Notes under the pieces: model-generated
What the model saw: the letters and a program-made list of their open reading frames with translations, nothing else
What the model was told of the DNA's origin: nothing
Databases searched by the model: none
Part shown: one piece after another, positions 1-64,000 of the stretch
Position numbering within the stretch: position 1 is the stretch's first letter
Layout of the letters: each line of letters begins with the position of its first letter
Made by a program: the position numbers and the translations under genes
NCBI GenBank assembly: GCA_964396845.1
Contig: CAYNGH010000002.1
Coordinates: forward strand, 17,760-81,759
DNA: 64,000 nucleotides
Direction: 5' to 3'
DNA from: an uncultured bacterium
Lineage (GTDB): Bacteria > Vulcanimicrobiota > JAJTBE01 > CAYNGH01

Positions 1-504
1 TTCTGTCCAGAAGCCGTAGAGCGATTCGATTGGGTGGTTGCATCTGAGATATGCGAAAAGTAAGATCCGCCTGGACTGCCGGGGGAAACTGGGACAATAC
101 CCACCCTGCCTGATCCGAGGAAATATATGACACCAGAAATGCAATCACCTGGGGATGTTCATTTCGAATGTTCTCAAACAACAGCTTTTTGTCAGCCTTA
201 TAAAGATAGTCCAGCACATAGAACTGTTCATCATCTCCCTGGATCTCAAACAATTCTGCGGGGATTTTTGAACGTTTGTCAGCCTTGAAATCCTTTCCCG
301 AAAGAAGCTCAACAAAATCCCTGAGAACTTCCTTCACCAGATCCGGTGTCAGATTGCCGATATCCGAGGAAACAACCTTCAATTCCTGGGCTAAACTTTT
401 ATCAAGCTGAGAAATCAGGATCTTTGCATCATCACCCAGCACCTTTAATAAAACAGCTGCTTTTTGTATTCCTGTCATTTTTTTCAAATCAGCCGACAAA
501 GGCA
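1..504 (-). CDS. fliG: Flagellar motor switch protein FliG, N-terminal part (gene continues beyond window start)
   Basis: Minus-strand translation from ATG at 504..502 gives MPLSADLKKMTGIQKAAVLLKVLGDDAKILISQLDKSLAQELK..., typical FliG N-terminus; immediately follows fliF stop; no stop before window edge. Confidence 0.85.
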
Positions 505-507
505 TTC

Positions 508-2112
508 TCAATTACCCCCTGCAGAAGCCCAATTTTCGAAGGCCCTGGCCACCAGTTTTGGATTTTCCTCAACAATCCCCTTGAGGGTACTTGACAATTC
601 AGCAACCACCGGATCTGATTCCACGGATCCCATATCGGAGCCTTCAGGCATCCCGGTCACAGAGGCCTCCCGAGGCACCTGCAACCCCATCGAATCTGAT
701 GCGCCAACCCTGACATCAATTGACGAAGGTCTTTCTTTCTTGCTTTTCTTGAACATACCCATAAGCATCAACAATATAATCAATGGAGCAAAGGCTGAAA
801 AAACCGGGGCTGCATACTTCCTGACAATGGACATAATTTCGTCAGCAGATTCCGCCCCGGTCAGAGGTTCAGGAATCTCAAACCCTATGGTCCTGATTGT
901 CAGAATATCTCCCCTGGCCTGGTCTATTCCTGCAATGGACGATATGACATCCTTGAGATCGGCAACCTGCTCAGGGGTAATATCCGAATTGCTGTCCACA
1001 AGAACCCCGATGGTCAGCCGTTTTACCTGGCCCGGAGTGATAGATTGGCTTTCTATAGTTTTGGAAATTTCATAATTTGTCGTTGTGCTTTTCTGTTGAT
1101 AAAGAGCATTGTCATCGCCGGCTCCAGCCAAAGGAAGGCGGGTTGCTCCCTGCACCGCCGGAGGTTCCTGTTCGAGGAGGTTCTTGTTGTTATAGTCTTC
1201 AATCATTGTTCTGGAGCTTCTCACCACCCCGACATTCCCATCAACCGGCTGGAATATTTCCTTCTGAATAGCCTTTTTCTCAGTTTCAATCTCCACATTA
1301 ACCTTTACAACCGCCTTACCCCGGCCCAGAACAGAGTTCAACAGACCATTGATCCTGGATTCATAACTTTTCTGCAGTTCATTGCGAATCCGCAACTGAT
1401 AAGTGGCAAGACCAAGATCCCCCTCCTGCAGAAATTCCGACAGAAGCCGGCCATCTGTGCTCATTATGGATATATTTTCAATTTTTAGTCCTTGAACCGT
1501 CCCAGCCACCAGCCGGGCAACCCCACGAACTTCCTCGTCGGATATCTGTTGACCGCCGGCCAGCTTCAATACCACCGATGCCGAGGGAGCCGTGTCTTCA
1601 TCCAGATAAATCCGGCGCTGGGGTATCGCCAGGTTTATCCGGCAATCCTCAACACTGTCAAGATGGCGGATAGTGTTGGACAATTCTCCCTGGAGTGCTC
1701 GGATATATTTGACATTTTCAGAGAAATCCGATGACTGGAAGTCGGATTTGTCGAACAATTCGAAACCGATGTTCCCACTCTGGGGAAGACCTGAACCCGC
1801 CAGATCCAGCCTCAGCTGGTGAAGCTGATCCGTTGGCACCAGGATGGTCCGGCCCCCGTCTTCAAGGCGATATGTGACCTTCTTGTCCTTGAGGGCAGTG
1901 GTAATCTTCCCGGCATCCTCAACAGAAAGGTTGCTGTATAATACCCTGAAGTTGGCGCGATTCATCCAGAAGGTAAAGACCACCATGGTAGAAATGATAA
2001 GAGCAAAAACCGCAAGAATTATCAGCTTCTGATTCGGATCCGAGTCCTTGAAATCCTGAATCTTCTGCTTCAGGGCATCCATGACTGTTTCTGGCTTTTC
2101 TGGCATATTCAC
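508..2112 (-). CDS. fliF: Flagellar M-ring protein FliF
   Basis: 534 aa; N-terminal TM (LIILAVFALIISTMVVFTFW), second TM near C-term (APLIILLMLMGMF), periplasmic ring-building region with FliF-type motifs. Confidence 0.9.
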   Translation of the reverse strand: MNMPEKPETVMDALKQKIQDFKDSDPNQKLIILAVFALIISTMVVFTFWMNRANFRVLYSNLSVEDAGKITTALKDKKVTYRLEDGGRTILVPTDQLHQLRLDLAGSGLPQSGNIGFELFDKSDFQSSDFSENVKYIRALQGELSNTIRHLDSVEDCRINLAIPQRRIYLDEDTAPSASVVLKLAGGQQISDEEVRGVARLVAGTVQGLKIENISIMSTDGRLLSEFLQEGDLGLATYQLRIRNELQKSYESRINGLLNSVLGRGKAVVKVNVEIETEKKAIQKEIFQPVDGNVGVVRSSRTMIEDYNNKNLLEQEPPAVQGATRLPLAGAGDDNALYQQKSTTTNYEISKTIESQSITPGQVKRLTIGVLVDSNSDITPEQVADLKDVISSIAGIDQARGDILTIRTIGFEIPEPLTGAESADEIMSIVRKYAAPVFSAFAPLIILLMLMGMFKKSKKERPSSIDVRVGASDSMGLQVPREASVTGMPEGSDMGSVESDPVVAELSSTLKGIVEENPKLVARAFENWASAGGN

Positions 2113-2127
2113 TCACCAACTGCAGAA

Positions 2128-2559
2128 TTATTTTCCAATGTCCAGTGCCCGCAGGAACATTTTCTTGGCTTCGTTAAAAGTCGTAAGATTCGCCTGGTAT
2201 GATCGGGAAGCAATGGTGGAAGCGACCATTTCATCAAGGATATTGATATCTGGATAATCCACGAAACCATTTTCATCCGCCACGGGATGGCCGGGGTCAT
2301 ACACCCTCCGGGGTTGGGACTCCACCTCATATATCCCGTCAATGGCTACTCCCCTGTCGGGAAATTCCCGGAATCCCCGGAGATAAGATCCGAAGCTTCC
2401 CTGGATGGGAGTGGTGACAACCCTGCGGGCCTGATAAAGAAACCCATCGGCAGAACGGGGGGAATTGATATTGGCAATGTTTTCCGATATGACCTCCAGC
2501 CTGCGCCTTTCAACATCCAGGGCGCTTCCGCTGGTATGAAGAGCATCAAACATTCCCAT
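2128..2559 (-). CDS. flgC: Flagellar basal-body rod protein FlgC
   Basis: 143 aa; MFDALHTSGSALDVERRRLEVISENIANINSP N-terminus and SYQANLTTFNEAKKMFLRALDIGK C-terminus are FlgC signatures. Confidence 0.9.
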   Translation of the reverse strand: MGMFDALHTSGSALDVERRRLEVISENIANINSPRSADGFLYQARRVVTTPIQGSFGSYLRGFREFPDRGVAIDGIYEVESQPRRVYDPGHPVADENGFVDYPDINILDEMVASTIASRSYQANLTTFNEAKKMFLRALDIGK

Positions 2560-2560
2560 C

Positions 2561-2974
2561 TTATTTGCCTCCTGTTATCGCCGTGGAGATCATCCGGTAT
2601 TTCCTTGCCAGCAGATCCGATGCCGCCCGATAAGTCAGGGAGTTGACAGTCTGGCTTATCATCTCTTCCTCTTCGGATCGGCGAACATTGCGAAGATGAA
2701 GCCGTAAAAACTGGCCGTCAAGATGAAAAGCCTCGTCATCCCTCAGGGACTGGGCCGGATAATGATCCTGATGGGTTGCCTCCAGGCCGGGATAGAGAAA
2801 ATCTCCCTGCCGGGCATCCCTGAGAAGCCCTATAAAATCAACATCCTGGGCCTGAAAGCCGGGGGTTTTCATGTTTGCCACATTATTTGAAAGGTAACGC
2901 TGACGAAGGTCTATCACATCCATCATGCGTCGCAGGCCCCTTGAACCCTCAGTTGTTATGAATCCGCCATTCAA
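2561..2974 (-). CDS. flgB: Flagellar basal-body rod protein FlgB
   Basis: 137 aa; rod-protein N-terminal motif (LRQRYLSNNVANMKTPGF), position next to flgC. Confidence 0.85.
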   Translation of the reverse strand: MNGGFITTEGSRGLRRMMDVIDLRQRYLSNNVANMKTPGFQAQDVDFIGLLRDARQGDFLYPGLEATHQDHYPAQSLRDDEAFHLDGQFLRLHLRNVRRSEEEEMISQTVNSLTYRAASDLLARKYRMISTAITGGK

Positions 2975-3008
2975 TCTAATCCCTCCTAAGAATTTCCCAC
3001 AAACGCGG

Positions 3009-3329
3009 TTACATCTGCATACGCATAATCTCCTGGTATGCTTCCACTGCTTTATTTCTCACCTGCACTGCCAGCTTCAAAGACAAAAATGCCTCCTCCA
3101 TGTCAATCACAACCTTGTGGATGCTGTCGGTATCGCCAACGGAAAAACGTTCTGCTGATTCTGCTGCTTTGATCTGCATATGGTTTACGTTTTTAAACGC
3201 CTCCTTGATTGGATTGAATTTCTGATGACCTTCTCCGGGGGATAATCCCCCAGGGGGCTTTAGAATCCCCGTCCTGTCGGGGATAAGGTTGTTGACATCA
3301 CCAATGATGTTGACTGGACTGATATTCAT
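3009..3329 (-). CDS. fliE: Flagellar hook-basal body complex protein FliE
   Basis: 106 aa; C-terminal LAVQVRNKAVEAYQEIMRMQM matches the FliE signature; SD GAGGGTGA upstream. Confidence 0.8.
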   Translation of the reverse strand: MNISPVNIIGDVNNLIPDRTGILKPPGGLSPGEGHQKFNPIKEAFKNVNHMQIKAAESAERFSVGDTDSIHKVVIDMEEAFLSLKLAVQVRNKAVEAYQEIMRMQM

Positions 3330-3665
3330 CTGCTCACCCTCTAATCGGCATACCTGCTGGAGTTACTGGTTTTCCACTGCTGTCGTTATTTACAGAGTCA
3401 ACCATGGATCCTTTGTGTTAAATTGACCAGATAAGTCAAACCAATTGTTAATACTATGGCCTGTAGTCCAATAACAATCGAATACAGATCAATTTATCCC
3501 GAAATACCCTGTGTTGACACTTAAACCTAAAGGATTAGGAAAATCATACTAAAGTATTATTTAATCAAATTGGTTTTGGGCGAAGAACAGGTCTGCCGGT
3601 GTTATTGGAGGAGTTGTGAAGGATGCAGAAGAAAGATAAAAAAAACCGGGAAGGTTATTGACACA

Positions 3666-6600
3666 ATGAATATCAATTTTGACGATCTGTCTGCTGAAGC
3701 AAGAACCGACAAAGCCAGCCTTTATCTTCTGATATGCCAGAAAGCCATGGAGGCCTTTTCTGCAAACTCGGTTTTTTTTATAAGGGCATCAGGCGACGGA
3801 GAACTGAATGTGGAAAGCTCCATCGGCAAGGATCCTGAGGAAAGGCTATATAAAGACGCTCTTCTTCCCATCGTGGAAAAAGGGGTGTATGAAAACCGGG
3901 CTCCTATGATTGTAACCGATACATCCAAGGATCCACGGTTTCTTGTTCATTACAAATCAGAACTTCCCGGTTACTCACTGCTTTCATTTCCCATAATCAC
4001 CAGGGATATGGTCACAGGGATTTTAACCCTTTACCGACCTCCGGGGAAGGCATTCGGCAGCAACTCTATCGGCAGAATCCACAAGTTTTCCGGCTGGGCA
4101 GGACAGCTTCTGGAACGGGGGCTTCAGCTGGAGTCATTTCGTCACAATCAACAGAAACTTGACATATTGAGCCGCCTGACCCGCACCATATCTTCTGTTC
4201 AGGAATTGGACAAGGCTGCGGAGTTTACCAGCAGTATCATATCAGAGGTCTTAGGAGTCGATTGCCGTGTGGTTTTTTTCAAGGATGACCAGGACTGGAA
4301 CCACCTGTCCCAGGACATCCGCAGAATCCTGGCCCGGGGTGTTCCATCGGTAACCGGCAGAAACAACGAAGGGCGCCAGTTAGTGGCCCCCATAACATAC
4401 CAGGAGCTGATGCCCGGATACCTGGAGATTTGCGGAAGAGAGGTCAGGGATTTCACAGACCTGGCCAAGACTGTTTCCATCCTCCTGGGATCCACTGCCC
4501 GGAGGATCCTCTTAGATGAGGAGATTGATTCCAACCGGGACAAGATAGAAGCCCTGGAAGAGATTGCCAACTATGAACTTTCCGGAGTTCTTTCATCATC
4601 ATCGGATCTTGACACCATTCTGGATTCCACCCAGGAGCTTATTGTTCACCTCCTGCGGGTGGAAAGGGTCAACGTGATGCTTTATGACAACACCACAGAA
4701 ACTCTTAAAGTCGCCAAATACTGGGGAATTGACGATCGTCCTTTTGGCCGGGAGGTCCTCAGCATTGGAGAAGGCCTGGCAGGACATGCCCTGTTGACCG
4801 GAAAGCCCCAGTATAAGCGCAGTGAACCTGACGGCATCTTTGTGGAATCGCCCCAGGGACAGGAAGAAGTCCGTTCTCTTGTTTCCTACCCCATGATTGT
4901 GGAAGGACGCAGGGTAGGGGTTATAAATGTTGGGAGCATCTACCACGACAAGATTTTTGATGAGCAGGACATCCGGATTGTATCCCTTATTGCTTCCAGA
5001 GCAGCCCTGGCCCTGGAAAACTCCTACCTTGCCCAGGAACAAAAACAGCTGATTCTTGAAAAGACCGACAACAACAAAAAACTCAAGGAAAAAAACCTTC
5101 AACTGACAGAACGGGGGAGAAGACTCTCGGAAACAACCCGGAAACTTCAGTTATCTCTCAAGGCTACCGAGAGAATCAACACCCGGCTGGCTCAGCTCAA
5201 CCGACTTTCAAACCGGATCATCGGCAGCCGGCATCCCGGCTACATAATGGATTCAGCCCTGGAATTCACAGAAAACCTCGTCCCCCGGCATGCCAGGGTC
5301 ATATCCCTGGTCACCTTCACCCAGGATGGAGGCGCCGAACAAGTGCGCATTGCCCAGAACGTCCCCGGCAGATACGCCCTGTTTCTCAGAAAGTTTTTCA
5401 ACAACATGCCCCAGTCCCTTTACAGAGTTCTTGTTCAGGAAAAAAAGAGCATAATTCTCCACGATTTCCGCAGTCATCCCGATGTGGAAAAACTCCGGCT
5501 GATGCAGGAACTCCGTTCCTTCTACTGTTTTCCCCTTTTCAACAACGAAAGAACCTTTGGCACATTGATACTGGGGAGCACAAAAGAACATCTCCTGGAT
5601 GATGAAGATATTGAATTTGTTTCAGCCATGGTGAACCAGGTAGCTCTATCCCTGGACAATGCCGACAAGTATTCCGAGATGCGCCGGCGTTCGGATATGC
5701 TCTCTCAGCTTAACCAGCTTACCGGTGAGATTATTTTTTCCCGGGAAAAGGGCAACCGTATGGATCCCCTGGTGGAAATGACCTGCAAACTGATGGATCA
5801 GCAGTTCGGCATTCTTCTGCTTTATAACCGGTGGGGACAGCTGGAGGTAAATGCCCGGTATGGCCGGCAGGACATATTCGACGAACATCTTAAAAATCAG
5901 GAAATCCAGATGATTATCGAAGAAGTAATCCGCCGGAGGCAGATATATTATTCTTCCACCGACTATGAACAGCTGGTGAAACGTTACTCCCTTCTGGCCC
6001 GGACGGGGATTAAATCCCTGGTGATCCTGCCTCTGATTTCCAAGGGAAACCCTATCGGAGCAATGCTGGTAAGCTCCGACAATCCCCAGGCCCACACCAA
6101 GACCATTCTTGAATACTACAAGCTTTTAGCCTCCCATCTGGCCCTGACCATAGACAACGCCCTTCTGATGTCCCGGATCCTTCTGGAGAAGGATCGCATC
6201 GACTCGGTCTTTGAGAGCATGAAAGAAGGGGTTGTTTCCATCGACTGGGAGCGGAAGATAACGGCCTTCAACCGTGCAGCGGTGGAAATCACCGGTTATT
6301 CCGAGGAAGAGGCTCTGGGCAAGTTCTGTCACGAAATATTCCGGTGCAAGGACACTCCCGGTGAGAAGTGTGTTGATGTTTGTCCCCTGATGGACCTGCT
6401 CAACTCCATGGCCCAGGAGCCTGCCGCGGGCCGTAACGAGGGAAAATTTAAAATGAAGGACGGAACGTGGCGGGACTTGATGGTTACTTCTTCACTGCTG
6501 TCACAAGACGGCGATCCCGTAGGAGGGGTGCTGGTATTCCGGGACATTACCCAGGAGAAGGCTTTCCAGGCCAGGCGTTCCGATTATCTGGCTGCAATTT

Positions 6601-7289
6601 CCCACGACATTTTTACTCCCCTGACAGCCATGAAGGGGTATGTCACAACCCTTCTGCTTCATCAGGATCGTTTTGATGAAAACATGCAGAAGGAATTTAT
6701 GAGGGTCATCAACAGCGAAATTGATCGAATGACCCGGCTGTTATACAATCTTATGAGCCTGTCCCGGATGGAATCAGACAAACTGCAGGCTGTCCCCACC
6801 CCGCAAAGCCTTGAGGGACTGATTCAAAAAATCGTGGATCTCTACTCCCTGAGCGCAAGAAACCACGATATTGCATTAGATCCCTCCGTTGGGGAAATGC
6901 CCTCGGTTTATGCTGATCCCGACCAGGTGGAACAGATCCTGAGCAATCTTTTAAGCAACGCCATCAAGTATTCCCCCGGGGGTGGAAAAATCATAATTCG
7001 CGCCAGAGAAGAACAAGATGGAATGATAGCTGTATCAGTGAGGGATCATGGAATAGGTGTCGAGGAAAAGGACCTGGATCGGATTTTTGATCGTTACCAG
7101 CGGGTTATCACAAAGAAATCCAGGGCAGTATCAGGAATGGGGCTGGGGCTTTTCATAACAAAAGTACTCACGGAAATGCAGGGAGGAACTATATGGGCCG
7201 AAAGGTGCCATGACGGCGGGACCCTGTTCACCTTTACCCTGAGAAAATTCGGCCCTGACATATTTGATGACGATGAGGATGAAGAATGA
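3666..7289 (+). CDS. Multi-GAF / PAS sensor histidine kinase (HisKA + HATPase_c), acidic C-terminal tail
   Basis: ORF 3570..7289; preferred start ATG 3666 (MNINFDD, GGGAAGG SD). The Cys-rich 32-aa N-terminal extension is probably not translated. Several GAF-like segments, a coiled coil, a PAS segment (VVSIDWERKITAFNRAAVEITGYSEEEALG), an H-box (ISHDIFTPLTAMKGY) and N/G1/G2 boxes (LLSNAIKYS, RDHGIGV, GMGLGL). Confidence 0.85.
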   Translation: MNINFDDLSAEARTDKASLYLLICQKAMEAFSANSVFFIRASGDGELNVESSIGKDPEERLYKDALLPIVEKGVYENRAPMIVTDTSKDPRFLVHYKSELPGYSLLSFPIITRDMVTGILTLYRPPGKAFGSNSIGRIHKFSGWAGQLLERGLQLESFRHNQQKLDILSRLTRTISSVQELDKAAEFTSSIISEVLGVDCRVVFFKDDQDWNHLSQDIRRILARGVPSVTGRNNEGRQLVAPITYQELMPGYLEICGREVRDFTDLAKTVSILLGSTARRILLDEEIDSNRDKIEALEEIANYELSGVLSSSSDLDTILDSTQELIVHLLRVERVNVMLYDNTTETLKVAKYWGIDDRPFGREVLSIGEGLAGHALLTGKPQYKRSEPDGIFVESPQGQEEVRSLVSYPMIVEGRRVGVINVGSIYHDKIFDEQDIRIVSLIASRAALALENSYLAQEQKQLILEKTDNNKKLKEKNLQLTERGRRLSETTRKLQLSLKATERINTRLAQLNRLSNRIIGSRHPGYIMDSALEFTENLVPRHARVISLVTFTQDGGAEQVRIAQNVPGRYALFLRKFFNNMPQSLYRVLVQEKKSIILHDFRSHPDVEKLRLMQELRSFYCFPLFNNERTFGTLILGSTKEHLLDDEDIEFVSAMVNQVALSLDNADKYSEMRRRSDMLSQLNQLTGEIIFSREKGNRMDPLVEMTCKLMDQQFGILLLYNRWGQLEVNARYGRQDIFDEHLKNQEIQMIIEEVIRRRQIYYSSTDYEQLVKRYSLLARTGIKSLVILPLISKGNPIGAMLVSSDNPQAHTKTILEYYKLLASHLALTIDNALLMSRILLEKDRIDSVFESMKEGVVSIDWERKITAFNRAAVEITGYSEEEALGKFCHEIFRCKDTPGEKCVDVCPLMDLLNSMAQEPAAGRNEGKFKMKDGTWRDLMVTSSLLSQDGDPVGGVLVFRDITQEKAFQARRSDYLAAISHDIFTPLTAMKGYVTTLLLHQDRFDENMQKEFMRVINSEIDRMTRLLYNLMSLSRMESDKLQAVPTPQSLEGLIQKIVDLYSLSARNHDIALDPSVGEMPSVYADPDQVEQILSNLLSNAIKYSPGGGKIIIRAREEQDGMIAVSVRDHGIGVEEKDLDRIFDRYQRVITKKSRAVSGMGLGLFITKVLTEMQGGTIWAERCHDGGTLFTFTLRKFGPDIFDDDEDEE

Positions 7290-7312
7290 CGCACATTGGC
7301 CTGCGGGGGATT

Positions 7313-7750
7313 CTATTGAATTTTTCCCCGGAAGGTCTTTGATATGACCTTCTTTATCATCAAGGCAGCATCTATAGGCTTAAAGGGCTTCACGATAAAA
7401 TACTTGGCCCCGTTGACAATGGCTTCCTTGACCTTGTCCTGATAACCCAGGGAGCTTATCATGATGATTGTGGCATTGGGATCGATGGAAACAAGGTGTT
7501 TGACTGCTTCAACCCCGGTCATGTTGGGCATCACAATATCCAAAGTCACAATGTCGGGACGTGTTTTCTTATAAACCTCAATGGCCTGAAGGCCGTCTTC
7601 TGCTTCTCCCACCACCTCGCCCTTCATCAGTCGAACAACAATCTTCAGACTCCGCCGGATAAATTCAGAGTCATCCACAACCATGAATCGAAAAGGGGAG
7701 CCATCCTTCTTGAATATCTGCGCCTCGCTGTTAGAGGTATCAATAGTCAT
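7313..7750 (-). CDS. cheY: CheY-like single-domain response regulator
   Basis: 145 aa receiver domain (MVVDDSEFIRRSL..., DIVTLDIVMPNMTGVEAV..., conserved K in FIVKPF); last gene of the che operon. Confidence 0.8.
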   Translation of the reverse strand: MTIDTSNSEAQIFKKDGSPFRFMVVDDSEFIRRSLKIVVRLMKGEVVGEAEDGLQAIEVYKKTRPDIVTLDIVMPNMTGVEAVKHLVSIDPNATIIMISSLGYQDKVKEAIVNGAKYFIVKPFKPIDAALMIKKVISKTFRGKIQ

Positions 7751-7768
7751 TTCAACAATCTCCTCTCA

Positions 7769-8275
7769 TCAGTTTGCCTTTATTTTAAGAGCAATGTTCA
7801 CATTCAGATCCCCGTGGGGTGTGCTCAAGGGGATAATTATAGTATCAAGGGTCGAGTCGGTGGTCTGCATATCCTTACCGCATAAAAGCACCGGGGGAGT
7901 GATGTTGAACTTGCTTCCGCCGTCATTCAGGGTGGTTATGGCCTTGCCCACGATGATGTTGGCCAGTTCGTTGATGGTTGCCTTTGCAAGGCTGTTGAAG
8001 GAATCCAGCTCCTCATAATTCATGGCTCCGGCAATAGTCCTGGCAGATTCTTCGGACATATCCAGGATAAATCTCCCCTCAACCTCCCCGATAAGGCCGA
8101 TGATGACAGCCACTCCATTCATGGGAACCGGCGATTTCTTCATCACCGGCTTTCCCGGCGTTATAGGGCCTTCAAGCATCTCCTTGAGAACATCATAAGC
8201 GCCCTGGGCAAAGGGCTTGGCATATTTTTTTACCATTTGCATTCTCCCTTCATACAGTTTCCAGAATACCGGCAT
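7769..8275 (-). CDS. cheX: CheC/CheX-family chemotaxis phosphatase (CheX-like)
   Basis: 168 aa; has the CheC/CheX consensus E-x-x-N-I-x-x-G (INELANIIVGKA); size and single motif fit CheX. Alternative start at the second Met (8242) would reduce the overlap with the upstream gene. Confidence 0.65.
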   Translation of the reverse strand: MPVFWKLYEGRMQMVKKYAKPFAQGAYDVLKEMLEGPITPGKPVMKKSPVPMNGVAVIIGLIGEVEGRFILDMSEESARTIAGAMNYEELDSFNSLAKATINELANIIVGKAITTLNDGGSKFNITPPVLLCGKDMQTTDSTLDTIIIPLSTPHGDLNVNIALKIKAN

Positions 8276-10121
8276 TAGACTTGAAGAAGGACAGAGGATT
8301 GATCACCAGCACTACCCTGCCATCTCCCATAACTGTAGCGCCGATGACATAATCAGTGTCGAAGAAGAGATCGTCAAGCTTTTTTACCAGAACCTTGTCT
8401 TCTCCCAGAACGCCATCTACAAGGATTGCCGCGTACCTGTCACTGTCGGATATTATCACCGACATCCGTCCCGTTTCATCCCCATCAACGGGGTCAGATT
8501 CCATCATATCACCCTTCAGGCCCACCTCCATCAGAGTCACAACTCTGTCGGCATAACAGATCACTTTTTGTCTGTTCACAGTCTTGACCTGTCGGGATTT
8601 TAGTTTCAGAATCTTTTCGATGCAGGCCACCGGAACGGCAAATATGTTATCTCCCTTTTTAAAATAGATAACTTCAACCCTGGATGAATCGATGGGAACC
8701 TGAAAACTGCAGAGTCCCCGGTTTTGATTATTATGATACACATTCAGCCGGCCACTGATGGAATTGAGGATATTGTTCACATGATCTATTCCCTTGAAGC
8801 TGAATTTCTCATCATCGCATATTAGGGTAATTATAATATCAGAATCCCGGTATTGAGATAAAATCTTTATATTCAGCGATTCTTTTCCTGATGACAACCT
8901 CTGAATGATATCGGCGACAATATTATCCAGAACAATCTCAATGGCAACCGCCAGTTTTTTCCACATTTCAAGATCAATCTCAATGTCTGTTTCTTCTATA
9001 TTCAGTTTCACATCGGTATTGTGCTTCCGGGACAGGTCCCTGGCCAGCCTGTTGAAGCGGGCCAGTTCCTTGTTCAGTGACACCTTCCTTATGCTTATGA
9101 CTTTTTTTTCCAGCAAAAGGGTGAGTTTATCCATATTTCGAGAAAGCAGATTCAGTTTCTTTATAACAGGATGATATGGATTTGAACGGCTAATCTTGTC
9201 GATCAGGTTAATAAAATGAGATTTTCCCACAAACATTTCTTCAACCAGGCTCATCATCTCGTCAATATTGTGGATGGGAATCCTTACGAAGAAGTTTTCT
9301 TCTTCGCTTCTTTCTGGTTTCTCCGACATTGGTCTTTCTGTCGGGGCTTCATTGACATCAACGGCAGGCCCTATGGGTCTGTTTTCCTGTTTTCCTCGGC
9401 TTTCCTGAATGACAATGCCAATCTCTGTCATCATGGGAATTTCTGTAAGCTCCAGAACAGTATCAATATTTTCCCGTGGATCAAAAAGAATTAGGGTAAA
9501 GAAATCCACTTCCTCGATGGCAGGATCCTCTGGCGAGGGTTCAACCCAGGCCACATCACCAATCTCCTCAAGATTGGACACGACAAGAAATGCGCTGGAT
9601 GACTTCATCAGGCAATCAGAGTCAAAAGGCACCTTGATAACCAGAACGCTTCTGCCTTCTTCCATTCCTTTTCGTGCAGTTTCTTCAATATTGCGGGGCA
9701 TCGTCAGAGCTGTCGCTTCACAGCTTTGTCCTGTCTTTCCCGCCGGCGACTCTTTGAGGTTTTTCAGTAGTCCTGAATAATTTTTTGGCAATGGGCTGTT
9801 GGAAATTTCTGCGTGGGAGAGGGCTTTCAGGCAATCGGTAGCTTCAAAGAACAAATTGATTTGTTGAGAATCGCATTTTATTTTACCATTGCGTATCTGG
9901 TCAAGACGATCCTCCAGGGCATGGGCCAGCATATTGGTGGCATCCAGATTCATCATTCCCGCGGATCCCTTTAAGGTGTGCACCGGTCGAAATATTGAAT
10001 TTATTACCGCAGTGCTTGATGGATCTTTTTCAAGGATCAAGAGGTTGGAGTCGATGGCATCAAACAGCTCTTCGACCTCATCCTGGAAAGTCTGCATCAG
10101 CTCCATCATGTATGAGTCCAT
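8250..10121 (-). CDS. CheA-like protein with intact Hpt (P1) domain, dimerisation (P3)-like region, degenerate ATPase (P4)-like region and CheW-like P5
   Basis: P1 motif VHTLKGSAGMM with the phosphorylatable His. A P3-like segment (FVRIPIHNIDEMMSLVEEMFVGKSHF). Where N/G1/G2 boxes are expected the sequence reads IVLDNIVADII / ICDDEKFSF with no GxGxG. C-terminal CheW-like domain (IFAVPVACIEKI..., GDGRVVLVINP). Confidence 0.75.
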   Translation of the reverse strand: MDSYMMELMQTFQDEVEELFDAIDSNLLILEKDPSSTAVINSIFRPVHTLKGSAGMMNLDATNMLAHALEDRLDQIRNGKIKCDSQQINLFFEATDCLKALSHAEISNSPLPKNYSGLLKNLKESPAGKTGQSCEATALTMPRNIEETARKGMEEGRSVLVIKVPFDSDCLMKSSSAFLVVSNLEEIGDVAWVEPSPEDPAIEEVDFFTLILFDPRENIDTVLELTEIPMMTEIGIVIQESRGKQENRPIGPAVDVNEAPTERPMSEKPERSEEENFFVRIPIHNIDEMMSLVEEMFVGKSHFINLIDKISRSNPYHPVIKKLNLLSRNMDKLTLLLEKKVISIRKVSLNKELARFNRLARDLSRKHNTDVKLNIEETDIEIDLEMWKKLAVAIEIVLDNIVADIIQRLSSGKESLNIKILSQYRDSDIIITLICDDEKFSFKGIDHVNNILNSISGRLNVYHNNQNRGLCSFQVPIDSSRVEVIYFKKGDNIFAVPVACIEKILKLKSRQVKTVNRQKVICYADRVVTLMEVGLKGDMMESDPVDGDETGRMSVIISDSDRYAAILVDGVLGEDKVLVKKLDDLFFDTDYVIGATVMGDGRVVLVINPLSFFKSNAGILETV

Positions 10122-10231
10122 TCAAGTCCACCATTTTCACTATTTTTTTGCAATTATTGATGTTGTCGGGATCCTGATATCTCTCATCATAATAATCGGC
10201 CAAAAGAGCATCCATTAAAGACGGCTTTAAA

Positions 10232-12187
10232 TCATGATCCTGCGGATTTTACCATGTCCTGAAGATTTATAACCAGAACTACGCTTCCGTCGCCCTGAAT
10301 ACAAGCACCGGCAATTTCTCTGATATTTCTCAAATAATTACCTATGGTCTTGATGGCAATCTTCTGTTTGCCAACAATTTCATCAAAACCCACCGCCATT
10401 TTTCTGTTGAACCCATTTACTACCGCCACAAGAAACGTGCCATCTTCATGGTTTTCCTGGGGACTGATTTCCATCACATCACAAAGCTGTCTGAAGGGGA
10501 TTATGCTTCCGTTGTATGTAATAACCCTCTTGTGGAGTATCGGTTTTAGCTGTTCCTTTCTGATTTTCATGATTCTTTGAATTCCGTCGGTGGGTATGGC
10601 AAACATCTCACTGCCGGCCCGGACAATCAATGTATCAACCATCGAAAGGGAAAGAGGAAGTCGAATGCTGAAGGTTGTGCCTCTTCCCTTTTCTGTGTTG
10701 ATTTTTATGGTTCCGCCATGTTTTTTAATGCTGGTGCGAACTACATCCATTCCAACACCCCTGCCGGAAATTTCCGTAACTCGTTCTGCAGTGCTGAAGC
10801 CGGGCATAAATATGTAGTCGAGGATTTCCTGTTTTGACATGAACTGAGCCTTCTCCATGGACACAAGCCCTTTTTCCACGGCCTTGTTCCGAATAACATT
10901 GTGATCAATACCCCTGCCATTGTCTTCAATCTCAATCACCACTGAGTTGACATCGTTAAATGCCTTGAGCCATACGCTTCCAGCGGGGTTCTTGCCCTTT
11001 CTTCTTCTTTCATCAGGATAATCGACTCCGTGATCCACGGCGTTTCTGATAAGATGAACCAGGGGATCCTTCAGGCTTTCAAGAACAACCCGGTCAATTT
11101 CTGTGCTTTCTCCGATGATCCTCACGTTTATCTGTTTATCCTGTTCTGATGCCAGAGTTTCGATAACTTTTCTAAACTGCCGGAACAGTGATCTTATGGG
11201 CATCATTCGTAATGATAACAGCTGGTTGTAAAACTGTTCCGTCAGCTTTTCAAAGAGTATTGCCAATCCGTTCATTTCCTTGCCATATGCCGTCAGCATG
11301 CGATCCTGGGTAATCTCCTGCTTCAAGTTCAATATCTTCATTTTAAGGGTAATCATTTCCCCGATGCTGTTCATCAAGCCATCAACTTTTTTTATGTTCA
11401 CCTTCATATTTGACTGAAGTGGAGAATCGCCGATTTTACCCCTGCCATTGTCATTGCGATATTTCTCGCCATTGGTGCTCTCCTGGGCGGAAGAATCATC
11501 CCACTGATTCACAAACTCCCTGATTTCCCAAATCAATGTTTTTATTTCCTCAATTATTGATGTTATACCATGTCCATTCTCTCCTGCAATGATATCCTCA
11601 AGGTTGTTTTCGATCTTCTCTGCAGTCAGATTCAGACGTTCATGTCCGATGAAAAGTGTAGCTCCCTTAATGCCTTTCATGGCGCGCAATATATTGGCAA
11701 CCACGATTATATCCGATGAAGGAGTGAACATGGGAAGATATTCTTGAACTGTTTTAATATGTTGTTCGGCAACTTCCTGAAACAACTCCATCTGGCTTTT
11801 CGACTCATCCCTGCCTGGAATTTTGGCACCTGCCAAGTTGTCCTCCGCCGATTCTCTGGAAAGATTGTCGATTTTCTGTTTCAAGACAGCAATTGACATG
11901 ATCAGCTTGTCATACAGGCTCAATCCCTTGTCCTGGGTAGATTTTTTCATTTCAAGAACCAGCTCTCTGACCTGATCAATCTCTGTCATCAAGCCATCCC
12001 GTCCCAACATGAAAGCACCTTCATAAATACTCCCTAAAACCATGGAAAGCTCTTCTAACAACTTCTTATCCGATGGATCCCGGTTGAGCATTTTAATTAA
12101 AACATTGATCTCATCAACATGCCCCATGGACTCGTCCATAAAATCCTTGAGTATTTCCAGTTGTAATTTTCTTTGAAATTTAATCAT
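10232..12187 (-). CDS. cheA: CheA histidine kinase with complete catalytic (P4) and CheW-like (P5) domains but two Hpt-like domains lacking the phospho-accepting His
   Basis: N box HLIRNAVDHG, G1 IEDNGRGID, G2 GRGVGMDVV and a CheW-like C-terminus are present. The Hpt-like segments read LGSIYEGAFMLG and RAMKGIKGATLFIG, aligning to AAHSIKGGAGTFG with His replaced by Gly and Lys. Confidence 0.85.
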   Translation of the reverse strand: MIKFQRKLQLEILKDFMDESMGHVDEINVLIKMLNRDPSDKKLLEELSMVLGSIYEGAFMLGRDGLMTEIDQVRELVLEMKKSTQDKGLSLYDKLIMSIAVLKQKIDNLSRESAEDNLAGAKIPGRDESKSQMELFQEVAEQHIKTVQEYLPMFTPSSDIIVVANILRAMKGIKGATLFIGHERLNLTAEKIENNLEDIIAGENGHGITSIIEEIKTLIWEIREFVNQWDDSSAQESTNGEKYRNDNGRGKIGDSPLQSNMKVNIKKVDGLMNSIGEMITLKMKILNLKQEITQDRMLTAYGKEMNGLAILFEKLTEQFYNQLLSLRMMPIRSLFRQFRKVIETLASEQDKQINVRIIGESTEIDRVVLESLKDPLVHLIRNAVDHGVDYPDERRRKGKNPAGSVWLKAFNDVNSVVIEIEDNGRGIDHNVIRNKAVEKGLVSMEKAQFMSKQEILDYIFMPGFSTAERVTEISGRGVGMDVVRTSIKKHGGTIKINTEKGRGTTFSIRLPLSLSMVDTLIVRAGSEMFAIPTDGIQRIMKIRKEQLKPILHKRVITYNGSIIPFRQLCDVMEISPQENHEDGTFLVAVVNGFNRKMAVGFDEIVGKQKIAIKTIGNYLRNIREIAGACIQGDGSVVLVINLQDMVKSAGS

Positions 12188-12582
12188 TATGAAGCCTTTC
12201 TACCTCTGCTACCAGAAATCAACATCTCAATATATGCAAGCAGAGAATCAGGATTTGGAGGTTTTACCAAGTAAAGATCCGCTCCAAGACGGATGCCTTT
12301 CCGTTGATCTTCTTCATTGGCCTCGGTTGTAAGTATAATGATTGGCAAATACTGATAGGCCTTCTCTTTCCTGATTGATTTTATCAGTCTGTAGCCGTCC
12401 ATTTTTGGCATATTTATATCAGTAATCACAAGATCATAATTACTGCTGTAGATTTTTTCAAGTGCCGACAACCCATCATTGGCAGTGTCAACCTCATAAT
12501 TATTCAGCTTCAGGATATATGCCAGGATATCCCTGATTGTCCTGGAGTCATCCACCACGAGAATTGTTGCCATCAAACACAC
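12187..12582 (-). CDS. cheY: CheY-like response regulator
   Basis: 131 aa receiver domain (ILVVDDSRTIRDIL, DLVITDINMPKMDGY, YLVKP); 1-nt overlap with the downstream cheA start. Confidence 0.8.
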   Translation of the reverse strand: MCLMATILVVDDSRTIRDILAYILKLNNYEVDTANDGLSALEKIYSSNYDLVITDINMPKMDGYRLIKSIRKEKAYQYLPIIILTTEANEEDQRKGIRLGADLYLVKPPNPDSLLAYIEMLISGSRGRKAS

Positions 12583-12611
12583 CTCATAAAAATTGGTTTC
12601 TTGTATTGCTT

Positions 12612-13439
12612 TTATTGTTTCTGATAAATAATTCCGTTGCTAAAACGGCAAATTTTGAATGCTGTGCTAATTCTGCTCATAGACTCGGAATGTCCCAGAA
12701 AAATATGACCCTCGCTTCTGAGGCTGTTGTAAAGATGCCCCACCACCTGTCTGCGGGCTTTCTGGTCAAAGTAAATCAGAACATTTCTGCAAAAGACAAT
12801 ATCAATATTTCTAATATTTGCAGCCTGCTGGCTATCCATCAGGTTCAGATAAAAGAAACGAACCAGCTTCTTCAATCTGGGATCAACCTCATATGTGCCA
12901 TTGTTTCCAATGAAATATTTGGAAAGATAGTAGCTGTGGACTTCCTTGAGAGCCCTGGCAGAATACTTGCCCTTCCTTGCAGTATCAAGGACCTGATGAT
13001 TGATGTCACTGGCCAGAACCTGAATGTTCCAACCATCGGTGTCCGGGAGGTTCTCCAGTATATTAATGGCTATGGAATAAGGTTCTTCTCCGGTGGAACA
13101 AGCTGCGCTCCATATTTTGAGGGTCTTGCTGTTCTGTTGCTTTTTTTCCAGAATCAGCCTCGGCAATAACTCTTCTCCCAATATCTTCATCTGTGCAATG
13201 TTTCGGAAGAAGTATGTTTCATTTGTTGTTATTATTTCAATAAGCCTGTTGACCTCATTTCCCCGCATGTCAAGACGGAGAAGGCGGTAATAATCCTTAA
13301 GGGTTTCACAGTTTAATTCTTCCATTCGACGGGCCAGTCGTCGGCCCAGCATATACTTCTTGCTGGGGGAGAAGAATATGCCGGTCTTGTCATAAATAAA
13401 ATCCCGAAACAATCTGAAGTCATCCGGATTGAGATTCAT
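12612..13439 (-). CDS. cheR: Chemotaxis protein methyltransferase CheR
   Basis: 275 aa; CheR N-terminal helical domain plus SAM-dependent MTase motifs (KIWSAACSTGEEPYSIAI, VLASDIN..., IVFCRNVLIYFD). Confidence 0.9.
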   Translation of the reverse strand: MNLNPDDFRLFRDFIYDKTGIFFSPSKKYMLGRRLARRMEELNCETLKDYYRLLRLDMRGNEVNRLIEIITTNETYFFRNIAQMKILGEELLPRLILEKKQQNSKTLKIWSAACSTGEEPYSIAINILENLPDTDGWNIQVLASDINHQVLDTARKGKYSARALKEVHSYYLSKYFIGNNGTYEVDPRLKKLVRFFYLNLMDSQQAANIRNIDIVFCRNVLIYFDQKARRQVVGHLYNSLRSEGHIFLGHSESMSRISTAFKICRFSNGIIYQKQ

Positions 13440-15376
13440 TCTGCATCACCATCCTCTCCCAGGACGCCAAGAATCATCCGGGCGGTGCTTTGAACCTCGT
13501 AATCCCTGGAATATAGCATTCTTCTGATGGCTTCCATACCCTGACTTCCACCGATTCTCTGGAGTCCTTCCAGGGCGGCCACCTGAACAATTGATGAAGA
13601 TTCAACATCAAGACACTGGTTGAGCACTTCGACACAACGGGGATCCTTCAAATTACCAATGCCCCGGACGGTTTCATATCTCACCCAGACATCATTATCA
13701 CCCAGCAATGGAACCAGGTAATCCAGTGCATCGGGAGGCGCCAGCCGACACAGAACATTAATCGCCTTCATCCTGACTTCGTTGTGTTCGTCATTCAAAA
13801 CAGGTATTAAATATTCCACAGGCAGGGGGCCCGGCATTCTTGAGAGAACTGCTATGGCATATTTTCGAACCTGCCAGTTGCTGTCATTTAATGCGATGAT
13901 GATGTCATCAAGATATTCCGCCGAAAGAAAAGCATGGGTCAATCCATAGGCTGCGGTGGATCGGACTTTTTCATCCAAATCATGAAGAAGCGACACAAGC
14001 TTCCGGTTCACGTGGCTTCCGCCAATTTTAGAGAGGGCTTCAGCAGCTTCAAATCTCACGTCTTCATACTCATCCCGCATTAATTCAAACAGATCCTCCA
14101 GGGCCTCACAAATTTTCATATCACCCATGGCCTTTGCCGATGCCCTTCGGACGTGCCCCAGAGAATCATGCAGTAGCGGAATAAGACGGCCTTTAATCGA
14201 CTCAGCACCGATTTCTGTCAGGGCATTCAATGCCTCCAGCCTGATATCGTCATCCTGGGAATCCAGAACAGACAGGAGAAAGGGGATTGGCAACTTTGAC
14301 GAGGATTGACCAAGAACCCTTATGAAATACCCGGGATTCTTGGTTTTACTAAAGTTGAACTGTTTTAAAATCGACCTGACACACTCTTCACCAGGCTTAT
14401 TAAAAATCTCCCGGATTATCCCAGGAAGCTCATCTCTGGACATGGCAAAACTGACCACGGGGTCAATCAGCTCATCTGGCCCCATCAATGACAGAATGTA
14501 TGCCGACATGCCACTGATGTCCCGATCCTTGCTTTCCAGGTTTGACAAGATGATTGAGATGTTGTTGTGCAGGTGATCCAGGCTGTCCCGGTCAAATTCT
14601 AACTGAAACCGGCGACATATATTTCCCACTGCAAAGATGATGTAGGAATCCACCAGGCCCTTTTCCTTGCCCAGCCTAACTATCAGCAGTTTTACAGTGT
14701 CCATGTTCCCTATTCGAGAAAGCTTTTTTAGCACAGCCAGGGACACTGCAGCACTTCCTTCATCAAGAACATCAAGTAGAACGGGAATAATGCCGGGATC
14801 ATCAATATTTGACAAAGCTTCGATTGCAAAAATTTTCACCCACGGGTCTTTTTCCTGTTGAATCTTCTTAATCACCGGCTGGACTTTCCGGGGATCATTT
14901 ATTTTACTCAGGCTTTCCAGAGCTGCTGTGCACACATTAATATCCCCATCTTTCAGAAGCGGAATCAAATGTTCAACACTGTTTCCACTGCCGATATCCC
15001 CGAGAATATTTATTGCAAACTTCCTGACATCACTGTCCCTGTCATAAATTAAAGGAGTAACCCCAGGCAGGGCAGATTCTCCAATCTGACCCAGGATTGC
15101 AATGGCATCGTTTCTCAACCTGACATCACTGTCACGAAGGTATTCCACAAGAAGAGCAATAACCTGAGGATCCTCTGTCGCCGACAATGTATCAATTAAT
15201 ACCTCCCGTGAGCCTCCCCGGACATGACGAAGTTGATCAACAAGTTTTGAATATTCTTCTTGTTTAGTTTCACCAACAGGCTTATTATCAAACACCTGTG
15301 AACTTTTCCGGTCATGATAGTCCGATTCCCGTATGACTTTTTCTGTTTTTGTACCTTTCAACCTCAACACTTCCAA
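13436..15376 (-). CDS. HEAT-repeat (PBS-lyase-type) protein embedded in the che operon
   Basis: 646 aa made almost entirely of ~30-aa repeats of the form D-x-D/N-x-x-VR-x-x-A-x-x-AL-x-x-IG; stop codon overlaps the cheR ATG (ATGA). Confidence 0.7.
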   Translation of the reverse strand: MEVLRLKGTKTEKVIRESDYHDRKSSQVFDNKPVGETKQEEYSKLVDQLRHVRGGSREVLIDTLSATEDPQVIALLVEYLRDSDVRLRNDAIAILGQIGESALPGVTPLIYDRDSDVRKFAINILGDIGSGNSVEHLIPLLKDGDINVCTAALESLSKINDPRKVQPVIKKIQQEKDPWVKIFAIEALSNIDDPGIIPVLLDVLDEGSAAVSLAVLKKLSRIGNMDTVKLLIVRLGKEKGLVDSYIIFAVGNICRRFQLEFDRDSLDHLHNNISIILSNLESKDRDISGMSAYILSLMGPDELIDPVVSFAMSRDELPGIIREIFNKPGEECVRSILKQFNFSKTKNPGYFIRVLGQSSSKLPIPFLLSVLDSQDDDIRLEALNALTEIGAESIKGRLIPLLHDSLGHVRRASAKAMGDMKICEALEDLFELMRDEYEDVRFEAAEALSKIGGSHVNRKLVSLLHDLDEKVRSTAAYGLTHAFLSAEYLDDIIIALNDSNWQVRKYAIAVLSRMPGPLPVEYLIPVLNDEHNEVRMKAINVLCRLAPPDALDYLVPLLGDNDVWVRYETVRGIGNLKDPRCVEVLNQCLDVESSSIVQVAALEGLQRIGGSQGMEAIRRMLYSRDYEVQSTARMILGVLGEDGDAE

Positions 15377-15393
15377 TCTGAGCTCTGAGGGGA

Positions 15394-16458
15394 TTAAATT
15401 TTTAGCAATGACACAAGAATTTCTGTAACTTGACTGTCGGGAACAATTATGTCCGCAAGACCTGATTCAATAACAGACCTGGGCATTCCATAAACAGTGC
15501 ATGTGCTGGAATCCTCAGCTATGGTAAGACCTCCTGATTTGCGGATTTCCCGCATACCCCGGGTGCCGTCACTGCCCATTCCAGTCATTATGATTCCCAC
15601 TGTATCGCTTCCATACACCTTTGCCACCGATTCCATCATGATGTCCACCGAAGGCCGATAAATCACATCTTCAGGAAATCGACTCAGGCGGATCACCACT
15701 CCCTTGGAAAGTGATGTGGTAACTGCTGTCAGATGTTGATCCCCCGGGGCAATATAACACACGGAACGTCTGACTCTCTCGCCATTTCTGGCTTCCTTCA
15801 CATTTATCCCACAGATGCTGTCAAGCCTGTTGGCCAGGGAGCTGGTGAACCCCGCAGGCATATGCTGGGTCAAAAATATCGGCGCTGGAAAATCAGCAGG
15901 AATCATCGGAAGAATCTCAAGAAGCTTTCTGGGCCCTCCGGTAGATATGCCAAGAGCAATGGCAGGGTTGATAAAATGCCTTTTGAATGCATTCATGTTC
16001 CCAGTTTCGGCAACAGGCTCTCTATAAATCGTTACACTCCCTGATTTCAAAGGCTTCTTCCTTCTTCTCAAGGCAGCAGAACGAATCTTGATAATCAGAT
16101 CCCTTCGAAAATTATCAACATCCTGTCGATTCGACATAAAAGGCTTGGTGATAAAATCAGAATGCTCATCAAGTGATGTCTTCAAGTCAAGCTCTGCTTC
16201 CTGCCTTGACATTGAACCGATGAAAATCACCGGAATCCTTAACACCTGCCGAAGCTGTTCGATAATACTCCTTCCGTTGTTCCTGAAAAGCTCCATATCC
16301 AAAGTCATCACATCAGGATTGAGGGACGCAGCCTTTTCAAGAGCCTCATCGCCGTCCCCTGCAAGACCTGCAACAACAATCCGGCGATCGCTTTCCAGAA
16401 GCCTCTTGATCCGTTTGCGAATCATTTTGGATTCATCAACAACAACAACAGATATCAT
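15394..16458 (-). CDS. cheB: Chemotaxis response regulator protein-glutamate methylesterase CheB
   Basis: 354 aa; N-terminal receiver, C-terminal methylesterase with ALGISTGGP, TGMGSDG and AEDSSTCTVYGMP motifs. Confidence 0.9.
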   Translation of the reverse strand: MISVVVVDESKMIRKRIKRLLESDRRIVVAGLAGDGDEALEKAASLNPDVMTLDMELFRNNGRSIIEQLRQVLRIPVIFIGSMSRQEAELDLKTSLDEHSDFITKPFMSNRQDVDNFRRDLIIKIRSAALRRRKKPLKSGSVTIYREPVAETGNMNAFKRHFINPAIALGISTGGPRKLLEILPMIPADFPAPIFLTQHMPAGFTSSLANRLDSICGINVKEARNGERVRRSVCYIAPGDQHLTAVTTSLSKGVVIRLSRFPEDVIYRPSVDIMMESVAKVYGSDTVGIIMTGMGSDGTRGMREIRKSGGLTIAEDSSTCTVYGMPRSVIESGLADIIVPDSQVTEILVSLLKI

Positions 16459-16507
16459 CTATCATCACCGGGTTCCGTCAACTTTTAGCCAAGAGGTAAA
16501 CAAAAAA

Positions 16508-18460
16508 TCAACTGGCCTTCCCTTCATCGGCACTGTCTGGCTCCAGACATGTCAGCTCATCATCCAGACAGGAAACACCGCCGAGATTTGTTCCACTCAA
16601 GTCTTCAACAGTATTCAAATCCTCCGGGGACTGTTGGATATTATCCCCTCCCGAAGAATCATCAATCTCACCAATCTTATCAATCTCATCAATCTCATCA
16701 TCGTCATCAGAACCCATTTGAGCCAGCAACTGCTCCTGCAATGCTCTCAACTGCTCCTCCTCAGACAGCTCGATAGTGGAAAAATCTGTCTTCCCTTCAT
16801 CTGATCCAGATAAAGAATCATCACGGGAATCTGAATCCACCACAGGCAATAAATCATCAGCAACCTTCTCTTCCAAGCCGACTTCCCATAAATCATCCTC
16901 GGCACCAGGGGCATCGGAATTCTTATGGACAACATCAATTGCTGAATCATCATCAATAACATCCTGGGGCGATTCCTGTTGCAGGTTTAATATGCCGGCC
17001 ACATTTAAAATTATAACAAACCGCTGACCGCCATTCATTTTTCCAATTCCTTCGATAAACGAAGCATCGATTTCTGAGATTATCTCCGGGGCAGATTCAA
17101 TGCTGTCGGCGGTCAACTGAATCACTTCAGAAACCGAGTCAACTATCAAGCCGGAAACCCGGTTCTGACAGGTCACCACAACAATGCGATCGGAACCGCT
17201 GGGTTCTTTCCAATCAAGCCCGAATCTGCTGCGAAGATCAATCACCGGCAGAACATCTCCCCGCAGGTTGACCACACCCCGGACATAATCTGGTGAGCCT
17301 GGCACTGCAGTTATATCAGTCAGGCGGATTATTTCCCGGACATTTCTGATATCAACACCAAATTCTTCATTGCCAAGCCTTAAGCTGACCATCTGCCTGA
17401 TTTCCAATGAACCTCTCTCCTTTGCCGGATGCCGGTTGGCCCCGACTGCATCCGCTGATTTTTCATCAATCCCGGAAATATCCGAACTGCAGGTGATACT
17501 ATCTGAATCAAGAATCAAAACAAGCCGGTTTCCGCCCTCAAGCTTTCCTATTCCCTGAAGCCTGCCATCCAGGGCAACAGTTTCCGGCGGATCCTCAATC
17601 CGATCCCTGGGAATACTGACCACCTCATTGACCATATCCACCAGAACCCCCGACAGAACTCTTTCGCCATTCACATCCCGGCGAAGGATGAGAATCCGGG
17701 ATCGCTTGTCTATGGGCGACTCTGTCATGCAAAAATAACTGCAAAGATTAATAACAGGCATCACCTTTCCCCGGATGCTTATGATACCGGAGATAAATCC
17801 CGGAGCCTCAGGAACTCTGGTAATCCGGGGAATCTTGATAATCTCCTCCACCTTGTTGATATCAACGGCATACTCCTCGGCCCCCAGCTGAAAACTGACC
17901 ATCTGAACATCATGATTCAATCCTGCCGACTCCGAATCGTCAACGCCGTCAATCCCTGCCGGATAATCAAAAGAAGAATCCATATCATCGGAAACATCAT
18001 CTATTCTGGTTATTGTATCGAGATTTAATATGGAAATTAATCGCTGGCCGGATTTGTGTTTGCAAATCCCCTTCAGACTGCCGGAGCCTGACTGGTATAG
18101 TGACGGGGGAGGCAGTTCGACTTCCCCGGAATTAATCCTGAGGACTTCGGAAACCGAATCCACAACCAGGCCCACTGGGGTATCGTCATAACTTGTCACC
18201 ACAACCCGGTTGGAAGGCCCATGGTGAATCTCCTCCATGTTCAGGCGTTTCCTGGTGTCAATGATTGGCAGGATCTGTCCCCGGAGATTGACAACCCCCT
18301 CCAGATAATGAGGAGCCCTGGGCACCATAGTTATGCCCGGCAACTTGATAATCTCCTGAACATTTCCAATCTCAATGCCGTATTCTTCTCCACCAAGACG
18401 AAATGTTACAAGCTGTTCAATGTTTCTATTTTCTGACAGAGCCGGGGACATATGAACCAT
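16508..18460 (-). CDS. Triple CheW-domain coupling protein with acidic C-terminal tail
   Basis: 650 aa; three successive CheW-like domains (each containing LRG-x-xxPVIDLR-like and GxxVDxVxEV motifs) followed by a D/E-rich tail (DDDDEIDEIDKIGEIDD...). Confidence 0.8.
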   Translation of the reverse strand: MVHMSPALSENRNIEQLVTFRLGGEEYGIEIGNVQEIIKLPGITMVPRAPHYLEGVVNLRGQILPIIDTRKRLNMEEIHHGPSNRVVVTSYDDTPVGLVVDSVSEVLRINSGEVELPPPSLYQSGSGSLKGICKHKSGQRLISILNLDTITRIDDVSDDMDSSFDYPAGIDGVDDSESAGLNHDVQMVSFQLGAEEYAVDINKVEEIIKIPRITRVPEAPGFISGIISIRGKVMPVINLCSYFCMTESPIDKRSRILILRRDVNGERVLSGVLVDMVNEVVSIPRDRIEDPPETVALDGRLQGIGKLEGGNRLVLILDSDSITCSSDISGIDEKSADAVGANRHPAKERGSLEIRQMVSLRLGNEEFGVDIRNVREIIRLTDITAVPGSPDYVRGVVNLRGDVLPVIDLRSRFGLDWKEPSGSDRIVVVTCQNRVSGLIVDSVSEVIQLTADSIESAPEIISEIDASFIEGIGKMNGGQRFVIILNVAGILNLQQESPQDVIDDDSAIDVVHKNSDAPGAEDDLWEVGLEEKVADDLLPVVDSDSRDDSLSGSDEGKTDFSTIELSEEEQLRALQEQLLAQMGSDDDDEIDEIDKIGEIDDSSGGDNIQQSPEDLNTVEDLSGTNLGGVSCLDDELTCLEPDSADEGKAS

Positions 18461-18479
18461 CCTTTTTTGCGGGGGCTTC

Positions 18480-20429
18480 TCAGATGGCCTGAAGCTCTTC
18501 TGCCATAAAAGAAATCTCCTCGGCTGCCCTGGCCAGCTCTTCGATTCCCAGGGCCTGTTCCTCCGAGGCCAGAGCCACTTTTGAACCGGCAGCCGATGCC
18601 TGCTCTGACTCGGACTTTACTTCCCTGGCTGCTTCCACTCCCTGGCTGGTGTCTTCCAGCTGGTCATCAAAAAGCATTATAAGCTTGTCAACTATCTCTA
18701 TGGCCTCACTGGCAGCGTTTAGTATATTTTCCGCTTCACTGTGAATCTCATCACCCCGGCGGGCTTCCACCTCCGCCTGATTTCCCGCCTTTTCCACATC
18801 ATCTCCCACCACGGCAATCTGATCCCGGATATTTCTCACCAGATCCTTGATTTTCTCTGCAGAATGGGAAGATTCATTGGCCAGGTTCTTTACATCAGCT
18901 GCCACCACGGAAAAGCCCTTGCCATATTCACCGGCCCGGGCTGCCTCAATGGCACCGTTGAGGGCCAGAAGGTTGGTCTGAATGGCAATGTTGACAATGG
19001 CATCAACAATCTTGCTGATTTTCTTGGCCTTGTTTCCAAGGGCCACCAGTTCCTTGGCAGAACTCATGTTGGAAGCTGCAGCCTCGTTGATACCTTCCAC
19101 CACAACAGCAATGCGACTCCTGGCTTCAGAATATTCCTCCACCAGCTCATCAAAGCCGTTTCGAATCCCCTGGGATACATCTTTGACCATCTCAGTGCTC
19201 ACCTGGGCTTCCAGGGCTGCCTGTCGCAAATTTTCTGCCCCTTCGGCAGCCTGACCGGTGCCATGGGCAATTTCGCTTATGGCGTTCTTAATCTCCTGGG
19301 CAGCGCTGTTGGATTCCTGAATAGTGGCGGATATTTCCTCCGCGGCGGCTCCCACCTCGTTAGCTGTTTCCAGGGTAGATTCATTCTCATGAAGCTCATC
19401 GGCAATAGCTGAAAGCTCGCTGGTGGCAATCTTGATTTCCTCCAGGGCACGGCTCTGCTCCTTGATGGAATTCACCGACTGATTGGTGGCCGCGGCGGTC
19501 TGTTCTGAGGCTGCTGCAATCTGCTCTGCGCTGTTCAAAAAGTTTTCCAGAGTCACCAACTGTTCCGTTGCCAGTCTTCCCACCTGTTGGGCCTGATCCA
19601 CAATATCCCTGGCAATCTGACCGCAACGTTCCATGGTTTCCCCCACCTCCCGGGCCCTGACAACAACCCCGGAGGCAGAATTCCCGGCGCCTTCTATTTT
19701 TTCTGATACAATCCGTATATCTTCCTGCACTGACCGGGCAACCTGGCTGATCTCCCTGGCAGCGTTTTCGGCATTTTCCGCCAGGTTTCGAACCTCGTCA
19801 GCCACCACCGCAAAACCACGGCCATGCTCCCCGGCCCGGGCAGCCTCGATGGCAGCATTCAAGGCTAAAAGGTTGGTCTGATCTGCAATTTCCACCACCG
19901 ACTGGACTATACTGCCTATCTCATCTCCCTGGAGAATCAGGTCCGCAGCGCTTCTCACCGCTTCAACATTCACCTCGGCAAAGGAATTGATCCCCTCGAT
20001 GGCAGTGTTGATCTTGTCCAGGGAGTTCCGCAAAAGAGATGCCAGGCTGTCAACATTTCGCACTACATTCTCCGAATCTCTGGATGCCTGTTTGGACCTG
20101 CCGTCGGCCTTCTGAGCGATTTTCTTTGCCTTTTCCGCAGTGGCACTGGCAACCTCAACATTGTGGGCCAGCTTCTCTCCCGAGGCAATTATCTCATTGG
20201 ATGACGCGGCAACCCTCTCCACTCCCGATGCAAGCTGTGATGTGGCATCGGCAAGCTGCTGGGCTACCTGCTGGCGCATTTGTGCTTCTTTTTGTTTCTT
20301 CATGGCCAGCTTTCGAAGGGTATCCTTTCGATCAACCTTGTCAATAAACGACATTCTCGGCACCGATGCAACCGATGCAACACCCCTGGAACCGCCATTC
20401 CCTTCTCTTTTACCCAGTACACGAGCCAT
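18480..20429 (-). CDS. Soluble methyl-accepting chemotaxis protein with two tandem signalling (MA) domains
   Basis: 649 aa with no obvious TM segment. The highly conserved MCP tip motif appears twice ([35 protein letters not shown] and [36 protein letters not shown]), each flanked by heptad-rich coiled coil. Confidence 0.85.
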
Positions 20430-20697
20430 AAGGTTACCTCCATCATGTTTCTATAAGGTAAATCGGCCTGAATGGACAATCTGTTTAGAATAATAATCAA
20501 AAATCAGACTAAAGTATTATGACATAATCGGTATTATTTAGTCATAGAGGGCACATGCTCAACAAAAAGAAATATCCCCTGATAAACAGGAGAATCAAAA
20601 CATACCAGTGCTGGATCAGTCAGGATATTACTGCGGTTGCCCTTCCGGGACAGGGTTTTTCATGCCTCCGGAAACACTGCCATCCACAGGGCCTGGT

Positions 20698-21996
20698 TCA
20701 GTTTTTCCCAGAAAGAAAGATATCCTCAAAACCCGAGATCGCTTCCAACTCATCGGGGGAGGCTTTCTTTCTGAACAGGTTCAGATCATTCCTGAAGCTC
20801 AGAGGATCCCCAAGATAATAATGAACCAGTCCCCTGGTGGCCAACAGCAGATGATTATCGGGAGTTTTTTTGATGGCGGTATTTATCAGGTTCAGAGCTT
20901 TTTCTCTGTTATTCAGCAGGGAGTACATGACTGCGTAATCTGCCATCTGCTCTGATGTTTCAGGGGGTTTTGGGTTAGCCTCCTGCCAGATTAGAGCCTC
21001 GGCCCGGGCCTGTTCTTCCCTGCCTATTTCTGCCAGAAAGCTGACATGACTCAGGATGAACCCGGTGTTTTCCGGGTTGCATTCACGGGCAGTCCGATAA
21101 TATTTATCTGCGACATCAAATTCTCTTCTGTCCCGGTGGATGGCTCCCAGGATGTTATTCAGGTTTCCCCTCATTTCTGGGCCGATGTCGTCAACCTGTT
21201 TCAACTGAGGATCAATTTTCAGGTAATTCTTATATTCACGCCAGGCCTTTTCTGTCTGGTCGGTGTCCATGTATATTTCCATCAGCCTCAGGTAGCCATG
21301 GGGCTTGAAAAAACCCTGCTCAACCACCATCTTTGCAGTTTTTTCCGCCATGGGGGGGTTTGTGTGGAACAAGCTGTAAGTGCTCACCAGCAGAATTTTT
21401 GATTTCTCTTCTGGTGTAGGATTCAGGGCCTCAGCTCGTCGGAGCGTTTCCAGGGACTGGTCATATTTTCCCACTTCAGAAAAAGCCCTGGCCAGCTCAA
21501 CGGTGGTGTGAACGCTCAGGGGATCCGCCCGGTTTGCCTTGATCCTGTCGGAAAGACATGCCTCCAGATCCCCGGTGGCCCGGTAAGCGCTGGCCCGGTA
21601 AAGCAATCCGTTGACATTATCCGGCTGAACCTCAAGGAGTTCATTGGAGTGTTTAAAAACCTGCTCCCACTCCTCATGGATAGCAAAAACCCTGATTATA
21701 CCTTCCCTGGCTTCGATGTTTTCCGGGTCAATTCTTAAAACCTGCCGGTAAAAATCCATGGCTTCGTCAGGCTTTCTGTCCTGAGCAAGACATTGTTCTG
21801 CTTCATGAAGCAGACGATTCACCTGGGCTCTTGCTTCATCAGATAACTGGGTGTCAGATGACAATGAATGACTGCCGAGAGTACCAGACCTGTCACATGC
21901 AGGCAATATCATCAATAAAAGACACAGGAAAACAAAAGATGCGATTAAACTTTTTTTATTGTCAGACCCTCGAAGGGATCCCCCACAAACTGGCAT
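20698..21996 (-). CDS. TPR-repeat lipoprotein
   Basis: 432 aa; signal peptide with lipobox (LLMILPAC), multiple TPR-like repeats. Confidence 0.7.
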   Translation of the reverse strand: MPVCGGSLRGSDNKKSLIASFVFLCLLLMILPACDRSGTLGSHSLSSDTQLSDEARAQVNRLLHEAEQCLAQDRKPDEAMDFYRQVLRIDPENIEAREGIIRVFAIHEEWEQVFKHSNELLEVQPDNVNGLLYRASAYRATGDLEACLSDRIKANRADPLSVHTTVELARAFSEVGKYDQSLETLRRAEALNPTPEEKSKILLVSTYSLFHTNPPMAEKTAKMVVEQGFFKPHGYLRLMEIYMDTDQTEKAWREYKNYLKIDPQLKQVDDIGPEMRGNLNNILGAIHRDRREFDVADKYYRTARECNPENTGFILSHVSFLAEIGREEQARAEALIWQEANPKPPETSEQMADYAVMYSLLNNREKALNLINTAIKKTPDNHLLLATRGLVHYYLGDPLSFRNDLNLFRKKASPDELEAISGFEDIFLSGKN

Positions 21997-22002
21997 ATCA
22001 CC

Positions 22003-23307
22003 CTACTGCTGAGGTTCCTTGACCCTGGATTTGAGCATCGGCAAGATTTTTTCAGTATATTTCTTTTCCTCATTGGACGCCATGACCATGAATCTTTGAA
22101 AATCCCTATCATAGGCTTGTTTGTCACCCATGTAATAATATATCAGGGCCCGGTTTCCATAATTGGCAGCCTCATCAGGCTCCCGGTTTATTGCAGTATT
22201 CATGAGCTGGATGGCTTTCTGATCCTGCCCCAGCATCATATAAATAATCGCCTGGTTGCCAAAATCATCTGTATCCATCGGCGGATTCGGGTTCATATCC
22301 AGCCAGGTCTGGGCATATTTCTTCGCTTCGTCAGGGTAGCCCATTGATGCCAGAAGCCCTATATAGTTGACCAGGGCCACCTGGTTGTCGGGAAATATTT
22401 TAAGAGATTTTTCATAATACTCTTTTGCGGTGTCCAGCTCCATCCTGATCCGATGGATTGTCCCGAGTTTGTCATATATCTTTGCCCGGAGCTTTTCTCC
22501 CAGGAAATCGATCAATTTTTCATCCGGGTCAGATTCCTTGTACTTTTCATACATCTCCATGGCTTTTTCAATGAGTTCTTCATTGTCTTCGCTTTCTTCG
22601 CCCAGGTCCGTGTAAATATCCATCAGGAGAATATATGCATGGGTTGGACTCTCATCATATTCCAGGGACTGTTTGGCATACTTTTCCGCCTCCCTGAGAT
22701 CCCCCTTGTTGATTGATGCCATGGTAAGCTGAACATAGACAGAATATTTCTGTTCAAAGGTTTCCGCCAAATCCATAGTCTTATTGAGGAGATGAATACC
22801 CTCATCATATTTTTGAGCTTCAATCAGAGAAATAGCCATGTCAAAATTTGTGCGGAATGTGAAGGGAGAATTCTTTGTGGCCCGGCGGGTGTCGGCAAGG
22901 GCCATGTCTGCATTGCCCATCATCAGATGAACCCTGGATCTGACCAGAAGACCGTTCACATGATCCGGATCCACCGTCAGGAGTCTATTCAACACCACCA
23001 GAGCCTCTTCCCATTTTTTCAGGCTCACCAGGCATTCTGCCTTGCCGTTGAGAGCTGAAATATTGGTGTCATCAATCTCCAGTACTTCGTCATACATTTT
23101 TATGGCCTCTTCAAACCTTCCATCCTCATAGAGCCTTTCCCCCTCGGCGATGAGCCTGTCGCTTCTCACCCGCATCGATTCGGAAATGGTTTCAGCAGGA
23201 CTGGGACTCTCGGTGGGAGTCACCTCCGGTTTCGGCGTGCACCCCATCAGAACCGTCAATATATATACTAATATGACCGCTGGTAAAACATAAAAAAACT
23301 TTTTCAT
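22003..23307 (-). CDS. TPR-repeat lipoprotein (paralog of the downstream gene)
   Basis: ORF to 23337; preferred start MKKFFYVLPAVILVYILTVLMGC (lipobox). Repeat architecture and several blocks (DPDHVNGLL..., LGTIHRIRMELDTAKEYYEKS...) parallel the 20698..21996 protein. Confidence 0.7.
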   Translation of the reverse strand: MKKFFYVLPAVILVYILTVLMGCTPKPEVTPTESPSPAETISESMRVRSDRLIAEGERLYEDGRFEEAIKMYDEVLEIDDTNISALNGKAECLVSLKKWEEALVVLNRLLTVDPDHVNGLLVRSRVHLMMGNADMALADTRRATKNSPFTFRTNFDMAISLIEAQKYDEGIHLLNKTMDLAETFEQKYSVYVQLTMASINKGDLREAEKYAKQSLEYDESPTHAYILLMDIYTDLGEESEDNEELIEKAMEMYEKYKESDPDEKLIDFLGEKLRAKIYDKLGTIHRIRMELDTAKEYYEKSLKIFPDNQVALVNYIGLLASMGYPDEAKKYAQTWLDMNPNPPMDTDDFGNQAIIYMMLGQDQKAIQLMNTAINREPDEAANYGNRALIYYYMGDKQAYDRDFQRFMVMASNEEKKYTEKILPMLKSRVKEPQQ

Positions 23308-23530
23308 CCCCACTCCTCCATAAGGCAATAATTTCACAGCACCTCTGATTATAACAAAAAATCCACAGAATGGGAAGGTTTTTCTGAATCAATGCATCAA
23401 GACACCATGAAAGCAGAGAAAGACGGTCTAAAATGAAAATGCCTCTTCTTGCAGGGATAATTGTTTATAAAATTAATAATAATCATATAATTAATCAGGA
23501 TTGCGATTTTAACTGAGAAGGCGGTATATT

Positions 23531-25156
23531 ATGCTGGGTAAACAGGGTCGGGGAAAACCCAGAAAGCTGGACACTCCATCAGATTTTATGGCTTTTGGTG
23601 ATCTGGAGGGGCTTACCCGTCTTCTGGAAAAAAATCCCTCCCTGCTCAACGAAAAAGATGGTAAAAAGAGAAACCTCCTGGCCCAGTCTGTTGCTCACGG
23701 CAACAGGGAATTTACCGACTATTTTATCTCCCGGGGACTTGACATAAACCAACCGGATTTTCAGGGGATGACTCCCATCATGCTGGCGGCCAGAGATGGC
23801 AACGAGAGCATGGTCTATCACCTGGCGGAAAAAAACGCAGACCTGAACCACCGCAACCTGGCAGGAGAAACCCTGTTACACATGTTCACCCCTGCCAGTC
23901 GGGAAAATATAATGGAAACTCTCCTGAGTCGGGGAGCAAATCCCAACCTGGGAAATATCCGGGGGCTGACTCCCCTTCATGTGGCGGCAAAAAAAGGCAG
24001 AACTGATATCTGCAAACTCTTGCTGGATCGAAAAGCGGATATCAACGCCCAGACTGATGCAGGGATTACTCCCCTGATGATTGCCATCTCCGCCGGGCAG
24101 GATCAGGTGGCAAAACTCCTTCTGGAGCGGGGAGCCAGAGTGGATCAGAAAGACATCGCCGGGCGAACGGCACTCCACGGAGCGGCAATCAGAAACAACA
24201 GCGAGATAGCCTGGGCCTTGATAGAAAAAGGAGTAGCTGTTGACTCCCAGGATCAGGACGGGTTCACTCCTTTGCACCTGGCAGCCCGTAACGGCGCAGT
24301 GGAATCGATCAACCTGCTTCTGGACAAGAAAGCAAATCCCGACACTAAATCCGAGTTTGGCGATACTCCCCTGCACCTGGCCACCTTTAACGGTCATGAA
24401 GAAGCATCCAATGCCCTGATGGAACGGGGTGCCCGACATGACATACAGAACGAAGCTGGAATAACCCCCGCAGAAGGGGGAAAGCTCCACCAGGAGAAAA
24501 TGGAGAAACGGCGGGAGTTATCAAGGGAAAGGGTTTCTGCCCGGGATGCCCGGCTGGAAGCTGAACGGAAGGCCAGGGAAGAAGAGCAGAAAACCAAAGA
24601 AGAAGCACGCCGGCAGAAGGAAGAAGAAGAGAAGGCACAGCTGGCACGGCTGGCGGCGGAAAAATTGCGTCAGCAGGAACTGCGGGAAGAAGCAGAACGC
24701 CGGGCAAAGCTCCAGAAACAAAAAGGGCCGGAACCGCCAGACACCATGTCAACTCCCCCGGTATTGCCCAAGTCCACCCATACCATGGATGATTTTCTCG
24801 ATGAGATAAACATCAGAAAATTACGGAAAATCTTGGAAGAAAGCCCCGGACTTGTATTTGAATGCAACGAGAATAAATCCACCCTGCTCCACTTTGAAGC
24901 CATGGAAGGCAATCTTCAGCGGGCTTCATTATTGCTGGCCAAGGGTTCTCCCGTGGAACCTGTTGACAAAGCCCGGTGGACTCCTCTTCATTATGCCTGT
25001 TATTACGGACGCTTTGAAGTTGCAGTTCTTCTGGTAACCAAAGGGGCTGATGTGAATAGTGTCACCGGCTCCAACAACACTCCCCTGTCCCTGGCAAAGC
25101 GTCAAAACAATCAGGAACTGGTTCGTTTCCTGATTCAGAAGGGTGCAGTGGATTGA
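23531..25156 (+). CDS. Ankyrin-repeat protein with central charged coiled-coil insert
   Basis: 541 aa; ~9 N-terminal and ~3 C-terminal ankyrin repeats (G-TPLH-A, -GH-x-x-x-LL-x-GA-) separated by a ~90-aa K/E/R-rich segment (EERKAREEEQKTKEEARRQKEEEEKAQ...). Confidence 0.75.
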   Translation: MLGKQGRGKPRKLDTPSDFMAFGDLEGLTRLLEKNPSLLNEKDGKKRNLLAQSVAHGNREFTDYFISRGLDINQPDFQGMTPIMLAARDGNESMVYHLAEKNADLNHRNLAGETLLHMFTPASRENIMETLLSRGANPNLGNIRGLTPLHVAAKKGRTDICKLLLDRKADINAQTDAGITPLMIAISAGQDQVAKLLLERGARVDQKDIAGRTALHGAAIRNNSEIAWALIEKGVAVDSQDQDGFTPLHLAARNGAVESINLLLDKKANPDTKSEFGDTPLHLATFNGHEEASNALMERGARHDIQNEAGITPAEGGKLHQEKMEKRRELSRERVSARDARLEAERKAREEEQKTKEEARRQKEEEEKAQLARLAAEKLRQQELREEAERRAKLQKQKGPEPPDTMSTPPVLPKSTHTMDDFLDEINIRKLRKILEESPGLVFECNENKSTLLHFEAMEGNLQRASLLLAKGSPVEPVDKARWTPLHYACYYGRFEVAVLLVTKGADVNSVTGSNNTPLSLAKRQNNQELVRFLIQKGAVD

Positions 25157-25172
25157 AAGAACAAGAAAGCCG

Positions 25173-26096
25173 TCAATCCCGGGGAGGCCACAAATCTCCC
25201 ATATAATCGGAACCCGACTGCCCCAGCAGATATCCGTTGCAAAGACCGTTGGAGTTATACCAGGCCAGCTTGTTCACCATTTCCTTCTGACGTTTGACAT
25301 CCACAGGTGTGCCGTTGGCGATACCATTCCAGGCTTCCCGGTAAATACTGCCAGCTTCCCTGATATAATCAGAACCATAAAGAGTGCCATCAATCCGGAA
25401 AAACCCAAACTTCAATGCCCACAGACGACTTAGAATCTCCAGCAGGCAGACATCCTTACCGCTCCATGTGGCCCGCCCTCTGGCCCTCAAGGCCATATGC
25501 TCCGACTCCAGATGAACCACCTCATTGCAAATCCGGGCCTGGCTGATTTCACCTTTCATCCACCAGCCCGCTGGGCATTTTTCCGACACTCCCAGGGCCA
25601 TTGGCCCCTGCACCAGTATCTCCACTTCAAGACCCAGATCTTTTAACACCTTTAACTCTTCCAGGGTCAGTTCGTAACTGCCGGTAACCCTGGTGACTCC
25701 ATGCTCCCTGAAGAGCTTTGCCGCAGCGCTGGTATATATGTTGGCCACTGCCCCCATATGTATGGGAATATTCAAGGGACTGGAATTTATCATTTCCAGA
25801 ACTCCGGCATTGTGGACTTCCAGCATATCCACCGGCAGGGACTTATCATGGATCCGCTCCAGAAGTTTTTCTACTCCGGGCATGTCTTCTTCTCTGGGAA
25901 CGGAAAAAGTAGAAATATATGCCCGAAGTCCCCGTGCCTTTAATATTTTCAGAGCCTGCTCAAGATCTGTCAGGTTGAGATTGAGATTGGCCGGGTAATC
26001 GGTGGACCAGGGATCTCCCAGATAAACCCCGTCATAAGGAGTAAGATCAGTGCTTTCCAAGTCTTCCAGGGTGTATATGTTTGTGGTTAATTCCAA
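25173..26096 (-). CDS. Peptidase U32-family-like protein (divergent)
   Basis: 307 aa; domain order and blocks (DGVYLGDPW, PIHMGAVANIY, LEVEILVQGPMALG) resemble the U32 TIM-barrel. The family Cys-rich signature is not conserved, so the assignment is tentative. Confidence 0.45.
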   Translation of the reverse strand: MELTTNIYTLEDLESTDLTPYDGVYLGDPWSTDYPANLNLNLTDLEQALKILKARGLRAYISTFSVPREEDMPGVEKLLERIHDKSLPVDMLEVHNAGVLEMINSSPLNIPIHMGAVANIYTSAAAKLFREHGVTRVTGSYELTLEELKVLKDLGLEVEILVQGPMALGVSEKCPAGWWMKGEISQARICNEVVHLESEHMALRARGRATWSGKDVCLLEILSRLWALKFGFFRIDGTLYGSDYIREAGSIYREAWNGIANGTPVDVKRQKEMVNKLAWYNSNGLCNGYLLGQSGSDYMGDLWPPRD

Positions 26097-26192
26097 CTTT
26101 CTTGCCTCCCGTATGATATAATCATAATTTCTTTAATAAGGTTCAACTTCCTTCCTGTCAAGGAGATGAACCTTTTCTGGTATAATTAACAT

Positions 26193-26768
26193 ATGATGAA
26201 GCCTTCAGATTCCCGGCGGTCTTTTGCAGGAGTCCAGCCATACAAAAAAACAGTTTTATTTATCGAAATCGGCATGGCCGTGGCCATATCTGCCATGTTT
26301 GTTTTATTTCTGGGTGTTTTTCGGATACCTGCATCCATCCCGGTTTTCTTCATATCATACCGCCGGGGCCCAAAAGTGGCTATGGCTGCAGCGGTGGCAG
26401 TGGGGATGATGGTTCTTGTCATCAGGCCCTTATACCTGCATCCCGTAGTATTTATCGAAGCCCCCCTGGAATATATGATGATTGCCCTGGCGGGGTTTTT
26501 TCCGCCGGGAATGGGAAAATCCGACAACAGAGTCATAAAGTGGCTCCACGATCGCCGGGGGATTCTTATTGCCTCGCTGTTGCGTCTGGGAGTGACCCTG
26601 GCGGGATCCTACATCATATATTCATATTATTTTCAAGCCACAGGGCCGGTGATCTGGGCCATAACCCTGCTGGACGAAGGCCCCCTGTTTATTCCTTTTC
26701 TTATTGTAGCAATGGTGCTGGTGCCCCTGCTGGTGAGATATGATTTCCTGGTACATGAACTGAAATAA
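26193..26768 (+). CDS. Small polytopic membrane protein (possibly ECF-transporter S-component-like)
   Basis: 191 aa with ~5-6 hydrophobic helices; no diagnostic motif. Confidence 0.4.
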   Translation: MMKPSDSRRSFAGVQPYKKTVLFIEIGMAVAISAMFVLFLGVFRIPASIPVFFISYRRGPKVAMAAAVAVGMMVLVIRPLYLHPVVFIEAPLEYMMIALAGFFPPGMGKSDNRVIKWLHDRRGILIASLLRLGVTLAGSYIIYSYYFQATGPVIWAITLLDEGPLFIPFLIVAMVLVPLLVRYDFLVHELK

Positions 26769-26788
26769 CTATGCAGAATAGACAAAAA

Positions 26789-26817
26789 CAGGCCTCTGGT
26801 GAGAATGCCTGCTTTTT
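26789..26817. terminator. Weak hairpin plus T-tract between convergent genes
   Basis: CAGGC-N13-GCCTG followed by CTTTTT (and A5 on the other side); short stem and long loop, so low confidence. Confidence 0.35.
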
Positions 26818-26837
26818 AAACCAAAAATATACTTGTC

Positions 26838-27839
26838 TTAAGATTTGACTTTGTTTTCTGTTTTTGAATCTGCCGGGTTCTGCTCCTGATTCTTCAACGA
26901 CTTGAGCTTGGCTTTTACGCCCCGGTATGTTTTGATTCCTCCCAGAACCGCCCCGGCAATGCCCAGCCCGGCAATAGCCAGCCCCGAACCCAGAATCAAA
27001 CCCAGAGGCGCAAGGCTGATGGCCCCGGCAGCTGCTCCCAGGGCAACCTTTGAGCCGGTGCTTTTCAAGCCCTTTTCCAGATGTGGTTCCAATTTTTCAA
27101 CAGCCTTGTTGGAAGAATCTTCGATAAAGTTTTCCATTATGACCCGGATGGGATGCCCCAGGACTCCGCCGATGGCTCCCGCCCCAGCGCCAACCGCTGC
27201 TCCGATGCCCATGGCCACAGGCCCTCCCAGAATTCCGCTGACAGCTCCGGTGACAGCTCCCGCCATAGCTCCCAGGACTACCCGTCCCAAGGGCTTCACT
27301 GCGCTCCCGCCGATACCACCCGCAGCGGTGGAAGCAGACAGAAGGGCTGTGTTTCCCGTCAGCGCCGTAGCCAAAGCTCCTGTCAGGTAACCGCCATAGG
27401 TGCCGTCCCGGGTAGAAGCCCTGGTGCTGGAACAAAGTGTCCCCGTAGCTCCTGAGAATGCCCCGAGAATACCCCCCGCGGCAATTATGGGCAAAGCTAT
27501 GGCTCCGCCGGTAACTGCCAGCAGTGATGCCGATGCCCCGGCGCCAATGAGGGCCCCGGTAAGAGAACCAGCCCCCAGGGCCTTCAGATATGACTGGGTA
27601 GCTTTCCCCACCTTGCCCCCCACATATCCTCCAAGACCTCCCGATGCCGCGGTGATAGGGCCACCGGCAATATAACCGCTGATGGTCCCCGACATGGCCC
27701 CTGCCGTGGGGTTTGGCTCAAAACGATCCTGCCCGCTTACCCCGGGACGGGGCGTGGCGTATTCTTTGATCTTCCGGGGGATATTTTTAATTGTCTGGCC
27801 GATTTTCCTTATGTTCATTCCTGGGATAAATCCTTTCAA
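26838..27839 (-). CDS. Gly/Ala-rich glycine-zipper protein A (unknown family)
   Basis: 333 aa; ~70% G/A/S/T/L/I/V in long GxxxG/AxxxG tracts, polar N- and C-termini (K-rich tail). TTG start at 27839 or ATG at 27818. Confidence 0.6.
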   Translation of the reverse strand: MKGFIPGMNIRKIGQTIKNIPRKIKEYATPRPGVSGQDRFEPNPTAGAMSGTISGYIAGGPITAASGGLGGYVGGKVGKATQSYLKALGAGSLTGALIGAGASASLLAVTGGAIALPIIAAGGILGAFSGATGTLCSSTRASTRDGTYGGYLTGALATALTGNTALLSASTAAGGIGGSAVKPLGRVVLGAMAGAVTGAVSGILGGPVAMGIGAAVGAGAGAIGGVLGHPIRVIMENFIEDSSNKAVEKLEPHLEKGLKSTGSKVALGAAAGAISLAPLGLILGSGLAIAGLGIAGAVLGGIKTYRGVKAKLKSLKNQEQNPADSKTENKVKS

Positions 27840-27900
27840 AACAAGGACCCCGGCCCCGTAAGGTCACCCTATGCAGGGCCGGTCTGTCAAGTTGTTCGAA

Positions 27901-36796: not shown

Positions 36797-37594
36797 ATGG
36801 ATGCAGGCGGGATAAGGGCAAAATTCAACAATCTTCAAAATAGAGTTGCCGGCAAAGGCAGAGAGGTTCTGAAGTTTGACGACAAAGAGCAGGATCTTTT
36901 CCCCGGCCCTGGAGATGTGTATGTCCGGGATGTCCCCACCCGAGGAGATGTCACCATGACCGGCGTGGTGCAAAAGAACCTGAAAACAGGAGATTTCAAC
37001 CGCATTGAGTTGGAGGAAAAAGGCCACGGCGGGAAAGTTCAATATAAGTATTCCCTGAAGGAAGAAAAGGGATCCCGGAGCAAAACAGTCCTTATGAAAA
37101 CCGACACCCGCAAGGAAACAGGCATCCTGACCCGGCGGGATAACGGCCAGGACACCATATCCTTTGAAGAGATGATTTTTTTTGAATCCGCAGTTTCGCC
37201 ACAGCTGGAATCCCGCTCTGAATCCATTAAAGAAAAGGTGCAAAATGTCGCCCAGTGGGTGAACCTTCTGGACAATACTCCGGCGGATCTGGATCCTGCG
37301 CCGGGCTCTGTCATGCTTGACGGGACAAAGGTTTTTGGCCCCAAAGGCAGTATGGGGGAGTTTTCCGGCAGGGTAACCAGGGATCCCTCTGACGGAAGGC
37401 TGTCATCGGTGGAGCTGTCAGTTGCAGTGGAAGGTAAATTTGCCGGGGAATATCATCTTGTAACCAATGACAACTTTGATTATTATAAAACTGCTTCTCC
37501 CGACGAAGCAAAATCCACCCAGATATTCGACAAAAACGGCCCTAAGCTGGTTCTTCTCACAGAACAGGTAACCCGGCCACTGACAGACGAATAA
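36797..37594 (+). CDS. Hypothetical protein
   Basis: 265-aa ORF; no recognisable motif. Confidence 0.5.
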   Translation: MDAGGIRAKFNNLQNRVAGKGREVLKFDDKEQDLFPGPGDVYVRDVPTRGDVTMTGVVQKNLKTGDFNRIELEEKGHGGKVQYKYSLKEEKGSRSKTVLMKTDTRKETGILTRRDNGQDTISFEEMIFFESAVSPQLESRSESIKEKVQNVAQWVNLLDNTPADLDPAPGSVMLDGTKVFGPKGSMGEFSGRVTRDPSDGRLSSVELSVAVEGKFAGEYHLVTNDNFDYYKTASPDEAKSTQIFDKNGPKLVLLTEQVTRPLTDE

Positions 37595-37619
37595 AAACTG
37601 CCGATGCTTTAGAAATCTA

Positions 37620-39059
37620 TTATACCGGGTCCCCCACCGGCGCGCCCAGGTGAAAGGGATCCCTGAGGCGGAAGTCCCGGGTGCAGTGTCCCGGTTCGGT
37701 GATTCTGGCCACGGTTTCCATGGCATTTTCGATGGAGTGATCCATGTTGTTATACCAGAACAGGCCGGTTCTGCCCGCCAGATGCAAATTTTCCACGGGA
37801 CGAAGAGCCCGGCGCACTTTCTCTAATCTGTCCATGTAGTTTATGTCATATATGGGATAAGTGTCGGGGATCCGCTCCACATGTATCTCTTTTACAACCC
37901 GGTGATTTTTTATGGATCCCGTTTCCACCAGACCCCTGATTACCTCGTCTTGGAGTTTTTCCGGATTCTCCCAGTAACCTGACGAATCGGGGCAGGTTAC
38001 CTCAACACAGAGAGCTCCTTTTCCCGGGGGGACATTACCCTCATCAAAAGTGGCGGGATTGGTCACCCGGGAGAAAACCTGCCGACTGCCTCCAAAATAG
38101 CACCATTGGTAAGATTCCTCCGGGGGGCGATCCAGCTGGATATTGAAGATGGCAATAGGCAGATATTTCAACCCCGGATCTTCAAAACCTATCAACCGCA
38201 GGGCTTCAGTGACCGGCGCAGTCCATATGATCTCCTGGGGAGTTTCAACGGTGCCGTCGCTCATATCAATCCGGGTTATCTTGCCCTGCTGGAGGCTCAT
38301 GGAAACCGGTGTCACCCCGGTTTTAATCTCTCCCCCTGCCGAGAGGATCATTTTTTTCAGGCAGTGACAGAAAACATCGCAACCTCCCCGGGGATAAAGA
38401 AAATTAAGCTGTCGGGGACGGGGCATCATCATCAGACAGAACAGCTGGAAAATTGAACCGGTTTTTATTTTTTCGTCGATGGTAGCCCGCTCAACACCGA
38501 TTTTTGCCCAGTGATAATGTACTTTTTCCGGATCCAGCCCCAGAAATTTTTCTGTGTAAACCCGGAAGAAGGTTTCATAAAGGGTCCTTCCATATTTTTT
38601 CAGGATAAAACTGCGAAAGGAAGGATCTTCATGACCTCGGTAACCAGTCTTGGCAATAATATCAAAAAAAGCCGGCAGAGAAACACCAAGGGGCATCTGG
38701 AATACGGATCTCAACCGCAGGGGCCACGTGTGATAATGATTGTAATAATAAACCGCAGACAACCTCTCAATTTCGTTGTAACCGCCGGGAACAGCCTCAT
38801 GAAGAAAATTCATTACCCGTTGTGTTGAAGAATAAAAACGGTGAGGGCCGATGTCAAAGACATAATCACCATAACGAAAGGAACGGGCAAGGCCCCCCAC
38901 CTGTGATTCTCTTTCAATCAGGGTTACCCGGTGACCCCGCCGGACAAGCTCCAGCCCTGCCGTCAGTCCCGCAATCCCTGCGCCTGTTATGAGAAAATGC
39001 CTGTTCAATGAGCCTGTTGCCTCCGTTATCGATACCGCCCTGTCATAACCTTGATACAT
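37620..39059 (-). CDS. FAD/NAD(P)-binding oxidoreductase (amine-oxidase / desaturase-like fold)
   Basis: 479 aa; Rossmann dinucleotide motif (ITGAGIAGLTAGLEL...ERESQVGG) at N-terminus. Confidence 0.7.
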   Translation of the reverse strand: MYQGYDRAVSITEATGSLNRHFLITGAGIAGLTAGLELVRRGHRVTLIERESQVGGLARSFRYGDYVFDIGPHRFYSSTQRVMNFLHEAVPGGYNEIERLSAVYYYNHYHTWPLRLRSVFQMPLGVSLPAFFDIIAKTGYRGHEDPSFRSFILKKYGRTLYETFFRVYTEKFLGLDPEKVHYHWAKIGVERATIDEKIKTGSIFQLFCLMMMPRPRQLNFLYPRGGCDVFCHCLKKMILSAGGEIKTGVTPVSMSLQQGKITRIDMSDGTVETPQEIIWTAPVTEALRLIGFEDPGLKYLPIAIFNIQLDRPPEESYQWCYFGGSRQVFSRVTNPATFDEGNVPPGKGALCVEVTCPDSSGYWENPEKLQDEVIRGLVETGSIKNHRVVKEIHVERIPDTYPIYDINYMDRLEKVRRALRPVENLHLAGRTGLFWYNNMDHSIENAMETVARITEPGHCTRDFRLRDPFHLGAPVGDPV

Positions 39060-39070
39060 GCCGGGGAAGC

Positions 39071-40861
39071 TTATTCTCTTTCCCCCTCCAGCACTTCCTT
39101 CAACTCTGCCCTTTCATCTGGAGGCATATCTGTGGCCAGGGCTTTTATTATAAGCTCCCGGCCCTGTTGCTCCCGATGAGTCTTTAGATATATCCTCCCC
39201 ATCAAGCCCAGGAATGATCCATAACCGGAATCCGCATCCAGAGCGATTTGCGCCTGTTTCTCTGCTTCGGCATACTGCTGGAGATGAAAATAAGCCCTGG
39301 CCATCTGATAATTGAAATCCGCCATGGGCCTGACTTTCATTCCCAGCCGGGACAGCTGGATGGTTGACGGATAGTCCTCCAAGTAGTTGAGAAGGTCAAA
39401 AAGGACACTGTATGCAGGCAGGTGGGACGGGGATGTTTCAATGGCCCGGTTCAGCATTGCAACAGCTTCTGGCAATTGTTTCAATTGAAGCATCAGATCC
39501 CCGTGATAGACATCCAGCAGGGGAGATTCAACTCCTGCCTGCCGTGCTTTTTGGTAAGCTTCATGAGCTTGAACATTCCTGCCGGCGCCCTGGTGAATCA
39601 GGCCCAGAACCACATATGCCGGCCCCCGGGCCCGGGGTTTGTCCCGAAGAACATTCATCTTGTTAGACAAAGAATCCAGATTGTTGCTCCGGGAGTATAT
39701 CCCAAACAACTGCAGGTATGCCGGCAGAAAACCCGGCTCCTCTGCAATGGTTCTGTTAAAAAATTCTCTGGATTGGCTAATTTCTCCCGCCTCAGCCCTG
39801 CGAAGGCCTTCCAGGTAGTTTTTGCGGGCCTCAGTATCATCAGGAAGCAGTGTTTCGGATGCCATGGGGGATATATCCAGATTGAAGGCCGGGTAAATGG
39901 CCGTCGCGGGAACTCCCCGCCGGGGATGTCTTGCCTGATAGCTCAAGTTCAGGCTGAAGAATTCTTCCCGGCCCGGCCCGTGGGATGTATAAACGCCATA
40001 GGGTGCCCGGTGCTTTCTCCAAAGGAGGAGATATGGAGAATCGATCTCCAGGAACCGGGAAAGCCTTGTGAAAAAATTGAACCGCCCCATGGTGGGATCC
40101 GCCGGCAACCAGCCATAAGGGGCAAGGTAAACCTCCACCCAGGCATGGGTTTCTGGGGTTGTCTGGTGGATTTCCTTGAGATAAATGCCTCCGGCAAACC
40201 GGGCGGGAATCCCGGCACTCCGGCACATTGTAATCATCAGATCCGAGGCATCGGAGCACTGACAGGTGCCGGTCCGGAGGACATCCTCCACGGATTTTGG
40301 GCTGGCGGAAAGCTGAAAATCCAACTGCCGGATGAAGTCATATATTTTTTGCACTTTCATATATCGGTTATCGCCTGGACTGATAATCCGGGACAATACC
40401 TCTTTCACAGGGGGGCTTTCCGTAGGGTATCTCCGGGTGTTCCGCAGAAATGACCGGACATTGCGGGGTATATCGTCGGTAATTTTGTCCTGATCTGTCA
40501 GGTGAATGACCCGGTGGTTTTCCACCACCGATGAAACCCTGCACTGCACTGATTCACCCGGGGGAGTATTTTCAAACCGGAAAATTAGCCTGTCACCTCT
40601 GGAGTCTATTTCCTTTCTGTTGGGGACAGGAGAATATGAGATTTCCAGGACCTTCTGATGAGATAACCCATCGATGGGAACCGGCATAGATATTTCTATG
40701 TCCGCTGTTTTTCCATGATGATTTGTGTATGTAGCCACATACTCCAGCTCAAATATCTGGGCCGGGCCTGCGACAACATCACCCCATGCCGGCAAAACAA
40801 GAATTGCCAGAACAAGATACGGCAGAACCACCGGAAAATAACGGAAAAATTTTAATTTCAT
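39071..40861 (-). CDS. Transglutaminase-like domain protein with C-terminal TPR repeats, secreted
   Basis: ORF to 40942; preferred start MKLKFFRYFPVV... (signal peptide). Transglutaminase core (Cys in TGTCQCSD, HAWVEVY, D in ADPT); TPR-like C-terminal third. Confidence 0.75.
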   Translation of the reverse strand: MKLKFFRYFPVVLPYLVLAILVLPAWGDVVAGPAQIFELEYVATYTNHHGKTADIEISMPVPIDGLSHQKVLEISYSPVPNRKEIDSRGDRLIFRFENTPPGESVQCRVSSVVENHRVIHLTDQDKITDDIPRNVRSFLRNTRRYPTESPPVKEVLSRIISPGDNRYMKVQKIYDFIRQLDFQLSASPKSVEDVLRTGTCQCSDASDLMITMCRSAGIPARFAGGIYLKEIHQTTPETHAWVEVYLAPYGWLPADPTMGRFNFFTRLSRFLEIDSPYLLLWRKHRAPYGVYTSHGPGREEFFSLNLSYQARHPRRGVPATAIYPAFNLDISPMASETLLPDDTEARKNYLEGLRRAEAGEISQSREFFNRTIAEEPGFLPAYLQLFGIYSRSNNLDSLSNKMNVLRDKPRARGPAYVVLGLIHQGAGRNVQAHEAYQKARQAGVESPLLDVYHGDLMLQLKQLPEAVAMLNRAIETSPSHLPAYSVLFDLLNYLEDYPSTIQLSRLGMKVRPMADFNYQMARAYFHLQQYAEAEKQAQIALDADSGYGSFLGLMGRIYLKTHREQQGRELIIKALATDMPPDERAELKEVLEGERE

Positions 40862-41041
40862 CTGATGCTCTTTCTTCAGGGCCTGCTTCCCGCAGGAGAT
40901 TATCACCTGCCAAGTATAACAAAAAACCCGGCACTTATTCAACAGGGTATTAAAAAGGAATAATCATTATAAAATGGAATAAAAAAACAAGCGATACATC
41001 GGTAATAAAAAAGGGGAATTGATCCCGAAGGAGCCTTCACC

Positions 41042-41869
41042 ATGAAAGTTTTCCGCATTTTGCTGACTGTCCTTACTATTTTAGCCATTGCACCATGGGC
41101 TTACCCCCAGGTGAAGAACGTATCCAATAATGAAAAGGACACTGTAAAAATTACAAAAATAACGCCCAGAACCCTTTCCCACCTGTTAAAACCAATCAAC
41201 TATCAGGTAACCGCCGAGGTGGATTACAATCTGGCGACTCAAACCGAAGGAAAGATTGTATTCCAGGTAATAATGGTAAACAGCAAGGGTGAAGCATCGG
41301 AATTGACCAGTTCCCGCAAGATATATCCCATAACCGGTGGAAGCGGGGTCAAACAGGTAAGCTCGGGCCCGGTTCAGTTCAAGACCGAGGATGATGTGAC
41401 CATGCTGTTCATGGTTGCCAGCCTTACCGGCCCCAGGGGGAGGGAGCTGGCCTTTTCATCCTCTAAAAACTTCGTGGCAGGCACCTTCAAGATATTCCCC
41501 GACAACCGGAAGGCCACCCGCGACTTTATCCGGCGCATCGACATTCAGCCCCGTCCCAACAGCGATATTATTACCGGCAAGTCATCGGATTTTCACATTA
41601 TTCTCGATTACGGCATCCAATCAGAAGAGATAGGATATGTGGATGTTCTTTTCCAGAAAATGAGCGATGTTGGCACAGCCCAGGCCCTGAAGATGGTCAC
41701 CCTGGCGGTCCCCAGAGGACAAGGCAAGATCAGCCTCAAGCCTGTGCTTTTCTTTGAGGACAACCTCGCAGGGAACAATATCGGAATCACCATATTTCTG
41801 TGGACAGAACCCCTCAAAGCTGCCGCGGACGTCATCCGCATCAACGAGTATTTCTTGAAAAAACGCTGA
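41042..41869 (+). CDS. Hypothetical secreted protein
   Basis: 275 aa; N-terminal signal peptide MKVFRILLTVLTILAIAPWAYPQ. Confidence 0.5.
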   Translation: MKVFRILLTVLTILAIAPWAYPQVKNVSNNEKDTVKITKITPRTLSHLLKPINYQVTAEVDYNLATQTEGKIVFQVIMVNSKGEASELTSSRKIYPITGGSGVKQVSSGPVQFKTEDDVTMLFMVASLTGPRGRELAFSSSKNFVAGTFKIFPDNRKATRDFIRRIDIQPRPNSDIITGKSSDFHIILDYGIQSEEIGYVDVLFQKMSDVGTAQALKMVTLAVPRGQGKISLKPVLFFEDNLAGNNIGITIFLWTEPLKAAADVIRINEYFLKKR

Positions 41870-41904
41870 TGCTGTTTCCCGCAGGCAACCAACGCCAGCA
41901 ATGT

Positions 41905-41949
41905 TAAAAACCCCGGCAGTATCAGTCCTGTCGGGGTTTAATTTTTACA
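41905..41949. terminator. Bidirectional Rho-independent terminator between convergent genes
   Basis: CCCCGGCAG-tatcagt-CTGTCGGGG (9-bp stem with one G-U) flanked by A5 upstream and TTTAATTTTT downstream. Confidence 0.65.
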
Positions 41950-41968
41950 AGGGTATTTTCCGATACTT

Positions 41969-43060
41969 TCACCGGGTAGTGAATTCGAAATCCTTGATGA
42001 GCCATCCCAGCCGATCCAGCTGAGTTTTCTTTTCGTCAATGTCGCTCTTCATGTTGTCCCGGTGTTCTCGAACCTGGCCAATATCATAATTCAGCCGGGA
42101 TTGTTCCTCCTCAAGCCGGGCAATTTCTGCTTCCAGGCGGTCTTTTTCTTTTTGAGCTTCTTCTTTTTTTATCCGGTCTTCCTGAGCTTTAGCCTCGTCC
42201 CTGCGTTTCGTTTCCTCCAGCCGGCTTTTTTCTGCCTGTTTGCTTTCCAGTTGAGTCTGTTTTTCGGAAACTTCCTTCTCCAGCTGGGCTATCTGAGGCT
42301 CAAGCTCTTCTTTCTTTTCAGGATCATCCTTGACCTGCCCTTTCAGCTGGGCGATTTTGGATTCCTTTGAAGAGATGTCGCCGGAAACCTGGGATATGCC
42401 GGAATTGACCTCCTTCAGGCGATTGTCAATATCCTGCCGGTTGTCAGGAGAATCGAGGCTGTCGATTTCGTTTTTCCTGGACTCGGCTTCTTTTCTCAGG
42501 GCTTCCTCCTGAGCCTTTTTTTCTTCCAGCTGGGCTTTCATCTCGGCTTTCTGCCGGGCCACCTCTTCCAGCCGGTTCATCATCGACTCCAGAGCAAAAC
42601 TCCTCTCGTTATGCTTGTAGTCGAGGAAACGCAAGCCGGCATCCCGGTTGTCGCCCCACTGCCGAATTCCCATGGACAGATCCTGGGCATCGTGCCAGGG
42701 CAGAAAATATGCCGCCTGCTGATCCAGGTCTTCCAGAGCAGAAATATATGTGGGATTGTTTGGAGCAAACTTATCCGCCGTGACAGCGGAATAACCGGAG
42801 GATTCCTGATTGCTTCTGCTGTCAACAGCATCGATGGGATCTACCGGTTCCACCGGGGTATAAAAATTCCCCATGCGCAACTGCTGTATGGCCTTTGCCG
42901 CCAGGGGCATTTCAATGGGCATCTCCCGGCTGAAGGTCATCCTGTCGGGAGAAAAAATCGGCATCCCGCCGGTGGAGGAGGTGAATCCCGGGGAATAAGG
43001 CATCATACCGGTGCCGGAAATCATATTGGGGTTATATTGAATCGGGGTGATATTATACAT
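41969..43060 (-). CDS. Hypothetical protein: Met/Pro/Gly-rich N-terminus, long charged coiled-coil C-terminus
   Basis: 363 aa; C-terminal ~200 aa heptad-rich K/E/Q (LEEKKAQEEALRKEAESRKNEID...). Confidence 0.5.
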   Translation of the reverse strand: MYNITPIQYNPNMISGTGMMPYSPGFTSSTGGMPIFSPDRMTFSREMPIEMPLAAKAIQQLRMGNFYTPVEPVDPIDAVDSRSNQESSGYSAVTADKFAPNNPTYISALEDLDQQAAYFLPWHDAQDLSMGIRQWGDNRDAGLRFLDYKHNERSFALESMMNRLEEVARQKAEMKAQLEEKKAQEEALRKEAESRKNEIDSLDSPDNRQDIDNRLKEVNSGISQVSGDISSKESKIAQLKGQVKDDPEKKEELEPQIAQLEKEVSEKQTQLESKQAEKSRLEETKRRDEAKAQEDRIKKEEAQKEKDRLEAEIARLEEEQSRLNYDIGQVREHRDNMKSDIDEKKTQLDRLGWLIKDFEFTTR

Positions 43061-43248
43061 GATAAAAATCCTTTCAGGTGTCTGTCCATATATTATAACA
43101 ACAAATGCATACCCTGTCCACGGATATTATTTTAAAAAAATGTTAAAGATTGTTCCCTCTGGTAAACTAAATTAATATTGTGGAATGATTCTTGTCCTGA
43201 TGCGTCGAATAAATCAATGGAAAAAAGATAATCGTCGGGAGGTATCCA

Positions 43249-44355
43249 ATGAAACGTCTGATTCTGGTCTTTTCTCTCTTCTGTCTTATCATGGGGGTTG
43301 CCTACGGTTTTACCGCCCATGAAGAAAGCGTGATAACCGACAGGGATTTCAAAGAGATTATAGGGCCAAAGCTGGTATCCATGCCCCTGGTTCGCTTTTC
43401 GTCGGTGGAGGGTATGATGTTTGTAATGGCACGGGATGAAGCCACCCGTGACCTGGAATGGTTTCTGGTGAACCCTTTCACCAGAAGAGTTGTCCGGCAG
43501 GGCAAGTGTCCTTTCGCCGCTTTCACTGCCTCCACCATATCACCCCTGGCCAACAGGGTTCTGGCATTTTCCCGGTATCCTACTGCCATATGGTCCCTGG
43601 ACCTGGGCTCCGGTAACTGGACCCGGCTTTATGAAAACACCAAGGGAAAGGGACTCAACATCCTGAGTATATCTCCCCTGGAATATGCTGATTCTCTCTG
43701 GGCTTACACCATACTGGATCAGCGGGACGAAGAAGGATTTGTGGTTGATACCGCAGTTCTGGCGATGATTCCTACTCCCTTCACTAAACTCCAGATGGTT
43801 ACTCTTCGGGAGTTAAAGGATCTGGCGGTAAAGCTGGCGGTGGGAGGCGGAAGAGTTCCCAGCGGATGGCGTTATCATGCGGATCTTCTCACATTCGGCC
43901 CTGACAAGAGCCTGGTTTTTATCCTCAAGTCCAAGGGCCGTGGCCGGGACGGCAAGGAAGTAGATTACCTGATGCGTCTTTCAGACAACAAAAAATTGAT
44001 CCTTCTTGATAAAAGCGAGGGAAGACTGTTTCCCATGGATCATGCCGGCACTCCTCCGGCGGTCCTTTACCGGGAAACCGTTGACGGCAATTCCCAGCTC
44101 AAAATGTGGAAAGAAGGCAAAATCACTGTTATTGCCAATGACAAGGTCATATCGGCAAAACTCCTGGATGACGGCACTGTGGCTTATTCCGCGGTGAAGG
44201 GAGCTTCCATGGAGCTTTACATGGGCAAGCCCGGCGAGAAGTTCTCCCGGCTGATGACTCTGAAGCAGCCTTACCGGGTGGGCTTCATGAGAAGCGGTCG
44301 CAAGATGATACTGATGAGCAGGAACGAGATCAAATGCTTCAGGATTTCAAAATAA
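43249..44355 (+). CDS. Hypothetical secreted protein
   Basis: 368 aa; signal peptide MKRLILVFSLFCLIMGVAYG. Confidence 0.5.
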   Translation: MKRLILVFSLFCLIMGVAYGFTAHEESVITDRDFKEIIGPKLVSMPLVRFSSVEGMMFVMARDEATRDLEWFLVNPFTRRVVRQGKCPFAAFTASTISPLANRVLAFSRYPTAIWSLDLGSGNWTRLYENTKGKGLNILSISPLEYADSLWAYTILDQRDEEGFVVDTAVLAMIPTPFTKLQMVTLRELKDLAVKLAVGGGRVPSGWRYHADLLTFGPDKSLVFILKSKGRGRDGKEVDYLMRLSDNKKLILLDKSEGRLFPMDHAGTPPAVLYRETVDGNSQLKMWKEGKITVIANDKVISAKLLDDGTVAYSAVKGASMELYMGKPGEKFSRLMTLKQPYRVGFMRSGRKMILMSRNEIKCFRISK

Positions 44356-44401
44356 TCTCGATACTGCTGAGGCTGACTGTTGGGAGTCCGGAAGGACTCC
44401 C

Positions 44402-44938
44402 TTGTTATCCCGGCAGAATTTTTCCGGCAGGATTACAGAGTTGAATGATACGGAATATAACATCCGGGTGGACTTGCAGGGTTGCATTCTCCGGGTTTTT
44501 GATTCAACCGGGGGACTTGTGGCAGAGTATCCGGTGATTGTAGGGCGAAGAACCAGCCTGGGCCATAAGAATTTCCAGGGGGACTGCCGGACTCCCCGGG
44601 GAGTTTACCGGGTCTGCACCCTGAACCGGCAGTCCAGGTTCACCTTGTTTTTTGGATTATCCTATCCCGGCCCCGGCGATGCCAGAGAAGCTCTCAGACA
44701 GGGCATTATCAGCGGGGAGGAATTTGAATCCATAATTCAAGCTCACCGGGCCTGCCGACGACCTCCCTGGGATACTCCCCTTGGCGGGGAGATAGGGATT
44801 CATGGCGGAGGAATTGAACGGGAAGGGACCCGGGGCTGTGTCGGTATGCGGGATGAGGATGTGCTGGAACTTGCCCGATATGTTAAGATGGGAACCCCGG
44901 TGGAGCTTTTTTACCGGGGCAGAGCCGGCCAGTCCTGA
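44402..44938 (+). CDS. L,D-transpeptidase (YkuD domain) protein
   Basis: 178 aa; catalytic block IGIHGG...TRGCVGM (His/Cys of the L,D-TPase motif); non-ATG start is uncertain. Confidence 0.6.
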   Translation: MLSRQNFSGRITELNDTEYNIRVDLQGCILRVFDSTGGLVAEYPVIVGRRTSLGHKNFQGDCRTPRGVYRVCTLNRQSRFTLFFGLSYPGPGDAREALRQGIISGEEFESIIQAHRACRRPPWDTPLGGEIGIHGGGIEREGTRGCVGMRDEDVLELARYVKMGTPVELFYRGRAGQS

Positions 44939-44995
44939 AAGGAATCCTGCCGGTGGCAGATAATATAGCATGAACACAAATAGGGGGAACCCTCG

Positions 44996-45376
44996 ATGGC
45001 AGAGGAAAAAAAGATAGTTCTCATTGTGGAGGACGAACATCATGTCCGGGATATTGCCCGGATTGTTCTTGAGCTTGAGGAATTTGAAGTGTGGGAGGCT
45101 GAAAACGGCAGGCTGGCCCTGGACATGCTCTCAGACCGGCTTCCTGATTTAATCATCACCGATATTATGATGCCGGAAATGGACGGGGTGGAGTTTTTTC
45201 TATCCCTGAAGGAATCAGACAGGACATCCTCCCTGCCGGTTATAGTGCTGACGGTAAAGAGCCAGTTTGAGGACATCAAATACGCATCCCTTCTGGGGAT
45301 GGATGAGTATATGACAAAGCCCTTCGACCCCAGGGACCTGGTAAAAAAGGTGAGGGAACTGCTAAAGGATAAATGA
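44996..45376 (+). CDS. Single-domain response regulator (receiver)
   Basis: 126 aa; LIVEDEHHVRDI, DLIITDIMMPEMDG, YMTKPF; stop overlaps the mutS ATG (ATGA). Confidence 0.8.
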   Translation: MAEEKKIVLIVEDEHHVRDIARIVLELEEFEVWEAENGRLALDMLSDRLPDLIITDIMMPEMDGVEFFLSLKESDRTSSLPVIVLTVKSQFEDIKYASLLGMDEYMTKPFDPRDLVKKVRELLKDK

Positions 45377-47973
45377 CCCAGAAAACCATCAACCGACCGG
45401 AAAATCTTACACCCATGTTCCGACAGTATTACGATCTGAAGGAACGTTATCCCGACAGCCTGCTTCTGTTTCGTTGCGGGGATTTTTACGAGCTTTACGG
45501 GGAAGATGCAGTGCGGGGGGCCCGGCTGATGGAAATATCCCTCACATCCCGGGATATGTCTAAAGGCTCCCGTATCCAGATGGCAGGATTCCCTCATCAT
45601 GCTCTGGATAATTACCTGCGGTTGCTTATTTCCAAGGGGATCAAGGTGGCAGTGTGCGAGCAGATGGAGGACCCTAAAAAAGTCAAGGGACTGGTAAAGC
45701 GGGATGTCACCAGGGTTATCACCTCGGGCACCATCACAGATCCCGGCATGCTCAGCGCCGATGAAAGCAATTATCTGATGGCCCTGGCCACCGACGGTGA
45801 AACCACCGGCATTGCTCTGGCCGATGTATCCACGGGACACCTGAAGATTACCAGCCTTCCTGCAGTGGAGATCAACCGCCTGAAAGATGAAATTTTCCGC
45901 ATCGCTCCATCGGAGGTCATAATTGACCAGAACACCAGCGGGATGCCCCTGATAAAAGAATATCTCCGGGAGATGGAGATCCCCTGGACAGTCAACATGG
46001 AGCCGGTTCATGGGGAGATATGCCGGGAGATATTAAAGGGCGCTTTTGACCGGAATCAGGATCCCCCCGACTGGGATCAGGATCCCGCAGGAAGCATGGC
46101 CTCCGGGGTGCTGGTGGAATATCTCAACCAGACCCAGAAGACAAAACGTCATTCCCTTTCCGGCGCAGAGTTTTATCAGTTGGCGGATTACATGATCCTC
46201 GACGGAGTGACATGGCGAAATCTTGAGCTTTCCCACACCATGATGGAACGACAGAAGAAAGGCTCCCTGCTCTGGGTGCTGGATGAAACCAGAACCGGCA
46301 TGGGAGCGAGGCTCCTGCGGTCCTGGCTGGAAAGGCCCCTGATTGACATCCGGCGGATTGAGTCCCGGCACGAAGCTGTCGGCGAGATGGGGGAAAACTT
46401 CACCCTGCGGGAAGGGGTGAGGGAAAAGCTGAAGGAGATTTATGACCTTGAACGGCTCACATCCAAGGTAATATACGGATCTGCCGGTGCCCGGGATATG
46501 CTGGCCCTGGGCAATTCCCTCAAACCCCTCCCGTATTTAAAAAAACTCATTTCAGAATGTAGAGCCTCCCTGTTAGAGATCCTTCACGAAAACCTTGATC
46601 CTATGGAGGACATATCCCGGCTCATAAATGACGCCATCGCCACTGATCCCGCCATCACCCTGCGGGAGGGAAACATCATTGCCGACGGCTATAACCTGGA
46701 GCTGGACGAACTGCGATCTCTGCGCCGGGATGCCCGGCAGTGGATTGCAGGGCTGGAAACCCGGGAACGGGAATCCACGGGAATTAAATCTCTAAAAATC
46801 AAGTTCAACAATGTTTTTGGCTATTATATCGAGGTGACCCGTCCCAACCTGCACCTTGTGCCCGAGGGATACATCCGGAAGCAGACCATCGCCAACGGCG
46901 AACGATTCATCAGCCCCCAGCTGAAGGAATATGAAACAAAAATCCTGGGGGCCGAGGAAAAGATAAACGAGCTGGAATACCGCCTGTTTATGGAAGTCCG
47001 GGACAAGGTATCAGCCCAGTCAGTCAGGATCCAGAGAACTTCCCGGGTTGTGGCAGCCCTGGATGTACTGGCATCCCTGGGGGAAGTGGCCTCCCGTTAT
47101 CAATACTGCCGTCCCAGGGTGGTTTCCGGGGATACCCTGGAAATTGTCGGTGGCAGGCATCCCGTGGTGGAAAGATCCCTGAGGGACGGGTTTGTTGCCA
47201 ACGACAGCCGGATGGATGAAAAGGAATCACGGTTTCACATCATCACCGGGCCTAATATGTCGGGAAAGTCCACATATCTTCGCCAGGTGGGGCTTATCTC
47301 CATTATGGCGCAAATGGGTTCATTCGTGCCGGCGGAATCTGCGGTGACGGGGCTGGTGGACCGGGTATTCACCAGGGTTGGTGCCAGCGATGACCTGCAC
47401 CAGGGCAAATCCACCTTTCTGGTGGAGATGAGTGAAACCGCCAACATCATCAACAACGCCTCCCGGAGGAGCCTGGTTTTACTGGATGAAATCGGACGGG
47501 GAACCAGCACCTATGACGGGCTTTCCATCGCCTGGGCGGTTTGCGAGTATATCCACGACAAAATCAATCCCCGAACCCTTTTTGCCACACATTTTCACCA
47601 GCTCAACCAGTTAGAAGGACAGCTTGCCGGGGTCAAAAATTACCGGGTGGATGTAAAAGAAACCAGAGGAGAGGTGATTTTTCTCCATCGGATCGTACCC
47701 GGGGGGACCGACAGAAGTTACGGGATACATGTTGCCCGTCTGGCGGGACTTCCCAACCGGATTCTGAGCAGGGCCGCAGAAATTCTGGAACGGCTGGAGG
47801 CAGGACACCCCGGATCCCAGCCGGAGCCGGTGGATGGAGGCTCATACCAGCTGACCTTTTATGATCTTCTTCAAAGTCCCCTTGTGGATGATCTGCGCCA
47901 GGTAAATCCCGACGAAATGTCCCCCAGGGATGCCCTTGACAAGATTTATCTCTGGAAAAAATCCATAGACTAA
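45373..47973 (+). CDS. mutS: DNA mismatch repair protein MutS
   Basis: 866 aa; TPMFRQYYDLKERYPDSLLLFRCGDFYELYGEDA mismatch-binding N-terminus, Walker A GPNMSGKST, ST-x-x-DE C-terminal blocks. Confidence 0.95.
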   Translation: MTQKTINRPENLTPMFRQYYDLKERYPDSLLLFRCGDFYELYGEDAVRGARLMEISLTSRDMSKGSRIQMAGFPHHALDNYLRLLISKGIKVAVCEQMEDPKKVKGLVKRDVTRVITSGTITDPGMLSADESNYLMALATDGETTGIALADVSTGHLKITSLPAVEINRLKDEIFRIAPSEVIIDQNTSGMPLIKEYLREMEIPWTVNMEPVHGEICREILKGAFDRNQDPPDWDQDPAGSMASGVLVEYLNQTQKTKRHSLSGAEFYQLADYMILDGVTWRNLELSHTMMERQKKGSLLWVLDETRTGMGARLLRSWLERPLIDIRRIESRHEAVGEMGENFTLREGVREKLKEIYDLERLTSKVIYGSAGARDMLALGNSLKPLPYLKKLISECRASLLEILHENLDPMEDISRLINDAIATDPAITLREGNIIADGYNLELDELRSLRRDARQWIAGLETRERESTGIKSLKIKFNNVFGYYIEVTRPNLHLVPEGYIRKQTIANGERFISPQLKEYETKILGAEEKINELEYRLFMEVRDKVSAQSVRIQRTSRVVAALDVLASLGEVASRYQYCRPRVVSGDTLEIVGGRHPVVERSLRDGFVANDSRMDEKESRFHIITGPNMSGKSTYLRQVGLISIMAQMGSFVPAESAVTGLVDRVFTRVGASDDLHQGKSTFLVEMSETANIINNASRRSLVLLDEIGRGTSTYDGLSIAWAVCEYIHDKINPRTLFATHFHQLNQLEGQLAGVKNYRVDVKETRGEVIFLHRIVPGGTDRSYGIHVARLAGLPNRILSRAAEILERLEAGHPGSQPEPVDGGSYQLTFYDLLQSPLVDDLRQVNPDEMSPRDALDKIYLWKKSID

Positions 47974-48191
47974 CTTTATGACATTTATGTTTTTTTTTGC
48001 TGGTAAAGAGGAATTCACCAAATAAAAACAAATATTCATCTGTATCTTTTCGAGATATAAGACGATCCGGAATCGACTCCATGCCGGCATGCTCTGGCAG
48101 GTAGCTGTCAATGTCGGTGTTTGGTTTCATTCCACAGCGTATATTTTGGGATACTCCCCCGAAAGATGACTGCATAAAGAAGGAGGGCAAA

Positions 48192-49298
48192 ATGGATAAC
48201 CCAATCCTTTTGGTTCTGGGTGGAGTGAGCTTGGTTCTTCTTATTATTGTCATAATCCTGATAATGTTGAAGGGGAAGGCCGAAAAAAAGACCAAGGCCC
48301 TTATTGCAATAATAACCGCCAGCCAGGAGCTTGGGACCACAGCAAGTCTTGAGTCTGTCCTCAAGATTGTGGTTCAGATGGTGAAGAACCTGTTCTCCTG
48401 TGGAACAGTTGTGGTTTTTCTAAGGGACGACGAAAAACCCGAGGAGATTATCCTTCGCAAGAAAGCATTTATCACTCCCCACGAAGACGCTTTCCAGGAT
48501 TTTAATCCCGATGTGGCCCGATCCGTTATCGGCCAGGTGGTTCAAACCAAGGAAGGTAAAGTATTCAAGGATTTCCTGAACGAAGAAAAAGACGAAGTGA
48601 TCCAGAAAGAAAAAGGGTTGCGGGCCATGGCCATTGCGCCCCTGGTTTTCGAGGATCAATCCCTGGGAGCTGTGGTGATGGCTCATGGCACTCCCGATTA
48701 TTTCGACAAAGAAGCTTTCCGGCTGTTCACCCTTATGGCCAACCAGGCAGCCCTGGCAGTGAGAAATGTTCAGCTTCAGCAGGAAACCCAGCTTCTGGCC
48801 ATTACCGACAGTCTTTCCGGCATGTACACCCACGGATTTTTTCAGGAGCATCTTGCCAAAAAGATTAACGAGGCAAAATATGCAGATCCTCCGCATCCCG
48901 TGAGCCTGATGATTCTGGATGTGGACTTCTTCAAGAAAGTCAACGACAACTACGGTCATCCCCAGGGAGATGCCCTGCTCAAACAGCTGGGGGGGATCAT
49001 CAAACAGCATACCCGTCCCGGCGATGTAGTCTGCCGGTATGGCGGTGACGAGTTCACCATCACCATGGTGGGGACTGACCGGATTCAAGCGGTGCTGGTA
49101 GCCGAGAGAGTCCGCCAGGCTGTGGAAGAATATGAATTTGTTCTGGGGAGCAACATTGTCCACATCAGCATTTCCGGTGGAGTGGCTTCCTTCCCCGACG
49201 ACGCCGGCACCAAGAAGGAGTTGGTGGAAAAATCCGACAACTCCCTGCTGGAAGCCAAGGAAAAAGGAAGAAACAAAATCTGTTTCGCTTCCCAGTAG
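48192..49298 (+). CDS. GAF-domain diguanylate cyclase (GGDEF)
   Basis: ORF from 48111; preferred ATG 48192 with AGGAGGG SD. N-terminal TM, a GAF-like region, GGDEF active site (RYGGDEFTI) and an RxxD I-site-like motif. Confidence 0.85.
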   Translation: MDNPILLVLGGVSLVLLIIVIILIMLKGKAEKKTKALIAIITASQELGTTASLESVLKIVVQMVKNLFSCGTVVVFLRDDEKPEEIILRKKAFITPHEDAFQDFNPDVARSVIGQVVQTKEGKVFKDFLNEEKDEVIQKEKGLRAMAIAPLVFEDQSLGAVVMAHGTPDYFDKEAFRLFTLMANQAALAVRNVQLQQETQLLAITDSLSGMYTHGFFQEHLAKKINEAKYADPPHPVSLMILDVDFFKKVNDNYGHPQGDALLKQLGGIIKQHTRPGDVVCRYGGDEFTITMVGTDRIQAVLVAERVRQAVEEYEFVLGSNIVHISISGGVASFPDDAGTKKELVEKSDNSLLEAKEKGRNKICFASQ

Positions 49299-49318
49299 GG
49301 AGTGGAGCAGGTTGAAAT

Positions 49319-51202
49319 ATGGGAACCCACCCCAGAAGGTGGGTTTCTTGGTATAACAGGAGCCTTGATTTGTCAAAGATTGCCCTTCTGGATAAAACTG
49401 TAGCCGATAAAATCGCCGCGGGAGAAGTGGTGGAACGCCCCGCGTCTGTTATCAAGGAGCTTCTGGAAAACTCCATAGATGCCGGTGCCAGCAATATTTT
49501 CATAAACCTCCAGCAGGGGGGCCACAAGCTGATGGAAGTATGTGACGACGGCGAAGGGATGACAGCTGATGAAGCGAAACTGGCTATTCTTCGTTTTGCC
49601 ACATCCAAGATAAACACCTGGGAAGACCTGGAAAAACTGTCCACCTTTGGTTTCCGGGGGGAGGCCCTCCCCAGCATTGCTGCGGTCAGCCGGATGGAGA
49701 TTCTTACCAGCCCGGGGGAGGGAACACCGGGAACCCGCCTGTTCATTGAGGGAGGCCATCTGAAGGAAGTATCCGATGCAGGGCTTCCCCAGGGAACCAC
49801 CATCCGGGTGCAGGACCTGTTTTTTAACACCCCTGCCCGGCGGAAATTCCTCAAGAGTCCTGCTGCGGAAACATCTCATATTATCGGCATAGCCCAGAAG
49901 CTGTCCCTGGTGAACCCGGAGCTGGGGCTCAGGCTCAAATCCAACGGGCGAACCATATTTGATTTTCCCCGGGATATGACTCTACGGGAGCGGATACTCA
50001 AGATATGGGGACAGCCCCTGGACTACCGGGTGGTTTCCTTTGACGAGAAGATTCCCGGCCTGCGGGTGTGGGGTTTTGCATGTCCCCCCGATGCCCTGAA
50101 ATCTCACCGGTCATATCAGCTTTTTTTTGTGAACCGGCGGTATATAAAAAACACCATGATCAATCAGGCAGTGTCCGAGGGTTTCTCTCCTCTTCTTCCA
50201 GCGGGGAAATTCCCCATGGTCCTGGTATTTATCGAAATGCCCGGGGAGGACCTGGATGTGAATGTTCATCCAAACAAGATGGAAGTGAGATTCATCAGAC
50301 CGGGACGAATCTTCAAGGAAGTGCGGGATGCCATCAAACGTCAGCTTCGTTCCTTCGGATTTGTGCCGGAGCCCCGGGACAACCCTGCCGATGAGATTGC
50401 CTCTATGGGAGAAGCTTTCCATCCCCGGCATATGAATGACACCTGGCCTCGAACCTCGGCAGTTCCTCCCACGGGAGCCATCGGGAAGACATATAGAAAA
50501 GAAGAAGTCAGTTCTGATTCTTTTCAATCCAGCTATCACCGGAGAGTGTCCGATACCGGCGGGGAGCTTTCCCTGGAGTTCGAAGAAGAAGCCCTTACAG
50601 AAAAGCCAAAGGCCCGGCTTCTTGGCGGAAAGAGTTTCTGCGCCTTGGCCCAGCTTCAAAATACTTATATTATCGGTCAGGCAGGAGATGAACTCTGGAT
50701 AATCGATCAGCATACCGCCCATGAGAGGATAAATTATGAACGCCTCGGCCACATGGGGAAAAACATGTCCCGATCTCAGCGCCTGCTTTTCCCCATGGTT
50801 TTGGAGCTTCCCGCATCCCTCCATAATTTTGTCATCGACAGCCTTTCCCGGTTTGACTGCCTGGGGTTTGAAATGGAGTCTTTCGGTGGGACCAGTATTC
50901 TGGTGAAAGCGATCCCCTATGGCTTTGACCGACTGGAAAAACATGACAACCTCATGAACATTTTAGAGGAGGTTGCTGAAGGTTATCCTTATCGCAACCT
51001 GGACCAGTTCACGGATCGCCTGCGCTCCACCGTGGCCTGCAAAGCATCGGTCAGGGCCGGGGATCCTCTGAGCTTTGAAGAAATGAACAGCCTTGTCAAT
51101 GAGCTGGTGCAGATGGATTTTTCCAACTTCTGCCCCCATGGACGCCCAGTGGTGATCAAATTTTCCAGAGATCACCTGGACAGGATGTTTCACAGAAAGT
51201 AA
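49319..51202 (+). CDS. mutL: DNA mismatch repair protein MutL
   Basis: GHKL ATPase N-terminus (IAAGEVVERPASVIKELLENSIDAGA, DDGEGM), MutL C-terminal dimerisation domain. The true start is probably an internal TTG near 49367 (MSKIALLD...). Confidence 0.9.
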   Translation: MGTHPRRWVSWYNRSLDLSKIALLDKTVADKIAAGEVVERPASVIKELLENSIDAGASNIFINLQQGGHKLMEVCDDGEGMTADEAKLAILRFATSKINTWEDLEKLSTFGFRGEALPSIAAVSRMEILTSPGEGTPGTRLFIEGGHLKEVSDAGLPQGTTIRVQDLFFNTPARRKFLKSPAAETSHIIGIAQKLSLVNPELGLRLKSNGRTIFDFPRDMTLRERILKIWGQPLDYRVVSFDEKIPGLRVWGFACPPDALKSHRSYQLFFVNRRYIKNTMINQAVSEGFSPLLPAGKFPMVLVFIEMPGEDLDVNVHPNKMEVRFIRPGRIFKEVRDAIKRQLRSFGFVPEPRDNPADEIASMGEAFHPRHMNDTWPRTSAVPPTGAIGKTYRKEEVSSDSFQSSYHRRVSDTGGELSLEFEEEALTEKPKARLLGGKSFCALAQLQNTYIIGQAGDELWIIDQHTAHERINYERLGHMGKNMSRSQRLLFPMVLELPASLHNFVIDSLSRFDCLGFEMESFGGTSILVKAIPYGFDRLEKHDNLMNILEEVAEGYPYRNLDQFTDRLRSTVACKASVRAGDPLSFEEMNSLVNELVQMDFSNFCPHGRPVVIKFSRDHLDRMFHRK

Positions 51203-51211
51203 CCAGGTGTT

Positions 51212-52390
51212 ATGAAACCAGAAACAGAAAACCAGAAGAAACCGTCATCCTCCAGAGAGATTCCCTTCATATGGCTGGGAATCATAGCCTTCCTGTCCCT
51301 GCTGATGATCACATACCTCGGGGACTGGCCGTCAAATGCTGATGGCGGCTTCTATCAATCCCCATGGCCGACCCTGGGCCGGGACAGATACCGCCGAGGT
51401 CGCTCAGAACATGCAGGGCCATCCCCCGGAAAGATCCTGTGGGAATATTCTCTGGATGGGCCTGGGGCATCATCAGCGGTAATCGGTGCCGAAGGGGCCA
51501 TCCTTGTGGGCGGGGGGGACAATCACCTTCACTGTGTCAGTCCCCGGGGCGATCTTTTATGGAAGCACAGGTTTTCCAACAGGGCCGATGTGACCCATTC
51601 TGTGGATGAAGAAGGGCGGATTCTTTCTCCCGGTTATGAACCCCGGCTTAGCCTGTTGAGTCCCCGGGGAGAACTCATCTGGCACTTTGAAACCTTCCGG
51701 GGGCCCAGCTCAACTCCCCTGTTAACTCCCCAGGGCATAATCATTGCCGGCAGTGAAGATAATCACCTCTACTGCCTGAACCCTGATGGCCAGATGATCT
51801 GGAAATACCGCACCAACGGTTTTATTTCCTCGGCTCCATCCATGGGAGATAACGGGGACATATATTTTGGCAGTGAGGATTTCCATGTTTACGGGGTTGA
51901 TGCCAGGGGACTTCTTAAATTCAGCCATAAAACCGGCGATGAGGTTGTAGGCGCAGTGATGGTGGCTCCCGATGGCCGGCTGTGCTTCGGCAGTATGGAT
52001 CATCATGTTTACTGCCTCTCACCGGATGGAGATCTTTTATGGAAATTCAAGACAGGCCATGGGATAAGCGCCACTCCTGCCCTGCTGGATGATACGGCCA
52101 TTGTGGCTGGATCCGAGGATGGAAGCCTCTATTGCCTGAACCTGGAAGATGGAAGCCTTCGCTGGCAGTTTGACACCGGCGGTTCAGTCACTGCAGGGGC
52201 ATCGGTGGATGGAGATGGCCGAGTGTATGTGGGTGATGATAACGGAATATTATACTGTGTTGATCGGGATGGAAACCTGCTCTGGAGTCTTGAGCTGGGG
52301 CGCAGGGTGGAAGGCCAGCCTGCCATTGGTGAGAATATTCTCTATGTCACCACCGCCGACGGGGTTTTATTCGGCATCGGCTCCCGGTGA
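51212..52390 (+). CDS. PQQ-like beta-propeller repeat protein (BamB-like), N-terminal membrane anchor
   Basis: 392 aa; repeated blocks of the form G-x-L-Y-C-L-x-x-D-G-x-L-x-W-K-F-x-T. Confidence 0.7.
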   Translation: MKPETENQKKPSSSREIPFIWLGIIAFLSLLMITYLGDWPSNADGGFYQSPWPTLGRDRYRRGRSEHAGPSPGKILWEYSLDGPGASSAVIGAEGAILVGGGDNHLHCVSPRGDLLWKHRFSNRADVTHSVDEEGRILSPGYEPRLSLLSPRGELIWHFETFRGPSSTPLLTPQGIIIAGSEDNHLYCLNPDGQMIWKYRTNGFISSAPSMGDNGDIYFGSEDFHVYGVDARGLLKFSHKTGDEVVGAVMVAPDGRLCFGSMDHHVYCLSPDGDLLWKFKTGHGISATPALLDDTAIVAGSEDGSLYCLNLEDGSLRWQFDTGGSVTAGASVDGDGRVYVGDDNGILYCVDRDGNLLWSLELGRRVEGQPAIGENILYVTTADGVLFGIGSR

Positions 52391-52402
52391 GGGCATGCTG
52401 TG

Positions 52403-52858
52403 TCAGGACTTCCCCTTTTTAATGCATTCCCGGCATATTCCCTGAATAATCAGCCGGTGGCCGGTCATATGAAACTGGTGCTTGAGGGCAACCCTTTCCT
52501 GAATGGATTCAATCTCCTGATCCAGAAACTCGATGAGCTTGCCGCAACAATCACATATAAGGTGATCATGGTGAGGGTGGTTGAAGCTGGCTTCAAACAG
52601 GGTTGTGCCGTTGCTGGTGCCAACTTCCCGAACCAGAGAGCAACCGGTGAGGAGCTTCAGGGTGCGATAAACGGTAGAAAAACCGATTCGTCTGTGTTTC
52701 CGGCGCAAAATCCGGTATAGCTCTTCGGGGGTTAAATGCCGGTCCTGGGCAAAAAATTCATCCACAATAACATCCCGCTGAACGGTACTGCGAAGACCCA
52801 TTCTTTTCAGGCACTCATGAAAAGCCTGTTTGTAGTCCTTTACCTGCTTCATTTGCAA
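52403..52858 (-). CDS. fur: Fur-family transcriptional regulator (Fur/Zur/PerR)
   Basis: 151 aa; wHTH (FSTVYRTLKLL) plus HHDH and CxxC metal-binding motifs (HPHHDHLICDCCGKLIEF). Confidence 0.8.
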   Translation of the reverse strand: MQMKQVKDYKQAFHECLKRMGLRSTVQRDVIVDEFFAQDRHLTPEELYRILRRKHRRIGFSTVYRTLKLLTGCSLVREVGTSNGTTLFEASFNHPHHDHLICDCCGKLIEFLDQEIESIQERVALKHQFHMTGHRLIIQGICRECIKKGKS

Positions 52859-52985
52859 AAATCAGCCTCCAAATATGACAACCCTGATAAACAAGAAAAC
52901 CACCAAACGCCGATTATCCCGGCCCGGTGGTAATTCTTGAAACGGTATTAATTTCCCTTTAACCGTGGGAGTTTTCAATATTGCT

Positions 52986-53555
52986 TCAGTTGTCAACAAT
53001 CCCGTTGGCACTGCAGAATATCACCATTTTCTCCCTGGGCAAATTCTTGATAATATCCTGGGGTTCATCGGGCCCGCCGTTGAGTTCCGTTAACTCGAAC
53101 TGAATGGAAAAAGGCAACTGTCCATTTATATTCATAAGTTTCTGGCGTTCCTGTTCGGGTATGTTCATAAATCGCCCCAGCAGGGTGACCTGTACCTGAT
53201 CACCGTCCATTGGTTCCTCGAAACTGCGGTCGATTATGGCCATTTTTACATAATCCTTGTAACTGCGAAGATGTTTTTCCACCTCCATTTGCAGTCCCAT
53301 GGTCTTTTCCACCAGCTGTTTCAATTCATTGTGGTAGAAAAACCCTGGATCCAGCTTGAAAAGCCTCCGGTTCGACTTGCGCCGTTCAGTGACAATATGG
53401 GCATCACAGAGATTCTGGATCTCCAGCTGAACTGAACGCACGGGTTGATCCGTGAGTTTGGCGATCTGCCTGAGATAAAATTCCTTGTCCGGGTTTAGAA
53501 AGAAGAGGGACAGTAGTTTTCTTCTGCATCGTGACGGTATGATTGCTTTGAGCAT
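52986..53555 (-). CDS. Hypothetical protein, possible winged-helix DNA-binding
   Basis: 189-aa ORF; weak HTH-like N-terminal region. Confidence 0.4.
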   Translation of the reverse strand: MLKAIIPSRCRRKLLSLFFLNPDKEFYLRQIAKLTDQPVRSVQLEIQNLCDAHIVTERRKSNRRLFKLDPGFFYHNELKQLVEKTMGLQMEVEKHLRSYKDYVKMAIIDRSFEEPMDGDQVQVTLLGRFMNIPEQERQKLMNINGQLPFSIQFELTELNGGPDEPQDIIKNLPREKMVIFCSANGIVDN

Positions 53556-53818
53556 TTTGCATTCTCCAACTTTCCATAGTAATATGTTGCTGCGTAATCG
53601 GCAGGACTAAAAGTCCATCCATTAATTGTGTAAGTTTTGTACCTCCCACATAATTTTAATTAAACCTTTAACATAAAATTTCTTTTTCCATAGCATAAAA
53701 GTTAAATATTTTTTCATTACTTATATCAGGACAATGATTATTCCTGCTTGAATTAAATTCCTAACAGCCTTTTCCCCAGAAGGGAAGGTTAATTGCAGAC
53801 AAAAAAGAAAACAGATGT

Positions 53819-54724
53819 GTGAAATCCACCACCATTGCAGTTACTGCAGACATACACTACGGGACCCTTGTTGACCGGAAGGGGCTGGAAGATTATATTG
53901 ATTTTCTTGTCCAAAGGAACATTGATATACTGGTAATCGCCGGAGATATGGCAAGCCGGGGGCCTCACCACCGGGATTTTGTCGAATTTCTCGAAATCCT
54001 GTCAGCTTTTCCCGGCAGGGTCATGGCAACTCCCGGAAACCACGACCTGTGGACCCGCCGGGGGGATTCCATGGAACTCCTGAGGAGAGAGCTGGGAGAG
54101 ATGATGAGTCATCACGGGATGATTCTCCTGGACGGCAACCCCCAGATAGCAGGAAACATGGGGATTGTAGGATCCGTTGGCTGGTATGATTACAGCTTCC
54201 GGCATGTTCCCGATGAATATGTTTATCTGTTTCGAAACATCAAATTCCGCATCCCCAACGGAAAAGGGGGCAGTGCCATCAAAAGCTGGCCGGAACTTGA
54301 CGCCAGGGACTACCGGCATAAGTCATGCGAGGTTTCTTATGACGGGAGCAACTGGAAAAGATCCACCTGGCAGGATTTTCGTTTTATCCGCTGGGATATG
54401 GATGATTACCAGGCTCTCGATTTTATTTTAAATCGACTTGCAGACGATATAGAAAAAATCCGCCCCAAGGTGGACCGGGTGATGGCAGTCACTCACCATC
54501 TGCCCTTTGCCCGGTTTGTGCCGGATATCCCCGATCCTGTGTGGAGTTTTCACCGGGCATTTCTGGGCTCCGACGAAATGGGGGCTCTGCTTATGTCCTT
54601 TCCAAAGGTGCAGTATGCCTTCTTTGGCCACAACCACCGGGATTGGTTTGAAAAAATCGGCCATATCAACGCCCGGAACTTGTTTTATCACCGGGGGCCC
54701 GGCACGTATTATATCCAGTTATGA
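53819..54724 (+). CDS. Calcineurin-like metallophosphoesterase
   Basis: 301 aa; motifs DIHYG, GDMASRG, GNHD, and His-rich C-terminus (GHNH). Confidence 0.7.
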   Translation: MKSTTIAVTADIHYGTLVDRKGLEDYIDFLVQRNIDILVIAGDMASRGPHHRDFVEFLEILSAFPGRVMATPGNHDLWTRRGDSMELLRRELGEMMSHHGMILLDGNPQIAGNMGIVGSVGWYDYSFRHVPDEYVYLFRNIKFRIPNGKGGSAIKSWPELDARDYRHKSCEVSYDGSNWKRSTWQDFRFIRWDMDDYQALDFILNRLADDIEKIRPKVDRVMAVTHHLPFARFVPDIPDPVWSFHRAFLGSDEMGALLMSFPKVQYAFFGHNHRDWFEKIGHINARNLFYHRGPGTYYIQL

Positions 54725-54732
54725 TCTGGGTC

Positions 54733-55830
54733 TTACAGGTTGAACCTTATCAACAGCACATCCCGATCTTCCACGGGGTAATCTTTCCCGGCAAGATTGA
54801 TTATTCCCAGATCCCTTGCCTTTGTATATGATCCGGTTTTAATGAGTTGGTCTGCCTTTATCACCTCGGCCCGGATAAATCCCCGGGCCATGTCGGTATG
54901 AATCATACCCGCGGCGTTAATGGCGGTGGATCCCCTGGGGAGGCTCCAGGCACGGGTTTCATTTCGATTACCTGTATAAAATGTAATAAGATCAAGGCTC
55001 TGGTAACCGGTTTCTGCTACTCTGTCCAAGGCTGTGCGGTCCAGCCCCATCTCCCCGGCAAAAACCTCTGCCTCATCTGCCTCTAACTGCGACAGCTCAC
55101 ACTCTAACCGGCTGGATATGGGGACTACTTCCATTCCCCTTTTTTCCGAGGCTTCTGCCAGTTCATTATGTTGGATAAATTCTTCTGAAGATATGTCATC
55201 CTCGGATATGTTGGCAACAATAAATCCCTGTTTCATAGTTATCAGAGAGAATTCCCGCAACTGTTCCACAAGGTGGGGAGGAATATCCCCCTTGCGGGCG
55301 GGGATTCCCCGGGACAGGGCATCTCTGGCCATTTCCAGAGCTTCTGCCTGTGCAAGATATTTTTTTTCTCCAAGGCTGACGGATCTTGCCCGTTTTTCCA
55401 AGGCTCTTTCTACAACTTCCAGGTCTGCAAGGATCAGTTCAGTTTCAAGAATCTCCAGCTCCAGCACCGGATTGAGTTCCCCAAGGCTCAGGGGGACGTC
55501 TTTCTGTCCAAAGCACCGCAAAACCATGCACAGGGCGTCCACATTTCGAAGTTGCCCCAGGAATTTGTTTCCCAGCCCTTCCCCCCGGTGAGCGCCCCGG
55601 ATTAATCCCGCCACGTCAACAAAGGTGACATCCGCAGGGACTCTCTTTCTGGATTCAAATATCTCCGAGATAGGTTTCAGCCGGTGATCTGAAAGGGTTA
55701 CAATCCCCAGATTAGGATCGATGGTGGTGAACATGTGAGGGGATGCCTGGACATTGCTTCGGGTCAGGGCGTTGAACAGGGTGGATTTTCCGCTGTTGGG
55801 AAGGCCGACGATGCCCACAGAAAGACTCAT
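54733..55830 (-). CDS. ychF: Ribosome-binding ATPase YchF (Obg-family GTPase)
   Basis: ATG at 55830 preceded by GGAGG; MSLSVGIVGLPNSGKSTLFNALT G1 motif, TGS C-terminal domain. The 5' 200-codon extension of the raw ORF overlaps the opposite-strand IMPase gene and is rejected. Confidence 0.9.
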   Translation of the reverse strand: MSLSVGIVGLPNSGKSTLFNALTRSNVQASPHMFTTIDPNLGIVTLSDHRLKPISEIFESRKRVPADVTFVDVAGLIRGAHRGEGLGNKFLGQLRNVDALCMVLRCFGQKDVPLSLGELNPVLELEILETELILADLEVVERALEKRARSVSLGEKKYLAQAEALEMARDALSRGIPARKGDIPPHLVEQLREFSLITMKQGFIVANISEDDISSEEFIQHNELAEASEKRGMEVVPISSRLECELSQLEADEAEVFAGEMGLDRTALDRVAETGYQSLDLITFYTGNRNETRAWSLPRGSTAINAAGMIHTDMARGFIRAEVIKADQLIKTGSYTKARDLGIINLAGKDYPVEDRDVLLIRFNL

Positions 55831-55959
55831 TTGAACCTCCGGAGTTTTTCTTAATCTTAACCATATGGGGAGAAATACCTTCAACCCCTGGTGCAGGAAG
55901 ATGGCCCGGCTACAAGAAATAACCATTTCCCTGGCGAATAAAAAGGAAAACCGGCGATT

Positions 55960-56796
55960 TTGCCAGATATTATTAACGAGGCAGTAATGAAAAGAAGCAG
56001 AAGGCTTGACAAGGTAATAGATATTGTTCGAAGTGCCGGGGAAATAGCCATGGGGCATTTCGGGCTGGTAAGGGCAACCCTGAAGGAAGACACCAGTCTG
56101 GTGACCAGGGCCGATGTGGAAACCGGTCAGTTCATCAGCCGACGCCTTGGCGAGGAGTTTCCCGGTTACAACATCATAAACGAGGAAACCTGCACAACTC
56201 TGGACCGTATTCCCGGCCCTGATGAATATACCTGGGTGGTTGATCCCATCGACGGAACTTCCAGCTATACCCGCAGGATGCCCACCTGGACCGTGGCGGT
56301 GGGCCTGATGAAAGGGATGGAGCCGGTGATGGGGGTAAATTACATCCCGGTTCTTGATGAGCTTTATTACAGCGACATGGATACTGACCCGATCTTTGAA
56401 ACTCCCCGGTGGGGCCGTATTCCCATGGATCTGTCCCACTGCCGGGAACCCATCGGCAAGGAATCCCTTCTTTGTACCGTGTCATACTTTCATCGCCGTC
56501 TTGATCTGGTATATCCCGGAAAAGTACGATCCATGGGGAGCACCATCGCCCATATGTGTTATGTGGCCAGGGGTGATGCAGTGGCAGCCATAGTGAAGGG
56601 GGCTCTCTGGGATATTGTTCCTGCATGGGCCATACTGAAAAAAATCGGATGCCAGGCCCGTTATCTGGACGGTTCCGCAATGGAATTAAACCAGTTGATG
56701 AACGGCCAGCTCTCCAGGGATTTTATTGTGATCTCCTGCCCCGACAAGGTGGAATATCTTTTGAAGAACCTGACCGCCAGACCTCCCCGGCATTGA
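55960..56796 (+). CDS. Inositol monophosphatase family protein (SuhB/CysQ-like)
   Basis: 278 aa; metal-binding motifs E-E...WVVDPIDGT and WD at the C-terminal domain. Confidence 0.8.
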   Translation: MPDIINEAVMKRSRRLDKVIDIVRSAGEIAMGHFGLVRATLKEDTSLVTRADVETGQFISRRLGEEFPGYNIINEETCTTLDRIPGPDEYTWVVDPIDGTSSYTRRMPTWTVAVGLMKGMEPVMGVNYIPVLDELYYSDMDTDPIFETPRWGRIPMDLSHCREPIGKESLLCTVSYFHRRLDLVYPGKVRSMGSTIAHMCYVARGDAVAAIVKGALWDIVPAWAILKKIGCQARYLDGSAMELNQLMNGQLSRDFIVISCPDKVEYLLKNLTARPPRH

Positions 56797-56821
56797 CTCC
56801 GGGAAGGCACCGGTTTCAGAT

Positions 56822-57250
56822 TTACTTCAGTCTTATGTAACCGTCACTCCAGTTTACCTCCACCTGGCTTATAGGCCCTCGGGATTCGGCCCTTTCGATG
56901 GACTGGCGGGATCTGTCAACACACGATTTGGGGAGAGCCTCGGTAAATATCAATTCCCCGGTGTGTTCCCTGCCGGGGTTTTTCACCACAACATCCCCCT
57001 GGTCGCTTACTTCCACCTTTAAATTCGCTTTGCCGTCAAGATCCCTGACATAGGAAGCTTCCTGCAATTCTCCTGAGATATTGCTGGAAACAAGCCGGGT
57101 ATTGCCAAGGGACATCCTTGATGAAATGTCCACCTTGTCGCCTTCGCCTCCCAAAACTTCTCCCGCTTCATAATGCTGAGCCAGGCCCCAGCCCTTATGT
57201 TCTGTCCAGGTGTCATATTTCTGCAAGTGCCCTGTATATTTTACATTCAT
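56822..57250 (-). CDS. Hypothetical protein
   Basis: 142-aa ORF; no motif recognised. Confidence 0.4.
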   Translation of the reverse strand: MNVKYTGHLQKYDTWTEHKGWGLAQHYEAGEVLGGEGDKVDISSRMSLGNTRLVSSNISGELQEASYVRDLDGKANLKVEVSDQGDVVVKNPGREHTGELIFTEALPKSCVDRSRQSIERAESRGPISQVEVNWSDGYIRLK

Positions 57251-57370
57251 GATTATACTCCAGAAACAATTATTTTAATAAATTATATCAATCTCATGTT
57301 ACAAATCTGTATATAAAATTTTAAGGTTTTGTAAACATCGGGATATTTCTGATTCTTCGGGGAAAAGCGG

Positions 57371-58330
57371 TTATTCTGACTCAGGTTTTTTGTTTTCGAT
57401 TTTCTTTATGATTACATTAACTTCGACATTTCTGGGGTCCAGCAGGGTGGTATCGTGAGGAGCAATTATGCCCACCTGCCGGTTTATGCTGGATGTGGCT
57501 CCGTCGATGGAAATCTCCTGGGATTTTATTGTCCTTGGGACCGGCTGAAGGGAATAAGAAAACTGGATGGTGGCAGTGGGAGGCGTCAGTTTCACCTGTT
57601 CGATGGCATACCCTTTTGCAGGAGATCCGGTAATGTCCGCCAGGACGGGAACAGTGGCAGTCACTGCTTCTCTGTGGACATTAATTGTGACCCGAACCTT
57701 GGGAGGCTCCACTTTCAGTTCATCCAGGACTTTTCCTGTTTCATCCACCGGCTCCACGGAAACCCTTTGAATCAAGTCGGTTTCTGCGCCGTCAACATCA
57801 CAGATGGCCTGAACCTCCCTGACGCTGGATATGATGGACTTGGCGCCGGAGATCAGCACGGTTTCCGGTTTTGCCGACATTTTCCCCAATATCATTCCCC
57901 CGGAGATGGAACCGGTGGTTTCAATTTTGACCTGCATCAATCTTCTTTCCAGGGGATCCAGCCGCAGATTGACCTTAGAGGGATCGGTTCTTATGATCTT
58001 CACTTCGGGAGGAGAAGTAATATTTACTGGAAGGCTGTGAACTCCGTCTTTCCTGTCGGCAAGATTCACCTGGGCACGGAAATGGGAATGGTTCAGCTTT
58101 GCAAGCCTCTCCGGTGCTCCCTTTACAATAAGAGAAATCTGCTGGGGCATATCCAGAACAACCAGGTTTTCGGGTTTATCTTCAAGAGTGATGGGGATGG
58201 TGAGCCTGGCCTCTGATGACATGGAAGCATATGGGGTGGAGGTATATTTTACATAAGCCCAAATGGAAAGGGCCAGAATCAGGGAGATAATTTTAACTCC
58301 CAAGTTTCTTTTTAAAAAGTCGAAAGACAT
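57371..58330 (-). CDS. cdaR: YbbR-domain protein (CdaR, regulator of diadenylate cyclase)
   Basis: N-terminal TM (LGVKIISLILALSIWAYV) followed by repeated YbbR-like beta domains; immediately downstream of cdaA with a short overlap. Start taken at the second Met. Confidence 0.7.
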   Translation of the reverse strand: MSFDFLKRNLGVKIISLILALSIWAYVKYTSTPYASMSSEARLTIPITLEDKPENLVVLDMPQQISLIVKGAPERLAKLNHSHFRAQVNLADRKDGVHSLPVNITSPPEVKIIRTDPSKVNLRLDPLERRLMQVKIETTGSISGGMILGKMSAKPETVLISGAKSIISSVREVQAICDVDGAETDLIQRVSVEPVDETGKVLDELKVEPPKVRVTINVHREAVTATVPVLADITGSPAKGYAIEQVKLTPPTATIQFSYSLQPVPRTIKSQEISIDGATSSINRQVGIIAPHDTTLLDPRNVEVNVIIKKIENKKPESE

Positions 58331-59150
58331 CGGTTCCTCCCAGGTTTGCAAGACGGCTTGCATTGTTGGAATCCCTGGTGTATAGAGATATTAACAGTTT
58401 CTTGAGCACTTCCGGCGACAGATTCCTCTTCAGCTTACCGTTACGGCACAGTGATATGGCCCCGGTTTCCTCGGAAACAACCACCACCACCGCATCGGTC
58501 TGCTCGGTAATCCCCATGGCTGCCCGGTGCCGGGTGCCAAGATCCGTCTGAGCCATGGAATGCATATCCTCGGACAGGGGCAGGTAACAGGATGCCGCCA
58601 CTACCTTGCTTCCCCGCAATATCACTGCTCCGTCATGGAGGGGAGATCCTTTCATAAAAATTGAAAGGAGCAGTTTTGACGATACCTCCCCGTCAACCAT
58701 GACTCCTGTTTCAATAAACTCCTGCAGTCCTGTTTCCCGCTCAATGACAATCAAGGCGCCTAACTTTGTCTGGGAAAGAATCGATGCAGTCCAGGAAATC
58801 TCATCGGAAATTCTTGCTATCATTTCATTTCCCAGGGCTGATAACTGGGACGGAAAAACTCCTCCCCGGCCTATGGTTCCCAGGGCACGGCGAAGCTCCG
58901 GCTGAAAGACAATGGGGATTGCCACGGCAATGGTGATCATGGAATACCGCAAGAGCCAGTAAAGGGCTTCGAGTTTTAACAGATAACTCATGAGCATTAC
59001 CAGCAGAAGAACCCCCACGCCCTGAATTATCTGCACTGCCCGGGTTCCCCGGATGAGAGTGAAGAAGGCATAGAGAAAAACAGCCACAATCAGAATGTCT
59101 ATGACATCCTTGAAACCTACATTGGATATGAGATATTGAAAGAAACTCAC
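58293..59150 (-). CDS. cdaA: Diadenylate cyclase CdaA (DAC domain)
   Basis: 285 aa; three N-terminal TM helices, DAC motifs (HDGAVIL, GTRHRAA, VVVSEETG). Confidence 0.85.
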   Translation of the reverse strand: MSFFQYLISNVGFKDVIDILIVAVFLYAFFTLIRGTRAVQIIQGVGVLLLVMLMSYLLKLEALYWLLRYSMITIAVAIPIVFQPELRRALGTIGRGGVFPSQLSALGNEMIARISDEISWTASILSQTKLGALIVIERETGLQEFIETGVMVDGEVSSKLLLSIFMKGSPLHDGAVILRGSKVVAASCYLPLSEDMHSMAQTDLGTRHRAAMGITEQTDAVVVVVSEETGAISLCRNGKLKRNLSPEVLKKLLISLYTRDSNNASRLANLGGTDVFRLFKKKLGS

Positions 59151-59319
59151 TTAAATGTCATCTTTCCGTGACTTTGCAACCCTGTCATGTATTACATTTC
59201 GCACCGGCCAATCCTTCCCGGAAAGTCACCTCAGAAAAATATTTTGATTCCCCCAGAAAAAGAGTAATCAGGCCTCAGACACAGAATTGGTATGATGAAA
59301 AATTATTTCGAGGCTTTCT

Positions 59320-60699
59320 TTGAACAGTTCTGCAACAATAAACCCTCAGAATCCGGGAGATCCCCTGGAGCGCAGGGCTATAAGAAAACAGCTGGTGAGC
59401 CTGGCCCTGCCATCCATTGCCGATTACCTGCTCAAGATGATGGTGGGAGTTGTGGACACCATATTCGTGGGGAGGCTGGGCCCCCAGGCCCTGGCGGTAT
59501 CGGGGCTGTCCTGGGCCATTTTGTTTTACTGTTATATGCCCATGTGGGGGATGAACGCCGGGGTCAGCGCAGTGGTGGCCCGATACTGGGGCGCGGGAGA
59601 ATATGACAAGGCCCGCCGGGCTGCCGGGCAGGCTCTGATGCTCAATCTGCTTATGCCTCTGGTGGTGACAGTAATGCTGGTCATCTGGGGGAAGGATTTT
59701 CTTCGGCTGATGGGAGCCACTCCCAATGTGGTGGAAATGGGGGGCAGATATCTGGGAGTGTTGGTTTCCACCACCATTTATGCAGGAATGATGTTCGGTG
59801 CTCAGGCCATTTTAAAAGCCACCGGCGACACCCGCAGTCCCATGTTGATAACAGGCATAATCAATATTTTAAATGTGGGGCTGGATTACTGCCTGATATA
59901 CGGCAAGTTCGGCTTTCCCGCTCATGGGGTAATCGGGGCTGCCGAGGCTTCAGCCATTGTGAAACTGCTGGGGGCTTTTCTGGCAGTTGGGGGTCTTTTT
60001 ATCGGAGTTTTCAAGATTAAAGTCACCCCATCGGACTTTGCCCGGATTGACTGGGATATGATGAAGCGGATCATCCGTATCGGCTGGCCCACTATGATGG
60101 AAAACGGATTTTTCTCCTTAGCTTCTACCGCTTTTACCTGGGTTATTACCAGCCTTGGCACCACGGCCCTGGCAGCTCATACTGTGATACTCCGGGCCGA
60201 GTCCTTCTCATATATGCCTGGTATCGGTTTTTCCATTGCATCGGGGATTATCGTGGGTCAGTCCATCGGCGCAGGCAACCGGGAAAAAGCCAGGATGGCG
60301 GTCTGGGAATCAATCAAAATGGGATCTCTAATTATGGGGAGTATGGGGGTGGTGTTCTTTTTTGTTCCCCATCTGGTAATCAGGATTTTTACTGATTCCC
60401 CGGAAGTAATAGCCCAGGGAGTTGAAACCCTGAGGATCCTTGCCATCATTCAACCGGTTCAGGGACTTATGTTCTGCCTGCTGGGTTCTCTGAAGGGTGC
60501 CGGAGATACCGCCGCCACCATGAAGATATCCATGGTGGGACTCTGGCTGATACGGGTCCCCGGGGCTTATGTGCTGGCGGTGTTGCTGGGGCTGGGGGTC
60601 ACCGGCGCATGGGTGGCGATGTGTCTGGACATTGCCTTCAAGGCCATGTGGCTACTCCGTCGTTATCGTCACGGGGGTTGGCTGGATGTGAAAATTTAA
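59320..60699 (+). CDS. MATE-family efflux transporter
   Basis: 459 aa; 12 predicted TM helices with the MATE bipartite repeat. Confidence 0.85.
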   Translation: MNSSATINPQNPGDPLERRAIRKQLVSLALPSIADYLLKMMVGVVDTIFVGRLGPQALAVSGLSWAILFYCYMPMWGMNAGVSAVVARYWGAGEYDKARRAAGQALMLNLLMPLVVTVMLVIWGKDFLRLMGATPNVVEMGGRYLGVLVSTTIYAGMMFGAQAILKATGDTRSPMLITGIINILNVGLDYCLIYGKFGFPAHGVIGAAEASAIVKLLGAFLAVGGLFIGVFKIKVTPSDFARIDWDMMKRIIRIGWPTMMENGFFSLASTAFTWVITSLGTTALAAHTVILRAESFSYMPGIGFSIASGIIVGQSIGAGNREKARMAVWESIKMGSLIMGSMGVVFFFVPHLVIRIFTDSPEVIAQGVETLRILAIIQPVQGLMFCLLGSLKGAGDTAATMKISMVGLWLIRVPGAYVLAVLLGLGVTGAWVAMCLDIAFKAMWLLRRYRHGGWLDVKI

Positions 60700-61263
60700 T
60701 CATTTTCCCTGCAGAAGTTTCACCAATATCTGGTGGTTGCGTTTCCGGGCCAGTTCCAGGGGGGTCTGTCCTCTGTTGTCGGCGATATTTTTATCTGCCC
60801 CGGCATAAAGAAGCATCTTGATTTTTTCCGGCTCTCCCGACATCACCGACAGGTGCAGGGGAGTTTCCCCCAGGTTGTTTCTTGCGTTCACGCCGGCCCC
60901 GGCGCGAATCATCAGCCCCATCGAATCCCCGTCACCCCACCATGCTCCGTAGTGAAGAGAAGTGTTGCCGTCGCTGTTGGGCTGGTCGGGGTTAGCTCCC
61001 CGAGCCAGAAGAATCTTTACAGCCTCGCTGTTTTTGCGGAATGCCGCAAGATGCAGGGGAGTATTCTTTTTAGATTCATCTCCCTGGTTTATGATTTCCC
61101 GGTGGAGATTCAGAAGGGCTGTGAGCCGGGACAGGTCATTGTTGTGAATGGCATTCATAACCTGCACCAGAGGTGATTCCCCGGCCCTGACGGGAACTGC
61201 GCTCCAAGTCTGAATCCAGAGAAGGGTTAACATTGCCGTGATTAGAATTTTCCTGCTTTTCAT
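60700..61263 (-). CDS. Secreted ankyrin-repeat protein
   Basis: 187 aa; signal peptide MKSRKILITAMLTLLWIQTWSAVPVRAG, 4 ankyrin repeats (TPLHLAA, TSLHYGA, TPLHLSV, TPLELA). Confidence 0.7.
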   Translation of the reverse strand: MKSRKILITAMLTLLWIQTWSAVPVRAGESPLVQVMNAIHNNDLSRLTALLNLHREIINQGDESKKNTPLHLAAFRKNSEAVKILLARGANPDQPNSDGNTSLHYGAWWGDGDSMGLMIRAGAGVNARNNLGETPLHLSVMSGEPEKIKMLLYAGADKNIADNRGQTPLELARKRNHQILVKLLQGK

Positions 61264-61336
61264 CTTGTCATCTCCCTGGAGTAATTATATCATTTTCCCC
61301 GAAGAAAACAAAGAACACAAAGCATACCTCCTCAAG

Positions 61337-61380
61337 GGCAACAGAAGGGCAACAGAAGGTCAACAGAAGGTCAACAGGAT
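61337..61380. repeat. Four tandem 11-bp repeats (GGCAACAGAAG x2, GTCAACAGAAG, GTCAACAGGAT)
   Basis: Directly visible; located ~75-120 bp upstream of the minus-strand secreted ankyrin gene start (61263). Confidence 0.85.
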
Positions 61381-61566
61381 AAACCTCACCTCAACAGCAC
61401 AGTTGCAGGGATATATTCCTTGATATAACTCCAGGGGGGCTTCTCCGGCGGAATTGTGTAAATTTTTATTAATATTTCACTTATTTAAAAAGGGTTTCAG
61501 GATTTATGGCAAATAGAAGGTTTCAAACAAGGGTTTCAGGATTCCCTTTCAAGGGGAGGCGGGAAA

Positions 61567-62661
61567 ATGTTATTAAAAGAGGATTCAAGGATAAAACTGA
61601 ATGGCACCAGGCTTTTCACATGGGATCCGGGAACCACACCCGGGCCGGAAGGATGCATATACCCCGGCGACGAGGGCCGGGTTTTTGACCTGGATATGAC
61701 TGTTGCCGGCAGGACTTTTCGAGTTCTGATGTTTGACACCGATTATGGACGCCGGGAGCTTCTATGCGGGCGGTTTATTTATGGAAAGACCGCCAGACAG
61801 CTGTATTACAACACCACCCACACCGTCAGCATGACCCTTCAGCGATATTTTCCCGATGTCCTGGGCTATGTGGAACGAGCCAGGGAACATCAGATCCTGC
61901 GGGCCGGCAGAGTGCTTTGTATGGCTCCTTTCATCGAGGGACTTGCCAGCCAGGGAGATGATTTCAAGCGGAAGCCCGTTGCCGGGGATGATTTATTCAC
62001 CGCAGGGGCCACCGGGAATATTGACTGGGGGCCGGAAACCACCCGCATATTCTCCGATATATGCCCTGCGTCGGGGTCCACCATGGAGGCCTTTGTCAAC
62101 AAGGTTCTGGCGGAAACAACGCTGAAGAAGATTATATTCAACACTTCAACCACTGCAATAAACTCCATATACCGGGTCATTCCATCGATTCCCCCGGATG
62201 TGGAAGTGATACTCATCTGCTGGGAAGCCCTTTTTTCCGTATGGAGGGAAAATGTCACCCTTCCCGGCGGCGAGGTCATACACGGGGGAACCATCATCAA
62301 CCTGAACCGGGATCTGGATAATCCCGACTTTGAGCCGATTGCTCCCAGGGAAGTGGCAGATTACATCCACCAGGTCTTCCAGAGGGACAGGGTGAAGCTT
62401 CTGCCGGATATTCCCGGTGAGGTGGGGGAAAAGATTCAGGACAGCTGGCTCGGCCCTCTGACCTATGATTTTCTGGAGCTTTACAACGCAGGGATTGATC
62501 TGGGCCGGGAACCCTGGAGAAGCCGGGCAAAAACCGCCTGGGACATGCCTGGAGTTCAAGAGAACCTCCGGATGAAAGCCCCGGAAGTGTATCGGGATAT
62601 CCGGGAGATTTTCCCCAAAAATCCCCGCCAGAAACAAATTCGGGAACTGGTCATGATCTGA
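61567..62661 (+). CDS. Hypothetical protein
   Basis: 364-aa ORF; no motif recognised. Confidence 0.45.
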   Translation: MLLKEDSRIKLNGTRLFTWDPGTTPGPEGCIYPGDEGRVFDLDMTVAGRTFRVLMFDTDYGRRELLCGRFIYGKTARQLYYNTTHTVSMTLQRYFPDVLGYVERAREHQILRAGRVLCMAPFIEGLASQGDDFKRKPVAGDDLFTAGATGNIDWGPETTRIFSDICPASGSTMEAFVNKVLAETTLKKIIFNTSTTAINSIYRVIPSIPPDVEVILICWEALFSVWRENVTLPGGEVIHGGTIINLNRDLDNPDFEPIAPREVADYIHQVFQRDRVKLLPDIPGEVGEKIQDSWLGPLTYDFLELYNAGIDLGREPWRSRAKTAWDMPGVQENLRMKAPEVYRDIREIFPKNPRQKQIRELVMI

Positions 62662-62816
62662 CCGACACCCCGAAAAAAACAAGGAGGGCGTGCATGGAGC
62701 GCCTTTCTTTTTTTTCTTGGCCTTTTCTACAGGATTTCACTGGTGTTCGATTAAGCAATATACTCCCGTGATTACAAGGTTACAACGGACATTGGGGGGC
62801 GACAACGCTCATCGAT

Positions 62817-63640
62817 GCATAACCCACGGCCCGAGAGCTATGGCCTATCGAATCATAAACAACGGCCCGAGAGCTATATCCAAGCGATCATGACAATCCC
62901 GACTCATATTTTCCATTTTCTAAAAATGGGGGGTCACTTCTAAAGTGCCGGTGGGTGGTTATTTTTGTTCACATTCAACAACCACCCTTCCGGCAACAGC
63001 TTCCAATCAATCGGAAGATGGATTAATAAGAAAACAAAACCTGACAACGCCTATCGAATCATAAACAACGGCCCGAGGGTTTTATCCCAAGGATCATGAG
63101 AATCCCGACTCATTTTTCCCCGGTTTTAAACCGGGCGATACATAACCCACGGCCCGAGAGCTATGGCCTATCGAATCATAAACAACGGCCCGAGAGTTAT
63201 ATCCCACCGATCATGACAATCCCGTGTCATATTGGGCACTTCCAAAGTGCCAAAAGAACTTCATGAGGGCTTCTGCCATTTAAATGGGGGAGGATCATTC
63301 TACCAGATTTTTAAGGAAATTGAAAACACTGGCTGTTAAGTAAGTTTGATCCTGAGCCAGGTAAAACAAAACAAAACCTGACAACGCCCACCGAATCATA
63401 ACCCACGGCCCAATGATTGTATCCCACCGATCATGACAATCCCGTATCATTTTGGGCACTTCCAAAGTGCCCCACGGCCCGAGAGCTATGTCCTGCCGAT
63501 CGTGACAATCCCGACTCATGTTTCCCGGTTCTAAACCGGGCGACTCATATTTTCCCCTTTTTCCAAAAAGGGGCCGGCTTATTTTTCCCATTCCCAATGG
63601 GAGCCGGGAGGAATTTCCCCGGCGGTTTATAATAAAAACT
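62817..63640. repeat. Noncoding array of five imperfect direct repeats (...ACGGCCCGAGAGCTAT-N8-12-GATCATGACAATCCCGACTCAT-ATTTTCC), each followed by a different short perfect palindrome
   Basis: Core blocks ACGGCCCGAGAGCTAT at ~62826, 62863, 63068, 63147, 63188, 63404, 63475 and GATCATGACAATCCCGACTCAT at ~62886, 63092, 63209, 63429, 63497. Palindromes: CCATTTTCTAAAAATGG, CACTTCTAAAGTG, CCCGGTTTTAAACCGGG, GGCACTTCCAAAGTGCC (x2), CCCGGTTCTAAACCGGG, CCCCTTTTTCCAAAAAGGGG, CCCATTCCCAATGGG. Confidence 0.75.
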
Positions 63641-63665
63641 ATAGAATATTATGGAGGCATCAGCA

Positions 63666-64000
63666 GTGAATATTAAAGACGGACTACTCTATACCCAGGA
63701 GCATGAATGGATCAGCGTTGACGGCGACACCGCCACTATGGGAATTACCGCCTTTGCAGTGGAGCAGTTAGGTGATATTGTGTTTGTGGAGCTTCCCCAG
63801 CCAGGGGATGAACTGGAGCAGTCGGGAAATGTGGGAGTGGTGGAATCGGTGAAGACCGTATCGGATATTTTTGCTCCCATCAGCGGAAAGGTGACGGAAG
63901 TCAACTCAGTGCTTCTCCAGGAGATTGACGGCGAAGACAACCCGGAATTTCACCCTGAATACATCAACGAGGACCCATACGAAAAGGGATGGTTCCTCAA
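63666..64000 (+). CDS. gcvH: Glycine cleavage system H protein, N-terminal part (continues beyond window end)
   Basis: GTG start with GGAGG SD; VNIKDGLLYTQEHEWISVDGDTATMGITAFAVEQLGDIVFVELPQPG...VESVKTVSDIFAPISGKV contains the lipoyl-lysine motif ESVK. Confidence 0.85.
   Translation, partial: MNIKDGLLYTQEHEWISVDGDTATMGITAFAVEQLGDIVFVELPQPGDELEQSGNVGVVESVKTVSDIFAPISGKVTEVNSVLLQEIDGEDNPEFHPEYINEDPYEKGWFL

Follow-up and report, generated by a model that had tools for sequence, protein, structure and literature searches.

A class F9 chemosensory cluster with two complementary defective CheA proteins in a small uncultured clade

The window analyzed here, a stretch of 64 kb, carries a chemosensory cluster of class F9 in which the work of CheA appears to be divided between two proteins: CheA-K, a kinase without a phospho-acceptor, and CheA-H, a CheA without an ATP site. 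The best explanation of the locus as a whole is that of an F9 cluster whose CheA-K phosphorylates CheA-H in trans, a reading to which we assign a probability of roughly 60%. There is about an even chance that a small uncultured clade has fixed an obligate two-gene CheA, consisting of a His-less F9 kinase and an unrelated, ATP-site-less CheA that provides the only histidine, a P2 dock, and, along with CheX and CheY, the branch for output. Such a two-gene CheA would naturally combine two chemosensory lineages through trans-phosphorylation, possibly as a P3 heterodimer in a cytoplasmic double-layer array, and the conserved non-phosphorylatable P1 domains could serve as decoys or regulators. The parts list and the gene order have been described before, and the finding is no new pathway class; what is new is the complementary pair of defective CheAs.

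Layout of the Locus

The preliminary description of this DNA placed ten che genes on the minus strand at positions 7313–20429, and the ORF positions and Pfam annotation of each gene agree with its coordinates and order; all ten reading frames are intact. From 5′ to 3′ along the unit, the intergenic gaps measure 19, 49, 17, −4, 29, −1, 110, −26, and 18 nt. The 110-nt gap before the CheA-H gene holds a promoter-like motif that relatives also keep, and the evidence falls short of the single operon that had been proposed. The 5′ boundary of the unit is marked by a terminator-like hairpin (20575..20593, minus strand), located 3′ of the upstream TPR gene; scanned for Rfam families and tRNAs, the window gave no hits. 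In none of the ten proteins does the Kyte–Doolittle average over 19 residues (KD19) exceed 1.5, and since there is no such hydrophobic stretch, all ten are considered devoid of transmembrane (TM) helices. The closest named relatives, gene by gene, come from MAGs labeled ‘Vulcanimicrobiota bacterium’ and ‘Firmicutes bacterium’.

Receptor, Coupling Protein, and Adaptation Enzymes

The first gene encodes a DosM-type soluble chemoreceptor of 649 aa (18480..20429, minus strand), with a GGAGG Shine–Dalgarno sequence 5′ of its ATG at 20429. Pfam finds MCPsignal twice, and the protein is built of two tandem signaling hairpins, with EAARAGE tips from residues 195 and 495, without a sensor domain or TM segment; no other MCP hairpin-tip motif occurs in the 64 kb. 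A check for TM helices found none (maximum KD19 of 1.32), in line with the earlier claim that the system has no transmembrane receptor. Compared with each other, its halves show 31% identity (E = 1e-31), and for one of them the superposition with 2ch7_B, a 44H receptor from T. maritima, covers 301 columns at a TMt of 0.72. The AF2 model is all-helical (pLDDT 87.8) with a break at residues 349–352. Homologs of ~647 aa are present across phyla, and so is a tip-to-tip distance of 299–300 residues, which is kept in 7/8 related loci (both tips fitting the pattern). Four methylation-consensus sites were identified, the E/Q pairs of which are conserved across 28 homologs. A scan of the genome collection with DosM alone as the query gave no match.

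DosM is followed by the coupling protein CheW3 (16508..18460, minus strand), with three CheW stretches in Pfam (E = 2e-107) and an acidic tail of ~150 aa (32% D+E). Pfam and alignments thus agree with the soluble two-signaling-domain receptor, the trivalent coupler, and the functionally divided kinase that had been proposed for this cluster. The adaptation enzymes are the methylesterase CheB (15394..16458, minus strand; CheB_methylest with an N-terminal Response_reg receiver domain; 338 bits against NCBIfam PRK00742, cutoff 293) and the methyltransferase CheR (12612..13439, minus strand; CheR_N and CheR). CheY1 (12187..12582, minus strand) is a single-domain receiver (Response_reg, E = 4e-31) that keeps DD, D55, T, and K, as read from its sequence, and fills the ‘Y’ slot between cheR and cheA, as in the F9 consensus.

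Between cheB and cheR lies the gene for a HEAT-repeat protein of 646 aa (13436..15376, minus strand), with seven HEAT_2 stretches in Pfam (E = 2e-72). Residues ~57–250 correspond to the short HEAT protein (~210–220 aa) of other F9 clusters: BLASTP aligns it with the HEAT proteins of Sphaerotilus (E = 1e-15, best segment 57–191) and Desulfonatronum (E = 3e-11, best segment 80–195), whose F9 clusters also carry the gene between cheB and cheR. The rest is a clade-specific extension consisting of more HEAT repeats. In four related loci (L001, L005, L007, and L008), the same interval encodes proteins of similar size (609–643 aa), three of which have HEAT matches, with none on record for that of L001. 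The HEAT gene is missing from some F9 clusters and is a recurrent component rather than a formal F9 criterion.

By homology with Vibrio cholerae cluster I, rods of DosM with a tip at each end, CheW3, and the P5 domains of CheA would assemble into a two-layered cytoplasmic array, which CheR and CheB would adapt via the conserved Glu/Gln sites of DosM. That this array is ‘self-contained’, as had been suggested, is doubtful. DosM has no sensor domain, and therefore input would come from other soluble receptors encoded elsewhere; no further receptor is encoded within the 64-kb window, and the literature view of F9 arrays is that further receptors are needed for input.

CheA-K, a Kinase without a Phospho-Acceptor

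CheA-K (10232..12187, minus strand) consists, according to phmmer and alignments, of a P3–P4–P5 core and two P1-like domains. Residues 260–645 match T. maritima CheA (1b3q/3ja6) with an E-value of about 1e-86 in phmmer, and the N, G1, F, and G2 boxes of P4 are intact. A P1 HMM gives weak matches at residues 15–67 and 140–206, and Pfam Hpt stays below threshold. In alignments, G52 and K171 occupy the positions of the phospho-accepting histidines of the two P1-like domains, and the P1 motif H-[ST]-[LIVM]-K-G is absent. CheA-K is in this respect a kinase subunit without a phosphorylatable P1, as in a split of the CheA3/CheA4 type. Its earlier designation as ‘kinase-only’ captures the active-looking kinase core but passes over the two degenerate, His-less P1-like domains that are still present. 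The His-less state is common to 13 proteins that are 34–66% identical, and their second pseudo-P1 conserves R..QGIKGA..FI.H.

The CheA-H, CheX, and CheY2 Module

CheA-H (8250..10121, minus strand) has Pfam matches to Hpt, P2, and CheW, and none to HATPase_c. Its domains are P1, with an intact His48 (FRPVHTLKGSAG), P2, P3, a remnant P4, and P5; it is a full-length CheA with a crippled P4, not the ‘Hpt-only’ protein it was taken for. In the remnant P4, the N box is degenerate or lost, and a deletion of ~45–50 residues has removed the F box, the ATP lid, and the G2 box, so that the set of N, G1, F, and G2 boxes that marks an ATP-binding P4 is incomplete. The alignment to the CheAs of E. coli and T. 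maritima skips chain residues 421–474 and 161–214, respectively. The AF2 model has five modules and predicts a folded P4 remnant (residues 349–476, pLDDT 70–89). In an NCBIfam search, positions 3–448 match the CheA_Halo model.

The identical P4 deletion occurs in all 11 CheA-H sequences that span it in the family alignment. When 1.84 billion sequences were searched with a CheA-H profile, 6 of the best-scoring 150 representatives matched it in one stretch, and 4 of these cross the deletion point. A scan of 185,579 species-representative genomes with the CheA-H alignment found no CheA-H; it gave ordinary CheAs alone (from Thermoleophilia and others), with kinase boxes intact. A literature search found no paper using ‘pseudokinase’ of CheA.

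Downstream of CheA-H are genes for a phosphatase and a second receiver. CheX (7769..8236, with the ORF extending to 8275, minus strand) is a predicted CheY-P phosphatase, matching Pfam CheX (E = 1e-17) and CheC and containing the E-x2-N motif. Its homologs start 13–135 nt past CheA-H, and because they are 153–155 aa long, the true start is probably M14 at 8236; the −26 overlap would be an artefact of ORF calling. CheY2 (7313..7750, minus strand) is a single-domain receiver with an intact active site (Response_reg, E = 2e-24). Its best NCBIfam match, CheY_Halo (E = 3e-30), is under the cutoff; a JGI/IMG record has an identical sequence, and the 90% cluster of CheY2 includes a 145-aa protein from the L005 contig. 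The CheA-H–CheX–CheY trio is kept in 6/6 loci, in four of which it is apart from the F9 cluster. The three genes are best read as a separate module, inherited on its own, that came to lie beside the F9 unit in this lineage.

Phosphorylation in Trans and an Accessory Role for CheA-H

In the mechanism that we propose, CheA-K would phosphorylate His48 of CheA-H in trans, either within a P3-mediated heterodimer or between neighbors in the array lattice. CheA-H~P would then pass the phosphoryl group to CheY2, and probably to CheY1 and CheB as well, with P2 as a likely CheY-docking domain, and CheX would take the group off CheY-P. One line of evidence for this partnership is co-occurrence. The CheA-K and CheA-H genes adjoin each other in the window and in L005, lie 0.2 Mb apart on one 7.6-Mb contig elsewhere, and are both found in sequencing run SRR17235527; their identities to the window pair run in parallel (66/63, 43/40, and 44/39%). 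The two proteins are only 22% identical over P3–P5, and for this reason heterodimerization is not obvious. The same figure led us to reject an origin of the two genes as recent duplicates with complementary degeneration.

An alternative, unlikely in our view, is that CheA-H, CheX, and CheY2 are not partners of CheA-K but accessories of another chemotaxis system, e.g., one of F1 type. The kinase-dead CheA-H would heterodimerize with, or be phosphorylated by, a complete CheA, or act as a phosphate sink or phosphatase scaffold, leaving CheA-K to use another acceptor. Since the module is unlinked to the F9 cluster in 4/6 loci, where the trio stands alone as a three-gene unit, it could indeed serve another kinase, and in the window it has a promoter-like motif of its own and the 110-nt gap on its 5′ side. 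A P2 domain is present in CheA-H but absent from the F9 CheAs compared with it (from Desulfonatronum and the His-less clade), and the closest ordinary relatives of CheA-H are compact P2-bearing CheAs. According to the literature, F9 almost always occurs alongside other classes. Finally, the databases hold several His-less CheA-K proteins with no known CheA-H partner, e.g., that of the Vulcanimicrobiota MAG in L001, for which MAG incompleteness or another phospho-acceptor may account. What tips the balance against an accessory role is that CheA-K has no histidine of its own and that no other Hpt-bearing ORF was seen in the window or in any clade locus examined. Moreover, the two rare defects are found together wherever there is sufficient sequence, the two genes have been brought side by side in two genomes, and the clades, each of them very small, show parallel divergence.

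Promoter Motifs and Output

A sigma-28 (FliA)-type promoter-like site, TAAACAGATTGTCCATTCAGGCCGATTT (20460..20487, minus strand), ends 30 nt 5′ of the DosM start codon. It is the sole match to TAAA-N14-16-GCCGAT in the 64 kb, where 0.34 are expected, and similar sites lie 5′ of DosM in L007 and L008. Within the 110 nt that separate CheA-K from CheA-H, a looser sigma-28-like site, TTAATGGATGCTCTTTTGGCCGATTA (10193..10218, minus strand), is a candidate for an internal promoter; L005 has its equivalent, as do L004, L036, and L037, where the site precedes CheA-H genes that stand alone. With a pattern chosen post hoc, 8 of the 10 upstream regions have a match, while the background rate is 0.019 per 250 nt. 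A possible sigma-28 site 5′ of fliE (GCCGATTA) was rejected, being 13 nt from the ATG and lacking a −35 element. Both units carry sigma-28-like motifs, and this points to flagellar motility as what the system controls.

A different output has been considered, in which CheY1-P acts not on flagellar switching but on the large HEAT protein and, through it, on some other process, such as stress, development, or metabolism. The HEAT protein is a conserved F9 component, enlarged threefold in this clade, and there is a precedent in Che7 of Myxococcus, in which Cpc7, also a HEAT-repeat protein, is bound by CheY7; in the literature, V. cholerae deleted for its F9 CheA shows no chemotaxis phenotype, and expression of F9 occurs under stress. 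We nevertheless regard such an output as quite unlikely, given the sigma-28-like motifs 5′ of both units, the flagellar genes that adjoin the cluster in the window and in L001, L005, and L008, the reported occurrence of flagella in 97% of F9-bearing species, and the CheX and CheY pair, which is typical of motility pathways. The two outputs are compatible and not mutually exclusive.

Assignment to Class F9

In the literature, the F9 signature is given as DosM, i.e., a soluble receptor with two signaling domains, together with a triple CheW, and the consensus order [DosM W3 B. R Y A. Y] is listed for 72 species (S6 Table). The window has a receptor with two signaling domains and no TM or sensor domain, three concatenated CheW domains encoded by a gene adjoining dosM, and the order DosM-W3-B-x-R-Y-A, as compared with S6 Table and loci L002 and L038. 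By these published criteria, the locus is classified as an F9 cluster, and its first seven genes as the standard F9 set. In BLAST, used as a proxy for class models, the CheA-K core is 27–35% identical to F9 CheAs and 35–40% to non-F9 CheAs, i.e., no closer to the former, and so the assignment rests on DosM, CheW3, and gene order.

An earlier reading held that the two-domain MCP, split kinase, triple CheW, and HEAT protein amount to an undescribed pathway class. Every structural component does depart from the E. coli paradigm, but we consider this very improbable: F9, a published class found in about 2% of complete genomes, already has three of the four features (DosM, CheW3, and the HEAT protein) as well as the gene order, and split CheAs are also known, at 11 of 481. 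That both CheA genes are decaying remnants, in a system that is dead or uses a kinase encoded elsewhere, is extremely improbable, for although the lesions of both CheAs would be null in E. coli, the ten reading frames are intact, the same lesions are kept at 34–66% identity with conserved motifs around them, the P1, P2, P3, and P5 domains are conserved, and AF2 predicts that the P4 remnant folds.

Significance

The cytoplasmic array of F9 systems is striking and the class widespread, and a lineage in which kinase and phospho-acceptor are split would be a natural dissection of the pathway, so that the use of ATP could be manipulated separately from phosphotransfer and docking. Given that His-less P1 domains are conserved, one may ask what roles P1 has beyond carrying phosphate. 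CheA-H would represent a second, architecturally distinct solution to the ‘split CheA’ design of Rhodobacter type. There is also a lesson for annotation, in that both genes are labeled ‘chemotaxis protein CheA’ or left nameless, though neither product can act alone.

Comparison with Known Systems

The likeness to V. cholerae cluster I (DosM VC1403, triple CheW VC1402, CheA VC1397), first offered as an analogy, goes further than that: by published criteria, both belong to class F9. Comparing the window with the published description of the V. cholerae cluster, they share a soluble two-signaling-domain receptor without a sensor domain, a triple CheW, and the order DosM-W3-B-x-R-Y-A followed by another CheY. 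The two-layered cytoplasmic array has been shown for V. cholerae only. Unlike other F9 clusters, the window has an extra CheA without an ATP site and a HEAT protein of ~640 aa instead of ~210 aa. The F9 CheAs of Sphaerotilus, Novosphingobium, and Desulfonatronum keep the P1 histidine, that of Paenibacillus keeps it in the first of two P1 domains, and CheA-K has lost both. The gene 3′ of cheA is a small ORF of ~80 aa in proteobacterial F9 clusters and CheA-H in the window. A split as a general F9 trait, with an Hpt protein after cheA, was rejected because ordinary F9 CheAs keep the histidine and the ORF in that place is ~80 aa.

The F9 cluster of Paenibacillus naphthalenovorans (L003) is similar to the window in having a separate protein with Hpt and P2 (483 aa) beside CheA. 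In its CheA, however, only the second P1 has lost the histidine, with Gln in its place, and the first keeps it. P3, a P4 remnant, and P5 are all missing from the Hpt protein, which is encoded between cheB and cheY and falls outside the CheA-H family. Myxococcus xanthus Che7 resembles the window in pairing a HEAT-repeat protein gene (Cpc7) with those of single-domain CheYs, a likeness drawn from repeat content, but has neither DosM nor CheW3.

E. coli CheA offers a precedent for the chemistry: in intersubunit complementation, a His-less subunit (CheA-S or a His48 mutant) with a good P4 can phosphorylate P1 on a partner subunit with a dead P4. There, it is a laboratory or isoform phenomenon of one gene, whereas in the window the analogous arrangement would be obligatory and involve two distant genes (22% identity).

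A functional parallel is found in the cytoplasmic cluster of R. sphaeroides, where CheA4 phosphorylates CheA3 and the split CheA has been proposed to yield ultrasensitive responses. As in the window, an ATP-binding kinase without an acceptor is paired with a partner that has P1 and P5; also shared are a cytoplasmic receptor cluster, inferred for the window, and a phosphatase activity tied to the P1-bearing partner. The proteins themselves are built differently. CheA4 simply lacks P1 and P2, whereas CheA-K retains a pair of P1-like domains without the histidine. In CheA3, P3 and P4 are missing and a phosphatase domain is built in, whereas CheA-H keeps P2, P3, and a folded P4 remnant, with the phosphatase encoded separately as CheX. 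CheA-H is therefore not an acceptor of the CheA3 type, defined by P1 and P5 without P3/P4 and by an internal phosphatase. The R. sphaeroides receptors (TlpT, 36H, with a single signaling domain) and couplers are likewise of a different type from those of the window. The CheA4/CheA3 and CheA-K/CheA-H pairs are different protein families, and their resemblance is functional.

Gene Content and Surroundings of the che Cluster

The preliminary description of ten consecutive minus-strand ORFs at 7313-20429 is borne out by the ORF listing, and the Pfam assignments of their products agree with it. In gene order, the cluster encodes an MCP with two MCPsignal stretches (gene 1, DosM), a protein with three CheW domains (gene 2, CheW3), CheB (gene 3), a HEAT-repeat protein (gene 4), CheR (gene 5), a receiver (gene 6, CheY1), a CheA with HATPase_c, a CheW-like P5 and a dimerisation domain (gene 7, CheA-K), a CheA-like protein with Hpt, P2 and P5 and without HATPase_c (gene 8, CheA-H), CheX (gene 9), and a second receiver (gene 10, CheY2). 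A transmembrane-like hydrophobic window is absent from all ten proteins. The intergenic gaps are 19, 49, 17, -4, 29, -1, 110, -26, and 18 nt; since CheX homologues are 153-155 aa long, CheX probably starts at M14 (8236), which would make the 26-nt overlap an artefact.

Upstream, 268 nt separate the DosM gene from a TPR gene; this stretch has a good Shine-Dalgarno sequence before DosM and, after the TPR gene, a terminator-like hairpin (20575-20593). Downstream, the unit is closed by a convergent GAF-PAS histidine kinase. This kinase (3570-7289, plus strand; 1239 aa) combines a PAS domain with four GAF domains, has a 1227-aa counterpart at the equivalent position of the syntenic contig L005, and may be a sensor functionally linked to the che cluster. 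Just past it lie flagellar basal-body genes (508-3329, minus strand), comprising fliE (3009-3329), two rod-protein-sized ORFs, and fliF (508-2112). Directly upstream of DosM, on the far side of the hairpin, are genes for TPR proteins of 432 and 444 aa (20698-23337, minus strand), followed by a divergent gene for a 541-aa ankyrin-repeat protein (23531-25156, plus strand); comparison loci L006 and L007 are likewise flanked by ankyrin and TPR/Ser-Thr-kinase proteins. Five further sizeable ORFs (333, 363, 533, 363, and 368 aa), at 26838-30630 (minus strand) and 41969-44355, have no Pfam match at E <= 1e-3 or 1e-5.

Assignment to Class F9

DosM has numerous homologues of nearly constant length (~647 aa), spread over Bacillota, Desulfobacterota, Bdellovibrionia, and uncultured phyla. 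The gene order around them is receptor, multi-CheW, (CheD), CheB, a HEAT or unannotated protein, CheR, CheY, and CheA, and the published F9 consensus, drawn from 72 species including V. cholerae, reads [DosM W3 B. R Y A. Y M/X] (S6 Table of the F9 literature). The gene between cheB and cheR encodes a HEAT-repeat protein in both Desulfonatronum (220 aa) and Sphaerotilus (208 aa, annotated as such); the best-aligned part of the 646-aa window protein, residues 57-250, matches these with E-values of 3e-11 and 1e-15, respectively. By DosM, CheW3, and gene order, the window cluster is thus a member of the known class F9. The view that its combination of parts fits no described pathway class is contradicted by the literature on F9, of which three of the four features invoked (DosM, CheW3, and the HEAT protein) are defining or recurrent. 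The likeness to V. cholerae is real and is more than the analogy first proposed, as the Vibrio system belongs to the same class; its F9 proteins build a cytoplasmic array of two layers, with DosM bridging two CheA/CheW base plates (PMC7534058).

Proteobacterial F9 clusters carry, after cheA, a small conserved protein of ~80 aa (L038, Sphaerotilus, 16181-16417; L039, 14244-14507) with the shared motif ..H.LH.AV.QVLLALRP.., absent from the window cluster. CheW3 of the window ends in a tail of ~150 residues (residues 498-650; 16508-16966, minus strand) with 32% Asp+Glu, 5% Lys+Arg, and no domain match. Alignments by tblastn with CheW3 of plasmid-borne F9 clusters stop at query residue 403-495 and do not reach this tail, which may therefore be clade-specific.

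The Receptor DosM

The two halves of DosM are 31% identical to each other (E 1e-31). An AF2 model is all helical (mean pLDDT 87.8) with one break at 349-352, and a single half superposes on the whole cytoplasmic domain of the T. maritima 44H receptor TM1143 (301 columns, TM 0.72). Only two receptor-tip motifs exist in the 64 kb, both in DosM and 300 residues apart. The tip-to-tip distance was checked in 8 related loci and is 299-300 residues in 7, with representatives from Betaproteobacteria to Bacillota; every homologue in which both tips could be located, from four phyla, has this distance (L001, L002, L003, L007, L008, L009, L038, and the window). Such strict spacing fits a structural ruler. 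DosM also has four methylation-consensus sites, whose Glu/Gln pairs are kept in 28 homologues; CheR and CheB of the cluster could thus plausibly act on it. DosM lacks a sensor domain, and no second receptor is encoded within the 64-kb window. According to the F9 literature, 98% of DosM homologues likewise have no sensor, and input to an F9 array has to come through other receptors that it recruits. The self-contained system first supposed is therefore unlikely.

A Kinase without Phospho-Accepting Histidines and a CheA without an ATP Site

CheA-K (10232-12187, minus strand) matches P3-P4-P5 of T. maritima CheA with an E-value of about 1e-86 and retains its kinase boxes (N, HLIRNAVDHG; G1, DNGRGID; F, PGFST; G2, GRGVGMD). 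Alignment to F9 CheAs with two true Hpt domains (Desulfonatronum and 'Ca. Anammoxibacter') resolves its first 255 residues into two P1-like domains, which the P1 profile matches weakly at 15-67 and 140-206, and places Gly52 and Lys171 at the phospho-accepting histidine positions of the first and second domain, respectively. A search with CheA-K returned 13 proteins without a Pfam Hpt match (34-66% identity), and both histidines are replaced in all 13, by G/E/D/S/R in the first domain and by K or Q in the second, which keeps R..QGIKGA..FI.H. The histidines are kept in other F9 CheAs (Sphaerotilus, Novosphingobium, Desulfonatronum and, in the first P1, Paenibacillus).

CheA-H (8250-10121, minus strand) has the complementary defect. 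Its alignment with full-length E. coli CheA runs from P1 to mid-P4, then resumes at the end of P4 and continues through P5. Its P1 (FRPVHTLKGSAG) has His48, and Pfam detects a P2 domain; in P4, the N box is unrecognisable and a stretch of ~45-50 residues is missing, with it the F box, ATP lid, and G2 box. An AF2 model has five modules, including a compact, reasonably confident P4 remnant. Thus, the earlier label 'Hpt-only' describes the function of CheA-H and misstates its architecture, which is that of a CheA minus its ATP-binding site, not of a truncated protein.

This architecture is rare. A database search found nine proteins sharing it (38-100% identity), followed by ordinary CheAs at ~22%. 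When 1.84 billion representatives were searched exhaustively with a profile, only 6 of the 150 best-scoring proteins matched in one stretch, four spanning the deletion point (P0124, P0122, P0372, and P0373) and two being fragments; the remaining matches listed all fall into at least two stretches, many split at or near the deletion point. Two new family members have both the deletion and the P1 histidine. Scanning 185,579 species-representative genomes with the invariant CheA-H peptide LKGSAGMM returned only ordinary CheAs, with all kinase boxes present.

Co-occurrence of CheA-K and CheA-H

CheA-K and CheA-H occur together in every case with enough sequence. They adjoin in the window and in L005 (62-66% identity); a 7.6-Mb contig has CheA-H-CheX-CheY at 3.15 Mb and an F9 cluster with His-less CheA-K at 3.37 Mb; one sequencing run yielded a third pair. 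Wherever a cluster with a His-less CheA-K was inspected, it encoded a two-tip DosM, a CheW-domain protein of ~600-650 aa (where complete), and a protein of ~610-640 aa in the HEAT slot. CheA-H is followed by CheX and CheY in all six of its loci, in four of which the trio stands alone. No further Hpt-bearing ORF was found in the window or the clade loci. The two CheAs are only 22% identical and are therefore not recent duplicates, an origin we rejected.

The simplest reading is that CheA-H-CheX-CheY2 is a separately inherited phosphotransfer and output module that serves the His-less F9 kinase and moved beside CheA-K in the window lineage. The module may instead serve another, complete CheA; the genomic independence of the trio and the P2 domain of CheA-H speak for this, whereas its co-occurrence with CheA-K, which has no acceptor of its own, speaks against it. 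Decay of the two CheAs is contradicted by the relatives, in which the lost CheA-K histidines and the P4 deletion of CheA-H are conserved states.

Candidate Promoters and Flagellar Context

The sigma-28 consensus TAAA-N14-16-GCCGAT has a single match in the window (0.34 expected in 64 kb), a FliA-like motif at 20460-20487 (minus strand), whose end lies 30 nt ahead of the DosM start. A looser sigma-28-like motif (10193-10218, minus strand) lies in the 110-nt gap before CheA-H. Such motifs were found in the window and in six comparison loci (L004, L005, L007, L008, L036, and L037). The looser pattern occurs in 8 of 10 regions upstream of clade DosM or CheA-H genes versus 0.019 expected per 250 nt, a contrast that is only suggestive, because the pattern was defined after the sequences were viewed. 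Together, these motifs suggest that the cluster forms two transcription units, of seven and three genes, under the flagellar sigma factor, in agreement with the flagellar genes that adjoin the F9 clusters of the clade in the window, L001 (a Vulcanimicrobiota MAG), L005, and L008. A less likely reading is that the output of the cluster is something other than the flagellar motor.

Separately, the octamer GCCGATWW occurs 25 times in the window versus 7.5 +/- 2.9 expected from dinucleotide-preserving shuffles (0/100 reach 25); its copies are mostly intragenic, and the excess may reflect codon or dipeptide bias.

Proposed Mechanism and Comparison with Known Systems

How the observed parts, with their defects, conservation, and linkage, would work together can be proposed in two steps. 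(i) Assembly: by homology with V. cholerae F9, DosM, CheW3, and the CheA P5 domains would form a double-layer cytoplasmic array adapted by CheR and CheB. (ii) Phosphotransfer: judging from the complementary defects and the precedent of Rhodobacter, where CheA3 is phosphorylated by CheA4, CheA-K would phosphorylate His48 of CheA-H, which via its P2 would pass the phosphoryl group to CheY2, and probably also to CheY1 and CheB, and CheX would reset the signal. A CheA-K/CheA-H heterodimer is possible because CheA-H keeps P3. For the HEAT protein, one possible role is an interaction like that of Cpc7 with CheY7 in Myxococcus.

The F9 cluster of Paenibacillus naphthalenovorans (L003; genes 14660-16111 and 17433-19679) encodes a separate 483-aa Hpt+P2 protein and a CheA with His in its first P1 and Gln at the histidine position of the second. 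This cultured organism seems to have arrived at a partial split of its own, and could provide an experimentally tractable comparison. To judge from sequence and gene context, the kinase arrangement of the window, which belongs to a rare uncultured clade, appears to be a new form of 'split CheA', a design already known.

Follow-up and report, generated by a model that had tools for sequence, protein, structure and literature searches.

Two neighbouring cheA genes in the window (the whole analyzed stretch of 64,000 nucleotides from an uncultured bacterium) carry complementary defects: cheA-K (positions 10232–12187) encodes a 651-aa, apparently kinase-competent CheA without a phospho-acceptor histidine, and cheA-H (8250–10121) encodes a 623-aa CheA with apparently functional P1 and P2 and a dead P4 domain. 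It is likely that the two genes represent two halves of one CheA activity, and the two proteins probably work only as a pair. This would probably represent a new form, found in nature, of the "split CheA" described in Rhodobacter sphaeroides. Both open reading frames were confirmed at the noted coordinates, and all features described below are located on the minus strand.

CheA-K: kinase core and Hpt-like domains

CheA-K was characterized by its open reading frame, Pfam, the match to T. maritima CheA and a family alignment. Its C-terminal part consisted of a P3 dimerisation hairpin (aa 259–325, positions 11213–11413; Pfam H-kinase_dim at aa 260–315, 7e-5, and alignment with T. maritima P3), a P4 domain (aa 326–515, 10643–11212; Pfam HATPase_c, 2.3e-21) and a CheW-like P5 (aa 516–651, 10235–10642; Pfam CheW, 3.5e-19). 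The P3–P5 part of T. maritima CheA aligned with it at 2e-86 and the P4 structures 1i58/1i5d at approximately 1e-56, and four boxes were found intact in P4: N (HLIRNAVDHG, aa 378–387), G1 (DNGRGID, aa 422–428), F (PGFST, aa 462–466) and G2 (GRGVGMD, aa 475–481). P4 was the most conserved domain in the CheA-K family (67% mean identity), and P3 shared 84% identity with that of the closest relative. By its sequence, the P3-P4-P5 kinase core is intact, in agreement with the preliminary description of a CheA with textbook N, G1 and G2 boxes and a CheW-like P5.

N-terminal to this core, the AF2 model predicted two four-helix Hpt-like bundles. The acceptor histidine was indeed replaced in both, as had been proposed: by Gly52 (codon 12032–12034) in pseudo-Hpt 1 (aa 1–116, 11840–12187) and by Lys171 (codon 11675–11677) in pseudo-Hpt 2 (aa 132–231, 11495–11794). 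Pseudo-Hpt 1, with predicted helices at residues 2–36, 41–60, 64–82 and 85–116, had a weak sequence match to the CheA P1 2ld6; its acceptor column was variable across the CheA-K family alignment and in no case held a conserved histidine. Pseudo-Hpt 2 was recognized by Pfam Hpt at a sub-threshold level (18.6 bits at aa 134–196, with a cut-off of 24.6 bits) and included a conserved motif, R-x-[LIVM]-[QK]-G-I-K-G-A, whose residues R168, G172, I173, G175 and A176 were invariant in 13 family members, with position 171 occupied by Gln in 11 and by Lys in two of them. One bundle of the model resembled the CheA P1 structures 1tqg, 1i5n and 3kyj in a structure match (TMt 0.6–0.8). The family search also yielded 106 ordinary CheAs, 105 of them with the H[ST]xKG motif. 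No invariant N-terminal histidine was found in the family alignment of the 13 CheA-K relatives.

These data bear on the explanation that CheA-K is self-sufficient and autophosphorylates a non-canonical residue in its Hpt-like part, for example His143 or His182, in which case the window would simply contain two CheAs. Both residues belong to the second bundle, which is well predicted, and are frequent in the family (12 and 11 of the 13 members, respectively), but neither is invariant, and His143 aligns to Leu19 of CheA-H, a helix-A position distinct from the acceptor site in helix B. The canonical acceptor position, moreover, is replaced in the family by Gln, the very substitution of the non-phosphorylatable E. 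coli CheA H48Q, and the Pfam Hpt score stays below the threshold. A self-sufficient CheA-K is, in our opinion, very improbable.

CheA-H: P1 and P2 domains with a degenerate P4

CheA-H was delineated by its open reading frame, Pfam and family alignments. Its P1 domain (aa 1–105, 9807–10121; Pfam Hpt, 4e-15) contained the sequence VHTLKGSAG and matched the P1 structures 1tqg, 2ld6, 1i5n and 3kyi. His48 (codon 9978–9980), His67 and Glu70 were invariant in the family alignment, and P1 was the best-conserved domain across distant family members (57% mean identity). P3 (aa 275–340, 9102–9299) was located by alignment with P3 of T. maritima and E. coli and was 86% identical to that of the closest relative; H-kinase_dim was detected in relatives. 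The CheW-like P5 occupied aa 484–623 (8253–8672; Pfam CheW, 6.2e-15), so that the canonical P1, P3 and P5 attributed to this protein were all recovered. A CheY-docking P2 domain (aa 160–226, 9444–9644; Pfam P2, 9.8e-10), overlooked in the preliminary description, was detected also in P0242 and P0243.

The domain between P3 and P5, designated P4* (aa 341–483, 8673–9101), was a pseudokinase domain according to alignments, AF2 and Foldseek. No Pfam match to HATPase_c was obtained in CheA-H. In comparison with T. maritima and E. coli CheA, approximately 50 residues comprising the ATP lid, the F box and the G2 box were deleted, the N box was lost (reading IVLDNIVADII) and the G1 position read DDEKFSF, which confirmed the earlier claim that the ATP-binding boxes are missing. 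Every relative of CheA-H, including those with only 31% identity, had the lid deletion and kept His48. The AF2 model (pLDDT 84.6), initially proposed as a check of the degenerate P4, predicted that P4* still folds like a CheA P4; its top Foldseek matches were T. maritima CheA P4 (TMq about 0.73), and its conservation was 59%/38% in contrast to about 20% in the linkers.

Maintenance and ancestry of the two families

The pattern of acceptor loss and lid deletion is, from sequence comparison, far beyond chance. The reading frames of both genes were intact and full-length in all relatives and the defects persisted from approximately 66% down to 31–34% identity; being common to each whole family, they do not represent local decay. 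The dead domains of both proteins shared 45–59% identity with the closest relative (45–53% for the two pseudo-Hpt domains, with 53% in pseudo-Hpt 1), compared to about 20% in the linkers. The noted retention of both pseudo-Hpt domains, which are predicted to form four-helix bundles, was thereby supported and is apparently under some constraint. The complementary defects, as the alignments indicate, are ancient and maintained under constraint. Loss of catalytic motifs in both proteins might also be expected if one or both genes were functionless decaying remnants, but the intact frames, the persistence of the same defects over such distances, the strong conservation of the remaining domains and the conservation of the dead domains above the linker level, together with their confidently predicted P4-like and P1-like folds, make this hardly credible.

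The two genes do not form a diverged tandem pair, nor do they resemble recent duplicates: CheA-K and CheA-H were only 23% identical over P3–P5, and their nearest ordinary relatives belonged to different CheA lineages, namely the two-Hpt CheAs of cheB-HEAT-cheR-cheY-cheA clusters for CheA-K and P2-bearing CheAs (the named one from an Eubacteriales MAG) for CheA-H.

Gene neighbourhood

cheA-H was followed by cheX (7769–8275; Pfam CheX 1e-17, CheC 1.7e-7), a member of the CheY-P phosphatase family with the E-x2-N motif, and next by a gene for a cheY-type single-domain response regulator (7313–7750; Pfam Response_reg, 2e-24) with visible DD, D, S and K residues. The succession cheA-H, cheX, cheY was always observed in the synteny comparison (loci L001, L002, L003, L114 and L119). 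In turn, cheA-K was preceded in all relatives by a second cheY (12187–12582; Pfam Response_reg, 3.6e-31), whose stop codon in the window shares one base with the start of cheA-K (gap −1). The genes for CheR, a HEAT-repeat protein and CheB (12612–16458; Pfam) also kept their order in all relatives.

Farther upstream were located genes for a triple-CheW protein, CheW3 (16508–18460; Pfam CheW in three stretches, 2.3e-107), and a DosM-like soluble receptor with two signalling tips (18480–20429; Pfam MCPsignal in two stretches, tip motifs at aa 184 and 484), in which no transmembrane segment was found. CheW3 is a signature of F9 (PMC9321776) and DosM has been described previously (PMC7534058; PMC9321776). 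The presence of the two-tipped soluble receptor and the triple CheW suggests that cheA-K belongs to an F9-type cluster, which adjoins flagellar genes.

Rarity and co-occurrence

Both families are very rare, with approximately 9 CheA-H and 14 CheA-K proteins found among 5.8 billion, and only about 6 CheA-H clusters among 1.84 billion representatives, and they co-occur in the same assemblies even with the genes far apart. One 7.6-Mb contig carried both genes at a distance of about 220 kb, and both were present in the assembly ERZ21862269 and in the sample SRR17235527; no partner gene was traced for cheA-H at L003 (ERZ21862645) or for cheA-K at the most divergent loci (L116–L118). The genes were adjacent in the window and in the relative L002, while in the other relatives either some 220 kb lay between them or they were found on different contigs, and in four of the six traced loci the cheA-H/cheX/cheY triad stood alone, far from cheA-K. 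The adjacency emphasized in the preliminary description is, therefore, not a conserved state, and in the window it could be secondary, since the genes are encoded apart in most relatives.

The lone triads, as well as the origin of the two proteins from different CheA lineages, would also fit separate pathways, in which CheA-H, dead as a kinase, acts as a scaffold or phosphate sink and CheA-K phosphorylates some other Hpt protein. In variants of this explanation, CheA-H and CheX drain CheY-P by reverse transfer, or CheA-H receives its phosphoryl group from a complete CheA whose gene lies elsewhere; such a CheA in these genomes could serve either protein. It has been proposed that F9 components elsewhere work together with CheAs from other classes (PMC9321776), and R. 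sphaeroides is known to have reverse phosphotransfer sinks (PMC2924250). However, CheA-K would still need an external histidine substrate, for which CheA-H was the only candidate seen, and CheA-H is as rare as CheA-K and found in the same assemblies. Its P1, the best-conserved domain with the three invariant residues, fits a kinase substrate, and a simple sink would not need the P3, P4* and P5 that CheA-H has kept. Separate pathways are, on balance, unlikely.

Proposed reaction

Judging by the motifs, neither protein alone should autophosphorylate, and we infer trans-phosphorylation as the most economical reading of the complementary pairing. CheA-K would bind ATP in its intact P4 and, because its own acceptor histidine is missing, would phosphorylate in trans His48 on P1 of CheA-H. 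The latter, presumably unable to bind ATP, would use P1 and P2 to transfer the phosphoryl group to the CheY encoded two genes downstream of cheA-H; the second CheY and CheB would probably also receive it from CheA-H, and CheY-P would be dephosphorylated by CheX.

Since P5 is kept in both proteins, both are expected in the same receptor array, putatively a cytoplasmic one of the F9 type, for which the upstream genes would supply the triple CheW and the DosM-like receptor with its two tips; the genomic link of this array to flagellar genes suggests a flagellar output. P3 is likewise kept in both proteins, which makes a P3-mediated heterodimer the simplest physical form: the trans reaction usual for CheA dimers would then run one way only, and the dead domains, P4 in CheA-H and the Hpt pair in CheA-K, may be retained as structural or regulatory parts. 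Trans phosphorylation is normal in CheA dimers, and in T. maritima no phosphorylation of the partner subunit was observed when it had no P4 (bioRxiv 10.1101/2021.08.17.456688), an indication that both subunits must contribute a P4 domain. Such a requirement would explain the retained dead P4 in CheA-H.

Comparison with known systems

CheA heterodimers are known to complement in the laboratory, either as acceptor-His mutants combined with ATP-site mutants or as E. coli CheA-short combined with kinase-dead CheA-long. Similarly to these, the pair described here would depend on a P3 dimer in which defective subunits complement, with the P4 from one subunit phosphorylating P1 in its partner, but the laboratory examples were engineered by mutation or arise from an internal start within a single gene, while the present pair is natural and encoded by two genes of different ancestry. 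Synechocystis also has a CheA-like kinase divided between two genes, with an Hpt part and a kinase part (PilL-N and PilL-C). There, however, one gene has simply been divided in two and no dead domains have been kept, and the system serves pilus motility.

CheA-K shares the two-Hpt-P3-P4-P5 layout and the cheB/HEAT/cheR/cheY/cheA gene order with two-Hpt CheAs, such as that of Maridesulfovibrio hydrothermalis (P0198), with 36–40% identity over P3–P5, but the Hpt domains of the latter carry the histidine (FRPMHSLKG, FRYFHNLKG) and the CheA-K family has lost both. The two-domain soluble receptor and the concatenated triple CheW near cheA-K resemble the V. cholerae cluster I (F9: DosM, CheW3, CheA1). 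Partial F9 sets described so far have no cheA and are thought to borrow the CheA of another class (PMC9321776). Here the F9-type CheA is present, albeit without the histidine, and is paired with a putative His-donor CheA; no description of a V. cholerae F9 CheA without the acceptor histidine was found in the literature.

In R. sphaeroides, CheA4 phosphorylates CheA3 and neither autophosphorylates alone; CheA3 has no P3 and P4 and has its own phosphatase region, while CheA4 has no P1 (PMC3591291), and both proteins are associated with the cytoplasmic receptor cluster (PMC6829392). The suggested CheA4-to-CheA3 logic held for the predicted function, as in both cases an ATP-binding P4 protein without a phosphorylatable P1 is combined with a P1/P5 protein without kinase activity (here predicted from the motifs). 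It did not hold for the architecture, each protein here keeping a folded dead copy of the lost domain: in contrast to CheA3, CheA-H has P2, P3 and a dead P4 predicted to fold, in contrast to CheA4, CheA-K has two dead Hpt domains predicted to fold, and the phosphatase is a separate CheX. With different CheA lineages and an unrelated host lineage involved, the origin of this pair looks independent from that of R. sphaeroides.

Organization of the chemotaxis cluster

The two CheA genes were the seventh and eighth members of a ten-gene chemotaxis cluster located entirely on the minus strand. In the order of the cluster, its products are a soluble MCP (18480-20429), a triple-CheW protein (16508-18460), CheB (15394-16458), a HEAT-repeat protein (13436-15376), CheR (12612-13439), CheY (12187-12582), the 651-aa CheA-K (10232-12187), the 623-aa CheA-H (8250-10121), CheX (7769-8275) and a second CheY-type regulator (7313-7750). 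The intergenic gaps were small or negative, with the single exception of the 110 nt separating cheA-K from cheA-H; a scan of the coding strand in this gap found neither promoter nor terminator, which does not settle co-transcription. The ORF 7769-8275 encoded a CheX domain (Pfam, 1e-17) with the E-x2-N active-site motif (seen as INELAN) and most probably represents a phosphatase of the CheC/CheX/FliY group. As listed, it overlapped the end of cheA-H by 26 nt, albeit a start at Met12 or Met14 (MQMVKKY...) is more likely, in which case the overlap would vanish.

Beyond the cluster, the stretch 508-7289 contained the flagellar genes fliE-flgB-flgC-fliF on the minus strand and, placed between them and the che genes, a plus-strand gene for a 1239-aa GAF-PAS-HisKA-HATPase sensor kinase; the same arrangement was found in locus L002. 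Also flanking the cluster were, on the minus strand, genes for two TPR-repeat proteins (20698-23337) and, on the plus strand, one for a 541-aa ankyrin-repeat protein (23531-25156), and a long ankyrin protein was likewise encoded near the cheA-H triad of locus L001, the relative with the 7.6-Mb contig. Further away, at 45373-51202 on the plus strand, a GGDEF diguanylate cyclase gene (48111-49298) was inserted between mutS (45373-47973) and mutL (49319-51202). The nearest named relatives of the MutS protein (59-63% identity) came from MAGs labelled Eremiobacteraeota, Vulcanimicrobiota or "Firmicutes", and the host thus appears to be a member of an uncultured lineage.

Domain composition of the two CheA proteins

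CheA-K matched the Pfam domains H-kinase_dim, HATPase_c (2.3e-21) and CheW (3.5e-19), and its residues 260-645 aligned with T. maritima CheA-289 at 2e-86. With the N box HLIRNAVDHG (378-387), the G1 box DNGRGID (422-428), the F box PGFST (462-466) and the G2 box GRGVGMD (475-481), it possesses a complete kinase core comprising the P3 hairpin, P4 and a CheW-like P5. The Pfam Hpt model reached only 18.6 bits, under the cut-off of 24.6, and the positions aligned with the acceptor histidine were occupied by Gly52 and Lys171 in the first and second N-terminal bundles, respectively; a P1 with a phosphorylatable histidine in the H-[ST]-x-K-G context is lacking. AlphaFold2, using a 13-sequence alignment and giving a moderately strong prediction (mean pLDDT 82.5, about 85-90 in the helices), folded the N-terminal 232 residues into two four-helix bundles (2-116 and 132-231) with a disordered linker in between. 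In Foldseek the bundle pair matched the tandem-P1-derived designed proteins BRIC1/2 (E 5e-5 to 3e-4) and a single bundle matched the CheA P1 structures 1tqg (TMt 0.78) and 1i5n and 3kyj (TMt about 0.66), so the predicted fold is that of an Hpt, i.e., an up-down four-helix bundle superimposable on CheA P1. His143 (codon 11759-11761), part of a Gln-His pair opening the second pseudo-Hpt bundle (AEQHIKT) and kept in 12 of 13 family members, aligned with a helix-A position and not with the acceptor site.

CheA-H gave Pfam matches to Hpt (4e-15), P2 (9.8e-10) and CheW (6e-15), and none to HATPase_c. In the P1 domain His48 (within VHTLKGSAG), His67 and Glu70 were each invariant across the CheA-H family. 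Residues 279-340 aligned with P3 of T. maritima and E. coli CheA, and residues 341-483 with P4 minus about 50 residues, the gap corresponding to the ATP lid and to the F and G2 boxes, while IEIVLDNIVADII stood where the N box HLxRNxxDHG belongs. The Asn of IVLDN was considered as a surviving N-box Asn and rejected, being confined to the subclade of the window protein and absent from the rest of the family. An ATP-binding P4 (N-box Asn/His, G1, F, G2 and lid) is missing from CheA-H, the core of the fold being kept: the remnant (P4*, residues 338-485) was predicted as an alpha/beta sandwich (pLDDT 84.6), whose best structural matches were crystal structures of T. maritima CheA P4 (TMq about 0.73), so that the degenerate domain, whose folding was a question raised with the preliminary description, is still predicted to fold. 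CheA-H, in which P1 with its acceptor His, P2, P3 and P5 are all present, can therefore be described as a CheA whose phosphotransfer end is live and whose pseudokinase domain is folded. The initial claim of an adjacent CheA pair with complementary defects was thus upheld: both ORFs are present, one with Gly52 and Lys171 in place of the acceptor, the other with the N box and the lid lost.

Conservation of the defects in the two families

A search of 5.8 billion proteins recovered only nine proteins of the CheA-H type, the last of them scoring 448 bits and the next match, already an ordinary CheA, 188 bits, and fourteen of the CheA-K type without a Pfam Hpt match. When 1.84 billion cluster representatives were searched, index-free, with the CheA-H profile, about six clusters fitted it as a single unbroken stretch, and in ordinary CheAs the match broke at the lid. 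Two new distant members, at 31-32% identity, had both the lid deletion and His48. Species-representative genomes and JGI metagenome contigs scanned with the CheA-H family alignment yielded no further members, all the matches being ordinary CheAs, with a full-length identity of about 20-23% or with a match to the Hpt segment alone. In the second bundle, the acceptor residue was Gln in 11 and Lys in two of the 13 CheA-K relatives aligned, where it forms part of the conserved motif R-x-[LIVM]-[QK]-G-I-K-G-A, and none of the N-terminal His residues was invariant; H[ST]xKG was present in 105 of 106 ordinary CheAs from the search that gave these relatives.

Identity of the window proteins to the closest relative (family mean in brackets) differed by domain. 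In CheA-K it was 86% (67%) for P4, 84% (46%) for P3, 53% (21%) and 45% (27%) for the first and second pseudo-Hpt bundles, and about 20% (8-14%) for the linkers. In CheA-H it was 77% (57%) for P1, 86% (55%) for P3, 59% (38%) for P4* and 20-25% (about 20%) for the linkers. The dead domains of both proteins are under constraint, weaker than that on the live ones, and the defects of CheA-K and CheA-H are traits of their families and no local decay.

Gene neighborhoods, co-occurrence and ancestry

In every traced CheA-H locus (L001, L002, L003, L114 and L119) cheA-H was followed by cheX and then cheY, and cheA-K was always the last gene in the series receptor, triple-CheW, cheB, HEAT, cheR, cheY, cheA. 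The two modules were adjacent only in the window and in L002, its closest relative (62-66% identity). In one relative both were on a single 7.6-Mb contig about 220 kb apart, in another on two contigs of one assembly, and in a further case on two contigs of one sequencing run. Altogether, of the six CheA-H loci traced, five had a CheA-K relative in their own assembly or sample; no partner was traced for the CheA-H locus L003, nor for the most distant CheA-K loci L116-L118. That two families of such extreme rarity occur together is the principal argument for their joint action, and it is correlative.

Flagellar genes were found within the flank of the CheA-K module in most traced loci (L005, L113, L116/L117 and L118, the latter including flgH and flgI); none were recognisable in the flank of L004. 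The HEAT-repeat protein of about 640 aa between cheB and cheR was shared by the window, most traced relatives and the Maridesulfovibrio hydrothermalis cluster with its ordinary two-Hpt CheA (loci L002, L004, L005, L113, L118 and L115); for the gene in this position in L116/L117 no Pfam match was recorded. The cheA-H/cheX/cheY triad was followed by a hybrid REC-PAS-HisKA-HATPase kinase gene in L003 (13148-15007) and L114 (13169-15031), and GAF-containing signaling genes were nearby in three relatives, L001, L002 and L003, their position in L002 being different. These genes may represent additional inputs or outputs of the module.

Over P3-P5, CheA-K and CheA-H were only 23% identical, and each had closer ordinary relatives of a different type. 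A recent tandem duplication with complementary degeneration, the origin implied in the preliminary description, was rejected on these grounds. Ordinary CheAs, that of Maridesulfovibrio hydrothermalis among them, shared 36-40% identity with CheA-K; they have two genuine His-bearing Hpt domains and are encoded in cheB-HEAT-cheR-...-cheY-cheA clusters, which makes the pseudo-Hpt bundles of CheA-K vestiges of an ancestor with two Hpt domains. The nearest ordinary relatives of CheA-H were P2-bearing CheAs, one of them, from an Eubacteriales MAG, being named.

The soluble receptor had two signaling tips (aa 184 and 484), MCPsignal in two stretches and no transmembrane segment, and the triple-CheW protein had CheW in three stretches and, at its C terminus, a tail of about 150 acidic residues. 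A two-signaling-domain DosM receptor and a concatenated CheW3 are the published hallmarks of class F9, whose cytoplasmic arrays in V. cholerae are double-layered (PMC7534058, PMC9321776). The window cluster, with its DosM-type receptor and triple CheW, would accordingly be of the F9 type (signatures as in PMC9321776), an assignment made from the receptor and CheW, the nearest ordinary relatives of the CheA being the two-Hpt CheAs of HEAT-containing clusters. The F9-type array appears here consistently among flagellar genes, and any phosphoryl output would depend on the CheA-H/CheX/CheY module.

Proposed mechanism

A bipartite kinase made of CheA-K and CheA-H is the best-supported reading of these data. 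His48 of CheA-H would be phosphorylated by P4 of CheA-K, CheA-H would then phosphorylate the CheY protein(s) and CheB via P1-P2, and CheX would reset the system. In CheA dimers phosphorylation normally proceeds in trans. In T. maritima a partner subunit without P4 was not phosphorylated, suggesting that two P4 domains must cooperate (bioRxiv 10.1101/2021.08.17.456688), which would give CheA-H a reason for keeping a dead, folded P4 and favors a heterodimer mediated by P3. Such a heterodimer is possible but unproven, the alternative being that each protein forms a homodimer and the two homodimers are neighbors in one array, a scheme proposed for R. sphaeroides. The P3-mediated heterodimer can be extended, as a tentative and rather doubtful proposition, to an obligate one assembled from two distinct CheA classes, an F9-type kinase subunit and a P2-bearing, CheX/CheY-linked phosphotransfer subunit, with the dead copies kept since an array-embedded dimer needs two P4 bodies and P1-like plugs. 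If true, this would be a one-directional CheA dimer, and it would couple the F9 cytoplasmic array straight to the flagellar motor. The second pseudo-Hpt bundle, with Gln or Lys for His, might, speculatively, serve as a non-phosphorylatable plug or as a docking element for P4, P4* or CheY.

The pair offers a concrete hypothesis for the output of F9-type cytoplasmic arrays, whose function is still unclear in V. cholerae. It also represents a natural experiment on whether the activity of one P4 domain requires the cooperation of a second, on what non-productive P1-P4 contacts do and on how asymmetric dimers behave inside arrays.

Comparison with the split CheA of Rhodobacter sphaeroides

Split CheAs are rare, a survey of 481 CheAs having counted 11, and most of what is known about them comes from the biochemically proven CheA3/CheA4 pair of R. 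sphaeroides, for which modelling has linked the split to ultrasensitive, switch-like signaling (PMC3591291). In the literature on split CheA and on CheW3/DosM we found no description of reciprocal retained pseudo-domains or of a His-less F9-type CheA. On paper the CheA-K/CheA-H pair resembles CheA3/CheA4 functionally, albeit here this is read from sequence alone, which is compatible with a lack of autophosphorylation in either protein by itself and with phosphorylation of the P1-bearing one in the mixture, as in R. sphaeroides. The functional logic of a bipartite kinase, as put forward in the preliminary description, is therefore likely to be correct, while its framing as the same or a retained R. 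sphaeroides system is not supported. The R. sphaeroides CheA4 lacks P1 and consists of P3-P4-P5 only, and CheA3, with P1 and P5, has neither P3 nor P4 and includes a phosphatase region of its own (PMC3591291). In contrast, CheA-K bears two pseudo-Hpt bundles and CheA-H bears P2, P3 and P4*, and the pair thus falls outside the architectural definition of the R. sphaeroides-type split CheA. No domain has been cut away, each partner retaining, in an inactive, conserved and folded form, the domain that is active in the other, and the pair would represent a second, independently evolved solution with an anatomy different from that of R. sphaeroides.

Follow-up and report, generated by a model that had tools for sequence, protein, structure and literature searches.

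CheW3, a triple-CheW adaptor with a long acidic tail, and its probable F9-class chemosensory operon in an Eremiobacterota/Vulcanimicrobiota-like lineage

One gene in the 64,000-nucleotide stretch of bacterial DNA analyzed here (the window) encodes three CheW-like domains in a single protein that ends in a polyacidic tail, and it lies next to a two-tipped receptor and a kinase whose function is divided over two proteins. This raises the question whether the gene belongs to a chemosensory system of a known class or, as proposed in an earlier note on this DNA, implies an unusual array lattice, and what the tail could contribute. As a whole, the evidence is best explained by the gene being the cheW3 of an F9-class chemosensory system, which we consider highly probable. 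CheW3 is an ordinary member of this class, apart from a lineage-specific acidic tail with one conserved helix.

Domain architecture of CheW3

The cheW3 open reading frame (16508..18460; this and all other coordinates given for the gene and its operon refer to the minus strand) encodes a triple-CheW adaptor, identified by Pfam, AF2, Foldseek and a database match, of 650 amino acids when counted from the first ATG. The identical database protein (P0001) has 647 amino acids and starts at M4 (nt 18451). Because a weak Shine-Dalgarno sequence (AAGG) is located 9 nt upstream of M4, this is probably the true start, and the protein probably comprises 647 residues; the numbering used below is that of the 650-residue frame.

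The protein contains three matches to the Pfam CheW family (PF01584, E = 2.3e-107). When the segments were scanned separately against this model (length 138, cutoff 23.5 bits), domain 1 (residues 16–151; 18008..18415) scored 125 bits over model positions 1–134, domain 2 (residues 186–322; 17495..17905) 116 bits over positions 1–133, and domain 3 (residues 356–493; 16982..17395) 136 bits over positions 1–136. By this coverage, no FrzB-like internal deletion was found in any of the three domains. AF2 models each of them with a pLDDT >90 and a repeating strand pattern, and a Foldseek comparison with the CheW and P5 structures of the PDB returned a probability of 1.0 (TM 0.79–0.89, rmsd 1.6–2.8 Å). 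Since all three regions match the CheW profile, the AF2 fold and Foldseek, none of them lacks the CheW fold, and the earlier reading of three CheW domains in one protein stands. The domains are separated by linkers that are disordered according to AF2, an acidic linker 1 (residues 152–185; 17906..18007) and a linker 2 (residues 323–355; 17396..17494). Their extents agree with the family, in which linker 1 measures 31–36 and linker 2 28–33 residues (Clostridium, Eremiobacterota-like and other members).

The core motif that had been ascribed to each domain is present in approximate form: domain 1 reads VPRAPHYLEGVVNLRG, domain 2 reads VPEAPGFISGIISIRG, with SIRG instead of NLRG, and domain 3 reads VPGSPDYVRGVVNLRG, with SP instead of AP. 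Each domain also retains, together with neighbouring glycines, an E/R pair, which we take to be key residues of CheW (E36/R60, E206/R230 and E376/R400). The pairs have a 24-residue spacing and are invariant among 56 homologues; E36/R60 are found at the positions of E38/R62 of E. coli CheW, and E376/R400 align to the same two residues (2ho9).

The probable F9 operon, its CheA pair and its output

The cheW3 gene is positioned directly downstream of a gene for a DosM-like cytoplasmic receptor (18480..20429), which consists of two MCPsignal stretches with hairpin tips at residues 195 and 495 and has no sensory domain. No transmembrane segment was found in this receptor, as its maximum 19-residue hydropathy is just 1.3, and the earlier description of a two-tipped receptor is thus borne out. 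The two-tip geometry is common to five loci, with exactly 154 residues (22 heptads) after tip 2 and tips 300 residues apart; by length only, these values would be compatible with heptad class 44H, to which F9-class receptors belong. On the other side of cheW3 we identified, by their domain matches, genes for a CheB methylesterase (REC and CheB_methylest; 15394..16458), a HEAT-repeat protein of 646 amino acids (13436..15376, also supported by synteny), a CheR methyltransferase (12612..13439) and a CheY-like response regulator (12187..12582). They are followed by two CheA proteins recognized from profile and alignment evidence, CheA-a (10232..12187) and CheA-b (8250..10121), a CheX/CheC-type CheY-P phosphatase (7769..8275) and a second CheY-like response regulator (7313..7750). 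An Rfam scan of the window gave no match, and a scan for promoters and terminators gave consensus-level hints only.

The gene order in the window (DosM, W3, CheB, HEAT, CheR, CheY, CheA-a) is the order DosM-W3-B-.-R-Y-A of the S6 table of PMC9321776, where [DosMW3B.RYA] is given for 72 species. The HEAT-repeat protein takes the position of the dot. Its orthologues occupy the same slot between CheB and CheR in four loci of relatives (L081, L082, L084 and L086), and in L083 the orthologue is found further downstream, directly before CheR. DosM and CheW3 have been described as "unique to this class" (PMC9321776), and the signature published for F9 systems is just this pairing of a trivalent coupler and a two-tipped receptor (PMC9321776; PMC7534058), so the combination is not new. 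In our case CheW3, DosM and the gene order point to F9 membership, and CheA-a matches generic CheA models only.

In V. cholerae, where CheW3 is VC1402 and DosM is VC1403, the F9 receptor array is double-layered and membrane-free; its two baseplates are made of CheW3 and CheA, and DosM staples the layers, inserting one tip per baseplate. Arrays of this kind, so far known from V. cholerae only, also form without CheA, and imaging has shown an ordinary 12-nm hexagonal lattice within a two-baseplate sandwich that lies in the cytoplasm (PMC3964821). The proposed unusual lattice therefore does not hold as a novelty, as the published F9 lattice is standard and the unusual part is the two-baseplate sandwich. 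The system in the window shares with that of V. cholerae the three tandem CheW domains (a likeness of architecture, not of compared sequence), the location of cheW3 directly downstream of a receptor with two signalling domains and no transmembrane segment, and the gene order. CheW3 would presumably also form part of the baseplates of a double-layered array in the cytoplasm. It differs from VC1402 by its acidic disordered tail of ~155 residues with a conserved helix, and the system differs by a complementary two-protein CheA pair in place of one CheA and by the presence of CheX. R. centenum Che2, which is in the F9 list of Mo et al. with the order [DosMW3B.RYA], likewise combines three distinct CheW domains in a single polypeptide, a tripartite CheW (PMC2890560). 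Unlike the system described here, its CheA is reportedly a hybrid that includes a receiver domain, its unnamed genes encode small proteins rather than a 646-residue HEAT protein, and it regulates lateral flagella biosynthesis.

The split kinase claimed for this locus was recovered as a division of functions between CheA-a and CheA-b. CheA-a has an intact P3-P4-P5 region (294 bits to T. maritima CheA P3–P5) in which the N, G1 and G2 boxes are present, and its N-terminus is weakly Hpt-like without the phospho-acceptor histidine, the position being occupied by K in the window and by Q in relatives. CheA-b is compact (623 amino acids) with recognizable P2 and P3, a P5, and an Hpt in which the HTLKGS sequence aligns to H48 of E. 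coli, the conserved Hpt histidine. Its P4 is degenerate, as the equivalents of E. coli residues 421–474 (G1/F/G2) are absent and the N box is missing, and its eight closest homologues (P0247–P0254) likewise have no HATPase_c. By these alignments, CheA-a is the predicted catalytically competent core and CheA-b the predicted carrier of the acceptor histidine and P2, with a dead kinase domain.

By analogy with R. sphaeroides CheA4/CheA3, a split kinase so far called unique to Rhodobacteraceae, the two proteins probably phosphorylate in trans. CheA-a resembles CheA4 in its working P3-P4-P5 and the lack of a phosphorylatable P1, CheA-b resembles CheA3 in its phosphorylatable P1 and P5 around degenerate kinase domains, and in both organisms a single operon of a cytoplasmic array system encodes the two proteins. 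The pairs differ in lineage (Rhodobacteraceae there, Eremiobacterota-like here), in the F9 context with DosM and CheW3, and in the compactness of CheA-b, which at 623 residues retains P2 and P3. Since CheX is encoded separately here, a CheA3-type phosphatase region need not be assumed in CheA-b. Judged from these features, the CheA-a/CheA-b split looks like an origin independent of that in R. sphaeroides.

Output and signal termination would fall to CheX and the two CheY proteins. It may be, although we lean against it, that the system does not steer swimming but regulates flagellum biosynthesis or another process, with CheW3 as the same scaffold. Such an output would be in line with R. centenum Che2, which controls flagella biosynthesis and not taxis (PMC2890560), with V. 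cholerae F9, for which there is no chemotaxis phenotype, and with a receptor that has no sensory domain; the CheX and single-domain CheY proteins at the end of the cluster are, however, typical of motor control. Flagellar basal-body genes adjoin the chemosensory cluster in the window, L084 and L086, which could also argue for a role in swimming, but this adjacency fits both readings.

The acidic tail and its conserved helix

The CheW domains are followed by an acidic, intrinsically disordered C-terminal tail, as judged from composition, AF2 and homologues. The earlier note had recognized this tail but put it at about 110 residues; it is longer, comprising ~155 residues (~494–650; 16511..16981). 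Its net charge is about -41, and the last 150 residues of the protein contain 30 D and 18 E (32%), including DDDDEIDEIDKIGEIDDSSGG at residues 585–605. Among the 45 open reading frames of the window, with a median pI of 6.7, no other strongly acidic tract comes close in size to that of CheW3, and on the basis of this median we rejected a halophilic or otherwise genome-wide composition as the cause of the tail. The polyacidic end that had been pointed out in the sensor kinase (3570/3666–7289) is indeed present (DIFDDDEDEE), but at 10 residues only it is a weak parallel.

The tail is an addition specific to this lineage. A search with the tail only, among 1.84 billion representatives, had the CheW3 protein itself as its sole match, and C-terminal tails in the CheW3 family range from 0 to ~170 residues. 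As most CheW3 proteins have no tail at all, it is dispensable for the core role. Within the tail, residues 562–586 (TIELSEEEQLRALQEQLLAQMGSDD; 16703..16777) form an island with 76% identity to the nearest relative, as opposed to 24–35% in the flanking tail. AF2 predicts a helix at residues 567–582, with a pLDDT of up to ~91, in a tail that is otherwise predicted to be disordered, and the conserved pattern reads ELSEE-QL(R/K)ALQEQLLAQM. The acidity of the tail is kept across the clade even where the sequence diverges.

We propose that the tail would act as a flexible, negatively charged arm reaching out on the outer side of the baseplate, and that its conserved helix (residues 562–586) may dock a partner. 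The leading candidates would be the conserved HEAT-repeat protein and the basic CheR and CheB; the pI of 9.3–9.4 of the latter two is not specific evidence for tail binding. When all operon proteins were scanned for basic segments, no conserved basic partner for the tail was found. The N-terminus of the receptor is basic (+7 over 40 residues) and seemed a promising candidate by analogy with FrzCD, but as this is not conserved in relatives we rejected it as a general tail partner.

It is possible, if somewhat doubtful in our view, that the tail has no specific partner and is a fast-evolving low-complexity appendage, at most a generic entropic or electrostatic bristle; it might, for example, hold ribosomes, the nucleoid or further array sheets away from the baseplate. 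This would be consistent with a tail identity to the closest relative of 24–35%, compared to 81% for domain 3, with the zero sequence relatives among 1.84 billion representatives, with lengths that vary from none in most members to ~170 residues, and with the disorder predicted by AF2. A bare bristle would fit less well with an island of 25 residues that is 76% conserved and predicted to be helical, with an acidic composition that is maintained across the clade despite sequence change, and with a genome that is not generally acidic.

A precedent for appended parts on array adaptors is the CheW-CheR-like fusion of the T. denticola F2 system, in which an extra C-terminal module on a CheW domain decorates the baseplate rings. 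That array is membrane-bound, and the module is a folded CheR-like domain attached to a single CheW; the CheW3 described here instead carries a disordered acidic tail behind three CheW domains.

Array geometry and age of the triplication

In the mechanism that we propose, each CheW3 domain would bind one receptor-dimer tip and contact a neighbouring CheW or CheA-P5 in the six-membered baseplate rings, with P5 partners coming from both CheA-a and CheA-b. With three places of a ring filled by a single CheW3 polypeptide, about half a ring would come ready-linked; the local concentration would rise as a result, and the lattice could nucleate in the absence of a membrane and even of CheA. The AF2 model of the whole protein has a pTM of 0.63 with ~480 of 650 residues ordered, where ~0.2 would be expected for independent domains. 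The relative placement of the three domains is thus confident in the model, and we infer their ring-like packing from the pTM only. The earlier note had suggested that a comparison of the domains with each other and with the P5 domains could predict which interface each occupies. The CheW3 domains are 39–43% identical among themselves, but their identities to the P5 domains of CheA-a and CheA-b are uniformly 16–20% and thus uninformative for the ring interface.

In arrays, each trimer of receptor dimers offers three binding sites for the CheW fold, a number that equals the three domains of CheW3. One CheW3 could accordingly wrap a single trimer of dimers, each domain sitting on one dimer and in a different baseplate ring, rather than take consecutive positions in one ring. 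Linkers of ~32 residues could span the way around a trimer, and CheW domains must fill all sites in the V. cholerae arrays without CheA. We nevertheless regard this arrangement as rather unlikely: the pTM of 0.63 implies a confident, direct packing of the domains, as neighbours in a ring would show but domains held apart by a receptor trimer would not, and when CheA is present, one of the three sites of each trimer is taken up by P5, which would leave one CheW3 domain unpaired.

The search for this architecture in other genomes returned more than 1000 CheW3 homologues across many phyla, and all of the top 120 matches have three CheW domains. In 57 of 60 cases, the nearest neighbour of a domain in another protein was the domain at the same position. 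The triplication is thus ancient, with three differentiated positions. The idea that the three-domain protein is an artefact (a collapsed or duplicated repeat in the assembly, or three fused cheW neighbours) has nothing more than the repetitive architecture in its favor and is practically refuted, because domains that are merely 39–43% identical argue against a recent duplication or misassembly, and because the same three-domain frame with orthologous positions recurs in >100 independent sequences from many phyla and triple CheW proteins are also present in characterised organisms. The CheW fold has also been tandemly duplicated within an array protein in F5-class CheA, with two C-terminal CheW/P5 domains, but there the duplication is in the kinase and not the adaptor, with two copies rather than three.

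A trivalent CheW beside a two-tipped receptor belongs to the textbook picture of F9 systems and leaves existing knowledge unchanged. The structure of F9 systems has been described, but their function is obscure and their output unsettled, and this member extends the class to an Eremiobacterota/Vulcanimicrobiota-like lineage, a placement based on MutS similarity only. The features specific to this lineage are the acidic tail with its helix, the complementary CheA pair and the conserved HEAT protein, whose gene fills an unnamed slot of the F9 operon. The conserved helix in an otherwise freely evolving acidic tail offers a handle on what docks to the baseplate, and the complementarity of the CheA pair suggests that a division of labour in the style of CheA4/CheA3 arose more than once in cytoplasmic arrays. 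It is a speculative reading, and on balance an improbable one, that these systems form a distinct F9 subclass of the Eremiobacterota-like lineage, in which the tail helix recruits a partner and the CheA pair has been independently re-partitioned; the HEAT-repeat protein or the adaptation enzymes would then be the candidates brought to the outer side of the baseplate in the cytoplasm, and CheA-a and CheA-b would form an obligate pair. If true, the pair would represent a second, convergent origin of an arrangement called unique to Rhodobacteraceae.

CheW3 domains and the F9 array

The cheW3 gene (16508–18460, minus strand) encodes an adaptor of 650 aa when read from its first ATG, the length given in the earlier note. 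The identical database protein (P0001) comprises 647 aa and starts at M4; because the sole Shine-Dalgarno-like site for CheW3, AAGG, is found 9 nt 5′ of M4, this is probably the true start. Pfam CheW matched the protein three times (E = 2.3e-107). When residues 16–151, 186–322 and 356–493 were scanned separately, each scored 116–136 bits (cutoff 23.5) and covered the near-complete 138-position model, while the last 150 residues gave no match in the family scan. An AlphaFold2 model built on a 56-sequence alignment contains three β-rich domains (pLDDT > 90), disordered linkers (152–182 and 323–352) and a tail that is disordered save for one helix (567–582). Foldseek matched it to solved CheW and CheA-P5 structures (probability 1.0), and a PDB sequence search returned the same proteins. 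The earlier call of three CheW domains was correct, each region being near full-length and predicted to fold as CheW. The domains are 39–43% identical among themselves and 16–20% identical to both P5 domains of the window, and all retain the Glu/Arg pair at the positions of E. coli CheW E38/R62.

Neither this architecture nor its meaning is new. A 'tripartate CheW' was reported in 2010 for the R. centenum Che2 cluster (PMC2890560). The F9 chemosensory class is marked by an adaptor with 'concatenated triple CheW domains (CheW3)' and by DosM, a cytoplasmic receptor with double signaling domains in tandem (Mo et al., PMC9321776). Of the 72 species in Table S6 of that study, the majority have the gene order [DosMW3B.RYA]; some variants end in YX. 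The che operon of the window, tightly packed on the minus strand, encodes DosM, CheW3, CheB, a HEAT-repeat protein, CheR, CheY, two CheA-like proteins, CheX and a second CheY, and thus reads DosM-W3-B-(HEAT)-R-Y-A-A′-X-Y against the published order. The literature settles the identity of the window protein, which belongs to the F9 CheW3 family.

The receptor noted beside CheW3 is indeed two-tipped: DosM (18480–20429, minus strand, 649 aa) has two MCPsignal stretches by domain matches, with hairpin-tip motifs at aa 195 and aa 495; no hydrophobic segment was found along the protein. In V. cholerae, DosM bridges both baseplates and is essential; arrays form there without CheA (PMC7534058). These arrays have been imaged: their two baseplates are separated by 35 nm and keep the 12-nm hexagonal packing that is universal among chemosensory arrays (PMC3964821); the 'unusual array lattice' of the earlier note was therefore a known structure with a common lattice.

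A word-seeded search (E ≤ 1e-10) found at least 1185 homologues in many phyla. All of the best 120 have three CheW domains, including 6 scored as four-domain through insertions that split one domain. In 57 of 60 cases the nearest relative of a domain in another protein was the domain at the same position; the triplication is thus ancient, with differentiated positions. From Clostridium through the window lineage the linkers are constant at 31–36 and 28–33 aa. DosM geometry is likewise invariant across phyla: at five loci (the window and relatives' loci L081–L084) ~300 residues separate the tips, and the C-terminal arm is always exactly 154 residues (22 heptads) long. Together, these fixed lengths point to a geometric constraint set by the lattice.

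Based on V. cholerae data and the anatomy of CheW3, each domain would bind one receptor-dimer tip and pack against neighboring CheW or P5 domains in six-membered baseplate rings. The pTM of the model is 0.63, near the ordered fraction (~480/650 residues), against the ~0.2 expected if the domains were placed independently; the model thus places the three domains confidently relative to each other, as ring neighbors would be. From this value we favor CheW3 as a pre-linked half-ring. A clamp around one receptor trimer is less favored, since such mutual placement is what is expected of ring neighbors.

The acidic tail

The last 150 residues of CheW3 contain 30 D and 18 E (net charge −41). The D/E-rich disordered tail described previously is thus real, but about 155 aa rather than ~110 aa long. 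The 45 ORFs of the window have a median pI of 6.7, and no other strongly acidic tract among them approaches that of CheW3 in size; this rules out genomic acidic bias as the origin of the tail, which is protein-specific.

In most homologues the chain stops no more than ~10 residues past domain 3; tails of at least 60 aa are present in 26 of 121. In the nearest clade (44–53% identity) the tail is first acidic and then carries a K/S/T-rich basic block. This diblock arrangement was seen in P0002–P0009 and P0011 (example KSKSKSTKSKSTKSKSTTKTKSKTKKTKK) and resembles tails that bind DNA or membranes. The tails of window CheW3 and of its closest relative, from the syntenic locus L086, are acid-only, the basic block having been lost or never present. 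Between these two proteins domain 3 is 81% identical, the tail before residue 562 24%, residues 562–586 (ELSEEEQLRALQEQLLAQMGSDD) 76%, and the tail after 586 35%. As the conserved island coincides with the predicted helix, we read the tail as a disordered acidic arm with one short putative docking helix. A search of 1.84 billion representative proteins with the tail alone detected no relative.

The first ~40 residues of DosM are variable, being basic in the window and in Clostridium bowmanii (L083) and not at the other loci; this N-terminus was rejected as a general partner of the tail for lack of conservation. CheR (pI 9.4) and CheB (pI 9.3) are both basic in the window and are, with the conserved, unexplained HEAT-repeat neighbor, candidates only.

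The CheA pair and neighboring genes

The split kinase proposed earlier is supported by alignment. CheA-a (10232–12187, minus strand) has intact P3-P4-P5 domains with N, G1 and G2 boxes (294 bits against T. maritima CheA), and its Hpt-like N-terminus has K at the acceptor His position (Q in relatives). CheA-b (8250–10121, minus strand) has P2, P3, P5 and the acceptor His, in an HTLKGS motif aligning to E. coli H48; its degenerate P4 lacks ~53 residues spanning G1/F/G2 and the N box. The kinase core would therefore reside in CheA-a and the acceptor in CheA-b, analogous to the division of labor of R. sphaeroides CheA4/CheA3, which was called 'a unique case' in a recent survey (10.1101/2023.09.19.558490) and is described in the literature as unique to Rhodobacteraceae. 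In the table of 72 F9 clusters by Mo et al. (PMC9321776) no cluster is annotated with two adjacent CheA genes, although in many of them CheA precedes unnamed '.' genes. Among homologues of CheA-b, the eight closest (P0247–P0254, 39–62% identity) share the architecture without HATPase_c. They are followed by CheX and CheY, forming with them a three-gene module that is either attached to the F9 cluster (window 7313–10121; L086) or found at a distant site (L085 8001–10805, on the same 7.6-Mb contig as L081, ~200 kb apart).

A HEAT-repeat protein of ~610–646 aa is encoded immediately 5′ of CheR at all loci examined, from C. bowmanii to the window lineage (21–41% identity): window 13436–15376 (minus strand, 646 aa), L081 13101–15020, L082 12952–14871, L083 14585–16444, L084 12994–14823 and L086 2138–4057. 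It fills the CheB-CheR gap, the unnamed '.' of the published F9 order, in the window, L081, L082, L084 and L086; in L083 CheB is separated from the HEAT protein by a CheY and then by a distinct Hpt protein of 486 aa. No description of it was found in the literature searched. After CheA, L083 encodes a ParA/MipZ-like ATPase and another multi-CheW protein (19937–21476); these and the Hpt protein are other ways to elaborate the F9 core.

Directly upstream of the operon are two TPR proteins (20698–23337, minus strand), the first with a strongly acidic 40-aa stretch (aa 225–264); the 268-bp gap contains terminator-like and promoter-like sites, as consensus matches only. A divergent ankyrin-repeat protein follows (23531–25156, plus strand, 541 aa), and ankyrin proteins also flank L082 and L085. 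Three consecutive ORFs at 26838–30630 (minus strand; 333, 363 and 533 aa) had no Pfam match at E ≤ 0.001. By MutS, which shares 61–68% identity with MAG proteins labelled Eremiobacteraeota or Vulcanimicrobiota and with the 7.6-Mb contig encoding the CheW3 relative P0003, the source organism is probably related to that phylum.

Downstream of the operon are FlgB, FlgC and FliF and a cytoplasmic GAFx4-PAS-HisKA-HATPase kinase (3570–7289, plus strand, ~1230 aa), which ends in DIFDDDEDEE as noted, a short acidic run. This kinase is kept in L086 (10232–13915, minus strand), where it is again convergently oriented, with the che operon on one side and flagellar genes on the other. Basal-body genes (FliE/FlgB/FlgC/FliF and others) adjoin the F9-like cluster in three related genomes (window 508–2974, minus strand; L084 1–7760; L086 14310–19272), which suggests a functional tie to the flagellum, in motor control or biogenesis. 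Three lineage-specific features, namely the acidic tail and its conserved helix, the complementary CheA pair and the HEAT neighbor, are more novel than the triple-CheW architecture originally flagged and are of modest specialist interest.

Follow-up and report, generated by a model that had tools for sequence, protein, structure and literature searches.

Organisation of the locus

The window (the whole 64-kb stretch of DNA analysed here) carries on its reverse strand a single uninterrupted open reading frame, at 18480-20429, for a soluble chemoreceptor with two signalling modules. It is followed by a set of chemotaxis genes, all read in the same direction:

20430..20697, minus strand: upstream non-coding gap, with GGAGG at 20437-20441, promoter-like sites at 20562-20516 and a terminator-like hairpin at 20593-20575
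18480..20429, minus strand: dosM-type receptor gene (open reading frame; soluble; 649 aa; two MCP signalling modules)
16508..18460, minus strand: cheW3 (three Pfam CheW matches, E = 2.3e-107; three domains by local HMM)
15394..16458, minus strand: cheB, receiver and methylesterase (Pfam)
13436..15376, minus strand: HEAT-repeat protein of 646 aa, the '.' gene of the F9 order (Pfam HEAT_2, E = 2.2e-72)
12612..13439, minus strand: cheR (Pfam CheR and CheR_N)
12187..12582, minus strand: cheY, single receiver domain (Pfam Response_reg, E = 3.6e-31)
10232..12187, minus strand: cheA, P3-P4-P5 core intact, N-terminus without acceptor His (similarity to T. maritima CheA)
8250..10121, minus strand: cheA', P1 (His48)-P2-P3-truncated P4-P5 (Pfam Hpt, P2 and CheW; no HATPase_c)
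7769..8275, minus strand: cheX, CheY-P phosphatase family (Pfam CheX and CheC)
7313..7750, minus strand: second single-domain response regulator (Pfam Response_reg)

The GGAGG lies 7 nt 5' of the receptor ATG, and the terminator-like hairpin comes after a TPR gene. The promoter-like and terminator-like elements, which come from sequence reading and consensus scans only, suggest that dosM is the first gene of its own transcription unit. The cheW3 gene starts 19 nt downstream of the receptor gene, and its product ends in an acidic tail of 151 aa (32% D+E). A family HMM search found no further MCP gene in the 64-kb window.

A preliminary description had proposed that the gene encodes a DosM-like soluble receptor with two complete tandem signalling domains. 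The Pfam search bears out the domain count, with MCPsignal scoring over two stretches of the receptor and not just one (E = 5e-61; 205.9 bits, cut-off 34.6); it is the only Pfam family matched. As the highest 19-residue Kyte-Doolittle mean is only 1.3, the receptor has no transmembrane segment, which agrees with the description. The AF2 model (pLDDT 87.7) is all helical, with helix over residues 28-648.

Two hairpin modules and a central joint

The receptor can be divided into the following parts:

20349..20429, minus strand: disordered Gly-rich N-terminal tail, residues 1-27 (AF2 pLDDT <50 over residues 1-28)
19386..20270, minus strand: hairpin module 1, residues 54-348 (aligned by family profiles with module 2; structure superposition)
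19779..19889, minus strand: tip 1, residues 181-217, the U-turn at which kinase and CheW dock (nearly all columns invariant in 31 family members)
19488..19517, minus strand: candidate methylation site, residues 305-314 (fits [ASTG]2-x2-[EQ]2-x2-[ASTG]2)
19374..19385, minus strand: central joint N-E-S-T, residues 349-352 (exactly halfway from tip 1 to tip 2)
19302..19352, minus strand: two candidate methylation sites, residues 360-376 (consensus matches at columns 360 and 367)
18879..18989, minus strand: tip 2, residues 481-517 (conserved yet consistently unlike tip 1)
18486..19370, minus strand: hairpin module 2, residues 354-648 (hhalign to module 1; phmmer)

Both tip sequences quoted in the preliminary description are found in the one polypeptide, beginning at residues 186 and 486; their spacing is exactly 300 residues, where about 280 had been estimated. 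The two modules match each other over their entire length: in a profile-profile alignment of the family (hhalign), 295 columns align without a gap at an offset of 300 (E = 3.4e-63), and by BLASTP the two halves share 31% identity (E = 1e-32). The pairwise BLAST alignment itself, with 21 gaps, was rejected as a coiled-coil artefact, given the gapless alignment of the family profiles.

Each module is a canonical MCP hairpin with about 22 heptads per outer arm, most like the 44H receptor Tm1143. Module 1 superimposes on the entire Tm1143 hairpin (301 columns, 4.8 Å) and matches 2ch7 by phmmer (278 versus 278 residues), the phmmer matches of module 2 are Tm1143, Tsr and Tm14, and in a fold search both modules fit solved MCP hairpins and a tip fragment at 0.9 Å. 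In the AF2 model, DSSP gives a helix that is continuous through both tips, which might have meant one giant hairpin; this possibility was dropped after the superpositions of whole hairpins and tip. The large rmsd of the full-length MCP fold matches is equally compatible with an extended and a folded-back arrangement, and was left unused.

Residues 349-352 are the only non-helical stretch of the AF2 model, and because the helix is broken at this midpoint the rod has a central joint. The family-averaged phase of the 3.5-residue hydrophobic repeat is 0.27 all through module 1 and 1.27 all through module 2, so that the hydrophobic register shifts by one residue at the joint. The N-terminal 100 residues or so, described earlier as a region with no obvious sensor domain, indeed contain none, but they do not form a region of their own: the sequence from about residue 46 onward makes up the outer arm of hairpin 1, which is conserved and free of indels across the family.

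Conservation of the receptor family

Over 100 homologues from many phyla are full-length, at about 647 aa; their lengths range over 635-693 aa and they cover 81-100% of the query. Among the 31 homologues that were aligned there is not one indel between about residue 46 and the C-terminus, the N-terminal tail being the sole part of the family alignment that bears any. The tips are 300 residues apart in every homologue whose two tips both matched the motif, and 153-158 residues separate tip 2 from the C-terminus in all those with a motif-matching tip 2. A separate scan gave a spacing of 300 residues for a Microvirga locus as well.

The two tips differ from each other in the same way across the family alignment, with fixed residues specific to each module (among them G492 in tip 2 for A192 in tip 1, D512 for E212, and I483 for D183), and the tip 2 signature is also present in proteins of Azospirillum and Sphaerotilus. 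These two proteins align without indels over residues 36-558, which include both tips, and have small indels only in the outer arm of module 2; the Sphaerotilus DosM-type protein is 36% identical over 605 residues. In a scan of a genome collection with generic tip peptides, the only double-domain relatives among the matches listed were loci L003-L006, and Vibrio DosM was absent from these matches.

An operon of probable F9 class

The class F9 of chemosensory systems has two signature architectures, MCPsignal-MCPsignal (DosM) and CheW-CheW-CheW (CheW3), together with the gene order M-W-B-.-R-Y-A and a receptor of class 44H (PMC9321776; PMC7534058); 98% of the DosM homologues surveyed have no sensor domain (PMC9321776). 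The operon described here runs dosM, cheW3, cheB, HEAT, cheR, cheY, cheA, an order that matches tables S1 and S6 of the supplement to PMC9321776. It thus combines two MCP domains in a soluble and sensorless chain, an adjoining CheW3, the M-W-B-.-R-Y-A order and a 44H receptor; CheA, CheB and CheR are assigned to F9 by their architecture and synteny only.

The heptad count suggested in the preliminary description gave class 44H: between tip 2 and the C-terminus the outer arm has 154 residues, or 22 heptads, and the best solved match is Tm1143 (44H), an assignment made by means other than class-specific HMMs and for a receptor whose inner arms are about one heptad short (repeat of 300 versus 308 residues).

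The receptor gene and a triple-CheW gene are paired in all of the complete homologous loci examined (8/8), which come from Vulcanimicrobiota, Desulfobacterota, Acidobacteriota, Clostridia and Proteobacteria. The gene order of the Sphaerotilus locus is the published V. cholerae order. In the annotated loci of Sphaerotilus and Azospirillum, a length-matched CheW gene occupies the same position. The HEAT-repeat protein is placed between cheB and cheR in L002, L086, L087 and L088, and 3' of cheR in L084.

A CheA divided between two genes

The product of cheA (651 aa) matches the P3-P5 region of T. maritima CheA (E = 2e-86) and has the N, G1, F and G2 boxes. An H-[ST]-x-K-G motif is absent from this protein; the acceptor position is K170 (MKGIKGAT), in a segment whose Hpt match is below threshold (E = 0.0026), and across three related genomes it is K, Q and K, with the caveat that a His at +11 is conserved. 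As Pfam at relaxed thresholds gave no Hpt match in residues 1-120, only one degenerate Hpt-like segment is claimed.

In CheA' (623 aa), His48 sits in FRPVHTLKGSAGM. Aligned with the E. coli and T. maritima CheA proteins, CheA' skips about 53 residues in which the boxes G1, F and G2 would lie; its N box is degenerate. CheA' is predicted to be a kinase-dead phospho-acceptor. Its family comprises nine clusters, none of them with HATPase_c, and the E-values of its matches weaken from 1e-128 to 1e-50 at the ordinary CheAs; no named Rhodobacter CheA3 is among its best 120 matches. The triad of cheA', cheX and response regulator is found again in L085 and L086.

The pair therefore has in its sequences the two halves of a partitioned kinase: a catalytic partner without a phosphorylatable P1, and an acceptor with a P1 His, a dead kinase domain and P5. 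According to a 2023 survey, functional partitioning of CheA is unique to the Rhodobacteraceae, a family in which the divided kinase likewise works for a cytoplasmic array. In the cytoplasmic cluster of Rhodobacter (Cereibacter) sphaeroides, CheA4 (P3-P4-P5) works beside CheA3 (P1 His, degenerate kinase, P5), and the likeness to the present operon is that of a cytoplasmic-array system in which two co-encoded CheA paralogues share out the kinase function (PMC10782961; PMC6829392). There are also differences. The Rhodobacter system has neither a double-tipped receptor nor a triple CheW; the catalytic partner described here retains a His-less Hpt-like segment, and its acceptor partner, at 623 aa, is compact; the phosphatase is presumably a separate CheX, whereas in Rhodobacter it is CheA3 itself. 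Orthology to CheA3/CheA4 of the Rhodobacteraceae was not found. Because the nearest relatives of CheA' are its own nine-cluster family, followed by ordinary CheAs, the pair appears to resemble CheA3/CheA4 without belonging with them and to have an independent origin. We regard the split CheA pair as the most interesting feature of the operon and as a more useful lead than the receptor. A second, apparently independent, split CheA beside cytoplasmic-array genes would suggest an adaptation to this type of array and not an accident of one lineage.

A probable structural receptor for a cytoplasmic array

The product of 18480-20429 is probably a receptor of the DosM family that acts as the structural receptor in a chemosensory system of class F9, its likeness to the type protein VC1403 being drawn from stand-ins that share the architecture and gene order. 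The adjoining triple CheW, the F9 gene order and the full-length homologues all support the DosM-like reading first put forward from the open reading frame.

By analogy with V. cholerae, for which reviews describe the cryo-tomography, a dimer of the receptor would form a long four-helix rod with a kinase-control tip at either end. At each tip, trimers of receptor dimers would dock CheW-like domains, three from CheW3 plus the P5 domain of each CheA protein. A single molecule would in this way bridge two parallel baseplates and give a membrane-free cytoplasmic sandwich array, for which the fixed spacing of 300 residues between the tips could be the ruler that sets the separation of the plates. 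Since a DosM-type receptor has no sensor, the input is expected from partner receptors, which would be other soluble receptors in the same array encoded outside the window; the methylation state set by CheR and CheB of the operon is perhaps a further input. Phosphate would pass from the kinase core of CheA to His48 of CheA' in trans and from there to CheY, the second receiver and CheB, with CheX as its probable remover.

The predicted tip-to-tip length, from about 300 helical residues, is about 44 nm, and the baseplates of V. cholerae are about 35 nm apart (PMC3964821). The position of the CheW ring on the receptor could explain part of this gap, not all of it.

The structural role may not be the only one. 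It is conceivable, though we hold it only tentatively, that the protein is an active receptor regulated by methylation and not mainly a passive strut, with CheR and CheB modifying sites near the centre of the rod and the joint passing or gating signals between the baseplates; such a function would add to the scaffold role and is compatible with it. The candidate methylation motifs do lie near the centre, at columns 305, 360 and 367, and are matched in 24, 11 and 26 of the 31 homologues, respectively; the operon has its own cheR and cheB, and the receptor is the only one encoded in the window. However, a motif match is no proof of modification, the residues of the motif are abundant in these helices rich in Ala, Glu and Ser, the substrates of CheR and CheB may instead be partner receptors, and the protein has no input domain. 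The conservation of these methylation-type motifs suggests that the role of the receptor may go beyond passive scaffolding.

A larger and rather improbable extension is an asymmetric sandwich array built around an obligate two-protein kinase, one with an origin separate from that of Rhodobacter CheA3/CheA4. The two unlike tips would sort five CheW-like domains (three of CheW3, P5 of CheA and P5 of CheA'). This would hold the catalytic partner and the acceptor in a fixed geometry, either paired through P3 as heterodimers or placed on opposite plates, and the two faces would be coupled by the rod of 300 residues, which carries the central joint and the methylation-type sites.

The geometry of the rod itself allows another reading, which we consider unlikely: a single-chain pseudo-dimer that makes a U-turn at 349-352 and lays hairpin 2 alongside hairpin 1. 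A monomer would then mimic a receptor dimer of about 22 nm with the two non-identical tips together at one end, and two such layers would overlap at their far ends, like the cytoplasmic fragments of Tar. The only helix break falls exactly midway, the one-residue jump in register excludes a seamless helix across the junction, and the far ends of neighbouring helices in an MCP dimer would be within reach of a four-residue linker. The constant differences between tip 1 and tip 2 would suit an obligate asymmetric pair, and two layers of 22 nm with an overlap of about 9 nm would span about 35 nm, near the V. cholerae value; Tar fragments about 20 nm long give 31 nm (PMC3964821). Against this, cryo-tomography of V. 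cholerae DosM with flexible fitting gave an extended rod across both baseplates, according to a review (PMC7534058). Folding back also leaves unexplained the constant pairing with a triple CheW and the dependence of the array on DosM, and it draws no direct support from any of the analyses run.

That the gene is an artefact or remnant, made of adjacent MCP genes joined by a frameshift or misassembly or representing a decaying duplicate, is hardly credible, since the frame runs unbroken, over 100 homologues have a like length, the module spacing is identical in distant phyla and both tips are strongly conserved; the frameshifted fusion of two genes, which the preliminary description had named as a possible objection, is excluded because the full-length homologues share the length of the receptor.

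Comparison with known receptors

To our knowledge, no physiological role has been established for F9 arrays, those of V. cholerae included. The receptor is an ordinary one for the DosM family, and what is new is a distant member from an uncultured Vulcanimicrobiota-like bacterium; it adds a member from an uncultured phylum to a family whose function is poorly understood. The fixed spacing of 300 residues between the tips, the forced joint at the midpoint and the two conservedly different tips amount to family-wide structural rules that can be tested, and that bear on the plate spacing of the array and on the equivalence of its two faces. In the papers that we consulted there is no mention of the fixed spacing, the register jump at the midpoint or the differences between tip 1 and tip 2.

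Among receptors of known structure, Tm1143 (2CH7, 44H) and the soluble Tm14 (3G67) have antiparallel hairpins of the same length, and tip 1 is almost the same as the Tm1143 tip. These proteins have one hairpin per chain, whereas the receptor described here has two, connected by the four-residue joint with its one-residue shift in register.

V. cholerae DosM (VC1403, WP_001185438.1, cluster I), encoded with CheW3 (VC1402), is the same kind of two-domain, soluble and sensorless chain, 44H-like, and VC1403 is listed as 44H (PMC7534058). The likeness extends to the adjoining triple-CheW gene and to the order DosM-W3-B-.-R-Y-A, although the proteobacterial DosM-type proteins are only about 36% identical to the Vulcanimicrobiota-like receptor. 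Unlike V. cholerae, the present cluster has no second MCP, and its CheA without acceptor His is followed by the predicted kinase-dead CheA', CheX and an extra receiver. The HEAT protein also differs in size, with about 646 aa here and about 210 aa in V. cholerae.

The receptor and its gene cluster

18480-20429, minus strand: dosM-type receptor ORF, 649 aa

The receptor gene has GGAGG 7 nt 5' of its ATG, by sequence inspection, and the 268-nt gap upstream contains promoter-like sites and a terminator-like hairpin after the TPR gene, as consensus matches only. The Pfam scan suggested in the preliminary description identified a single family in the product, MCPsignal, in two stretches (E = 5e-61). 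Both MCP tip sequences quoted there are present in the one polypeptide, beginning at residues 186 and 486, which confirms the observation; their spacing is 300 residues and not about 280. No transmembrane segment was found in the receptor, whose maximum 19-residue hydropathy mean is 1.3; it is therefore without a membrane segment, as had been described. The N-terminal ~100 aa had been regarded as lacking an obvious sensor, which agrees with MCPsignal being the only Pfam family, but they are not an unexplained stretch: only about 27 residues are disordered, and the conserved outer arm of hairpin 1 starts at around residue 46. The closest homologues have 49% and 45% identity, the latter from a Vulcanimicrobiota MAG.

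The F9 chemosensory class is defined by MCPsignal-MCPsignal and triple-CheW architectures, with the gene order M-W-B-.-R-Y-A and receptors of heptad class 44H; full F9 clusters occur sporadically, in 64 of 2781 species, and 98% of DosM homologues are without a sensor (Mo et al., PMC9321776). In V. cholerae, VC1403 is DosM, listed as 44H and essential for the cytoplasmic array, and VC1402 is the triple CheW; DosM is reported to stretch out as a rod, its two signalling domains at opposite ends (review PMC7534058). In the window, the triple-CheW gene (CheW3) lies 19 nt 3' of dosM, encodes 650 aa with three CheW domains, and is followed by CheB, a 646-aa HEAT-repeat protein, CheR, CheY, CheA, a second CheA-like protein (CheA'), CheX and another receiver. 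The family HMM found no other MCP gene across the 64-kb window. The triple-CheW gene is immediately 3' of the receptor in all complete homologous loci examined (8/8). A Sphaerotilus plasmid locus, annotated as MCP-CheW-CheB-HEAT-CheR-RR-CheA-hyp-RR-MCP, has the order published for V. cholerae, and its receptor is 36% identical to that of the window over 605 residues. The window receptor and operon agree with the published descriptions of F9 and DosM in every feature tested. The DosM-like interpretation proposed earlier is therefore supported by the F9 architecture, the gene order and the triple CheW adjoining the receptor, which belongs to the already known DosM kind and is ordinary for its family.

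Two other products of the cluster have unusual lengths or extensions. The C-terminal 151 aa of CheW3 (16508-16960) form an acidic tail after the third CheW domain (32% Asp+Glu, 5% Lys+Arg), which looks low-complexity and disordered and varies in length among homologues. The HEAT-repeat protein (13436-15376, minus strand) occupies the "." between cheB and cheR of the F9 order. In the two nearest relatives its length is 609-639 aa, the 609-aa gene in this slot of the Vulcanimicrobiota MAG locus (L001) having no Pfam family on record, and about 210-270 aa in Desulfonatronum, Sphaerotilus, Azospirillum and the related locus L084.

A partitioned CheA

10232-12187, minus strand: CheA, 651 aa, matching T. 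maritima CheA P3-P4-P5 (E = 2e-86)
8250-10121, minus strand: CheA', 623 aa, canonical P1 with His48 (FRPVHTLKGSAGM), P2, P3 and P5

The part of the locus most worth following up is this pair. The N, G1, F and G2 boxes are all intact in the 651-aa CheA, which lacks the H-[ST]-x-K-G motif. Its N-terminus gives a sub-threshold Hpt match (E = 0.0026), in which the former acceptor position is Lys, as in the 62% relative L086, and Gln in L001. In CheA', about 53 residues of P4 covering the G1, F and G2 boxes are missing, and the N box is degenerate. The family of this predicted kinase-dead paralogue comprises nine clusters in a collection of 5.8 billion proteins, none with HATPase_c, and the E-values of its matches fall off from 1e-128 to 1e-50 on reaching ordinary CheAs. 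L086 has the same cheA-cheA'-cheX-RR layout as the window, and the related locus L085 has the cheA'-cheX-RR triad alone. Every F9 CheA examined from Desulfonatronum, Acidobacteriota, Microvirga, Sphaerotilus and Azospirillum combines the His motif with the kinase boxes; since these CheAs are all unsplit, the split is a derived feature of the window lineage.

The catalytic CheA would trans-phosphorylate His48 of CheA', possibly inside a P3 heterodimer of the two proteins. Alternatively, the acceptor could have been relocated within the catalytic CheA, to a His 11 residues past the lost position that is kept in all three catalytic CheAs. The Hpt-like segment of these proteins (window, L001 and L086) has two conserved His, at about residues 144 and 182, the first in the context QH(I/V) and the second, at +11, in FIGHE, FINHI and FIGHD.

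The only described parallel is the CheA4/CheA3 partition of Rhodobacter, which serves a cytoplasmic array (PMC10782961; PMC6829392) and which a 2023 survey treated as unique and confined to Rhodobacteraceae (PMC10782961). The window pair resembles it in sequence features, and its partitioned CheA beside cytoplasmic-array genes appears to have evolved independently.

Two hairpins of fixed length

The family alignment of 31 homologues was halved and the halves were compared profile to profile. Residues 54-348 align gaplessly with 354-648 across 295 columns, the two being offset by exactly 300 (E = 3.4e-63); this replaced a gapped BLAST alignment of the receptor halves, rejected as a coiled-coil artefact. 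The AF2 model built with the family alignment (mean pLDDT 87.7) has helix at 28-348 and 353-648, and its single break, 349-352 (N-E-S-T), is the exact midpoint between the tips. Foldseek against solved structures shows canonical MCP hairpins in the model, and the 44H receptor Tm1143 is the best solved sequence match for each module. From tip 2 to the C-terminus there are 154 residues, or 22 heptads.

Foldseek matches of the receptor model
Tm1143 chain B: 301 aligned columns, rmsd 4.8 Å
HAMP-Tsr fusion: 300 aligned columns, rmsd 6.2 Å
E. coli tip fragment: 99 aligned columns, rmsd 0.9 Å

The fixed spacing, the central joint and the tip asymmetry across the family are modest new observations. 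All 31 aligned homologues are free of indels from about residue 46 to the C-terminus, and the tip spacing is exactly 300 in every one where both tips matched the search motif, as well as in the Acidobacteriota, Clostridia, Desulfonatronum, Microvirga and Azospirillum loci. The Sphaerotilus and Azospirillum receptors are indel-free over residues 36-558, both tips included, and their indels in the module 2 outer arm are small. Since 3.5 does not divide evenly into 300, the stripe that faces the core turns by one residue at the module junction: the family-average hydrophobic 3.5-residue phase is ~0.27 throughout module 1 and ~1.27 throughout module 2. A seamless helix through the junction is therefore impossible and a joint is required at the helix break of the AF2 model; as the spacing is invariant, this applies to every member of the family.

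Tip 1 (residues 181-217) is nearly invariant across the alignment. Tip 2 is conserved with fixed differences from it (A192/G492, E212/D512, D183/I483), and L187/M487 and L190/V490 differ in most members; Azospirillum and Sphaerotilus carry the same signature. Several of these positions presumably have their Tsr counterparts in the CheW/P5-binding surface. Close to the centre of the rod there are candidate methylation-consensus motifs, at residues 305, 360 and 367, which recur at the same column in 24, 11 and 26 of the 31 members, respectively.

If extended, the receptor would measure ~44 nm from tip to tip (~300 helical residues x ~0.148 nm), and ~39-40 nm would be expected should the plate that is seen correspond to the CheW ring, a few nm up from each tip; this is only partly reconciled with the ~35 nm between V. 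cholerae F9 baseplates (PMC3964821). Hairpins folded back at the joint into a pseudo-dimer are kept as a low-probability rival because their overlapping layers would give ~35 nm, but published cryo-tomography of V. cholerae DosM favours the extended rod, and following it we prefer the end-to-end arrangement.

Genomic neighbourhood

The remainder of the window has the gene content of an ordinary chromosome, with FliF, a GAF-PAS histidine kinase, MutS, MutL, BamB and YchF among its products. MutS (45373-47973) has 61-68% identity to proteins of Eremiobacterota/Vulcanimicrobiota MAGs, and by this measure the organism is Vulcanimicrobiota/Eremiobacterota-like. A 100% identical MutS fragment (P0133) is present in a JGI metagenome, and a 100% identical CheA' (P0241) on a 91.5-kb NCBI contig. 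Pfam gave no match at E <= 1e-5 for six ORFs of 333-533 aa (26838-30630, 41969-44355, 61567-62661), among them three that follow one another on the minus strand (26838-30630).

Directly upstream of dosM are two TPR proteins (20698-23337, minus strand), separated from it by the terminator-like hairpin; a lipoprotein-like signal sequence (...LLMILPACDRSG) is present in the one closer to dosM. Beyond them, a 541-aa ankyrin-repeat protein (23531-25156, plus strand) is divergently transcribed. The Azospirillum F9 cluster (L088) also has a large TPR protein nearby. On the other side (508-7289), the cluster adjoins FliF and the large GAF-PAS histidine kinase, and FliE to FliP in relatives. Flagellar basal-body genes and the GAF-PAS kinase lie beside the F9 cluster in all four related genomes (window, L001, L083 and L086), which suggests that the motility neighbourhood is conserved in the lineage.

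Follow-up and report, generated by a model that had tools for sequence, protein, structure and literature searches.

A one-orientation array of hairpin modules in front of gcvH, probably a local cluster of lineage-specific interspersed repeats in an uncultivated bacterium

Modular composite repeats of the sort considered here have been described for BOX, BIME and NIME elements (PMC3049150). BIME or REP (PU) clusters of Enterobacteria and Pseudomonas, together with the REPINs mobilised by RAYT (TnpA-REP), are short extragenic stem-loop palindromes; BOX elements of Streptococcus pneumoniae and S. suis (boxA-boxBn-boxC) are composites with one small module in variable tandem copy number (PMC3049150); and in neisserial NIMEs (RS units plus dRS3 inverted repeats) and rhizobial RIMEs, intergenic units alternate with small inverted repeats. 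Similar traits are found in a one-orientation array of repeat modules (~800 bp) that lies in front of gcvH, at 62801–63602 of the window (the whole 64-kb stretch of DNA analysed here). The array is probably a local cluster of lineage-specific interspersed modular intergenic repeats of the BIME/REP, BOX and NIME kind. It represents a new family of a familiar kind of repeat and is neither a gcvH regulator nor a CRISPR-like system. It fits no defined family, since it lacks terminal inverted repeats, a REP head of the GTAG type and REP pairs in inverted arrangement.

An earlier note on this DNA had placed the array at 62817–63640. The array is real and contains all of the sequence elements listed at the time; its limits, set by homology with other copies and with a sister species, are 62801–63602. 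Seven copies of an X box (ACGGCCCGAGAGCTAT), five of a Y box (GATCATGACAATCCCGACTCAT) and eight short perfect palindromes were counted, against a chance expectation of none. A search at ≤3 mismatches returned six X copies inside the array (62826, 62862, 63068, 63149, 63185 and 63474), with 0.17 matches expected from shuffles and a single 3-mismatch chance match elsewhere, at 31533; the seventh, diverged copy (ACGGCCCAATGATTGT, at 63405) was detected separately. The Y box, which contains GATC, occurs at 62886, 63092, 63209, 63429 and 63498 (expectation 0.00), and every copy of both boxes is on the + strand. AAAAC(AAAAC)CTGACAACGCC stands before two units, at 63031 and 63363, and the array also holds longer modules, namely a long hairpin module (62947–63017) and a ~100-nt module (63289–63388). 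Hairpins have a T-run on their 5′ side when read on the + strand, or an A-run on their 3′ side when read on the − strand. Neither the array nor any of its units is bounded by paired inverted repeats, the sole inverted repeats being the palindromes among themselves, and the left end (GACAACGC...) and right end (a hairpin run) are unrelated in sequence.

A CRISPR array was rejected on the irregular unit spacings (36, 69, 81, 117, 206 and 220 nt), the lack of a regular array in TRF, and the nature of the variable parts, which are 13–21-nt palindromes of about six recurrent types. The earlier note had likewise argued against CRISPR for want of cas genes, in agreement with Pfam scans of ~45 window ORFs, none of which carries a Cas domain; Pfam/NCBIfam scans of the same ~45 ORFs of the 64-kb window also returned no transposase, integrase or ParB. 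Its proposal that each copy is paired with a distinct palindrome gave way to the roughly six types, which reappear at other loci.

The array is bracketed by a conserved terminator on its left and a conserved gcvH promoter region on its right. A terminator scan placed the intrinsic terminator of the upstream gene, encoding a 364-aa protein, at 62681–62709 (+ strand; A-run and T-run flanks); it lies outside the array as the conserved left flank, its hairpin and T-run being kept in the sister species (L039). The right boundary is formed by the native gcvH upstream region and start (63603–63668, + strand: GGAATTTCCCCGGC, TATAAT at 63627, GGAGG, and GTG at 63666), which is outside the repeat family. 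In between, with all features on the + strand, the left end is a first, partial X module (GACAACGCTCATCGATGCATAACCC-ACGGCCCGAGAGCTATGGCCT; 62801–62846), which shares homology with the heads of other units ('CTGACAACGCC-YAYCGAATCATAAMC-ACGGCCC'). Unit 1 (62847–62912) comprises an X box (ATCGAATCATAAACAACGGCCCGAGAGCTATATCC), a Y box (GATCATGACAATCCCGACTCAT) and a T-rich leader, and is followed by two hairpin modules, CCATTTT-cta-AAAATGG and GGtCACTT-cta-AAGTGCC (62913–62949). Their perfect palindromes occupy 62913–62929 (CCATTTT-cta-AAAATGG, whose centre had earlier been given as CT and is CTA) and 62935–62947 (CACTT-cta-AAGTG); an alternative assembly (L048) has other hairpin modules at this position. 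Module M3 (62947–63017) consists of a long hairpin, GCCGGTGGGTGGTT...AACCACCCTTCCGGC (−13.1 kcal/mol as DNA), and the hairpin CTTCC-aatcaatc-GGAAG, and is also present at positions 733–826 of the paralogous locus L010. Unit 2 (63031–63118; AAAACAAAACCTGACAACGCC head, X box, Y box (GATCATGAGAATCCCGACTCAT) and leader) leads into the perfect hairpin CCCGGTTT-t-AAACCGGG (63119–63135), a type shared with L022 and L028. Unit 3 (63136–63233), with a partial X, a full X, a Y box (GATCATGACAATCCCGTGTCAT) and a leader, has 89% identity to 62813–62923 and ends in the perfect hairpin GGGCACTT-cca-AAGTGCC (63234–63251). A fragment of another module (AAAAGAACTTCATGAGGGCTTC), the palindrome CCATTTAAATGG and module U1 then follow consecutively (63252–63388). 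U1, i.e. GGAGGATCATTCTACCAG...GAGCCAGGT with an (AAAAC)3CTGACAACGCC tail, was found elsewhere at 80–94% identity (L010, twice; L011/L043; L016; L022; L028). Unit 4 (63391–63453) has a diverged X box (ACGGCCCAATGATTGTATCCC), a Y box (GATCATGACAATCCCGTATCAT) and a leader, followed by the perfect hairpin GGGCACTT-cca-AAGTGCCC (63454–63472; −7.6 kcal/mol as DNA). Unit 5 (63473–63523), which begins 69 nt after unit 4, has a short X box, a Y box (GATCGTGACAATCCCGACTCAT) and a leader. The right end is made of three 'leader + hairpin' units arranged head to tail (63524–63602), all with perfect palindromes: CCCGGTT-cta-AACCGGG (63524–63540), CGACTCATATTTT plus CCCCTTTTT-cc-AAAAAGGGG (palindrome 63554–63573), and CCGGCTTATTTT plus TCCCATT-ccc-AATGGGA (palindrome 63586–63602).

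Across these units, the X–Y box pair measures ~46 nt and is conserved in sequence (X, ACGGCCCGAGAGCTATRTCCCACC; Y, GATCATGACAATCCCGACTCAT), with a small hairpin at a fixed distance of 11 nt (or 14 nt) from Y, after the T-rich leader. The hairpins have a common invariant apex, TT-YYA-AA, and a stem whose sequence is free provided that complementarity holds. Stems covary, with 93.8% paired cells compared to 63% in shuffles (the alignment was selected for palindromy of ≥5 bp, inflating the fraction); double-sided changes affect six of eight stem pairs, many hairpin copies being recent duplicates and hence non-independent events, and both apical pairs are invariably T-A. Elsewhere in the window, none of 47 TTYYAAA sites is palindromic. 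The palindromes share a 5′ flank, CAT-RTT(TT), and vary in their 3′ flank (TCACG, CACGG, GGGG...). Folding energies show stable hairpins and no fold for the canonical Y box (0 kcal/mol), for which reason a candidate conserved hairpin within the Y box (ATGAC..GTCAT) was dropped. A conserved X-box hairpin (GGCC..GGCC), present in some variants only and inconsistent in its pairing, was abandoned as well, as was covariation in module U1, where base changes fail to preserve the candidate pairings. Read as RNA, the loops of the + strand (UUCUAAA, UUCCAAA and UUUUAAA) are laid out as Y-U-NNN-A-A, like an anticodon loop, and those of the − strand contain GGA or AGA.

Among the functions floated in the earlier note were hairpins bound by a recombinase or a partition-like protein. 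As double-stranded sites this is unlikely, since the arm sequences differ and only complementarity is kept; recognition of the hairpins in single-stranded form, by a protein reading shape and apex, is a conceivable alternative. More broadly, the array could comprise double- or single-stranded DNA sites for a site-specific protein and thus be a functional chromosomal site rather than a selfish repeat, with iteron or partition sites (sopC/parS), recombinase sites, a transposase end or a HUH nickase origin as candidates. Such sites would accord with a 46-nt X–Y box conserved in sequence and not in structure, present five times in one orientation with irregular spacing, with a box-to-hairpin-centre spacing fixed at 11 nt and with GATC in the Y box. 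Yet hairpin arms of differing sequence are unreadable by a single dsDNA-binding dimer, par, rep, integrase and transposase genes are missing from the 64-kb window, an inverted second end is lacking, as is any similarity to plasmids or phages, and the modules are dispersed over at least eight chromosomal intergenic sites, which together leave this explanation quite improbable. Tn7-like TnsB sites, integron attC, iterons and sopC were rejected on architecture because there is no second inverted end, integrase or par genes are missing, and hairpin arms vary. A plasmid or phage origin was discarded in the absence of any blastn match of the modules to plasmid and phage collections.

The dispersal of the modules speaks for an interspersed repeat family. 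A BLASTN comparison with the rest of the genome had been proposed earlier, on the expectation that dispersed copies would indicate a mobile or REP-like element, and was positive: the same modules recur at no fewer than eight other intergenic loci or contigs of the same organism at 75–94% BLAST identity (~155 kb of the lineage examined), which supports the earlier suggestion of miniature repeat elements in the course of tandem multiplication. When metagenomes were scanned with the Y box, true homologues were confined to eight contigs from two JGI samples, all of them with X, Y, the leader and hairpins of the types seen here; two further matches to the Y pattern, on viral contigs, lacked neighbouring boxes and were dismissed as chance. 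The repeat contigs are assigned to the same organism because the ENA assembly ERZ27252305 links them to the window: it contains a TPR protein 100% identical to that beside the L011 array (on L043) and also carries the window's 364-aa protein and its gcvH. Flanking genes are unrelated and differ at every locus, about six being co-oriented with the repeats and three opposed, and modules also adjoin 3′ ends of convergent genes. X, Y and leader-plus-hairpin units keep a single orientation in the window and within each related contig, and module order is shuffled among loci, with the order X-Y-hairpins-M3-head-X-Y repeated in the paralogous L010 (79% identity over 293 nt).

One refuting condition named in the earlier note was an assembly artefact from a collapsed repeat. 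Window positions 62952–64000 are matched at 100% identity by an independent ENA contig (L048), which speaks against it; this confirmation covers 62952–64000, and the left-flank junction and 62801–62950 rest on one assembly. It is still conceivable that a repeat was collapsed or assembled as a chimera, or that the contig with the 364-aa gene was falsely joined to that with gcvH, as short-read contigs stop at the arrays (L001 ends at window position 62799, L043 inside an array), the first ~55 nt of L048 disagree with window 62897–62950, and gene order relative to the sister species changes exactly at the array. However, ~650 bp of the array and the gcvH junction are independently reproduced by L048, the module order recurs in L010 (79% identity, 293 nt) and both the 364-aa protein and gcvH are recorded on one 91,531-bp NCBI contig, making an artefact highly improbable. 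The disagreement between L048 and the window at 62897–62950 hints at hairpin-module content varying between strains.

Comparison with a sister species (78–85% protein identity to the source organism) points to a narrow distribution. No repeats were found in its loci L039 (18 kb) and L047 (15.6 kb), 34 kb together, which include the region downstream of the orthologous TPR gene and that upstream of the sister gcvH, nor in the more distant L040, L041 and L042. Next to the orthologues of the 364-aa gene (L039–L042), gene contexts differ and repeats are absent. Since neighbouring genes in the sister species differ too at the TPR and gcvH sites, no precise empty site can be aligned; gene order departs from that of the sister species exactly at the array. 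Among 185,579 GTDB species genomes (the source species not being among the representatives), a single chance hit in Streptomyces was returned. Distant relatives of the organism are labelled Eremiobacterota/Vulcanimicrobiota MAGs. Being absent from a species at ~80% protein identity, the repeat family appears to be young on the sequences compared.

Given its position in front of gcvH, the array might alternatively serve the gcvH-gcvP operon as a cis-regulatory 5′ leader, riboswitch-like or an attenuator, perhaps including a mini-ORF (MTIPTH..F). This mini-ORF is recurrent, with its stop codon in a hairpin loop. In line with a leader, the array runs in the same direction as gcvH, stopping 63 nt short of the gene's start, and in three different hairpin types the apex supplies the TTC-TAA at which + strand mini-ORFs of 10–11 codons terminate. 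The 62 nt immediately preceding gcvH (63605–63665; TATAAT, GGAGG, GTG), however, are conserved with the sister species, where this block directly follows another gene's terminator; because the array ends upstream of the conserved block, it is not the leader of gcvH. The gene itself was confirmed by NCBIfam and, counted from a shared start, has 85% identity to the sister gcvH. Also telling against a leader, the same modules stand beside unrelated genes, including at 3′ ends of convergent genes, Rfam gave neither a glycine riboswitch nor any other match, the mini-ORF lacks a Shine-Dalgarno sequence and shows non-synonymous changes in its variable codons, and its frame agreement is explained by ungapped homology of the hairpin types. 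We therefore hold a leader function to be extremely unlikely. A protein-coding repeat or small-ORF family was likewise rejected: open frames differ between loci and strands and range from 6 to 100 codons, the ORFs checked (a 100-aa − strand ORF at 63295–63597, an open frame of 127 codons in L010 and the + strand mini-ORFs) have inconsistent frames and no Pfam matches, and an open frame through module M4 of related loci had no Pfam match either.

A further rival is a transcribed function. Here, the modules would be genes or parts of a multi-hairpin non-coding RNA displaying a conserved apical loop and box motifs (+ strand: loop UUCYAAA, motifs AAUCCCG, UUUUCC and GUCCCA; − strand: loop UUURGAA, motifs CGGGAUU, GGAAAA and UGGGAC), and might act as an RNA-binding-protein sponge (CsrA/RsmA-like, − strand) or as an anti-Shine-Dalgarno regulatory RNA (+ strand). 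An invariant apex on covarying stems is what such an RNA would lead one to expect, as is strand-asymmetric TCC/TCCC (on the + strand, TCC 23 vs. GGA 9; TCCC at twice window background), and the 69-nt core units hold three to four GGA each on the − strand, a density similar to that of CsrB/RsmZ. Further points in favour are a weak − strand match to the cyanobacterial sRNA Yfr20 (E = 0.15), a − strand promoter-like site at 63676–63648, the terminator at 62681–62709, whose A- and T-run flanks could stop − strand transcripts, and the fact that the organism is flagellated and chemotactic, a lifestyle often linked with CsrA. Against this, overall TCC density equals window background (27.9 vs. 25.8 per kb), and − strand apices are UAG or UAA instead of GGA in half of the hairpins, and on these two counts a CsrA sponge was rejected; csrA was not found in the 155 kb of the lineage searched, which is uninformative on the whole genome. 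Neither strand has a per-unit promoter or intrinsic terminator: promoter- and terminator-like sites were no more numerous than in shuffles, and sigma-70, sigma-54 and Bacteroidetes-type promoters were discarded for lack of a hexamer pair with workable spacing in the units. Both strands fold with equal z-scores (−4.8 and −4.6), mismatches in imperfect hairpins favour no strand (G.T in two rows, A.C in three), and the canonical Y box has no fold. Rfam 15 gave no hits at gathering threshold over the whole window; at E ≤ 10, the array region had chance-level matches only (Yfr20, miRNA models, ctRNA), the best being Yfr20 at 23.1 bits against a threshold of 44, and the eight related loci produced generic hairpin matches and nothing relevant. 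ARAGORN found no tRNA or tmRNA. Finally, the modules occupy at least eight loci in every orientation relative to genes and with shuffled order. The earlier suggestion of an array of small structured RNAs finds no positive support, given the lack of an Rfam match, of per-unit promoters or terminators, of unequal folding z-scores and of a wobble strand bias, and we consider the broader RNA reading unlikely.

For the preferred reading, an interspersed repeat cluster, a tentative history can be sketched. The array would have grown in place by unit duplication, the periods of 36, 69, 81 and 117 nt and the head-to-tail 'leader + hairpin' units fitting slipped-strand events or unequal recombination, and the family may have reached new sites by trans-acting mobilisation or recombination. 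We infer mobility from dispersal only, having found neither a mobilising enzyme nor a target-site duplication nor a clean empty-versus-filled site. Hairpins might be kept because a single-stranded (DNA or RNA) stem-loop is recognised or propagated through its apex and the neighbouring box; we would guess at recognition by a single-strand DNA enzyme of the HUH/Y1 type, on the model of REP-RAYT or IS200/IS605 ends. Effects on neighbours (protection of RNA 3′ ends, processing, a recombination hot spot) would be a by-product, with no dedicated role for gcvH. The invariant, asymmetric apex and the strongly conserved 46-nt box suggest specific recognition, which might just as well take the form of a functional RNA–protein or RNA–RNA interaction. 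It is conceivable, if doubtful, that X–Y box, 11-nt spacer and free-stem/fixed-apex hairpin together form the recognition unit of an undescribed system. In one possible version, this would be a new non-autonomous element mobilised as single-stranded DNA by an enzyme, HUH-type or other, that reads hairpin shape and apex; in the other, also possible, a transcribed multi-copy decoy or sponge RNA presenting many identical 7-nt loops.

As it stands, the result is descriptive: an uncultivated bacterium has its own modular family of intergenic hairpin repeats. These repeats break short-read assemblies of the organism, coincide with a gene-order difference from the sister species and may be mistaken for a gcvH regulatory leader or an sRNA array. 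A young family with covarying, perfectly paired stems offers a clean case for studying repeat spread and palindrome upkeep; interest would widen only if a new mobilising enzyme or RNA-binding protein turns out to recognise the box and apex.

Set against known systems, the array resembles BIME/REP clusters in its many intergenic sites, mosaic arrays with conserved linker motifs, lineage specificity and covarying stems, and dispersed stem-loop palindromes, the mark of REP/BIME, are present at at least nine intergenic loci in one organism. It differs from them in the lack of a GTAG/GTGG head at the palindromes' 5′ foot (GTAG is missing from both strands), in units that are all direct rather than alternating or inverted (Y/Z pairs, REPIN doublets), in shorter (13–21 nt), perfect palindromes with about six stem types, one leader and one apex, and in the 46-nt non-palindromic box accompanying the hairpins; no gene for a RAYT (Y1 HUH transposase) occurs among the window ORFs. 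From CsrB/RsmZ-type sponge RNAs, which also consist of imperfect tandem repeats with many small hairpins and GGA in loops or linkers (as in the − strand reading), it is set apart by the lack of GGA in half of the apices, of promoter/terminator framing and of Rfam similarity, and by shuffled modules in at least eight dispersed copies. A tentative resemblance may be drawn to the sub-terminal hairpin ends of IS200/IS605 elements and their non-autonomous derivatives (PATEs), with a small hairpin after a short conserved sequence a few nucleotides 5′ and recognition that would be of the single-stranded hairpin and not of the stem sequence; the array, in contrast, has no nearby tnpA/tnpB and no distinct left and right ends, its units standing head to tail. 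Terminal inverted repeats, which bound MITEs (including BOX, Correia and RUP), are absent. BOX elements are, like the array, intergenic and dispersed, with predicted stem-loops and a copy number probably altered by slippage or unequal crossover, but share no sequence similarity with it; boxA pairs with boxC, whereas the array has no such terminal repeats, a more variable module order and, as its tandem module, a leader plus a hairpin with variable stem. NIME and RIME arrays are recombination substrates, and the present array, for which no associated phage or integrase is known, sits at a synteny difference from the sister species; in NIMEs, the dRS3 palindrome is constant and the units vary, whereas the present array keeps its linear boxes and apex constant and varies in its stems.

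The 1004-bp intergenic region between the gene for a 364-aa hypothetical protein (61567–62661, + strand) and gcvH (GTG start codon at 63666, + strand) contains an array that most likely represents one cluster of an interspersed family of intergenic repeats, modular in build and specific to this lineage. ACGGCCCGAGAGCTAT occurs in six copies with up to three mismatches (0.17 expected from shuffles), plus a diverged seventh copy at 63405, and GATCATGACAATCCCGACTCAT in five (0.00 expected), all of them on the + strand. A repeat search of the region joined these copies into a 111-nt register present five times (60–100% identity to the reference copy) and further returned a 16-nt 'CCGACTCATATTTTCC' repeat family (n = 5). 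The repetition described in the earlier note was thus confirmed, as were its eight listed palindromes, each present and perfect, with DNA hairpin folding energies of –2.9 to –7.6 kcal/mol. Its limits, however, had to be corrected to 62801–63602, the palindromes belong to a few recurrent types rather than differing from copy to copy, and longer modules are interleaved among the units: M3 (62947–63017) and U1, ending in an (AAAAC)n-CTGACAACGCC tail (63289–63388). As other U1 copies carry (AAAAC)2 or interrupted versions of the (AAAAC)3 microsatellite found in this tail (63363–63377), tract length differs between copies.

The basic unit consists of a head, (CTGACAACGCC)-YAYCGAATCATAAMC, an X box (ACGGCCCGAGAGCTATRTCCCACC), a Y box (GATCATGACAATCCCGACTCAT), a T-rich leader (RTT(TT)) and a hairpin. 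A sub-unit comprising the last 11–13 nt of the Y box, the leader and the hairpin repeats by itself head to tail (e.g. 63524–63602), and the X box is also duplicated by itself with a period of 36 nt; the array may have grown in place by such unit duplication. Both boxes are conserved in sequence rather than structure, with DNA folding yielding no fold for the canonical Y box and comparison of the X variants no consistent pairing. Hairpin centres lie at a constant distance from the Y-box CAT (11 nt, or 14 nt in the CCCATTTT type), implying that the hairpin types are homologous and differ by substitutions matched on the opposite arm. This fixed spacing probably has as its by-product the recurrent mini-ORFs of 10–11 codons (MTIPTHVFPIF, MTIPTHVSRF, MTITNHIPRF) that start from an ATG within the Y box at 62890–62947, 63096–63266, 63433–63534 and in related loci. 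They lack a Shine-Dalgarno sequence and stop at the TAA of the hairpin apex (TTC-TAA), while with a CCA apex the frame runs into the next unit. A coding repeat was rejected on account of inconsistent open frames, non-synonymous substitutions and no Pfam hits.

Ungapped alignment on the centre of 24 distinct hairpins from the window and related loci revealed two apical T-A pairs in every sequence, a centre of C/T-C/T-A, and six outer stem positions that are G-C, C-G, A-T or T-A in correlated fashion. In this set, which was chosen by at least five paired positions and in which many copies are recent duplicates, 93.8% of cells were paired, compared with 63% in column shuffles. Double-sided changes affected six of the eight stem pairs, and the covariation score was 0.71 (0.16 for shuffles, at most 0.30 for slid partners). 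None of the 47 TTYYAAA sites on either strand of the other 62.7 kb of the window is palindromic. The hairpins are therefore constrained, and their invariant asymmetric apex, together with the strongly conserved box, exceeds what pairing alone needs. This excess would fit a transcribed multi-hairpin RNA, which on the – strand could be a protein sponge displaying GGA in loops and linkers, or on the + strand a C-rich, anti-Shine-Dalgarno-like RNA. Yet folding is equally good for either strand, mismatch types favour neither, overall GGA density equals background and module order is shuffled from locus to locus, rendering such an RNA improbable and leaving the earlier proposal of an array of small structured RNAs without support. 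No known RNA was identified for the array, and its reading as a series of terminators, or of sRNA genes framed by promoter and terminator, was rejected.

The array is independent of gcvH, with a terminator on one side and a likely promoter on the other. To its left, conservation with the sister species covers the stop codon of the 364-aa gene and its terminator hairpin, up to about position 62720. This hairpin (62681–62709, within 62668–62720) and its T-run are kept there; as AAAAAAA precedes it and TTTCTTTTTTTT follows, it looks bidirectional, with no convergent gene annotated. To the right, 63605–63665 (GGAATTTCCCCGGCGGTTTATAATAAA...GGAGGCATCAGCAGTG) is likewise conserved and in the sister species lies directly 3′ of another gene's terminator, so that the array, ending at 63602, lies upstream of what are likely the native promoter and ribosome-binding site. 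The conserved block of ~62 nt (63603–63668 vs. 3417–3560, – strand, of the sister-species locus L039; GGAATTT-CCCGGC-GTTTATAATAAA...GGAGG...GTG) probably constitutes these gcvH signals. A glycine riboswitch is absent before gcvH in both species. The 364-aa protein itself is a member of a conserved family, with 21 homologues (54–78% identity), all from uncultivated relatives, and no Pfam or NCBIfam match; its gene sits between rapZ-cofD and dus in more distant relatives and follows MatE and ankyrin protein genes in the window and the sister species. Near its homologue in a 7.6-Mb relative lie a group II intron reverse transcriptase (RVT_1 + GIIM) and an rve-family transposase (L040, 4478–5806), both unrelated to the repeat family.

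Gene order changes exactly at the array (59320–64000 vs. L039 1–8400): in the sister species, the opposite strand carries gcvP2-gcvP1-gcvH upstream of MatE, and the 364-aa gene is followed by a DUF885 gene. The repeat cluster could thus mark a real rearrangement, or the window assembly a false, chimeric join. An independent megahit contig (L048) matched every base of the rightmost 650 bp of the array and of its junction with gcvH. The two assemblies differ solely in the first ~55 nt of L048 (1–60), where hairpin modules CCCGATTCTAAATCGGG and CACTTCTGAAGTG replace CCATTTTCTAAAAATGG and CACTTCTAAAGTG of the window (62897–62950), which would reflect module swapping between strains or else an assembly path via a paralogous copy. 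The left array junction was seen in the window assembly alone, although a single 91.5-kb NCBI contig is on record as carrying both flanking proteins.

Elsewhere in the 64-kb window, no sequence resembles the array. Scanning 241 million metagenome records for the Y-box pattern, we retrieved 34 loci, 26 of which were isolated chance matches without neighbouring boxes. The remaining eight (L009, L010, L011, L016, L022, L026, L028 and L031), all from two JGI samples (Ga0334889 and Ga0334890), carried the complete X-Y-leader-hairpin arrangement, frequently in several copies, as well as U1, M3 and further modules, their similarity to the window (75–94% identity) being confined to the array. The TPR protein P0022, which stops 6 nt short of the L011 array, has a 100% identical copy (L043) in ENA assembly ERZ27252305, which likewise carries the 364-aa protein (L001) and the gcvH (L048) of the window; the eight contigs thus stem from the same organism or population. 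Flanking genes differ from locus to locus (a cysteine-desulfurase-like operon, dtd, TPR proteins, an FGE-like gene), and the repeats lie upstream, downstream, or between convergent or divergent genes; about six flanking genes are co-oriented with them and three opposed. Such varied flanks, together with short-read contigs ending at the edge of an array or within one (L001, L043), are the expected behaviour of dispersed repeats. The third alternative of the earlier note, miniature repeats multiplying in tandem, is thereby supported, and a selfish or neutral repeat appears the probable reading. A further module of ~200 nt, M4 (TTTTTTGCCGGGCTGGTTTGACAGTCTGC...TCGCCTCTTTGATGA), is absent from the window and sits within or beside X boxes at L010 300–480, L011 1375–1560, L022 935–1100 and L028 1235–1400; it may be a gene remnant, its – strand containing an open frame (..RIDNIQNFFLFEAGTFVPDEFEKVVVKYYQMSRCQMKGSRPMQTVKPARQ..) without Pfam match.

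The sister species (ENA ERZ21873832; orthologues of the 364-aa protein, the TPR protein and GcvH 78%, 82% and 85% identical) harbors no repeat copy in 18.1 and 15.6 kb (L039 and L047), stretches that take in the gcvH upstream region as well as the sequence downstream of the TPR orthologue. The repeats are also absent from the stretches compared in more distant relatives (42–65% identity), some labelled Eremiobacteraeota/Vulcanimicrobiota MAGs and one with a genome of 7.6 Mb. Among 185,579 GTDB species representatives there was no true match to the combined X-Y pattern; blastn of the array against plasmid and phage collections gave none either, and such an origin was rejected. The family is hence young and limited to a single species or genus.

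The surrounding 64 kb are ordinary chromosome, with fliF, genes for chemotaxis in a cluster, pyruvate:ferredoxin oxidoreductase, mutS, mutL, ychF and cdaA. The organism is evidently motile, with a large flagellar/chemotaxis block at 508–20429 (FliF, CheX/CheC, two CheA-like proteins, CheW, CheR, CheB, MCP) that also includes a 646-aa HEAT-repeat protein. Irregular spacing, recurring palindromes and the absence of cas genes from the window exclude a CRISPR, which the earlier note had rejected too. Its suggestion of hairpins bound by a recombinase or partition protein was not supported; the window encodes no transposase, integrase, Rep or ParB. Spread of the repeats would presumably require some trans-acting mechanism, which might recognise, in single-stranded form, a hairpin of fixed apex beside a conserved box; that the enzyme is of the HUH/Y1 type is a guess by analogy to REP-RAYT and IS200/IS605.

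Interspersed hairpin repeats are common in bacteria. The architecture found here, with boxes and apex constant and stems free, is unusual and would merit closer study should a cognate enzyme or binding protein come to light. Having neither the GTAG head and inverted pairs of REPs nor the terminal inverted repeats of MITEs, the repeats form a new family outside every named one; it most closely resembles BIME/REP clusters, BOX elements and NIMEs (PMC3049150).
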